64,000 nt of DNA from Callorhinchus milii (Eukaryota). The stretch covers positions 17,980,001 through 18,044,000 of the forward strand of contig NW_024704749.1 in assembly GCF_018977255.1 (NCBI RefSeq). Reading direction: 5' to 3'. Shown here in pieces: positions 1-64,000 of this stretch; positions within the stretch are counted from its first letter, which is position 1; each line of letters starts with the position of its first letter. The translations under genes and the position numbers were made by a program. Below the pieces are notes generated by a model that saw only the letters and a program-made list of their open reading frames with translations, was not told the origin of the DNA and did not search any database.

Positions 1-97
1 GGAGGCTCTGGTTCATGGACTGCAGTCCGGCCGGGATGAGCTTGTCCCTGCCCGGGAGCTGCTCGGTGCCCACCAGCTTCTTCAGCGCCGAGAACAT
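1..97 (-). CDS. RABL6: Rab-like protein 6, first coding exon (runs off window start)
   Basis: Minus strand from ATG at 97 reads MFSALKKLVGTEQLPGRDKLIPAGLQSMNQSL, matching the recalled RABL6 N-terminus MFSALKKLVGSDQAPGRDKNIPAGLQSMNQAL. Confidence 0.93.
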   Translation of the reverse strand, partial: MFSALKKLVGTEQLPGRDKLIPAGLQSMNQSL

Positions 98-475
98 GTT
101 GCCGGTGGGCGGACGCGGGCCTCCCCCGACTTCGGGGCCCCGCGCGGCGGCGGCGGCTGAGAGGCCCCGAGCGGCTGGCAATGGGGCAGGCGGGGGAAAC
201 CGCGGCCTCTTAGCCCATGGGGGTCAACCCGCCCGACCCGAGCAACCGCAGACCCTCCCCGGGGCGAGACCCCGGACGACAAGCGGGAAAGCGGCCGAAA
301 CCCCCCACCGTGTGACTGAGAGGCGCCGCCGCCGCTCCGCTCATCTCCTCGCCGCGCATGCGCCGAGCTCGCCCCTCCTCCCCCGGGCCGGCGCCGCCCC
401 GTGACGTGTCTCCCCCCTCCTCCTCCCCCCCCCCGCACCGAGCGCGCTGACGTCACACGCCGCCGACGTCATTTG
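98..475 (-). promoter_or_regulatory. CpG-island promoter/5'UTR of RABL6
   Basis: Very GC/CpG-rich. Palindromic CRE TGACGTCA at 448-455, second GACGTCA at ~465-471, NRF1-like GCGCATGCGC at ~354-363, GC boxes. Confidence 0.75.
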
Positions 476-525
476 GGAGCCAAAGTGTGACCCTGTCTTA
501 TTAAGTCGTCATCATCATCATCATC

Positions 526-855
526 ATAATAATAATAATAATAATAATCTTTGCATTTGATATAGCGCTTTTCACGTCGTGAGGACGTCCCGAAGCGCTT
601 CACAGAACACACTGTAAAGTGAATTGACTGTATCTTTGTGGGCGAACGCGGCAGCCAATTGCGCACAGCAATGTCCCACAAACAGTCATGGATTGAAAAT
701 GACTAATTTATTATTGTTTTGTTTTTTTGGAGGGATTATTATTAGGCTCTGTGTGGAGTAAGGAAACTTGCCCGAGGTTTCGCCCTCTGCCGGGGATTGA
801 ACTCAGGTCTCTCGCTTGCAAAGGGAGTGCTCTAACCACTGAGCTACAGGACTCC
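526..855 (-). mobile_element. tRNA-derived SINE with L2-type 3' tail
   Basis: Minus head GGAGTCCTGTAGCTCAGTGGTTAGAGCAC...GAGTTCAATCCC has Pol III A and B boxes; tail ends GCGCTATATCAAATGCAAAG(ATT)n. The family recurs throughout the window. Confidence 0.8.
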
Positions 856-1194
856 ATCATCATCATCATCATAGTAATAATAATAATAATAATAATGATG
901 AATAATTATCCTGGCGTTCAGATTTTCGGTACGGCGTCTTCTCACGTCGGAAGGACACCTCCCGAAGCGGCTTTGCAGGGATTAGGGAAGGCGGCTTCTC
1001 TCAGGCGGTCCCGCGGCCAACTCGTGCATGTTTATAGTTGCGTCTATCAATATTTATGTTCATCAATATTTATATTTGTGTGTTTTCGTTTGCTTGTTTA
1101 CAGCAGCACTTGTCTAACCAGCCCTAAGCTATGAGGCATCTGCGGGTCTGCCGCTGGTTCCTCAGCACGGTTTTCGTGCTCCCAGGAAGACAGT

Positions 1195-1450
1195 GGAACA
1201 AGAGGACACAGGTTTGGAGTTGCAAATTGCAATTTCGAAACTTGACACCGGGTCACTTTTTTTTTTTACCCGGGGGGTAGTTAACGAGTGGAACAGGTTG
1301 CCAGGATGGGTGAGTTGAGACCAGGGCGCTGGACTCATTTAAAAACGGCTTGATGCAACGAGATGGAAGACGATAGAATGAGTATTTTGGAAGAATTACA
1401 TCAAATGGGCGAACGTACCTTCTTCGTTCAAACCAATTTTTCGATCTTGT
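1195..1450 (+). mobile_element. CR1-type LINE 3' fragment
   Basis: AGAGGACACAG...TTTTTTACCC...GGTAGTTAACGAGTGGAACAGGTTGCC is typical of CR1 3' ends; similar remnants at ~2190-2350, ~7680-7890 and ~15300-15420. Confidence 0.6.
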
Positions 1451-2781
1451 AGGTCAGACAGCAACTTAATTTGTGTAGCAACCTTTAATAAAGGGTATCT
1501 CAGATATCTGTTCTTGTTGCTGTTGCCTCCAGGTTGACTCAACTGTGTTACCGGTACAAACAAAGCAGAGGTGAAACTTGCCCAACCAGTGCTTTTAAAA
1601 AAAGTAATTTACCTTAATTATTAAACATGCTTTTATTCATTTTTGTAACAAACCCAACAAACCTTCTGGACTCTTGAATAAAAGTCAACAGCATTACATG
1701 CCACCTCCGGAACATACTCTCCAGACACTACCATAATGGAAAAAGGTCAGTGGACTTATTCTCCCAGCTGGTAAGGACCTTTATTGGGTAATACTTTACA
1801 CAGGTGGGATTTTTACATACATCGCTCAAATGTGTGTCACTGTTATCAAAAGACAAGTCTTCTCACTCTGAGTGAACAGCTTGACAACAGCACCCTGTTG
1901 GCTCCCCTGAAAGAGAATGCACAAGGTTTTATAATAATAATAATCCTTGCTTTTGATACAGCGCCTTATCACCTAATTGAGGCATCTCAAAGTGCTTCAC
2001 AGGATATCCTGTAAAGTGGATTGACTATATTTTTGGAGGCAAAACACGGCAACCAATTGCGCACAGCAGTGGTGGATTGAGTGACCAGATTTTTTTTCTG
2101 GAGGGATCATTTCCCACATAAATAGTCACTGGCAAGGGATTGCATGGTTCAAATCTAATTGTGAACCTTGCCTTATCGAGTACTGTAGCACAGTTTCTTT
2201 CAATGAGTGGAATAAACTACTCAGGGACACAACAGAGGCAGAGAATGTCAACAAATTCAAGAGAGAATTGGTGAAGTTGCTGTATTAATTGAGGGGTAAG
2301 AGGCCCCAGAGATGAATATTGCAATGGTCTTATCCAGTTCTGTACCTTCCAATGTATCTATGTGTTGGCGGAACTTCCTTTGGATAATAATTGTCACAAC
2401 TATATGGGGATAATTTGTTTGCTTACCAGAGTCTCTCTCTCAGTCTTCCCTTGTTCCAATGCCTTATACCTTAAAAATCCCTGGGACCAGACAATATTGA
2501 AAAACTCCCATCATAATTGGGCCTGTCAAAAAAATGCATTTCTATTACATATGCGTGTAATATTGTGGAGTGAAAAGTGTGATAGACACAATCCATTTAG
2601 AGACATTGGGTGGTGTGGTGGGTAAAACACTGGGGTCCATAATTTGCTGATTGCAAACTTCATTTTCACATAATAATAATCCTTATCTCGTCTTCAAGAC
2701 GTCTCGACACGCTTCACAGAATATACTGTAAAGTGAATTGATTGTATATTGTGTGAGTGAAACAAGTAACTCTATTTAGTT

Positions 2782-2970
2782 CAAAACACAAAATACTGCA
2801 GATGCTGGAAATCTGAAACAAAAACAGAGAGAGAAGAGAAAAAAGAAAGTGAGTCAACGTCTCGGGTCCACGACCCTTCATCAGACCCAAAACGTTGACT
2901 CACTTTTCTTTCTCCATAGATGCTGCCTGACCTGCTGAGTTTTCCCAGCTCTCTCTGTTTTTGTTTCAAC
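2782..2970. mobile_element. Penelope-like element remnant with inverted arms
   Basis: AAAATACTGCAGATGCTGGAAATCTGAAAC...AGATGCTGCCTGACCTGCTGAG; 15-bp inverted repeat at 2846-2860/2892-2906; related fragment at ~42995-43110. Confidence 0.55.
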
Positions 2971-4979
2971 TCTAGTTGATCACCACACAACATTCCTACT
3001 ATTCAATCAGTGGGACTGGCTTGTGCAGTGGAATAGAAGCTATTCTTCCAGGATCAGGAACTTTAACGGGTCAGTGAAACCATTCAAAATTTACAGGGCA
3101 AAATGGACAGTGCAGTAAGCTACAATATGCCACAGCTAACTTGGCAGTGGCAGACAGGATGACAGAAATCTTCAAGATCTATTTGATAAACGCAGCAATA
3201 CAGTACTGCTCCAATATGCGTCACGTACATCATTCATAATGACGCCTTCCCCTTGTAATAAATGGGCTGAGGAGAAATTCTACCTGCGTCTAGATTTACT
3301 TTATTTAACTAACATGTCAGAGCATCAAAAAATTGTCAAATACTTAAATGCATTCTTGATTCTGAAGCCGCCTTTCTGTGCATTTCTTTGAAAAAAATAC
3401 AAGGTGTAAATTCTGAAATGCTGCCGTGTGGAATTGCTCTCCATAGATACTGTATGTCAATGGAGTTGACTTCACATTCTGGGGTGAAATATGGAGTATC
3501 TGATAATGTGCTCCTTGTAATAATACAAAGAACACATTATGAATGATGCAAATATCACTCCTTTCTCTTTCGTTTCTTCCGCTGGCACCTCACTGTTGGT
3601 CACACCAAGGATTCCATGCTTCCCTCAAAGCTTGTATCAGCAGCTGGGATTGACTGGCACTGAACCAGGATTTAATGATTCGTTTTTGAGAGAAATGTCA
3701 AATCATTTTCAATCTCAGTCGCATTTCACATATCAAAGTTCACCAATGAGCACTCGTACTACCTGCAGATAACAGGAATGCAAATTTGAATTTCCATTGG
3801 CGCAGGGTTATCACACACCTTTAAATACTTTGGCTTTAAAGTGGATAAACAGGATACCTGATGACAAACAATGGATGCAGTTTGTATTCACTGCTTGTAT
3901 TTATAAAATGCTTCATTGTTTTTCAGTTATTGAAGTCCAATATGTGGGTTGGGTTAATCATGGGGAAACTAACCCAGGAGCCCTCAATTCCGTACTTAAT
4001 CACTGTAAGATTACAAAATCACCTGTAATTCCTTTTATTGTTCATTACATAATGAAGGGCACCTTACAACACAGCAAAAATAACTTGCATTTAGGTAGCA
4101 CCTTTCACACTTCAAATCATTTTACAAAACACAGCAACTGATTCGAAATTAAGTTTATGTTGTTACATGGGTGAACATGGGAAGTTAATCTACACCGGCT
4201 CTGTCCCGAACACAACAGTGAGATGAGCATCTAGTTAATCAATTTGGGAGTAGATTTGGATTAGGAAATGCAAATCCATGAGAGAGATTCCATGTTTCTA
4301 TGAAACAGCATTGCTCTGACCTCTATTCACGAGTGTTTGCATGTGGTTAAGGCAACCTGCAAGTTTTGCAAACAAGGTCTTAACCCCAACCCGCAAATTA
4401 AATCAGATTGATGTCAGACTCATTGCGTGACAGACAAACATGCACAATTGGCCGCCGCATTTCGCCCATTAAATATACAGTCAATTCACGTTATGGTACA
4501 TTCTGTGAAGTGCTTTAGATGTCTCGAAGACGCGAGAAGGCGCTATATCAAATGCAAGGGTTATTATTATTCCCCAAACTGGAATAGCTTGTTTATCAAA
4601 CAATGAGACTGACATCAATGTGCAGCCAATACTCCATCCCCTTTTCCTTTATGACGCCAAAGTAGCTCCTCTGATATCACCACAGCTTCCTCACGACGTC
4701 ACAAAGCGGTTCAATCACATAACTTAAATAATATTCAGACAGGCTTAATTCAGCCGCTTCACACGTCACATCTTTCTTAATGATACATTGAAGGCAGTTA
4801 TGTACAATGGCGTGCTTTAATTTCGTTCTCGTGCACTTGTCCTTATTATCGATCGTGCCGAGGATTTCAGGCTTCTACCACAGTTCGTTGCAGTGGTTGA
4901 GAGGAGAGTAACTGCAATGGTATATGATATTTTCTTTCAGTGTGAGAAACTCTAACCATCAATAACTGATCTAAACTGC

Positions 4980-5160
4980 CCTTAACATCTGGAACTCACT
5001 CCCTCAACCCCTCTGCCTCCCACCCTCTCTATCAGTCTTCAAGTCCCACCTTAAAACTTACCTCTTCGATCACCACCTCCCCCTCTCCCTTTCACCCTAT
5101 TCCCCCTTCTTACTGCTAAGCACCCGTCCAACCCAACCACTGTAAAGCGCTCCAAGTTCT
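4980..5160 (+). mobile_element. L2 LINE 3' fragment
   Basis: ATCTGGAACTCACTCCCT...TTCAAGTCCCACCTTAAAACTTACCTCTT...TGTAAAGCGCT, the canonical L2 3' pattern. Confidence 0.6.
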
Positions 5161-5324
5161 TTATCAAACCGGTTTCAAAATGATTACGAGGCATTTCAGG
5201 ACTCTGAATTTTAAGTGCTTTTGGGATATGTTCTTATGTCCTTTGGGAGAAATTCATCCAACGTGTGATTACCTGATAGGGTTGAATCTGAGCTCTCTGG
5301 CAGTTAAGTAGTCATTCTGTCCAA

Positions 5325-6812
5325 TTACACTGGTTGACCATTTGTAGGAGGATTGATCACCCCTGGCAATGGAGCAGGTTTTCTATTTGAGCACTCCAAC
5401 TGTCCAGTGAGTGATGATTCTGTTGCCTGGTCATTTCTTGGGCAAAGTGCTTGGATGACTTGGGAATCCAGTGATGAAAGCGTGTTAGATCCTATACAAC
5501 ACTGTGGGCATTGTGACCGATTTCCCTGGCAGCTGAATGCTGGGCGCAGGACACCTCCCAGAGAGCCTCGTGGGCACAGTGTCCGATTACCCTGGCAATC
5601 TTGCGACGGGCGCAGTGTAGGTCCTGGACAAATCCGTGGGCATTGACTCCAAGATACTAGGCTGCCCTGTGATGGGCGCAGTGTAGCTCCTGGACAACAA
5701 CCCTGTGGGCATTGAGTTCCTTGACCATCCTGTGATGGGCGCAGGTTGGGTCCTAGACAGCTTCGGGGGCACTGGCAATACTGTGATGGCCTCAAAGTAG
5801 CCCCTGAGCATTGTAACCAATTTCCCTGGCAATCCTGAGATGGCTGAATCTTGGGTTTTGGAGAGCTTGGTGGACATTGGATTTGAGTTCTCTGGTAATC
5901 CAGTGAGAAATATGCCTTATTTCCCTGATAGCCTGGTAAGGAAGGTGTATTAGTTCCCATGTTTCCTTGAGGCAGAATCACCTTAGTTCCATGGGAGTCC
6001 AGGAGAGAATGGTTCTTAACACCCTGACTGCTTGAGGGAAGAAACGTCTTTGTTCCTGGAGGGCCTATTGGGGGAAGCGTGTTAGATCCCTGTTCATCCA
6101 CTGGGAGAACCACTGTAGCTTCTTGATTGTCTTGTACTAGATTCAGCTGAGTTTCTTGTCTCTCATGTGAGTAGTCAAGTGAGGGAATTTTGCAGCCAAC
6201 CAGCTGAGGGTTCACCTGAGTTCCTTGGCTATCTAATGAAGGCTGTATCTGAAATGTCTTGCTGTCTCCTGAAGGAACTGTCTGAGGTTTGGGGTATTCT
6301 GTTGAGTTAACCACCTGAGTTATGAAAAAGTCTTTTGGATAATGTGTCTGATATGTTCGGAGATCTTGTATATAGCATGGCCCAGTTCCTCGGTGATTAA
6401 GGCACAGATTAACTTGGTAGGTTTGTTCTTTACTAGTCACAGCCCTTTGTCGTTCCCGTGGGATATCAATATGAATTCCTTTGCATTCCAGTGTTAGCTG
6501 CATCTGTTTTTTCATGTTATCTCGATGGGAAAGTCTTCTACCGTTGTTGGGACTGCCACGTGAGGGAGTTCTGTACCTGTCCCGAAAGGTCTGCGGGCGA
6601 GGTCTGTGGGTGTCTTGAACACATGTCTGATTTGTCAGGTACTCCAGCAAGACTATATTCCTTCTGATAGCTACTGGTGAGACCTTTTCAATGAGGGGGG
6701 CGCTTTTTGGGATCTGATAATTGGGAAACCTAAATTTCTGTTGCTTCAGAACTGTCCAATTATTCATCCCAGAGCCTGGCCAGGAACGCCGGCAAGGCAC
6801 CGATGTGCCCAT
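5325..6812 (-). CDS. Uncharacterised ~495-aa Q/C/P/G/S-rich protein with degenerate 11-aa repeats (single coding exon)
   Basis: Stop-free frame 6980-5325. Best start is ATG 6812 (aagATGG, strong Kozak); ATG 6917 is an alternative. Repeats such as LRPSQDCQGN..QCP. Donor CAG|GTAATC at 5273, possible 3'UTR exon from 3762, AATAAA (minus) at 3300-3305. Confidence 0.6.
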   Translation of the reverse strand: MGTSVPCRRSWPGSGMNNWTVLKQQKFRFPNYQIPKSAPLIEKVSPVAIRRNIVLLEYLTNQTCVQDTHRPRPQTFRDRYRTPSRGSPNNGRRLSHRDNMKKQMQLTLECKGIHIDIPRERQRAVTSKEQTYQVNLCLNHRGTGPCYIQDLRTYQTHYPKDFFITQVVNSTEYPKPQTVPSGDSKTFQIQPSLDSQGTQVNPQLVGCKIPSLDYSHERQETQLNLVQDNQEATVVLPVDEQGSNTLPPIGPPGTKTFLPSSSQGVKNHSLLDSHGTKVILPQGNMGTNTPSLPGYQGNKAYFSLDYQRTQIQCPPSSPKPKIQPSQDCQGNWLQCSGATLRPSQYCQCPRSCLGPNLRPSQDGQGTQCPQGCCPGATLRPSQGSLVSWSQCPRICPGPTLRPSQDCQGNRTLCPRGSLGGVLRPAFSCQGNRSQCPQCCIGSNTLSSLDSQVIQALCPRNDQATESSLTGQLECSNRKPAPLPGVINPPTNGQPV

Positions 6813-7018
6813 CTTATTCGTTAAATGGCCTAATACCTGACTCAGCCTCTCACAGAGGGTTACAAGGTGCTGACTGGCTATGGTGCTGATGTCACGAACA
6901 CTGTAACGTAACAGCATATTGGTTGCTTGGTAACTGCCTGACACTGACAGTAGGAAATTTGCTGTGCAATGATAGTCCACCAGATACAGCAGTCAGGAGC
7001 AGCCTGACGACTGACAGG
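6813..7018. promoter_or_regulatory. Putative bidirectional promoter with RFX X-box
   Basis: GTTGCTTGGTAAC at 6922-6934 fits the X-box consensus; CRE-like TGATGTCA at ~6887-6894; lies between two divergent ATGs (6812 -, 7019 +). Confidence 0.6.
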
Positions 7019-10000
7019 ATGAATGTCGGGAAGCATAGCCTCTTCACCCCAGAACCACATTACATCCCTGGGTAGGTGATGCTTTCTATGGGCGCGTATT
7101 AGGATTGGGTTTAAAACATAAAACTACAGCCTTTAATATGAATTATTGCTTTATGACTATAATAAGAATATCAATGATCTGTTGTCAATACACCCTGACA
7201 ACAGAGTCTATTGACCCCAAATTCCACCTCATCTTACATTAAGACTTGATTTCGAAGCCAGAACCGAGAAAAAAATGACTTCAAAATGAATATCACCAAG
7301 TCCCTTCTTGAAGATGAACTCTATTCGGTGATTGCTGAATACATGTCACTGGCAGTGTCCAGCAGAGAGAAATATTTTACTCTGCAGAGTTCAAAGTGTT
7401 CAAATGGCTTCAGGAGAGGAGAGAAGAGAGAAAATTGATGAGAAGAGAAAAAAAGGATATTCAAACACTGTGTTTATTTGCAATAATAATAAAAATCCTT
7501 GCTTTTGATATAGCGCCTTATCACGTTGTCAAGACGTCTCAAAGCGCTTCACAGGAATCGCTATAGCGTAAGAACTGTGTATTTGTATGTAAACGTGGTA
7601 GCCAATTTGCACGCAGCAATGTCTTACAAACAGCCGTGAAATGAATAACCAATTTTATCTCGGGGGTCGTGGCCAGGAATAATAATATAGACTTGATAAT
7701 GAAGAAATCTAACATGGTTAACAGCTGTGGCCTTCACACTATTATGGAACAGGGTTATGCGGAATGGTGGTTGAGACCAGGATACTGGACTCACTTAAGA
7801 AATGGCTGAATGGGAGAATGGAAGGGTGGGGATCTTGGTAGGATAAGAACTCAGCCCCCTCTTCTTCTGACCTCTCTTACGATCTTATGCTATATAAACA
7901 TAAATTTCTATTTTGTGTGCATGAGACACAAATACAAAGTCACTCCATTTCACAGTAAATCCCGAAGAGCGATTTGAGACATTCTTCTGATATAAGGCGC
8001 TATATCAAATACAAGGATTATTATTATTATACTGTCACATTGATTTCAAACTTTTTTTCCAAATAACACTGGACTTTCCTGGCCAAGCAACTAACTAAAT
8101 ATTCCTGCAGGCTGATTGACATTGGCCCAAAATATCTGGATGTGTAACTTATATATTCCGCTGTACTTATATTGTTGTGTGGGACACTGGGTGTGGAATT
8201 GTAATATATGTATAAATACCTTTGTTCACATGTAGATATGCAGGATATTGTCCCAAATATCCACATCAAACTGGGAAGACCTTTGGCAAAACCACATTGG
8301 ATCTACTGGCTTCTCATGCCAATGAAGGATCACACTCTCTTCTGGCACCTATAAATGCGCCTCAGTACTACAGTGATGATGAGAACTGCATACCCTATTC
8401 ACCGGGTGTATCAGACCAGATCTTTGGAGAAAAGCTCATTCCTGGCTACACCGGTGAGTCAGATATGGTATGAGTTTTATTCTGAATAGAAAACATTCCG
8501 TTTATGATATTGCTTTTGTTTTTTTTGGTCAGCTAATTGTCCAACACATGCAGAAGCTCATCTCCAAGCTTAAGGTATCCAAACCAGATTGAACGTTCCA
8601 CGTATGTGTGCCACCAAACATGTGGGGTGATCCTAGCTGGACAACCAGTGGGAAGCTTGCCAGACAGCGCTTTCAATGAGAATCTGTGACGTTTTAGCTG
8701 GTTAAACCCCAGCAGTACCCCCACTGCACACTTGGGTCCCAAACCTTCGCTTTTTTCAGCCTGCACCTAATACTCTGCAGAATTAGACATGTAGAATGCA
8801 TACCTCCAGGAAGAGAGTACTCATTCCATTCTAGATACAAGAAAATTAATATCATTGTGGTAGACAAGATTGCAGAGAATAAATAGATTTTGTTTGCTAA
8901 GAACTAATGCAATCGCCAACTACTTTATCTTTCCAACTTCAAACTGGATTGCTTCCTTCCACTTCCCAAATTGCTGTCATATTCCTGTAAAGTGTTCCAA
9001 GATGCTACCCTCATGAAGGGCATTAACCCTATGTTATAATGAACCAGATCAGTATCCTTGTTCCATACTTTCATATGTCCTTATTCTATATCATCAGACT
9101 TTTCCTTTACTCATCAGGATATGTTCCTCAGAGGATGTACAAGTTTGGGAATAGCTACAATAAGGAGTCTCTTGATTGTGGAATGGAATTATTGAAGAAT
9201 AAAGTGGATTACCAGAGAAAAAAGAATGAACCGATACTCCTCACCTATAGAGATGGCGGAACAAGGGTATAAATTATGAGACACAGTGGGCATGTCATGG
9301 CAAGAGAAAACAATGTAGTCAATACTCATATGAACCTATACTGTCAATGGTAGGAAAGCAGTAGGAAGGGGATGGGGTACAGCAGAGATGTCAAACAGCA
9401 TAACCAGAGCTTACACTGATGGGACATATTGGTAGAGGGTGCGGGGTACAAAATATATAACGACATTCAAGTACAGCTGGGAGGAATAGAGTATTTGCCT
9501 ACAAATGCAATCACTCCACTTAACAATATTTACTGTGTTTTGAGTGTTTCAACATTATCGATGCTATATCAAATGTAAGAATTATTATTCCTGATATTAA
9601 TAGTAAACACTCGCACTGGCAGTATACAGATTTATGTGTTCCACCCTGGCATTTCCTTCTCAGCTGGCAACCTCTGGTGAGAACAGGCCATTGAAAGCAG
9701 TGGCTTCAAAAGTTGATCCAGTGAGTTGGACTCATCTGTACAAGCACAAGCATCTCTTTACCACACAACCTCCTGAATTACAGAGGAGAGGGATTGCAGG
9801 TATGTTTTTACTATCACATTAGAATATAGTTTGGAGTAAGATGAAAGGTTAATCAATGTTTAAAAAATCCAGTCAATCAACGCATTATTTTACGACCACA
9901 CAAGTGAGCTTCAAGTTTGCTGTGAAGGAACAACTGAAAAATAGTGTTCCTTCGTTGCTTGTCTGAGGATGCAGATAAATGCTTGTCTGAGCATAACATG

Positions 10001-11228
10001 CACTGCAACCCACTACTGACGCCATGTGGAAGTAGTTTCAGAAGCAGTGATCACAGCATAAATGTGGTGACTCTAAATGCCCTGGCCTTGCTCCCAGTGC
10101 TCCTTTCAAAGGTCTCAATTTGTCCGGCCTGAAAACGTTGAAAGGATTACTTTCAATATTGTTACTTTAGTGAAGTACTCAGCTGAGGACAGCGCTTTCT
10201 GTGGGGAAAAAAACATTGATAATCTCCTCTCACTGTTTAGTGTAGGTTACACAGGATTTGTTCCTGAAATATCAAAGATTTACTCGCATCCTTATTCTGA
10301 ACGTGTGAAACAAGCCATGGATACGTTCCAGCATAAGCAGGTATTTACAACTATTCCTGCAAAGGTTCCTACTGAGCATTTTTCAGGAAGGAAGGTTTCT
10401 TGAAAAGTGCTATTGACACGGGGCTTGAAGCCACAACCGTCTGACTCAAGAGAGAGTGGTACTACTGAACCAGGTGCTAAATCAAATGCAAAGATTATTA
10501 TTATATGTATTTGTTATCTAGCACCTATTGGTAATGTATTGATGGTTGTTTTTCAGTTCTCCAAACTGTTTGCTGTTGTGTTGATATGTTGTTAGTTTCA
10601 TTATTCTATCGGTATATTTTTTAAAAATGTTGATTGAAATATTGTATTTTTAAGTTATGAAATTTCACGTAATGGAAATATGCTAATCGTGCAGTTTTCA
10701 TGCCACGAACATTTTCATTTCAGTATTTTTCAAGGAACAAAATCAAATCTTGCCCAAAGCCTTTTGTCTCCCAAGTTGATAATGAGATTTACCACAAAGC
10801 AGGAATGGTCCCTCATTATGGAGGTCATATGCCAGGTATGTGTATCAATCTTTAAAAACCTCTGCATTGTAGTCACTAAATACATACTGTATCCAACAAT
10901 TTGCAAGGGATTAGGGAAGACTTAATTAGACCTTCAGCAATTAAGAATTTAGAAAGATTTATAAAGCTACATTGAGGAATATGAAGGTGAAAAAGCTAAA
11001 AAAAAAAACTTATTGAACTTTACATTAAAAAGATTACAGACCTAATTTGAGAGGTAACTGGTTTGTCTATTTTGTGGGTGTGTTCTGATATACCTACATT
11101 AATAGTTATAGAATGACAGAATAATTCTTTATTTCAACAAATTCATGTTTGCAGGCAGTCAATTTGGTGTTGGAAACACATTTGGTCGGAATTCTAGGAA
11201 TGCCTATCAGGAAATCCATATTCCTTAA
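7019..11228 (+). CDS. FAM166A: Ciliary microtubule inner protein 2A / FAM166A-like, 7 exons, 278 aa
   Basis: Exons 7019-7071, 8236-8453, 9118-9266, 9664-9799, 10246-10340, 10724-10835, 11155-11228, all GT-AG and phase-consistent (837 nt). N-terminus [24 protein letters not shown], repeated PGYxG(Y/F)xP motifs, AATAAA at 11372-11377. Convergent with TUBB as in human FAM166A-TUBB4B. Confidence 0.88.
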
Positions 11229-12387
11229 AATTCCAAAATGTCATTGCATAAAATTGTACTATCAGGAAGTTTTTGAGTGGATGACTTTGGAGTTTTTGAG
11301 ATGGAAACACAGAAAGGATGAAATAATACAGAACAGAAAGTGAAAGGTCAGAAATGAGCTTTAATGTGATGAATAAACAATACAGTAGTTGGAAGTATTG
11401 AACACTGTATAGAAAATATTACTCCTCAACTTTGTAATCCTGGTATGTCGGATGCTCAGATATGTATTAACAACTGAACTGCGATCTGGAAATTAACCCA
11501 TAAAGTAATGTCATGAATAGTTTCTCCATGAGCTCTTGGTGATTTATAAGAACATTTGCTTGCACCAAAGAAAAATTTTCAATGCATAATGCTGATGAGA
11601 AATTTCCTCTGGGCGTGAGGTCATAAGCATTACTTCTGGGTTGAAAATAACGCTTGACCATCAACTCACATATATGTAGTTTGACATTCTATTGCATTGA
11701 TTAGAGATGCACTTTAAATTGCTGCTGGATAATGCTTGCCAGTGAAAATATTGAGCGCATAATCTAGGCTGATACTCCCATTGAATTGCTGGGGGGTGGG
11801 GTGGGGGTTGCACTGTCAGATCTTCTGTTCTCTGATTGAGATGTTAAACCAAAGCCCCATCTGCATTGCCTGTAAAACAATTACCTGTGAAGTCTTTTGA
11901 GATGTTTACATATAGGTTTTCCTGATGTGAAAGATGCTATTTACTGTAAATGTAAATTTGCTTTGTTTTGGTGCTACATCACATGCAAGGTTTATTGTGC
12001 GCTCAACCATCCTTTTCAGACACCCTCCTGGAACACAGGATTATGCCAGTTATGGAACAAGTGAGGTGCATTAAATTATTTAGTAGCTGCATTAAATAGA
12101 TTGATTCAGCTACAGGAACAAATACATTCTTGTATTTGAAATAATTGCTTATCATCATCAATATTATCCCAAACCTTATCAGAGCCTTCACAATACATAG
12201 TACTTTGAAGTGTACTATATTTACATAAACAAATGTGTTTTTTTCATGAATTTTGAATGAAAAATATTGGCCAGGACACATGGGATCTTTATGCTTAAGA
12301 GATAGAATCAGGACCACTTTCCTCCACCTTATCACCTTGCCAAGGTCCACTGGCATCCCACCACATACAAATTGACTTAATGATCGT

Positions 12388-12660
12388 GGAGTCCTGTAGC
12401 TTATTGGTTAGAGTACTCACCTCTCTCAAGAGAGGACTTGGGTTCAATTCCCTGGCGGGGAGAAATGTTAGACAAGTTTCTTTACTCCACGTGTGTCTGT
12501 TTACCGAGCAGTAAGTAGAAACCCAGTTGTTAGTCAACTGGCGGATTGGGTTTTCAGGAGCAATAATCCCCGATTGTTTGTGGGACATTGCTATGTGCAA
12601 TTGGCTGCTGTGTTTCACCCCCAAAATATACCGTCAATTCACTTTACAGTATATTCATGA
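12388..12660 (+). mobile_element. tRNA-derived SINE copy
   Basis: GGAGTCCTGTAGCTTATTGGTTAGAG...GGGTTCAATTCCC head, then the same body as the 526-855 copy. Confidence 0.7.
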
Positions 12661-13477
12661 GAGCTTAATAACATATAGTCTCAAAAAAATTAAGTTAACA
12701 AAATTAGCTATCTGATCTTTAGAAAATATATACCGACTTATAGATCCTTTCCTATCTTTAAGAATTCAAGAATGGCATCTTGTATAATGGTCACTAGAAG
12801 TTTACCCACAACTGAGATAATACTGTATTTGGCCTACAATGTCATTTTATTCTTCTCTTGAGCAGGGATGTAACATTCACTAACTTGGGAAAACAAAAGG
12901 CAAAACCAAAATGTTAACAGATATAACAGATTTAATTCAAGTATTTCAGACCAACATTCAATACAAAAGAGAAGATATGAAAGTAGAACAGGAAGACATG
13001 AAATTCAGAAACAGGTTTCAATGTAACAAAGAGAAAAGCAAAGTAAAGTCCATAAGAATTTTTATTAAAGTATTCTTGTTAGAAAGAGCAAACTAAATAC
13101 TTTCCCTATTGCAAGAGATTCCAACAATGCTGTCCCTTGGACCCACTCCTACTCAAGGGACCATTGTAAGGAGACTGAGCGAAGAGATTTGGACTGGTCC
13201 AAGAAACGATCCAAGCCACATGACTCGGGTAAGTACAGCAAGAAAAAACAGGTGATACTATACAAGCTCTATATTTCTAATCCAGGAAGTAAAAAATCAC
13301 CAACACCTTCCTGAAATTATTCAAAATGCAACAATTTAAGATACCACTGGATCAAAAGCCCAAGTATGCATATAGGAAAAGTATTGTTTTGTAACTTTTC
13401 AGCCCCCATTAAAGAGAACACTGAACACCATTTGGATTTAATTTTCCCAACAGGCTCTAAATTATATACAACACTGC

Positions 13478-16350
<2,873 letters not shown>

Positions 16351-17103
16351 ACTGGAAGGTTTGTCTGCCCGGTGATGTCTAAACTCAATGCCGTTACTCA
16401 CAACCACCTTCGCTGGGCTGCGGCGGCTCAACTGACTTTCGACTGTTGGCGGGGCAGATTATATAGCCACATGTCGTCCCCGCCCACTTTACACGTCTCG
16501 CTGTCCCATTGGTCCGTTTGGGGCTCGCTCGCCTTCCATTGGTTGGCCGGTAATGGGCGACATGCGCAGTGGAGGTTTGCCCACGTGCTGCCTCGCCTGC
16601 CGGCCGTCGTGTTAAAGGGGAACAACAACGTCAGGACTGTGTGATTTGGGCCAAACTTTTATTATTAGGAGCGTTTGTTTTGAGGCCATTTATCATTGTT
16701 ATTTGCTTCCCCTCTCGGAAGGCACCGCCTCTCAGGGTCTCCCTGGGAGAAAAGCAATGGTTTTAAGCATAAGTTTGTAAAAAGGGTATTAGATAAACAT
16801 ATGAAAATGGAAAAATGTAAAGGGGGGGAATGTGGGGAAAGGTGGAGTGTCAATTAAAAGCTCTTCCAGAGAGCCACCACAGGCACACAGGACAAAAACG
16901 ACCTTCCGTGCTGTAAAATGCTATGTTTCTAGACAATCGGTGTTCATTTTAAACTTGGAATAAAATACTCCAATTAGGTGCTGATGAAATCATTTAAATT
17001 TATTCTCTTTAAAAAGTAGCATTCAATATGAAAACAAGAAAGTGTGGAATGGGAATTTAATAATGCACATCTGAAGCTCCGAATATAGTGTACACAATAC
17101 ATG

Positions 17104-23517
<6,414 letters not shown>

Positions 23518-23830
23518 GCTGACCGCTCGCTCTGGCTAAGCTACTCTCTCCCACGGAACCAAGCGGCTCGAAACGGCTGGCCGGCGCTCGCACGCTCCTT
23601 ATATACCGACGCGTCATCGCTGGCCTCGGCCCCCACCCGCCCATTGGGCCGCGCCCCTGCCCATCAGCCGCGTCCGGCGGCCCCCATTGGTCCGATTCAA
23701 AGCGGGGCGTTCCGCGATTGGTTTTGAGTCGCCGTTGCCAGGCAACCACCGCCCCTCCCCCCGCCCCGCCCCCGCGTCACCATTGTTGGGCGTCTGTGGG
23801 CGCTTCCGCTGTCCAGGCACATGGCTGCCC
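23518..23830 (-). promoter_or_regulatory. CpG-island promoter of tubulin copy B with RFX X-box
   Basis: TATATAA (minus) at ~23599-23605, three CCAAT boxes, CHR-like TTTGAA (minus) at 23696-23701, palindromic X-box GTTGCCAGGCAAC at 23734-23746. Confidence 0.72.
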
Positions 23831-23949
23831 CAGTGTCACAATAGCCTGAGCTCTGAGCTAACAGAGCTTCCCCCCCACCCCCACCACCTCGTCCATGTCA
23901 CAAAGTCACCCAACTCCCTGCCCCCTCGCCCGGCTTCCCAAATAGCAAT

Positions 23950-24553
23950 CATCATCATCATAATAATAATAATAATAACCATAATAATAATCCTCGCGTT
24001 TGACGTAGCGCTTCTCACGTCGGGAGGACGCCCCGAAGCGCCTCGCGGAACGCGCCGCCAAGCGAATCGACTTGCGTACTCGTGGGCGAACGCGGCAGCC
24101 AATTCATCGCGCGCGCACGGCAGCGTCCCCCCGCAGGCAGTCGTGGATTGAAAACGACCAATTTATTATTGTTTTGGGGTTTTTTTTTTGGAGGGATTAT
24201 TATTGTTATTATTGCTTCCTCCCTTTCCTCCTTCAAGGCCGGTCTCAAAACCTTTCTCTTTGACCGTGCCTTCAGCTCCCCTCTCGACTCTCTTCCCCCT
24301 CCTCGCTCCCTCCCATCCCTCCCCTCACCCTGACCATTTCCCCCCTGCTCGGGTCATGATCCAACTGTGCAGCGCCTTGGGACGTCCTCCTGACGTGAAA
24401 GGCGCTTTATAAATGGAGTCTTGTTGTTGTTGTTGTTAGGCGCTGTGTGGGTGGAGTAAGGAAACTTGCCCAAGGTTTCGCCCTCTGCCTGGGATTGAAC
24501 TCAGGTCTCTCGCTTGCAAAGCGAGTGCTCTAACCACTGAGCTACAGGACTCC
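23950..24553 (-). mobile_element. tRNA-derived SINE interrupted by an L2 3' fragment (~24213-24436)
   Basis: Head 24437-24553 and tail 23950-24210 match the intact 526-855 copy; the intervening piece is a plus-strand L2 3' end ending (TTG)n. Confidence 0.65.
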
Positions 24554-26592
24554 CAATGTCACAACAGAACGCTTAAAAACACTTAAGCCAAACTGCTTGA
24601 AACATTTCAGGTGAATTGATTGATCTGTCTGCCTGATATAATAAAGAGCGGCCAAAGAAATCCCCCCCCCCCACCCCCACACCGCTGCCTCCGCCGCTTA
24701 CGCGCAGCAATTGAGGGGAGAAGGGAGTAGAAGGGAGTTGAGGGAGTGATGGAGGCTCCCGTGGAGTGTCAGCCCAATCCTGTTTCCGAGGGAGTTGGAG
24801 CGACGAGCTGTTTCCGCGCTGCTGTGCAGCCCAATTAAGAGCAAAACAAATCGTAACTGAAGCGCACTCACGGTGCTCACAGCCCTCTAAGTGCGAATGG
24901 TAACATGTGCCGTAAAGGTTGAGAAGGGGCGGTAATTTCTGAAGCAGGAATGACTTCAACTCGAACGGTTGTTTGGGTTTGGAATTCATTGCCGCAAGGG
25001 GGCTGTGCCAATAGAATCACTGAAAGGAGAACTGGGTAGTAAATCTATTTGGGGATCTGGAAAATTGAATTAATAAGAGAGTGATTTAGTAATACAGGTA
25101 GTAGTGACGCAGTATCAGTAGACCAAGTGACCTAGTTATTCGATGAAAATATCTATATTTCTCTGGAATAGTGAGACATGAAATACCTACGTATCTATCA
25201 CTGGAGATAATCCATAACATTCTCCCGATGTTGATGCTCATCATGTTGGTTATTCCCAACAATTAAGCATAATTCTGATGAGGCAATAATTGAACATCAA
25301 GTATATCAGAAAAAAGTATATCAAGAAAAAAAAGGATAATTTGGTCACTCATCCACGACTGTTTGTGGGACGCTGCTGTGCGCAATTGGCTGCCGCATTT
25401 CACCCACAAAATATACATTCAATTCACTTTACAGTATATTCTGTGAAGCACTTTGAGATGTCCAGAAGACGTGAAAAGCACGATATCAAATGCAAGCATT
25501 ATTATTATTTATCAGCCTTTCACAAAGCTTGTAACTGTTGAGTATTGATCAGCAATTAGATAAATAACTTAAATCCTGCCATCTCAACATTCCTCTAATG
25601 GCTGGGACCACATTTATTGGTCTAAGCAGTTCGGGTGAATTGATTTTTTTGCCTGATATAAAGAGTGGGCAAAAACATTCCTCTTGCTGCTACACATAGC
25701 GATATTCACAGTGTATGCTAATAGGAATCCTATATCTCCAAATGGAAAAAAGACTCTCTCTGACCCAAGGTACAAGACAATCCTGCTATCATTCTCTCCC
25801 TCTCATGTCCAGTCTTTCCTTCTCCAGCCCATCTTTCTCTTATCTTTATTTAATCATTACCATCATGGTCATTGCTTTTCTGACCTTTGGTTCTCTTGTT
25901 CATCCCAAGTTCCAAATACACTGTCTTGCATGCCCCTCCACCAAATACGTTTAATCACTTGTTTATACGGGAATAAAATAAATAGTAACTACCTCTGTCC
26001 ACAATCTAAGATATCTCTCATCATTTGTACTGTAAAAAAAAGTCTGTGTTTTCAGGGTCAAAGACTGGTCACATCCATTTCACTGGTTGAAGCCAGCTTT
26101 TCTGTTGAATTGATTATTCAGATCATTGGTTTTCTCAAGTGCCCATTCAACATTCCTGCTTGGCTGAATGGAGATTAAAAAGCTTATTACCTGCCAATCC
26201 TGCACCCCTCACGATGATACATATCCAGTGAAGGGCCTGTCCTATACTTTAATGAAGCAGTGTGCTTTGACTGGAATACCCAGAAAGATAGGGGTCCACA
26301 ATGCAGTCACTTTCCGGTTGAAAACAACATTTCTGGATAACCTCTGAATAACTATACTGACAGTTGAGGGAGAAGACAAGTGATTTTGATTGGAAGCAGT
26401 CTTAACAAGTGTCCATATTGATTCCAACCTTATAAGTAAATATTCCCAAATGCTTCTGGTAGGTTTAATCATAGTCAATGCAGCAGTGAAGTATCAAACA
26501 AATGAACAGTGACTAACCGATCAAGTACAGAGAAACCATGACATGTCTTAGTGTAACGATCCAGTCATTCTTAGGTCTGAACAGAATCCTGC

Positions 26593-30658
<4,066 letters not shown>

Positions 30659-32039
30659 ATTGACTCCCTCCAGCTGCCCAGGAGCCTTCCCTTTGCTAGG
30701 ATATGATGGAGGTTTTTTTCTTTTGGGGGGGAGAGGGGGGTTGTAACCACACCGTTACTCCCTTACCTTAAACCCCATCCTGTTAATAACCTGTCACAAT
30801 GTTATGGGGCAAACGATGACGTTACACTGTCCAACTGCTTTTCATCATTTTCAGGAAACTACTCTTGACTGCCTCTTCACAAGCAATTTATCTCTCTCTC
30901 TCTCTCTCTCTCCCCAGAGGTCAAAATGATTTGAGCAATTTTAAAGAAAAAGAATTGCATGCTTCCTTACTGACCTATGCATTGAAATCACTACCTGTCT
31001 CTGTCTGGCACCCTCTCTGGAATGATGCATTCTTCCTTCATCTCATCTCCAAGAGAGATTGGGCGGAGGTTGGTGAGAGCCAAGGCTCGGGGACTTCAGA
31101 GTGCATTGGCAGTACCGCTTTTCAGTTCACCTTTCCAATGCTTGTCCAGCTTAGGCCAACCCTACCCTTTAGGGCTTTGGCTTGCAAGGAGTTGACTTGG
31201 ATACAACCTCTGTGACCTCTTAACCGCATACCAACCGGTCCGCTCCCTCCATTTGGCCTGCTCCATGTCCCCCTGCCTGTCTGCCCCAGTGTCGGCTCAG
31301 TTAATAGTCACCCTGGACAGATTTTGCAATAATAAACCACCTGTTTAATGCAACTCTTGGCCACTCTTTGTTTGCCCTTTGACACCCCGTGCCTTTGCAC
31401 CGACACCCTTTTCAGAGGCCAAGCTTTCCGAGAAACAGTCGGAAAACAGCAAGCGAGCGCCCACCAGAAAACAATTATGGACTTCTCCAGCAAACATAAC
31501 GACTTGTGATTGTAATTTAATTACTTGTAATATTTAAGTAATGCATGACTAATTTAATTTATGGGTTCATATATGCACTGTAGTTTTTTATACACTTAGA
31601 TTTTAGATGACACCTTACCTTGCATTATTCTTCCCACAGGTAACGTAAAGGCAGCCATTTCAGAAAGAAAACACATTGTTGCAGATCTTTACAAGAAATT
31701 TGGTCAATAAAATGGCTCCCGATATATAGGCTAGTCCTTTTCCCCCACCTCTTCCTGGGTGACTAAAGCTTGTCACTGGTGCCTAATGTTAGACTTATGG
31801 GTGGATGTCTCTGCTTTTGACAATAATGCACACATAATGATAAATTAACACATATTGCTCCTCCGGTGATTCAGGCGATGGAAATTTCACTTGAAGGTAT
31901 AAGGTGTGCTTAATTACTTCTTTGATATGTCCTTTTCTTGCATTCTATGCCATTGCTGTATCCATCTGTGCACCCACTAATAATTACAATTTTATGAATA
32001 TCAAGTCCCCCACACCTTACCTCCCAGATCCTCTGTAGA

Positions 32040-32470
32040 ATTCTGAACAGATGACACACAAAATGCATTACCTGTCTCCCCAATTTAAGCAGTCTAGAGC
32101 AATAATGCTGGGTGGGGTGGGGGGGGAGGGGGGGAAGAGAGAAGATAAGCAGATTGGATAGGTAGGGACGTGCGAGGGCATGAAATGATTTGAAAATGAG
32201 TGAGAATATCTTGAAATTGATCCATTCAGCAATCGAGAGCCGGTGGAGCCTGGCAAAGACTGGTTTGATGAGAGGAGTTTTGTGGGGGAGCATCGGGGTA
32301 AGTCTTGGATTCATTGGATTTTGTGAGGTAGGGACACCAGCACGGAGGGCTTTGGAATAGTCCAGCCAGGAAGTGATGAAGGAAGGCACGGGTGAGGGTT
32401 TCTAGTGTTGTACAGATGGGGGCAGCTAATGTGATGATGCACTTGGGTACTAAGGATGTCTTCAAGGATG
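32040..32470 (-). mobile_element. L2 LINE ORF2 C-terminal fragment (degenerate)
   Basis: Translates FITSWLDYSKALRAG...PVFARLHRLSIAEWINFKIFSLIFK...PYLSNLL, matching the L2 motif F(V/I)TSRLDYCN...LHWLP..RI.FK. Confidence 0.75.
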
Positions 32471-33931
32471 TTAATGTAATAAAGTGCCGCTGCGCGAGGC
32501 CACCAGCACATGGGTCAAAGGCAATCTGTGTCAATTAGCTCCGTCGCAGTACACACACCTTCCAGAAACTCCTTCAATCCAAGGTTCTTCAGTGGAAATC
32601 ATTCATGGTGAAAATCAGTAAGTTTAAAGACCTTTAGTCGTGTGACATGTTGATTTGGCTGCAGTTGGTAACTATGCTCTGTAAGGGCAGGTTTTAATCT
32701 GAACAGATGCCATACATGGAAAGGCCACAGCACCTCCAAGGTTGGACAGATGTGGGACTGGAGATAGATAGGGAAATTTTCCTTCATTTATTTTTGAGGG
32801 GGCCAGGGGGAGAGAAAGTGTTAAAAGAATGCCAAGTGACAGCTTGTTAAATCATTTAAGGGACATTTTGCTCTGAGGCCGGCATAACGTACTTGCAATC
32901 AGAGCAATGCCTGGCCTCATCTTCCTAGATTTAAAGAAAAACATAATAATCACTCATGTTACGTGAATGTTGTGTCACTTATTGTTCTTCCATTATGTAA
33001 CTGGGCTGTATGAAGATTGTGTGGTAGAGAAAAATGAAGAATTTTCAAAATGTAAATCGTGCTGAACTGATTTAATGGCCATCCAAGTTTCACAGGAGTC
33101 AACCTCCCTCCATACAAAGGTTTACAGGAGTCTGTTTCTCCGTACAAAGGTTCCAGAATATTGACCATCACATGCAATGCCTCAACTTGTGATCTCTCAT
33201 AAAGTTCAAGATCTTGGTAAAATGCAAATACATTGAGAAATTGAGTTCTGGTCGTAACCTGCAAACCACTGTTTTACTTTCTTGCACAATTGTACCATTA
33301 GGCAAATATACACAGCCAGAGTAGCAGCATTTGCAGGACCAACAAAGTGTTCCAGACCCATAGTTACAGAAATACACTGAACAAAAAAAACCTTAACACT
33401 TCACAGGCTTTCAGTTTGACCATGATCAATATTTGTCCAGAGTTCCAGGATCATTTTGAGAGAACAGGAAGGAAAGACCTGTACGTCTGTACAGCTCCTG
33501 CCTTCCACCCCAATACATTTACATTGGGGAGAGGGGGGGGATAAGAAAGATTTAAAAAGCAATTTTCCACACTAAACATGATTGAGACTTTCAATGAAGG
33601 CAGCTGCTTTGACATTACTTGTGGAATGTTCCAACCAAAATGTAGCACAACCGGCAGATTCCAAAATAAATCAAAAAGGTTAGTGCTAGCCAAACCTCGG
33701 TTCTCACAGAAGGAAATGATTCCGGGAATCTCCAGACAATTTTGCCGCGTGATTTGTGTAAGGGAAGAATCTAGATCTCTCTAGGGAATGCAGCATTCAG
33801 GAAGGGAGCACAGAATACAACAATACAAAAGCAGGAGGAACAAACATGATCAGACAAGTCTTTGTGAAAGGACATGATCAGATAGGTAGGTCTTGACTGA
33901 AACAAAAAGGAATATTTAGCTCTAAAAATAC

Positions 33932-37821
<3,890 letters not shown>

Positions 37822-39169
37822 GATGATTATTATTATTATTGATGATGATGGCGGCGCTCTTTCGTGGGTTTTCTTCTTTTTTTTTTCTTTTTAAAAAGGT
37901 CCTCCTCCTCTGGAACCAGTCCGTCCAAACTGCAGCACCAACCGCCGCGGCGCCGCCTTATATAGCCCCGCGTCACCGGGGCCAGCCCCGCCTCCGGTGG
38001 GGGGGGGGCGTGACGACCCGTCTCCGTTTCTATTGGCCGGGAAGGCCGTCAATCCGAGCCGTCGGGTGGGGGGGGCGGGGAGGGCGCGGCGTCCGCTCCG
38101 CCATTGGTCCGCGTTGGCCGTCGATCCCACCCCCCCCGCCCACGTGGTCGGGTCTGGCGCTCCTCCCATTGGTTCGATTCGATTGTAGCCTGAGGTGGCT
38201 CGTCCAATCGCCGCGGGGCCGCTGGTGGCGAACCAATGCACTTGTGCTTCCAGGGGCTTTGCCTGCACTGTGGAGGGGGGGTCTGTGTGTGTGTCCCCCC
38301 CCCACCCCCTCCCCACCCCCCTCCCCATCTCTCTCCAATCTGGGCTGAGATCCAGTGCAGTCCAGTCTGTGCAGTGCACTCACGTAATGCTGCATTGCTG
38401 AACAATGCAATGTCATGCATTGCGGGTTAACTCCCCCACACCACCACCACACCCCACACACCGACCCCCCCACCCCCCGCGCCGACCCTCCCCGCAACCT
38501 CAGGCAAAGCGAAGCAGACGGCCGCGTCGGGACCCCCACCCCACCCCCCCACCCCGGCGGCGGCGGCGGCGGCGCTCCGGGGCCGGACGGCGTTCGCGGC
38601 GGCTTTCCCGATGAATCGTTGCCGGTCCTTGCGTTTTTTTTTTTTTTTTTGGCGGCGCCTGATCGCCCGGTCGGGACCTGGCCGAGCGCTTGCTTCAGGG
38701 CGAATTGGCTGCGTTATTTTCCGGGGCGGGGCGGGGCGCGACACGGCGGGTGGGCGGGCGGGGCGGGGCAGCCAATTTGCACGGCGGTGCCCCCTCCACC
38801 CCGTCCCGTCCCCCCCCCCCACAAACGGTCGTGGGTTGAGCGACGGCGTTATTTCTTTTTATTTTCTTTTCTTCGGAGGGGTTGTTTTCTTCGGAAGGCG
38901 ATTAGACAATCAGCTTAACACCCAGGTTCCTGCCGGCTGGCGGACAAAACCGAAGCGTGCGGAGTCCGGAAACGCACCCAAGGTTTCGCTCTGCCCCGGG
39001 AATCGAACCCGGGTCCCCTCGCTCGCGAGGTGAGTGCTCTTACCGGTACGCTGCAGGCTTGGTTGCCCACCTGCTGCCTCGATGCAGTCTTTTCCGGCCG
39101 ATACCTTCTCCCTTGATAAACGTAACCTTATAGCATTTGACGTACAGTACAGTACAGTACAGCACGGAG

Positions 39170-39472
39170 TTATATTGATGTGGTGCCGTTCCCGTCGGGA
39201 GGACATCTCGAAGCGCTTCTCACCGAATTTACTGTGAAGTGAATTGACTGTATACTTGCGGGCGCAACGCGGCGGCCAATTGCGCGCAGCAGCGCAGCGT
39301 CCCGCAAACAGCCGTGGATTGAAAATGACTCATTTATTATTATTTTTTTTGGAGGGATTATTATTAGGCGCGTGTGTGGAGTAAGGAAACTTGCCCGAGG
39401 TTTCGTCCTGTCTGGAATTGGACTCGGGTCTCTCGCTGGCAAAGCGAGTGCTCTAACCCCTGAGCTACGGGA
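39170..39472 (-). mobile_element. tRNA-derived SINE copy
   Basis: Same head and body as 526-855; a second partial head at ~38900-39060 and a Deu-SINE head at ~39475-39630. Confidence 0.7.
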
Positions 39473-42280
39473 TCTCACCTGAAGGACGATACCTCTGATA
39501 ATGCAGCATCCTCCACACTGCATTGGAGTGTCACGCTGGACTGAGAGTTCAAAGTACTGACGTTGAACATTAACCCACATCATTCTGATTCACAGATGAG
39601 AGTGCTACCCACTGAGCCAGGCTGACGCCTCAATTCTGGTCCGTTGCTCTGTGAGCCGATCACCCCCATACTCTCTGGCTTCGCCGGCTCCCAATCCCCC
39701 AAGTAAAACACAAACCACATCGCAGCCAGTGAAGCCAGAGGGTACATTGTTGTTTGTGGAACTTCGCTGGGCGTGCAAACTGGCTGCAGCGAAGCCGAGC
39801 ACTGCGCCGGAGCACCAACCTAGACGGTGAACTCAAAAGTTCCTGATATGGCTCGGAGCGACAACCTTCAGACCCAGAGGTCAGAGTGACGCAAACAACA
39901 GGCCGACACCAGTTGGTAAATGTTCCAGAATATTTTACAGTATGTAGTTTATCGAAAGGGTGGAGAGAAAGTCACATTTAGGTCATTTGGGTCATTGCCT
40001 CTCCTGCAATTTTTTTTTTTAACGGCAGTCCTGTAATTATATTCATGGAAAGGGGAGTTCAGGAGATATACTTACGTGCAGTTTCCAGAGGCACTTTAGG
40101 AAATTTTGGAGCATTTTAAGGGGAATTTGATATGCCAGCTGTTTTGAAACTGATTTGGCAACAGGGAAGAAAAGGCCACAACAACAACAAATTACACTTA
40201 CACAGTGCCTTTCACGTCGGGAGGGCATCCCAAGGTGCTGGACAGTCAGGGATTTGGACCCGAGCTGGGGGTTGGGATCAGGAGAGGTGGAGGGGGAGGC
40301 GAAGGCGCGGTCGAAGAGGAGGGTGTTGAGATGGGTCTTGAAAGAGGCAATGGAGGGAGCGAGGCGAAGGGGGATGGAGTTTCAAAGGGGTGGGGGCAGA
40401 ACGGCTGAAGGGCCGACCGCCGCTGGTGGAAGGAGAAGACAGCGACAAACTGACAACTTCAATTGAGAGACGACGGATCCGTGGAATTTTACACAAGTCC
40501 GTACCGTCCCCCTAACCTTGTGCCCGCAGTACAGTGTTAGGAGTTCTTCAAAAGGACTGTGGTAAACCGGCGTCCAGGTTAAAGCTGAATTTTTAAAAAA
40601 ATCTCAAATTCTGTATGTTCTTAAATTTTAAGGCATGAGGCATTACAGGGCTCTGATGTGCACTAATGTACTTACACACCTATACACACGCTCAGCATAG
40701 TCACACGCACGCGCGCGTACAACAACAACAACTTGCATTTATAGAACTAATGTTTCAGACACATACACATGTTCACACATTCAAATAGATACAGTATATA
40801 CATGATGCACACACATCTTATCTATATATATATATATAAACACCCGTACACATGTTAGCCTGACAAATCTGGTGGCGTTTTAATAGCAAATAACACACTC
40901 AGTGGTTAAGGGGAAACACAATTCATTCCACATATTCGTTGCTGCTCTGTGTCAAGTCAAAGTTACCTCTATAAACCTCTCACATGCTTCCTTCATTTGT
41001 GAATAAATTCTCCACTCTCCCCTTGACCTTGGAGCCTATAACTGATTTCAACGGTTAGTTCATCCCGACTGCTTCGAACCATAACAAGCTTACAATACAG
41101 GGAACCATTCGGCCTATTGTGTCTCTGCCGGTGCGAGCTCCCTCACAGGAATTATCTACTGCAATCCTAATCCTTGGCTCTTGTCCCTTAAGTATTATTT
41201 TTCCTTAGGTATTTATATAATTCCCTCTTATGGTCTCCACTTCAGTAGCTAGTTGGAGTTTTAACAACATTCTGTGAAAAAAAATTCTGCCCTCTCCCCT
41301 TTCTCTTACATTGGCTACTACCACTATTCCTGGTAATGTAATAAATAAAATAATAATCCTTGCATTTGATATAGCTCCTTATCACATCATCGAGACATCT
41401 CAAAGCGCTTCGCAGAATATACCGTGAACTGACTGTATATTTTGTGGGTGAAATGCGGCAGCAGCGTCCCACAAGCAGTCGTGGATTGAGTGACCAAATT
41501 ATTTTTTTAAGGGATTATTACCCCCAAAAAGGCGTTCCCCCCCAATCAACTAATAACTGGGTTCCTACTTCCTGCAAGGCAAACAGAGGTGTGCGGAGTA
41601 AGGAAACTTGTCTAATTTTTCGCCCTGCCCGCCCTGCTTTTGATAGACATTTATCCACCTCCTTTACCACATTCCTCTTGCAGGTGTGGTGTTACCGAGT
41701 GCAGATGAGTAACACAAAGAAATGTGTAGGTACAGTTACACAGAGTTTATGTGTAGGTGGAGTAACAGATTGTGCCAAAATTTTGCAGAAACGGTTATTG
41801 ACATTCAACAACAGTTACTTTGTGCTCCAGTAACTCGGAGTAACGGGTAAGGAATGAATACCATAGAGGTGCGGTGTAGATCGTGTGAGCTGCATTAATG
41901 TACTGATACTCAGCGGTATAACACAGTACTTAATACTGCAATCTGCGCAACATTGGGGGCTTCATTGTGTGGCACAGTATTACATCCATTCACCAGTTTA
42001 TAGAAGATTAATTTAGTGAGCGACTGTCTAGGTGCAAAATATTCAGAGCTAGGAATACCCTTGACTACAGAGACACATATTACTCTACAGCAGAGCCATT
42101 TATTGCTTGTGGCGGTTCGCTGGCTGTTTGCAGATGCCGGTGGCTGGAATTTGTGGTTTGAGACGTCTCATCAGTTGCACGGGCTTCGTTCTGCTTTCTT
42201 TAGTTTGGGGTCTTTCTTTTTGGGGCAATGACGAGACCCTGGCAACTTCCTCTTGGATTCTGCGTGACAATAAACCAGTC

Positions 42281-42340
42281 AATAACCTCACAATAAACCA
42301 CTGAATAACCTCACAATAAACAGGTCAATCACCTCACAAT
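42281..42340. repeat. Short ~23-bp tandem repeat (AATAACCTCACAATAAACC..)
   Basis: About three imperfect copies visible. Confidence 0.6.
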
Positions 42341-42493
42341 CACCCCAGCTCGGGTGCCCAGCCAGCATTGTTGAGCTCTTTGAGACATCCTCCCGACGTG
42401 AGAAGCACTTGTGTAAATTGTACAAAACGTGTGTGTAAGTGCATGTGAAAATATGTTCACTCTGGTGCTTTTCAATCTGGTCACGTCAGAGCA

Positions 42494-45400
42494 TTAAATC
42501 CTTCTTCGCCATCCTGAATAATAAATGTATCATTGTGCTTATAAAGTGACCTGTTGATTTTAACGCTCATCGATCTGTAAGAGACCGAGATTCCTCTCTG
42601 TCTTTAGCTGGGGTACCTGCTCCGTGGCGATGCTCTGCTTTAGCGACAGGGGCTGGAGTTGGGGACGGAAGCTTCTCTTCGGGAGCTTTTTCTTCTGGAG
42701 GAAACACAATGGAACAGCACTGTTGATATGTGTAAACGACTACATGCCACGGCAATTTGAACATCTCATATAGACCTACGTATGTGTAAGGAGATTAGAA
42801 ATAGCAGCGATGCACAAAGAGACCCAGATCATAGAATTAAACAGCACAGAAAGGAGGCCATTCGGCCCATCGTGTCTGTGTCGGCTCTTTGAAAAGAGCT
42901 TCCAAATCAATCCCCCTCCCCCGCTCTCTCACCGTAGCCCTGAAAAGTTGTCCTCCCCAAATAATTATCTACTCTCTTAAAAATTGTTATCGAATCGATC
43001 TGAAACATTAACTCAATTTCCTCTCTCCATAAATGCTGCCTGACCCGCTGAGTGTTCCCAGCGACTTCTGTTTTTAATTCAGATTTCCAGCATCTACCAA
43101 TATTTTGCCTCTTACCTGGGGTCTCTGCAGGCACCTCAGCAGCTGGAGGCACCTCAGCAGCTGGAGCCACCTCAGCAGCTGGAGGCACCTCAGCAGCTGG
43201 AGGCTCCTCAGCAGCTGGAGGCTCCTCAGCAGCTGGAGGCACCTCAGCAGCTGGAGGCTCCTCAGCAGCTGGAGGCACCTCAGCAGCTGGAGGCACGTCA
43301 GCAGCTGGAGGCACCTCAGCAGCTGGAAGCTCCTCTGCAGCTGGAGGTTCTTCTGTGACGGCAGCCTCCTTGGCCGCCGCAATGGAAGATTCTGACGGCA
43401 GCACGTTGGCCTCAAAGCTGTTGGGTTTGGTGACGTTCCCATGCGGGCTGTACTGTGCCACCACGAATGCCCCCTTGTTACTGACTGAGTACGCAATCCC
43501 CATCTCTTTGGTTTCCTGCCACACCAGCTGGGTAAAATGCTCTGGTGGGAGCAAGAACAAATAAAACGTTTAACAGGTGTGTGTGTGCGCGCATAAGGGC
43601 ACGGACAAAGAGCTTTCGCCCACAAAATGTGCAGTCAATTTACTTCACGGTATATTCTCTGAAGTGCTTTGAGGCGGCTCAAAGACCTGATGAAGGACTA
43701 TATCAAATGTAAGTATTATTATTATTACAGAGAGTGAAACACATACCTGTAACTTCATTAAGACCAGGTTTTTCAAAGTCATAGTATTTATTTTCAGCAT
43801 ACCAGGCGTCCACGGGCTCATTGCCTGAAATGAAACAATATATTGTCACTTTTCTTAAAGATTCATTCAGAGAATTTCACATCAAAGGATTTGAGACTGT
43901 CACTGTAACATACAGTTGCATTGCACAGGATGCCTGGGAGAATACATTGGCACATCAAGATTGGTGGCACACTGGCTGGGCTGTTGAAGAGTTGTTATCT
44001 ATTTGATCAGACTCCCTGAGGTCTGCTGGGATGAGGAGGAACATGGTCCTCTGCCTACATGCAATGCAATGGTTCACTCCCATTTGCCCCAGGACTTGTG
44101 GTTAACGTAGCTCCCCATTGTGAGATGGTCCAAAATAGTTGTGTCCAGGGACATGAACATTGAGAACACTGGCAAGCTTCTGGCTACTTGATCAGTGAGG
44201 ACCACCCTCACTTGGCTCGCAGCGTTAACAGAAGCTGAATGTGAAGAATCCCAGCTCTCCGAGACTTCAAGGTGGGACCTTGTACTCCTGTAGTGGAGAC
44301 CTTCCTGTGAACAGAAGACAGTTTTCAACATTGGATCCTGGATTATTGATGAACTGCAGAACTTGTTACAATGATTATTTGCGCAGACTGACAATCCATA
44401 ACTCATTTGTGTAATCCGAGAGTCAGGAAGGATATTGTTCTCAAGAATTTAGAATTGCTGCTATGCGTATTAAAGATGTTTTACAATATTTATTTGTGAA
44501 TCAATATTAATGAATCGCTTACCAGCATGAGTGCTCTCCGGTTCCTGATGAGTAGTTTCACTGTGACCTTCTTGGCATAGTCTTTAAATAGCTTTTAACT
44601 GGAGCTCAGTCAAGATGCAAGGATTATTATTACGATATAGGACTAGAAGGCTCCTGTTTAGTCCACTCAGCACTCATCCTATTGAATAGTCGGTACAATG
44701 TCTAAAAATATCCTCGGTGAGTGGGTCGAGGCGAGTAAGCAAATAAGCAATAAATAAGTAAGATCTACTTAGAGTTGAACTGGCCTAAGCAAACCCAAGG
44801 ATTAATTCAATTACTGCTGGTTGTTCACTAGAAAACGATTAATGAATGAGATGTAAAGGTGTAAACGGATTCCCAAAACTACAAGCCAAAGGCCTAACAA
44901 GTATGGTGGCCCGAGGTGGATATTACTAGTATCCTACAGCTACCCTTTGAAATTGCTTCATATCTCTGACTATGTGTAGTTTAGTCTCATTCTATGTGCT
45001 GGATTTCATTCAGCTTTTTGTCCTCTGCACTCTTCAGTCTTCGTCATTTTGGACGCTTTGTCGCCTCTTCACACTTTTCCGTGAACCTCTCAATCGGTAA
45101 AGTTGCTGTTCTTCCAAAACCATAAAGGGGTTGAATCTCAGCACTAAACACATCTACGTAAATTGGAAGAGTAAAGGAACAAACACGGTCATTTTACTTG
45201 TCCATTTGGTTTGAACTGTTAAACCGAGGCCCCATCTGTCTGTCCAGATGGACTTTAAAAATCCCTATTCGTACAGAGAAGAGAGTTTCTCCTCAGTGTT
45301 TTGGTCAACAATTCTTTAGTTAAATTGATCATTCCCTTCGTGGCTTCTCTTGGGACACTGCTGTGTGCAATCTGTCTGCCTGCCTCACCGACAAATACAG

Positions 45401-48400
45401 TCACTACACTGGACTCCAATTCCCTGCAAAGCACTTTGAAACATTTTGAACATTATAGGTACTGTATACATTATTATTAACAAGGAAGATTTTAAAGCTA
45501 TGTTATAAAGGGAGATTCTTAGAATAACACTTTTTTTTGAGTTGAGCACATGATTCATAGCTTTAAAATGAAGAGAGACAAATATAACATCAACGTAAGC
45601 AGGCTGCTTATCTTGGCCTTGGAACAGAGAACTGGCAGTCTCAAGTAAAGAATCAACAAGCATTAGGCAAGACAAGAGACTCATTCTTTTTCACTCAGAA
45701 GCATAGATGTACATAACAGACTTCACTGAAACCAGTTACTGAATCGTTTCAAAAACAATGGGTAAATGTTTTGTTTGGAATAGGATTGAAGACGACAGGG
45801 GTCAATAAGGAAAGAGATAATGCCATGAAACACAATGTTCTCTGTGCGTTTTGGACGATGAAAAGGTCTTCTGTGTGATACACATAATCAGGGACCTCGG
45901 TCTACAAATATACAGTCACCAGTTCACAGTATATCCTGCGAAGCAGTTTGAGACATTTCAATGACGTGATAAGGCGTTATGTCAAATGCAAAGATTACCA
46001 TTAAGTATAAGTGATGGAGCTGTAAGGATTGTACAATATAAAGAGACAAGTGTCAGCTTGGCTCAGTTGAGAGGTACACTCCAGCCATCACACATGTACA
46101 GGAAGGAGGAAGGATAAATGAACAACCCAAAAAATGAGGGAATGACCTACCAGACAACTGATTTTCCTCAGTGATGTCCATTTTGGCCCAAATGTTTTCT
46201 CCATTGTTGGTAGGACTTTGCTCGATGACTCCACCAGGCGCCAGGACATCCGCCCACACCTTGCAATCATTGCTGAGCTCCTTACTGTAAGTGAGCAACG
46301 GTGCATTGTGAAGCTGCCTGTACTTATTGTGAGCCTCCAATGCCTCCAATTCAAACCTAGTCATCTGGGTACCTGCGAGAGAAAACGCAGACCTTTCAGA
46401 ACGATAGCATTTGTCGAAAACACGAACGAGAAGAGCAAGGTGACATCTACAGAGTCCAGACACATGTTTGCCATCCAGTGGTCAGAGCGGAATCTATTAG
46501 GAAGAACATTCCCACCCCAAGCCCCGTGTAAGCTTTGACCTGCCCCTAACTTTCCCACTGGCTATCTATAAACTTTATCTTTAACATGGTTTTGTACCTG
46601 TGATGTCCAGGGGCACATTTTGGTCAGAGAGAGACTCCGAGGTTGATCCCAATATTTCCAAGGGAGTTTTGGTTTCTGACAGCACATTGCTGGCAAAGAC
46701 GCGTGGGTTTTTGCTGTTTCCAGCAGGCCTGTACTGAGCTACCACAAACAAGCCAGCTTCGCCCACCGAATAACTTATTCCCATGTGAGTGGTTTCCTTC
46801 CAAATGAGCTGGGTAAATTTGCCTGATGGGGGAAAAAAAAGCAAATCAATTAGACAACTAATTCTTCTGCAAGTAAGTACCTGCCAGTTTGGCTCATTTG
46901 GTAGCATTCTGGGTCAGAAGCTTATTAGTCCTGCACATAAGAATATAAGGAATGCTCGGCAAAAAAAAGACCAAGGTCCATCTAATTCGCCTTCCACCTT
47001 CCTGACGATCGCATGCACGTATGTCCCGAACTCCCTATGTACTATGTCCCGTAATGTTATTTCCTAAAAGAAAACTATCTAATCTGTGTTTGAAAGAATC
47101 CACACTTCCTGCTCCCTAGGGAGCCTGTTCCACAGATTCACTATTTGCTCAATACGAGCGCTCAGTTTAGCTCAGCGCTTAGCGCGCTCGCCTAGCGAGT
47201 GAGAGGACCCAGGTTTGACTCCCGAGCAGAGCAAAATCTTAGGCAAGTTTCCTTACTTGACACATCTCTGTTTACCTAGCAGTAAGTAGGTAAGTTGCCC
47301 CTGAGGAACCTGCCCCTACTGAACCCGGTTGTTAGTTGATTGAAGGATCACTTTCCGGGGGTAATAATCCGTCAAAAAAAATTGGTCACTCAATTCACAG
47401 CTGTACACAATTGGCTGCCGCGTTTCACCAGCAAAATACACAGTTAATTCACTTTACAATATATTTCTGTGAAGCATCCTGAGACACCTCGACGACGTGA
47501 TTAGGCACTAGATCAGATGCAAGAAGTATTTATCATATCATTTACTAATGATAAGCTTGGACTGCCTACCACTTGGGCATTCCTAGTTTATATTATGCCA
47601 GAAAGCGGTGACACACAAGTCACACTTTCTGTCTCCATTCACAAACAATATGAAAACATACTTGTGAGGCTGCTAAAGCCAGGACTGCTGAAGTCATAGT
47701 CGTTAATTTCTTCATACCAGGAGTCCACCGGCTCCTTGCCTAAAAACAAAGCAACATGTTGATATTCTTTGCATGACACATCAACAAGATGACAGAATAG
47801 GATGGGTACAAGTCACTTTACTTATCAAGCATCAACTCCACAGATAGAAACATATCCAAGTAAATTTTCCACTGGGAAGCGGAAAGATTAATACGATTCC
47901 AACATCCCAGTTGAACAAACAATGAGGGAATTCTGAGGTGAAACAGGACGTGGGTGACAGTTTATTCTAGGAAAGCTATAGGCAGGGGAATCACAAGCGA
48001 AGTGACTGTGATGATGTGTAATAGAGATGCGCAGCGTATCTAGCCAAAGAACATCACAATACAAAATTACATTTGTATAGCGCTTTTCGCATCGGGAGGA
48101 CGTCCCAAGGTGTTGGACATTGGTCAGAGATGGGTACCAGATCGCTTCGACAGAACAATCAATAAGGTCTATCACCAAGATCCCTGGTTCAGAACATGGG
48201 TAAGAGAGCATGGGTGACTGGACCCACATCTCAGAACATAAGTCAAAAGCAAAAATAAAAATAAAAAAAAGCTTTTCACACCTAAAACTTCTGTAGCATT
48301 TGGCTTGAACCAGATATTCTCTCCATTTTTGGAAGCACTATCCTCAATTGTTCCTGTAGCAGCAATGGCGTCTGCCCATGTTTTGCATTGGTCTCTCAAT

Positions 48401-51400
48401 TCCTGATCAAACACAAGCTCCGTTGCTTTGTGAATCTTCCGATAGTCATTGTGAGCAATCAATGCTTCCGTCTCAAATGGAGTCAATTGATACTCTGGGG
48501 AGAAAACGGAGTGAAGCAACAATTATATTGGACTTCAAGGTGAATGTCAAAGGAAAATCCAAAGATCCGGCAATCTGCAAAGACAGCGATAACCAATCAC
48601 TCACCAATACCCAATCACTCACTAATATCCACTCACTCATCAATGAATCACTCAATGTCACCAACTTCCTCACCAATACGCAATCAAACCTGTGTTGCTC
48701 TCTACCCACATGAGTTCCTACCTGAGGGCTCTTGTTCCTTTTCTACAATTTCCTCAGCTGGAGCTGCTTCCTCTGTAGGGGCAGTCTCTTCCACAGGGGC
48801 AACTTCCTCAGGGGCAACTTCCTCTGGGGCAGGTTCCTCTGGGGCAGGTTCCTCAGTTGCGACAGGCTCTTCAACAGGGGCGGGTTCTTCAACGGGGGTG
48901 GGCTCTTCAACAGGGGCGGGCTCTTCAACAGGGGCGGGCTCTTCAACGGGGGTGGGCTCTTCAACAGGGGCGGGCTCTTCAGTGGGTGCGGGCTCTTCCT
49001 CAGGAGGTGGAGCCTCTTCAGCTGGTTCCTCAACAGGGGCGGACTCTTCAGTAGGGGCAGGTTCCTCAGGGGCAACTTCCTCAGTAGGGACGGGCTCTTC
49101 AATAGGGATAGGTTCTTCCTCAGAGGCGGGCTCTTCCTCAGGTGGTGGAGCCTCTTCAGCTGGTTCCTCAACAGGGGCCGGCTCTTCAACAGGGATGGGC
49201 TCTTCAGTGGGGGCTGGGTCCTCAGCTGTGGCTGGTGGAAGCACATTTTCCTCAAAGAACGATGGGTTAGTGATGTTACCAGCAGGGCTGTACTGTGCCA
49301 CTGCAATCGCTACATTTTCATGCACTGCATATGCAATTCCCATTTCGGTGGTGGACTTCCACACCAACTGGGTAAAATGACCTAATGGGAATACATTGAA
49401 CATTTAATGTAAAGCATATTAATGTCCTTTCAGCCACTACACCCCAAAACTCTGGAACACTCTTCCTCAATCCCTTTGCCTCGCCCCATGCTTCCCCATC
49501 TTCAGGTTGCGCCTGAAGACCTTCCTCTTGACCATGCCTACGGTTACCTCCCCTCTCCCCCTGGCTCGGCGTCATGCTCTGCCACTGTCAAGCCATCTGG
49601 GATGCTAACCTGCGTGAGGAGTAACACTGTTGAAGAGGAAGGTCTTCAAGTATGACCTAAAGGTGGGGAAGGGGGTGGGGGAGGGGGGGCAACGTGGCGG
49701 GATAGAGGGAAAGTGTTCCAGAGCTTTGTGTCACTGAAGAGCCAGATAGGTTGTTGGCTATCCATCAACAGTGTCCATCATTATTATGGATCCCCATTTG
49801 AGAACCTGATTAACCACAAGAAGGATATTTCAAAATGTGTTTATCAACTTCAAAATGAGGATCTACTGAGCTCTAAACCCAGAGCCTTGGTACAGAGGAA
49901 CTTAGGAACATAGGAATTGCTCGACATAAAAAGACCAAGGTCCATCCAATTCACCTTCCACCATCCTGGCGATCGTTTGTACATTGGTCTTGATTCCTTG
50001 TTCAACCTATGAAGCCACAATAATGAAGTATTTGTAAGAATTGGTCATCGGAATTATCTGCACCATTCACTTGTTCACAAGAGGGAATTGGATAAAGACC
50101 TTCAGCCCATTTGATCTCAACCTTCCAGAATAACAACCCGACGCTACTCCCATCCTCTCATCACAGAATCAAGCAGTTTCTTTCTTAGGTCCTGTGTCCT
50201 GGCCGCAACGACGCCTCCTGGTAACCCTGTTCCCCATCGTTAATTGTCTTGTTTCGCCCACAAAATATACAATTCAATTTACAATAAATCCTGTGAAGCG
50301 CTTTGAGACGGCTCAAAGATGTGATAAGACGCTACACCAAATGCAAAATTATTAATTATTATTGTTACCCTTCTGGTGTCTGCTGTCCTCCCAATGTGAA
50401 AGGCGCTATACAAATGTAATTTGTTGTTGTTGTTTTGAAATTGCCCTTTGCAACCCCAAAAAATGTGTCCGCTGCTGCCTTGCCTTACATTAAAGTATGA
50501 CGCAATGTGTGCTTCATACTTTCCTTAATTGATCTGTTAATTGATTACTTTTATGTGAAGACGCTTGATATATCCAAGTTATTATGGTGTAATTATCAGG
50601 CCCACACCAACATCATATCACGTGGTCAGAGCTGGACTAATTTCTCCATGTTCACCCATTTGCACAAGAAGGTAAAACACTCACCTGTTTCACTCTTAAA
50701 GCCTGGCTCATTGAAGTTGTAATCTTTGATTTCATTGTACCAGGCATCCACAGCTTCCTTGCCTGAATGAAAACATAATATAATAATAATCCTTGCATTT
50801 GATACAGCACCTTATCATGTCTTCGAGAAATCTCAAAGCGCTTCACAGGATATACTTTTGATTGATTCGTTAATTTAGAACCTGCGTACAATACCAACAA
50901 AACTGCGTGGAGTTATATGTAAGATGAGGTGATGTGCCTAACTCACAATTCAGCTGGAGTTTAATGGATTCCCTCCATTCCCTCCCCGCCCTCCCCACCT
51001 CTGCTGTTATTTCAACAAATCATCTTTCTCACGGTTACCCTGGTTCACACACACATTCTCTCACGCGCACACTGAAATCCAAAGCCACACATAGACACTC
51101 TTACATACTTGCATTCATACAACACACACACACACACAGAATGTGGCTTCATACACACATACAACCACACACTGACCAGTACTGTACACACTGAACGGTA
51201 CTCATATGCACAATCGCTCACAAGCACATTGATGAATGGACTGTGAACATGGACCCGGATGCGTTAAGTCCGTGTGTGAATTTTTAAATTCAATGTAAAA
51301 TCATTTCTCTGCATTCGGTACTCATCAGACTGTGCCCCGAGCAAAGGCTGGAAGAATAAAACACAAACAGTGCAGAGAAAACGACATACCAAAAACTTCT

Positions 51401-52164
51401 CCCAGGTCCGTGGCCCATTTGTACCAGATGTTCTCTCCGTTTTTGGTGGTGCTGTGTTCCATCTTGCCTGCTGGCGCCAGGTAATTTGCCCATTCTTGGC
51501 ATTCCTTGGTTATCTCTTTATTGTATGTGAGCGGTGGTGCTTGATGGATTTTCCTGTAGGAATTGTGAGCCTCCAATGCTTCCAACTCATATTTACTGAG
51601 CTCTGAAGATGCAACAGAAGAGCTTACATTGTTTCTTGGCATTTTAGAGGGTGAGTGCAGAATTATTATTATATAATAATCCTTGCATTTGATATAGCGC
51701 CTTATCACATCATTGGGACGTCTCAACGAGCTTCACAGGATACACTGTAAAGTGCAGTGACTGTGCATTTTGTGGGCGAAACGGGCAGAGAGTTTGCGCA
51801 CTGCAATGTCCCACAAACAGCCGTGAAGTGAGCGATCAATTTTATTGGGGGATTTGTTGGTCAGGACACCGGGAGAAAGAATTTCCCTAATTTTCATCGT
51901 CCATCTGAACAGGCAGACGGGACCTCAGTTGAACATCTCATCCGAAGGATGGCACCTCTAACACTGCAACACCCCACCCAGCACTGCGCTGCACCCCTGG
52001 ACTGTGAGTTCAAAGTCCCGACGTGTAGCTTGAATCTGCAGCCTTTTGACTCAGATGCGAGAGAGCTACCGACTGTAATCCCTTCTTTGGAAGGACAGCA
52101 GCACCCAGAAAGTAATTGATGGCTATTTTCATGATGCATTAGTCATACCGTTATCCTCGCTCAT
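42494..52164 (-). CDS. GLIPR2/GAPR-1-like protein with three tandem CAP (SCP/PR-1) domains and acidic repeat linkers, ~768 aa
   Basis: Coding exons 52164-52149, 51602-51390, 50762-50685, 49381-48722, 48494-48282, 47739-47662, 46822-46598, 46372-46151, 43824-43747, 43541-43116, 42694-42617, 42513-42494. All introns phase 1 GT-AG, total 2307 nt. Motifs AHNxYR, GENIW, VDxWYxE, HFTQLVW and VAQYxPxGN occur three times. First and last exons are less certain (alternative stop at 42567). Confidence 0.82.
43120..43350 (-). repeat. Coding 18-bp tandem repeat (PPAAE[V/E])n
   Basis: About 12 copies of CCTCCAGCTGCTGAGG(T/A)G on the minus strand, after CAP domain 3. Confidence 0.9.
47160..47530 (+). mobile_element. 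tRNA-derived SINE copy
   Basis: TAGCTCAGCGCTTAGCG...GGTTTGACTCCC...GGCAAGTTTCCTTACT, followed by the family tail. Confidence 0.65.
48590..48690. repeat. ~18-bp intronic tandem repeat (AATCACTCACCAATACCC-like)
   Basis: About five imperfect copies. Confidence 0.6.
48750..49230 (-). repeat. Coding Glu/Pro-rich repeat (EEPAP[V/T])n linker
   Basis: 18-bp and 15-bp units such as GAAGAGCCCGCCCCTGTT between CAP1 and CAP2. Confidence 0.9.
51660..52075 (-). mobile_element. Deu-domain SINE
   Basis: Minus strand shows the head, CCATCCTTCGGATGAGATGTTCAACTGAGGTCCCGTCTGCC core and AAGGCGCTATATCAAATGCAAGGATTATT tail. Confidence 0.7.
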
Positions 52165-52824
52165 GTCTGAAAGGCCTCACTCAGTCTTCTGACAACTTGG
52201 ATGTCAAGTGGCACCAAAGGCTGTGTCTGAGAAGCGTTTCTTCTGTTGAAACAAGGAGCGGTCGACACTGCAGAAGGCAGATTTTTTTTTCAGCTAAAAC
52301 AGAAGCTCAGTAAAACCCACGTGTGGGATGGGTGGTCTTAGTTGGGCAACAGGCGGGGAGCGCGACAATGACTATTTGAGATAGTGTGAAGCTGTTTAAA
52401 TTCCAGCAGTTACCCCAACACTCACTCTGGTTGGCCCCAAGTCAAAATGCTTGGGAGAAAGTGCGCATTCCATCCCGGATAACGGGAAATTTCCACGCCT
52501 TTGTGGAGCTCTCAGTTAATTTGGTTTGGAGACTCTTAAGCACAGCCATGGGGGGATTTCAGGTCTCAGTCTCCTCCAGCTGGACAAGGTGAATGGCCAA
52601 ATACTGTTCCTGTCTGCACTATTGATCAGCTGTTGGAAATGTGGCTCCCCCCCACCCCCTCCACCCCCCATTTCAGGTAGTTAAATGTTTCAAAGAACAT
52701 CATGGAGTTGGAGTGCAAACTGCAGCAAAGTGAGAAACAGGGGGTAAAAAGGGAGTCACTGAAGGTGCAATTGGAGACGTGGAACACAGTAAGAGGGGGA
52801 ATCCCTATCATTGTGGTACAGGAG

Positions 52825-53198
52825 GAGAGGGGGAATCAACATCATCCATATACACACAGTGAGAGGGGGAATCAACATCATCCATATACACACAGTGAGA
52901 GGGGGAATCAACATCATCCATATACACACAGTGAGAGGGGGAATCAACATCATCCATATACACACAGTGAGAGGGGGAATCAACATCGTCCATATACACA
53001 CAGTGAGAGGGGGAATCAACATCATCCAAATAGACACACAGTGAGAGGGGGAATCAATATCATTTTGATACACAGTGAGAGGGGGAATCAATATCATTTT
53101 GATACACAGTGAGAGGGGGAATCAATATCATTCCGATACACAGTGAGAGAGGGAATCAATATCATTCCGATACACAGTGAGAGAGGGGATCAATATCA
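52825..53198. repeat. Minisatellite, 36-bp unit GAGAGGGGGAATCAACATCATCCATATACACACAGT
   Basis: About 10-11 copies; later copies shorten to ~34 bp. Confidence 0.92.
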
Positions 53199-53261
53199 TT
53201 CAGTTTCCCATCCACGTGGATGTATGTAACAATGGCTCTTGGGCGCTGGGTATCTGCCCCC

Positions 53262-53353
53262 AGAGCCCCTGACCCTGACCCTGACCCTGAGCCCCAGAGC
53301 CCCTGACCCTGAGCCCCAGACCCTGAGCCCCTGACCCTGAGCCCCTGACCCTC
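53262..53353. repeat. (CCCTGA)n / (GCCCCTGA)n simple repeat
   Basis: Directly visible; resembles the telomere variant TCAGGG. Confidence 0.85.
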
Positions 53354-54509
53354 TGGTGCTTCTAACCTGGCGTCTCACTGATCGGATCAAATCATTCGGG
53401 TACCTATTGTGTCCGATGTCCGACTTCATCAGATCCCCCCCTGTGGGCTCGGGCTGTGCTGTTTGTCGGCTCCGTCCCTCTGCGGTCAGTTGTTGTGGTG
53501 TTGTTTGGCTGTCACTCCCTCGTCACTATCGCTGTCTCTCGCCCGTCACCCCTCACAGTGCCTTGTGCCGCCTGTGTCAACCCCCTCACTGTGCAAAGCC
53601 CCAGTGATGAGCTTCCCACCAGTCTCACTCTCCCCTCACTCTCCCCTCACTCCCTAAGCCAACAGCATCCCTCTTGCTCAGTCCTGTTGGGGATGAGCAT
53701 CACCCTTTCCCCGTCACTCCTCTCTCACTCTCTGCTGCACTTCCTCCCTCCCTCCCAAGTATCTCAACTGGATCTCACTGCCCTCTTGGAACTCCCCATC
53801 ATCAGTGACCCTGCCATCGCCCCCCCCTCCACCGCTCCCCACCCCCACCCCCACCGCCCCCCTGGAAACCCCATCACTCGCTCAGTCCCCGCCATCTCAG
53901 GTCAGTAAAGACACTTTTTAAGAGTCTCCCTCTGTGGTTTTCCTGCCCTCGGCCGCGTCACTCGACCACTTCGGATGACGGCCCGGCTCCCCTCTGCTCT
54001 CGGCGATAAATTGTTATTGGAACGTAGTAAAAATGATCAGTATTAGGATAATGCTCGGGTTTGATGTAGCGCCTGATCGCGGCATCGAGAGACGTCTCAA
54101 AACACTCGCCCGGGATATACGGTAAAGTGGTTGGGTGAACCGCCGTGTTAACCGGTGTCGAGAGAGAGCCGCGGTCAGGGGTACGGTTAACAGCTGGTCC
54201 TCACAGACGGGCTTTACCGTGGGACTCGTCACCACTTCCCACTTTCATTGTAAAGAAACGCGTCAAGAGATTTTGTGCCGGAGGCGAGAGGGTGGTGTAT
54301 ATTTACCAGGATGTCTCTGGGATGACAGGATACCACCATGAGGAAAGGAACTCATATTGGGATTTCCCCCCTGGAGGCGAGAAGGTTGATACCGCGGGTG
54401 AGGCGGCGTTTAGTAATACGGTGAGGCGAGAAAGTGGAACTCATTGCCAGAATCATCAGTTAATTTCTCCTTCTCCCGGTATCCTGGCCAACGGTCCTCC
54501 AGATAACAT

Positions 54510-54830
54510 CGTGGAATCCCGTCGAGTGTCGGTTAGAACGCTAGCCTTGCAATCAAGAGCACCCGGGTTTGCTTCCCGATCGGGGTGAAACCTTACTCCA
54601 CACTCCTCTGTTTACCTGACAGGAAGTAGGATCCTGGTTGTTAGTCGATTGGCAGATCACTTTCCGGGGATAATAATCCCTTAGAAAAAGAATCGGGTCA
54701 CTCAAGCCCACGGCTGTTTGCGGGACGCTGCTGTGCACAATTGGCTGCCGTGCGATGCTCACAAGTATACAGTCAGACAGCTCGATGATGTGATAAGGCG
54801 GGTTATCAAATGCAAGAATTATTATTATCG
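54510..54830 (+). mobile_element. tRNA-derived SINE copy
   Basis: Degenerate head, CCTTACTCCACAC...CTGTTTACC body, and tail TGATAAGGCGGGTTATCAAATGCAAGAATTATT. Confidence 0.6.
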
Positions 54831-57039
54831 AGTTCATGGCTGCGGGTAGATAGGACTGTGCGCTGTGAGCAAATTGGGTGCCTCCTTCGTCTACAAAACA
54901 CAAAGTCCCTACACTTTACAGTAAAATCCTGAAGCCCTTTGAGATGTTTTGACAGCGGAGCCCATTATCTGGTGGGAGATTATTACTCCTCGATGGGAAG
55001 GAGAGGGGAAGAACCGACCAACATTATCTGCGAGAAACTCCGCAGTCCGCTTACCTCGTCACATTCACTCACACGCCTCCCGCTGCTGGCCACGAGCTCC
55101 TCTCCGAGGGCAGGTAGGAAAACAGGGGGAAAATACGGCAATTCCCGGGAAAGAAGATATACCGGGAAACTTTCTGCTGGGGATCGGTCAACATCAGCAT
55201 CGCTCAATATCTCCTTTACCCTGACACACCCTGTAACAGGATAAATGGTACGCTATTCCGCGTGAAGGATGCTATATAAATGCAAGTTGTTGTTTTTGTT
55301 GTAACACTACGGTGTACATCACGTGGCCCCCAAAAAAAACTTTTGGTCGCTCAATCCACAGCTGTTTATGGGACACCGCTGTGTGGAATTGGCTGCCACG
55401 TTTCACTCACAAAATACACAGTCGATCCACTTTACAGTGTGTTTTGTGAAACGCTTTCAGACGTCTCAAAGACACGATAAGACGCTGTATCAAATGGAAG
55501 GATTATTATTATTATATAAAGATTTACTCAGGGCTGAGGTCCACACTGGACAGAACAGAGTGAATCCAAACTACTTTTATTTCAATTTGCTTAAACTCCG
55601 AAAGCAGTGAGAGTTCTGAAGGAAAGACTCCACGAATCCCAATATATTACCTTAGAAATTTGCTCTGAATATAATATGTACAGGACATGAATAAAATCTA
55701 AACATATCATAGATCCGCCGTAGCCCAGGAACGGCTTCTCCCACTAAAGGGACAAGTGTACCTTTCGTTCCCTTCGCTGGCGGCTTGTCCAGGCTGACCT
55801 CTGAACTGCTCTGGGCGAGGAGCTGAGGTTTAAGGAGGAGATTCGGGTGTGCAACATACTGGAAAAACAGCCGTAATCTTCCTAAAACAGCGTGCGAGGG
55901 TTCAATCCCCTGCCCCCAAAACTGGGGACGATTCGAATAGTTCGTCAACATTCTCCCCCCTAATCCTTCCGCCTTGCCCCCTCCTTCCCCTCTTTTAGAT
56001 CATGACTTGAAGACCTTCCTCTTGGACGGTGCTTTAGGTCATATCCTCCCTCCTCCACCCCCGCCTCCGCCGTTGTTAAGCGCTCTTTGACGCCGCCCCG
56101 CCTGAAGGCTGCTGTGTAAGTACAAGTTGTTGCTGCTAACTTTCAACTCATTGAAATTCACAGACACTGTCCGCACACACTGACTACAAACATCGTATCT
56201 CTGTACCAAAGCCGCTCCGTTCCCAGGCCCCTTCCCACCCGCTTTCCACAGCCCCCTCCCCTCCTCCTCGTACCTGGGCCTAAGCACACAGCACCCCCCG
56301 CCCCACCCCCGCCTAGAGCCCACAGACGTTCTTTGGGAAGGTTCTTTGGGAAGGCTCCTGGATTATACACATTGCGAAGATTTTTAAGGGATGCTCAGGA
56401 TTCGGGATGTCGACATGCTGCTTCAGCTTAGAAACTAAAAGTGGGAAAAGAGTGAGCATCAGTGCGGATGCAACGTGCATCAAATGTCTATACAAAGCGT
56501 CGGAAACTAACTCGTCCTGAGGACATCAGGGCTTCTCTCGCTCTCTCACCATTAGTCCATTGCACATCAGTCCATTGTAATAAAAAATATACAAAAAGGT
56601 TCTAAATTAAACAATACAGTGATAGCAGTTCAGTAAAACCCCCCCCAGGCCTTGACAGCGATGGCGTGTGGCAGTGGATGGCAAACAGGCATGGCTAGTG
56701 CCAGCCCAGTCAGCAGGTTCTCTGTTCGCTCAGTCCCATTCGTCTCTCTGGTGGAACTCCAGTGTGGGGAAGCAATGGCTTTTCTGGTCCACAGGACAGG
56801 ACAGGGGAGAGAAAGTCGCCTTGTCGATTCACGTTTAACATTGTGCACAGCACTGGCCTCCACCGATTCCGGTCCTGATCTTCCAGTGAAAGTGAGAGAG
56901 CTTCCAATTGTCCGCAAGAAAGACCACGGTCTCAAAAGTCCGTCCCCAACACAGTGAAGCTCCAATGGCCGCCACACCCGAGTGTGGTCCTGTTCGAGTG
57001 AGTGGTCAGATGTGACCCGAGATTAAAATATGAACCCCG

Positions 57040-57300
57040 TCCTACGGATGAGACGTTAAACTGAGGTCCCGCCCGCGTCTGTCCAGGCGCATGTTAAAGA
57101 CCTCATGGCACAACTCAAAAAGAGAAGGGAGTTTCTCTCTCCCGGTGTCCTGGCCGACAATGACCCAGATCAGATTCACCTCGTGCTCATTTTGGGAGGC
57201 GCTGCAGGGCACGCAATCGGCTGCCGCGTTGCCCTACAAAACACACAGTCACTCCATTGGACACTGATTCCTGTGAAGCCCGTTGAGGCGTTTTGACTTT
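57040..57300 (+). mobile_element. Deu-domain SINE fragment in DDR 3'UTR (antisense)
   Basis: GGATGAGACGTTAAACTGAGGTCCCG...ATGGCACAACTCAAAAGAGAAGGGAGTTTCTC core. Confidence 0.6.
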
Positions 57301-57437
57301 ATAATCAAACGCAAAGGCAAGTGTTATCGATGTGAACGGCCAATGCGGCCGATTGGGGCACGAGGGACTGGGTGAGGCCGCAGAGGCTGAGATGTCCTTC
57401 AGTGTTCAACCCTAACCCTAACCTCGGTGGGCGAGCA

Positions 57438-60400
57438 CTAGGACAGGCTGACCAGCTGCTCCTGGAAGAAATGGTGGATGCGCTCGAAGACCGGTCGATC
57501 CTTGATATCTCGGCTCCAGCAGCCGACCATAACCTCGAAGATATGCTTCGGGCAGATGGAGGGCTGCGACAGGTAGGTCTGCGGAGAGAGAGTTAGCAGT
57601 TAGCAGCACAGTGCTGGGGCAGCCCGGCATTCGCCCATTCACCTGACAGGTCCACCTGCTTGTGCTCTAGCCCCACCCACTCAAGCACTGGCCCCACTTG
57701 ATGACTGGCCCCACACGCCTGATCACTGGCTGCACCCACTCTCACTGGTCACACTCACTCTATCACTGGTCACACTCACTCTCTCGATCACTGGCCACAG
57801 GCACACTCTCGATCACTGGCCACACCCACTCTAGCACTGGCCGCACCAACTCTAGCACTGGCCGCACACACTCAGGCACTGGCCGCACACACTGGCACTG
57901 GCCGCACCCACTCTAGCACTGGCCGCACCCACTCTAGCAGTGGTCGCACCCACTCTAGCACTGGCTGCACCCACTCTAGCACTGGCCGCACCCACTCTAG
58001 CACTGGCCGCACCCACTCTAGCACTGGCCGCACCCATTCTAGCACTGGCCACACCTGCTCAACCACTGATCACACCCATCCACTGGCCATGCTTGCTCAC
58101 CATGTTCCCGTGAGTTTACCTGCCGGCCTTGATTCCGGAAAAATTCTCCCGTGTTCTCGATGATCTGCTCGTCGGTCAGCTGGGAATACGGTTGCTCTTT
58201 ACAGAAGGTGAACATCTCCCACAGAGTGACTCCAAACGCCCACACATCACTTGCGGTCGTGAATTTCCCCTGTGAAAATAAACACCGTCAGCTTCTCCTG
58301 TGGATCCAGCATCAGCCAGGATCTTCCCCCCCGCCCCCTACACCCCTCCACAGCCCCCTCAATCAGCCATAAACACCCACAAACAGTCCCCCCATCACAA
58401 TCAGCCAGAAACCCCCCCCACCCTCCCCACTTACACAACCCCCCCATCACAGCCAGCCTCAGCCAGTAACTGCCTGCACACCCTACACTCTACCTCATTC
58501 CTGACAAGCCACCATCCCATCCCCCACCCCCCCACTGCTGGCTGGAGCTTGTGGTCCTGCCCAAACACTCACCAGCAAGATGCTCTCCCAGGCCATCCAG
58601 CGGATGGGCAGCACGGCACGGCCCTGGATGCGATAGTAATCCCCGCTGTATAGGTTGCGGCTCATGCCGAAGTCAGCGATCTTGATGGTGGAATGATGGC
58701 CCACCAGGCAGTTGCGGGTTGCCAGGTCCCTGTGCACAAACTTGAGAGAGGACAGGTACTGCATGCCCGAGGCAATCTGCGTGCCCATGTGCAGCAGGCA
58801 CCGGTAACTGCGGGGGAGAGAAGCCATGGCATCAACTACAAAGTCAGCCCCGGGCGCCTCATCCCCCCCACACCTGCCCCCGCCCGCTCGCACTGTGAAT
58901 TAGGAGAAATGTCAATTGTCTATGTTTTGCACTTCGATTTCTTCAATGCTAACTCCCTGCTCGTCGGTCGTCCCAACTCTTCCCTCCGCAAGCTAATGCA
59001 TTGTTCAGAATTCCACAGCTCATGTCCTCTCCCGGACCAAGCTCTGCGACATTATCATCCCCACCCTCGCCCAACTCCACTGGCTCCCCATCCCCCAGAG
59101 GATGGAGTTCAAAATCGTCCTTGCTTTCAAGGGCTTACTCCTCCCTACCTCTGCGGCCAACTAAAACGTGACCAACCTGTCCGCTCGCTCAGCCTGCTGC
59201 ATGTTCCCTGCCTGCCTTCCATCTCCTCCCAACTCCAACCCCCAGCTCGGATGCAAACCCTCCGCTGTCCAGCGCATTATGCGGGAAGACCTCCTGATGC
59301 GAAAGGCGCTGTGTAAATGCAATTTGTTGCTTTGTTTTGTTGTTGCTGCTGTATGTTATCGGGTGGTTGGTGTGGAGGACAGGAGCCTCCTACCTGACAC
59401 TGGGGATGTTGTTGGCCAGGGTGAATTGGTTCTCTAGCTCCCGCTGATACAGGAACTGGTTGAGATCCCCATTCTCCATGTACTCGGTGACCATGCAGAG
59501 AGGATCATCGTGGATGCAGACTCCCAGCAGACGGATGATGTTGGGGTTGTTGAGCCGGGACATGACCTTCACCTCCTTGAGGAAGTTGTTCCTGAAAACG
59601 CAAGACACGTGGTTAACAAGAGAGGCCCGGCTGGTGTACAGCCTGGCTCAGCGGGGAGCGCTTTCGCCACTGGGGAAGAAGGTTGTGGGTTCAAGCCCCA
59701 GGTCAGGACTTTGAGCTCACAGTCTCACATCAAGACTGATTGCTTTCCGGGAATGATAATCCCTCAGAAAATAATTTGGTCACTCACTCCACGATTGTTT
59801 GAGGGACACAGATATGTAGAATTGGCTGACATCTTTTGCCCACAAATTACACAGGATATCCAGTGAAACGCTTTGAGACGTCTCAATGATAAAGCGCTGT
59901 TATCAAATACAAGGATTATTATTATTATTAATAACAAAATTACATTTATATAGTGCCTTTCATGTCAGAAGGACACCCTAAAGTGCTGGACAGTTAAGGG
60001 TTTGCACCCGAGCTAGGTGGGAGGTTGAGAGTGGGGGGGTGGGGGTGGGGGGAAAGGGTAGGAGGGTGATCGAAAGCAGGATCAAAGAGGAACGTCTTGA
60101 GATGGGCCTTGAAGGAGGCGAGGGAGGAGGCGAGGCAGAGGCATTCCAGGATGGAGATCCAGAGAAAAGGGAACGGTGTTGGGCGTGCGCTGCATTGGCA
60201 AAGATACCGATACTGGGCGAAGACACGGGGGTCTGCTCTACCTGGCATTTTTGGTGGCGTCCGAACGAAGCATCTTCACAGCCACCAGAACAGGTTTGTG
60301 ACGGCCACTGAAACACAGCTCGGGTCCTGGGCTCTCCTGCAGACCCTGGGCTTCACACAGGTGAACCTGGACAGAAGGGGGAGAGGAGGGTGGGGCGGAG

Positions 60401-63400
60401 GGAAAGGCAATCAGCACGGTCCAGGGCAGGTTACGCTCACACGCACCAGGGCATCAGGCTCACACTCGCCATCCCCACACTTGACCCCACTATGGAACAG
60501 GCTCCCTCAGGAGGCAGATGGTGGAAGCAGAAAGCGTTGATTCTCTTAAAAGCGAAGTGAGGTAAGATTTATTTTAGTAAATAATATCTAGGGATTCAGT
60601 GTATAGTTTGGGTACACGACATGACCTTTTGTCCAGCAATTCTTAAGTTAGCACTCACACTTATCTCTGTTTGACACTCACACTCCCCCACTCCCCCTAC
60701 CTCGCCTCACACGGTTAAAAGGACACTCACCTCCCCAAACTGCCCCTCCCCCAGCTTCTCCTTGAAGCGCAGCTGGTGTCGAGAGATCTCGCCCACCGCC
60801 AGCTCCAACTTGATGAGGGAGTCCACGGTTACCGCGGGAACGGCGTAGGTGTTGTTGCCGGTCACGCCCTGCAGGTTAACGATGTCGGCCTCGGCGTAGT
60901 GCGGCACCTTGTTCTGGAAGCCCTGGTGCGGGGTGGCCTTGGTCACGTCTGGCTCTGCGTAGTCACCGCTGCACACTGAGCCGGAGCAGTCAACACTCAG
61001 CACCAACTTCAGTCTCACACAGTACCCTGACACAACTCCTCAACCCAACGCCTCCACCCAATGCATCAAACCAGGGCTCACAACAGAGCCTCCCCTGCGT
61101 ATCGCCTCCCATATACCCCTAACCCCACCCACACCCTCCTCAGCCCGTCCCCATTCCCAATCACCAGCCTCACTCACCTACCCGATCCCTGGGTCCGACC
61201 CGATCACATGACCCCAACCCCCACCCCTTCCCCACACCAACTCTACGACACTTACCCGAGTCCTCGGCGCTCTGAGAAAGTTCCGGCAGCTTGCGTAACA
61301 GCCTGGCTGGCTCCTGGTACTGCAAGTCGAGGGGAAAGACCGTCTCGTACGTGGGGTTGGTCTGGAATATCTGAGTCTGGCTGTTGATGATGATGGAATC
61401 GTCACACAGGGACAGGTGCACAGTGACGTCCTCCTCCAGGATACGCCGGGGAGCCTGTGGGGGAGGAGAGGGGAGGGGGCACAGCTTATAGACGTGGCAG
61501 GGGATTGCACACCCGAGCCCAGCACAACCCCTTGTGTACCCACTGCCACTTGTACCTCAAGACGGTTTGTGGGTTGAAGTCCCACGGTGAGAGGTTGAAC
61601 TAAATGACGCATCCGCGGTGTAGATTCTTTAATGAATCGGATTTGAGATGACTTGATGGCTTGTACAGTTTACCTGCAACTCCGACCTCGGTAAGTCATG
61701 TTATGGTCCAGACTGATACGATTTAATGTGAGTTTTACTGCGTTATTAACAATGCGGCAGATAAAGACGGTTTGTGGGATACTGTTTTTCCCAAGGGTGA
61801 GAGAGTGTGTGTGTGTATGTGTGTGGTGTGTGTGCGCGCAAGGGGTGGAGGAGGGAGGGAGCGGGTTGCCAGGAGGGGGGGGGGTCGTGGGTTTCCGGGG
61901 GGGGTTATTGCCATGGTAATGGACCTCACACCTTCTCCAGCAGCCGCCGCCAGTGCTGCCGCCACAGGATGACGATGATGATGATGATGAGGAGGAGGAT
62001 GATGGTCACCAGGCAGCCAATCAGAATGGAGGTGTTGCTTTCGTCAGCTCGGTGCTCGGGGCCGGTGACGGCCGAAGGGGCGACGGTGACTGGAGAGGGA
62101 CCGAGCAATACGTCAACACACGGAAATCCATGGCAACACACATCAACGCATACCAACATACTTCCAACACATGCCAATGCACGGCAACACAGATCAACAC
62201 GTCAACACAGTGAGAGGGGGGAGAGCGGGACTGCGGGGAGATGGGGGAGGAGAGAGTGGGAGTGCAGAATGTCAGAGAGGACCTTACCCAGCATTACATT
62301 CTGCGTCTGTGTTGGAGTTGGGGTGGGCTTGGAGCTGCAGTTGAGGCTGGGGTTTGGGGTGGGGCTGGTGAGGAGGTAGGGGAGGGAGCTGAGGGGGGGC
62401 GATGACGGTTTGGGGGACGTCAGCTCCTCCGCAGCTCGGCCGTTCTCCTCTCTGCGGGAAGGGTGCGGATTCTCCACCAAAGGATTCATTCCACCAGAAT
62501 CTGCAACAAACAGGACCAAAGCTTCACTGTGACACCATCACCCCAACACTGAGCATCGCCAGAGAAACTGCCCATTCGCACGACCCGTTCCCCCACCCCC
62601 TACCCCCCCTTCCGCCTGCACACAATAGGGAGCCCCACCTGGAGAATCCCTCCCACCCACACCAACACGCACCCTGAGGCCTGAACCACAAAAATTTAAC
62701 ATAGTGGCTTTCACCTCGAGAGGATGTCCCAAGGTATTGAGGCATTAAATTAGGCACCAATAGAAAGACCTGCGGAAATCCGACTTCCAAAATTAAGAGT
62801 GAATTTAGGATTTTTTCTAAAATCCCAAACACACTCCTGTGAAGTGAGTGATGGGCATTTTTTTCTTTTTAACTTGGGGGGGGACTTGTTAATAATAATG
62901 ATAATAATCCTCGCATTTGATATCGCGCCTTGTCACGTCATTGAGACGTATCAAAGCGCTTAACGGGATCTCCTGTAGAGTGCAGTGACTTGTGTATTTT
63001 GCCGGCGAAAATTGTTCGCTCCAGCCTTCTGCATGTCCCTCGTCCACTCCGTTCCACCATCGGCGGCCGCGCTTTCGGCCACTACACCCTGAAACTCTTC
63101 CTCTATCCCTCCGCTTTGCTCCTTCCTTCTTCTTCTACCGTGCCTACGATCACCTCCCCCCTTTACCCCGGCTCAGCATCAGGCTCTGCCACCGTCAAGC
63201 GCACTGGGATACTTCTCTGCGTGAGGGGCGCTGTGTAAATGCAAGTTGTTGTTTTTGTTCTAGTGCGTTGAGATGCGATTGCCTCACCCATGACCTGGGA
63301 CTGGAAGGAGATCTCGCTGAACATCAGCCAGGTGTCTGCGAAGTGGAAGCGGCAGCGGATGGCCTTGCCCACCCGGTGCTGTAACGGGACCATCACGAAG

Positions 63401-63543
63401 CGGGCGCTGGGGTTCTTGTCGTCGATCACCGTGCCCACCCCCACCGCCTCCCGCTCCCAGTTTGCCACCAGCTGCTGCTTGAAGAAGCAATCCACCTTGC
63501 GGAAGATTTTCACCGCCTTGGAGAACAGGTTGTTACAGTGCAC
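57438..63543 (-). CDS. DDR2: Discoidin domain receptor 2-like tyrosine kinase, 3' exons (5' exons beyond the window)
   Basis: Exons 63543-63288, 62500-62288, 62089-61932 (TM), 61454-61256, 60975-60731, 60366-60242, 59591-59394, 58807-58573, 58269-58120, 57578-57438, all phase-consistent. Motifs [54 protein letters not shown]. May be a DDR2-like paralog rather than the DDR2 ortholog. Confidence 0.9.
57685..58050. repeat. 21-bp minisatellite (CACTGGCCGCACCCACTCTAG)n in the last DDR intron
   Basis: About 17 copies, most perfect at 57895-58045. Confidence 0.92.
58930..59345 (+). mobile_element. L2 LINE 3' fragment in a DDR intron
   Basis: AACTCCCTGCTCGTCGG...CAACTCCACTGGCTCCCC...TTCAAAATC...CCTCCCTACCTC, ending AAAGGCGCTGTGTAAATGCAATTTGTTG. 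Similar L2 ends at ~40180-40430, ~55960-56140, ~59930-60180 and ~63010-63260. Confidence 0.7.
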
Positions 63544-64000
63544 CTACAGTGGACAGGGTGTGGGAGGGGAGAGACATCGAGACACTGAGCACTGAGCAAA
63601 CCGTGCACATGCCGTGCCGTGTGCCATGTGGTCAACCTCACGTTGAAAGAGTTACACAACTCACCCCCTCACTCTCTGACCTCTCACTGGGTTGATCTGT
63701 GTCGACACGCATTGGCATGTGATCATGTGCGTTGATCTGTGGTTCCACGGATTGGAGCGTGTTGACGTGTTAGGGTGCGAGAGTGTCTGTAATTAAGCAA
63801 TTAAGCCCTGCCTATCCTGTGTACCCTGAATGTGTTACGTACCAAGTGTGTGCTTGATGTCTCGTTTGCGTTGTATGCTCCAGCTGCCCTGTATCTGCTG
63901 TATACCCTGTGTATGCTGTGAGTGCCTTGTGTGTACTGTGTGGGGCCTGTATGCCCTGTACGCTCTGTGCACTATGTCACAGTAGGAAGCTGCCCCTCTT

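What the first reader, a model, noticed from the sequence alone, without database searches (positions are those of the whole stretch)
5325..6980. Orphan ~495-aa Cys/Gln/Pro-rich protein with 11-aa periodic repeats
Seen: a 1.65-kb stop-free frame in AT-rich DNA. Its C-terminal ~290 aa are degenerate 11-mers (PSSSQGVKNHS, LLDSHGTKVIL, PQGNMGTNTPS, LPGYQGNKAYF, SQDCQGNWLQC) grading into ~22-aa LRPSQDCQG..QCP units. Diverged repeats without stops suggest coding selection. I recognise no family. It occupies the position of human STPG3 (head-to-head with FAM166A), but I see no STPG3 similarity. Inference: a lineage-specific disulfide-crosslinked sperm or ciliary structural protein.
Basis: partly seen in the sequence, partly recalled or inferred. 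Interest (0 to 1): 0.7.

Follow-up and report, generated by a model that had tools for sequence, protein, structure and literature searches.

The report
Unannotated elephant-shark cysteine-repeat protein gene
The elephant shark genome holds a long, intact, unannotated reading frame for a repetitive cysteine-, proline- and glutamine-rich protein that appears to share a cilia-type promoter with a sperm-tail gene, so it is probably a fast-evolving structural protein of sperm, but its expression and function are untested.

Summary
The minus-strand frame 5325-6992 has 555 open codons, the longest in the window; the likely start is ATG 6812 (495 aa). Residues 240-527 of the frame are degenerate 11-mers that turn into Cys-rich 22-mers. 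The units have diverged 26-37% from consensus with no stop (simulated chance about 0.0003), and length changes keep the frame. A second haplotype is intact and single-copy. The neighbour is Callorhinchus milii FAM166A/CIMIP2A. Its true first exon (ATG 7019) lies 206 bp away, head-to-head, across an RFX X-box. The public model uses other first exons and buries this ORF antisense in an intron; the ORF's protein was not found in the collection. No relative was found among 1.84 billion representatives, Pfam, PDB sequences or the ESM Atlas. SHIPPO/STPG3 features are absent, and only one flank matches STPG3's position. Best reading: a lineage-restricted, disordered spermatid or flagellar structural protein cross-linked through cysteines, working like SMCP or the ODF1 tail without being homologous. 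Coding status is well supported; tissue and function are inferred only. No expression data and no orthologue were obtained.

The parts
5325..6812 (-). Likely coding sequence, 495 aa plus stop, apparently one exon (the stop-free frame extends upstream to 6992; an alternative ATG is at 6917)
   Evidence: ATG 6812 has A at -3 and G at +4; ATG 6917 lies 5 nt from the X-box, so probably inside the promoter (inference)
6276..6812 (-). Non-repetitive basic N-terminal part, about 180 aa, pI 10.2, no signal peptide or membrane span
   Evidence: highest 19-residue hydropathy 0.91
5877..6275 (-). Degenerate 11-aa (33-nt) repeats, Cys-poor, pI 5.4; across 21 units Gly at position 7 in 14, Gln at position 6 in 11
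5412..5876 (-). Cys-rich 22-aa (66-nt) higher-order repeats, each two 11-mers (one PSQD-type, one CP-type); several CPxxC-like and CC motifs
6813..7018 (.). 206-bp interval between the two start codons: putative shared bidirectional promoter
   Evidence: Sequence
6922..6934 (.). RFX X-box match (consensus recalled)
   Evidence: One of only 2 strict sites in 64 kb; 0.33 strand-counts expected per shuffled window against 4 seen
6887..6894 (-). CRE-like site (one mismatch from the palindrome; consensus recalled); weak
   Evidence: 6 strand-counts in the window
7019..7071 (+). True first coding exon of FAM166A/CIMIP2A, missing from the public model
   Evidence: Matches the N-terminus of a solved FAM166A chain, 13 of 15 residues, E=0.00026; phase-2 donor fits the acceptor at 8236
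8236..11626 (+). FAM166A/CIMIP2A exons 2-7
1131..1570 (+). Two upstream exons (1131-1211, 1533-1570) used by the public model P0002; their intron to 8236 contains the ORF antisense
4816..4821 (-). Nearest common poly(A) signal variant, about 500 nt after the stop (a canonical one is at 4039); candidate only

Best explanation
A real, probably single-exon protein gene, transcribed away from FAM166A/CIMIP2A from a shared RFX-type promoter, so made in flagellum-building cells, most likely spermatids. The product is a cytoplasmic, intrinsically disordered 55-kDa protein: a basic head that may dock on acidic partners, a flexible Gln/Pro/Ser/Gly spacer grown by 33-nt duplication, and a Cys-rich 22-mer tail whose regularly spaced thiols cross-link chains (perhaps held by zinc first) into a stiff, insoluble sperm accessory structure. 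Shown: open frame, repeat anatomy, frame preservation, single copy, intact second haplotype, promoter geometry. Inferred: transcription (about 0.85), testis or motile-cilium expression (about 0.7), cross-linked structural role (about 0.45).
For: Longest open frame in the window. 21 repeat units, 26-37% from their consensus, carry no stop; neutral simulation gives 0.0002-0.00035. 51 of 56 exact 9-mer self-matches are in frame, 40 of them at distances that are not multiples of 33 nt, so length changes kept the frame. The non-repetitive 180 codons are also open (P about 2e-4). GC3 0.414 is like FAM166A's 0.408. Run X5 shows no change or indel in the coding part it covers and single-copy depth. 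X-box midway between the two ATGs; the only other strict site is 217 nt upstream of a beta-tubulin ATG. Mouse Fam166a is down in Rfx2-null testis at P30 (PMC4498915 supplement rows). FAM166A is a doublet inner protein of sperm and airway cilia (PMC10973386 passages). Disulfide-linked Cys/Pro-rich proteins form the sperm mitochondrial capsule (PMC9956255 passage).
Against: No expression or protein evidence was obtained, and no orthologue, so no true dN/dS. pN/pS among repeat units is only 0.78, against 0.79-0.96 in the five control frames; only the Cys-rich halves stand out (0.66 against 0.83-1.05); values are uncorrected and near saturation. Units were parsed by eye in the open frame. Cys positions are only partly conserved between units. 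The X-box may serve FAM166A alone, and mouse Fam166a was not an RFX2 ChIP target. The consensus used was recalled and the site was first seen by eye. Both fold predictions were uninformative (pLDDT 31 and 38), which shallow alignments alone can cause. Nothing places the protein in any sperm structure.
Confidence: 0.45

Rival explanations
1. A microtubule-binding repeat protein of the axoneme (inner or outer doublet protein) that folds only on tubulin, co-regulated with FAM166A; the cysteines are secondary.
For: Shared promoter with a PYG-repeat inner protein; short Pro/Gly repeats and predicted disorder; one unit has a PGYxG motif like FAM166A's.
Against: That match is not significant (E=4.1) and occurs in 1 of 21 units; no Pfam hit; no PDB sequence hit at E<=10.
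Confidence: 0.15
2. A membrane-tethered or zinc-binding scaffold: the CC and CPxxC-like motifs are palmitoylated or bind metal instead of forming inter-chain disulfides.
For: 19 Cys in the last 184 residues with CC pairs and short Cys spacings; no signal peptide, so it sits in reducing cytosol.
Against: No recognised zinc-finger spacing or family; irregular Cys spacing.
Confidence: 0.12
3. The gene is STPG3 itself, diverged beyond recognition, or the big first exon of a spliced STPG3-like gene.
For: Human order is TUBB4B, FAM166A, C9orf173 (STPG3) (PMC4074351 gene list); this ORF holds the same side of FAM166A; Stpg3 is testis-enriched and dispensable in mouse (PMC7401030 passages).
Against: No Pfam family on the ORF; none of 44 downstream minus-strand frames hit a SHIPPO family; no PGPxxY-type motif in any frame of 1-13500; no convincing downstream exon chain; 0 hits among 1.84 billion representatives; the other flank is not NELFB-like.
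Confidence: 0.1
4. Not a working gene: a decayed 33-nt minisatellite or recently dead gene, open by inheritance, in the intron of the long FAM166 model.
For: Not in the protein collection in any of 6 start variants although the neighbour's model is; weak pN/pS signal.
Against: Stop avoidance, frame-keeping length changes, an open non-repetitive 5' third, an intact second haplotype; the public model's overlap can explain the missing annotation.
Confidence: 0.1
5. A transposon or viral ORF.
For: Intronless and without known family.
Against: Depth 6.6-8.3 in run X5, like unique DNA, against tens of thousands or more at SINE-bearing bins; no Pfam, NCBIfam or PHROG hit; no relative in viral or metagenome contigs; no second copy in the window.
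Confidence: 0.02

Closest known systems
[quoted passage not shown]
   Same: Cys- and Pro-rich short repeats in a non-secreted protein; the class forms disulfide-linked sperm structures (PMC9956255 passage). This is what it most likely works like.
   Different: No sequence match; repeat unit is an 11/22-mer built on Gln-Gly; 495 aa with a basic head; no alpha-crystallin domain. Repeat details of SMCP and ODF1 are recalled.
STPG3 (C9orf173), SHIPPO-repeat sperm-tail protein
   Same: Neighbour of FAM166A in human; testis-enriched; head-to-head orientation recalled.
   Different: No SHIPPO repeat or motif; apparently one exon; other flank differs; Cys-rich 22-mers are not an STPG3 feature (recalled).
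PYG-repeat microtubule inner proteins (FAM166A/B/C, C10orf82, SPATA48)
   Same: Adjacent gene and putative shared promoter; one PGYxG motif.
   Different: No PF10629 hit, no helix-plus-loop unit detected, motif not repeated.
Single-exon, fast-evolving testis repeat proteins such as FSCB and C2orf16/SPATA31H1 (recalled, not tested)
   Same: One large coding exon, low-complexity tandem repeats, poor conservation.
   Different: Different repeat units; no detectable homology.

Membership tests
STPG3 / SHIPPO-repeat proteins | SHIPPO repeat profile match | tested here: not met
   0 Pfam families for the whole frame and both halves; none in 44 downstream frames
STPG3 / SHIPPO-repeat proteins | PGPxxY-type motif (recalled) | tested here: not met
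   0 matches in six frames of 1-13500; motifs split by introns would be missed
STPG3 / SHIPPO-repeat proteins | Adjacent to the 5' end of FAM166A | tested here: met
   206 bp ATG to ATG; human order
STPG3 / SHIPPO-repeat proteins | NELFB on the other flank | tested here: not met
   The gene starting at 98 (minus) reads like RABL6 exon 1 (name recalled; one search gave no confirming hit)
STPG3 / SHIPPO-repeat proteins | Testis-enriched expression | not testable with these tools
   No RNA holder listed
STPG3 / SHIPPO-repeat proteins | Direct pairwise alignment to an STPG3 sequence | not testable with these tools
   No tool returned an STPG3 sequence; the alignment in the PMC7401030 supplement is a picture
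PYG-repeat inner proteins | PF10629 / repeated PYG unit | tested here: not met
   (best match E=4.1)
SMCP / ODF1-type cross-linked sperm proteins | Cys- and Pro-rich repeats, no signal peptide | tested here: met
SMCP / ODF1-type cross-linked sperm proteins | Sequence homology or alpha-crystallin domain | tested here: not met
SMCP / ODF1-type cross-linked sperm proteins | Disulfide-linked polymer in mature sperm | not testable with these tools
   Needs sperm biochemistry
Transposon ORF | Multi-copy, with transposase, RT or gag domains | tested here: not met

The most novel reading that the evidence does not exclude
The gene arose, or was rebuilt by 33-nt repeat growth, on the free side of FAM166A's ancient RFX promoter at a synteny break, and its product is a main building block of the longitudinal columns that stiffen the helical sperm tail of cartilaginous fishes: an independent invention of a disulfide-hardened tail fibre, parallel to mammalian outer dense fibres. 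It would be a first named component of that structure (no composition data seen in searches).
Probability: 0.1. Interest if true: 0.72.

Novelty: new member of a known kind. Interest (0 to 1): 0.4.

Why it matters
It is a 495-aa gene that seems missing from the protein collections of a much-used reference vertebrate genome, hidden by a doubtful 5' end of the neighbouring FAM166A model, which this work also corrects. Fast-evolving Cys/Pro-rich testis repeat proteins are a known kind, so the class is not surprising. Its value is as a concrete, testable candidate for the accessory sperm-tail structures of cartilaginous fishes (longitudinal columns: PMC8812575 and PMC11856307 passages), and as a case of gene turnover at a conserved ciliary promoter.

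Tried and rejected
Homologue searches, all blank: word-indexed search at near length, 0 of 4485 candidates at E<=1; N-terminal 180 aa against longer proteins, 0 of 117 at E<=10; phmmer over 1,835,955,588 representatives, 0 at E<=0.001; ESM Atlas whole and N-terminal part; exact look-up of 6 start variants, 0 of 6; PDB sequences; Pfam, NCBIfam, PHROGs; viral and metagenome contigs. Shorter proteins were not searched. These blanks cannot separate a new gene from a fast-diverged one. No whole genome is held, so no paralogue, STPG3 or other-shark search was possible. Expression: no RNA holder listed. I laid 4 of the 12 listed runs. The three guessed-RNA runs gave only background: one 152-nt piece at depth 2.8 in X1 inside the ORF, like pieces in introns; FAM166A exons were equally bare. 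This is no evidence either way. Polymorphism: X5 has 0 differences in the covered coding part (5499-5547 not covered by listed pieces), but the adjacent 4 kb also has only about 3, so this is not a test of constraint; X5's kind is not recorded. A SHIPPO-looking frame near 3513 (minus) was considered as a downstream exon and dropped: no fitting donor, no Pfam hit. AlphaFold on the single sequence (pLDDT 31.3) and on a five-row alignment of its own repeats (38.4) gave nothing usable, so no fold search was run. No complex prediction was run. Tandem Repeats Finder does not report the array: too diverged. Rfam found only a tRNA-like SINE head at 787-849. Papers: 10 searches showed nothing describing this gene; the library lacks most subscription papers. 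Earlier-finding look-ups by sequence, place and words showed nothing on this locus.

Full report
Observation. The minus strand holds a stop-free frame from 6992 to the stop at 5325, 555 codons. It is the longest open frame in the window, ahead of the beta-tubulin exons. The five other frames over the same DNA hold 24-36 stops, and 500 shuffles of its bases gave at most 263 open codons. The 60 open codons upstream of it are compatible with chance (P=0.057). The ORF is 46-50% GC in flanks of about 40%.

Anatomy. Numbering is on the 555-codon frame. Residues 61-240 are non-repetitive and basic (pI 10.2). Residues 240-372 are 11-mers with strong lag-11 self-similarity (z=6.8). Residues 373-527 are Cys-rich 22-mers (lag 22, z=6.0), each made of two 11-mers in the same register, with Gly at position 7 in 14 of 21 parsed units. 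Three irregular stretches (262-284, 395-407, 419-439) were left out of the 21 units. DNA periodicity peaks at 33, 66, 99 and 132 nt, so the array grew by 33-nt and later 66-nt duplications. There is no signal peptide or membrane span. Two AlphaFold runs gave pLDDT 31 and 38; this fits disorder but proves nothing without an alignment.

Is it coding? The 21 units differ from their group consensus by 26-37% of bases yet none has a stop; neutral simulations give 0.0002-0.00035. Of 56 exact 9-mer self-matches, 51 are in frame and 40 of these are at distances that are not multiples of 33, so length changes kept the frame. The non-repetitive 180 codons are open too (P about 2e-4). Against this, amino-acid constraint between units is weak: pN/pS 0.78 against 0.79-0.96 in control frames; only the Cys-rich halves stand out (0.66 against 0.83-1.05). 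Run X5, which differs from the window at about 30 sites in 13 kb, shows no substitution or indel in the covered coding part and single-copy depth of 6.6-8.3, while SINE-bearing bins reach tens of thousands or more. I read this as a gene selected to stay open but loosely constrained in sequence.

Surroundings. The plus-strand neighbour matches at 100% a public protein named FAM166B-like from Callorhinchus milii; its best solved relatives are FAM166A/CIMIP2A chains. The public model starts with two exons at 1131-1211 and 1533-1570, which puts the ORF antisense inside an intron. A better first exon lies at 7019-7071: it matches the N-terminus of a solved FAM166A chain at 13 of 15 residues (E=0.00026) and has the right splice phase. 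The two starts are thus 206 bp apart, head to head. Midway sits an RFX X-box (6922-6934; consensus recalled), one of two strict sites in 64 kb; 0.33 strand-counts are expected per shuffled window against 4 seen, and the other site is 217 nt upstream of a beta-tubulin ATG. Human X-boxes cluster within 500 bp of the start site (PMC5838959, passages). Mouse Fam166a is down in Rfx2-null testis at P30 but was not a ChIP target (PMC4498915, two supplement rows). The ORF's protein is not in the collection in any of 6 start variants; the overlap with the public model may explain that (inference).

Position. In human the order is TUBB4B, FAM166A, C9orf173 (STPG3), COBRA1 (NELFB), and RABL6 lies elsewhere in the band after KIAA1984 (PMC4074351, gene list in a passage). 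Here tubulin and FAM166A keep their convergent layout, the ORF holds the STPG3 side, and the next gene reads like RABL6 (name recalled, not confirmed by a call; blank). The interval is therefore a synteny break, and positional orthology to STPG3 rests on one flank only. STPG3 features failed: no Pfam family on the ORF, none of 44 downstream frames hit a SHIPPO family, no PGPxxY-type motif, no convincing exon chain. A direct alignment to STPG3 could not be made.

Relatives. None: 0 of 4485 and 0 of 117 candidates in two word-indexed searches, 0 among 1.84 billion representatives, nothing in the ESM Atlas, PDB sequences, Pfam, NCBIfam, PHROGs, viral or metagenome contigs. A low-complexity, fast-evolving protein would also be missed across the distance to sharks, and other chimaera genomes could not be searched, so 'orphan' does not mean 'newly born'.

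How it most likely works. Shown: frame, repeats, promoter layout. Inferred: RFX-driven transcription with FAM166A in flagellum-building cells, most likely spermatids; a disordered cytoplasmic protein whose basic head docks on a partner and whose Cys-rich tail is cross-linked during sperm maturation into a stiff accessory structure, as Cys/Pro-rich proteins such as SMCP do in the mammalian mitochondrial capsule (PMC9956255, passage). Cartilaginous-fish sperm tails carry longitudinal columns beside doublets 3 and 8 (PMC8812575 and PMC11856307, passages), an obvious candidate site, but nothing links the protein to them. Confidence in the whole chain is 0.45. Rivals: axonemal repeat protein (0.15), acylated or zinc-binding scaffold (0.12), unrecognisable STPG3 (0.10), dead or non-coding (0.10), mobile element (0.02). 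No expression evidence was obtained in either direction.

What I saw of papers: passages only for PMC7401030, PMC10973386, PMC11856307, PMC8812575, PMC5838959, PMC9956255 and PMC4074351; supplement hits for PMC7401030 (alignment is a picture) and PMC4498915; all others as search listings. Ten searches showed no description of this gene.

Verdict. A real and apparently unannotated gene with no detectable family; not STPG3 by any tested sequence feature; most likely a new member of the known kind 'fast-evolving Cys/Pro-rich sperm repeat protein'. Interest 0.4.

Noticed in passing
window 7019-7071 (+) versus 1131-1570 (+): The public FAM166B-like model of C. milii (P0002) lacks the conserved first exon and is better named FAM166A/CIMIP2A; its two upstream exons may be an artefact or a minor transcript from the divergent side of the CpG promoter near position 400.
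   Followed up: yes
window 13478-37821 (-): Tandem cluster of at least four beta-tubulin genes (start codons at 16350, 23517, 30658, 37821; four last-exon frames); the copy ending at 26593 is visibly divergent.
   Followed up: no
window 23734-23746: Second strict RFX X-box, 217 nt upstream of a beta-tubulin start, with CCAAT-like and TATA-like sites nearby; may mark a ciliary or testis tubulin copy.
   Followed up: partly
window 42907-51732: Exons resembling GAPR-1/GLIPR2-type CAP-domain genes (name recalled), two ending in acidic Glu/Pro/Ala tandem repeats (18-nt arrays at 43125-43347 and 48865-49206).
   Followed up: no
window 58495-59866 (-): Exons of a receptor tyrosine kinase domain, DDR-like by recall.
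   Followed up: no
window 1-98 (-): First coding exon of a gene that reads like RABL6 (recalled), under a CpG island; marks a synteny break relative to human next to FAM166A.
   Followed up: partly
window 52825-53199 and 57670-58078: Minisatellites of 36 nt and 21/63 nt that create spurious open frames.
   Followed up: no
window 10137-12360: Run X5 differs from the window far more densely here (18 of 30 listed substitutions) than over 1000-7500; possibly a divergent haplotype block in the 3' half of FAM166A.
   Followed up: no
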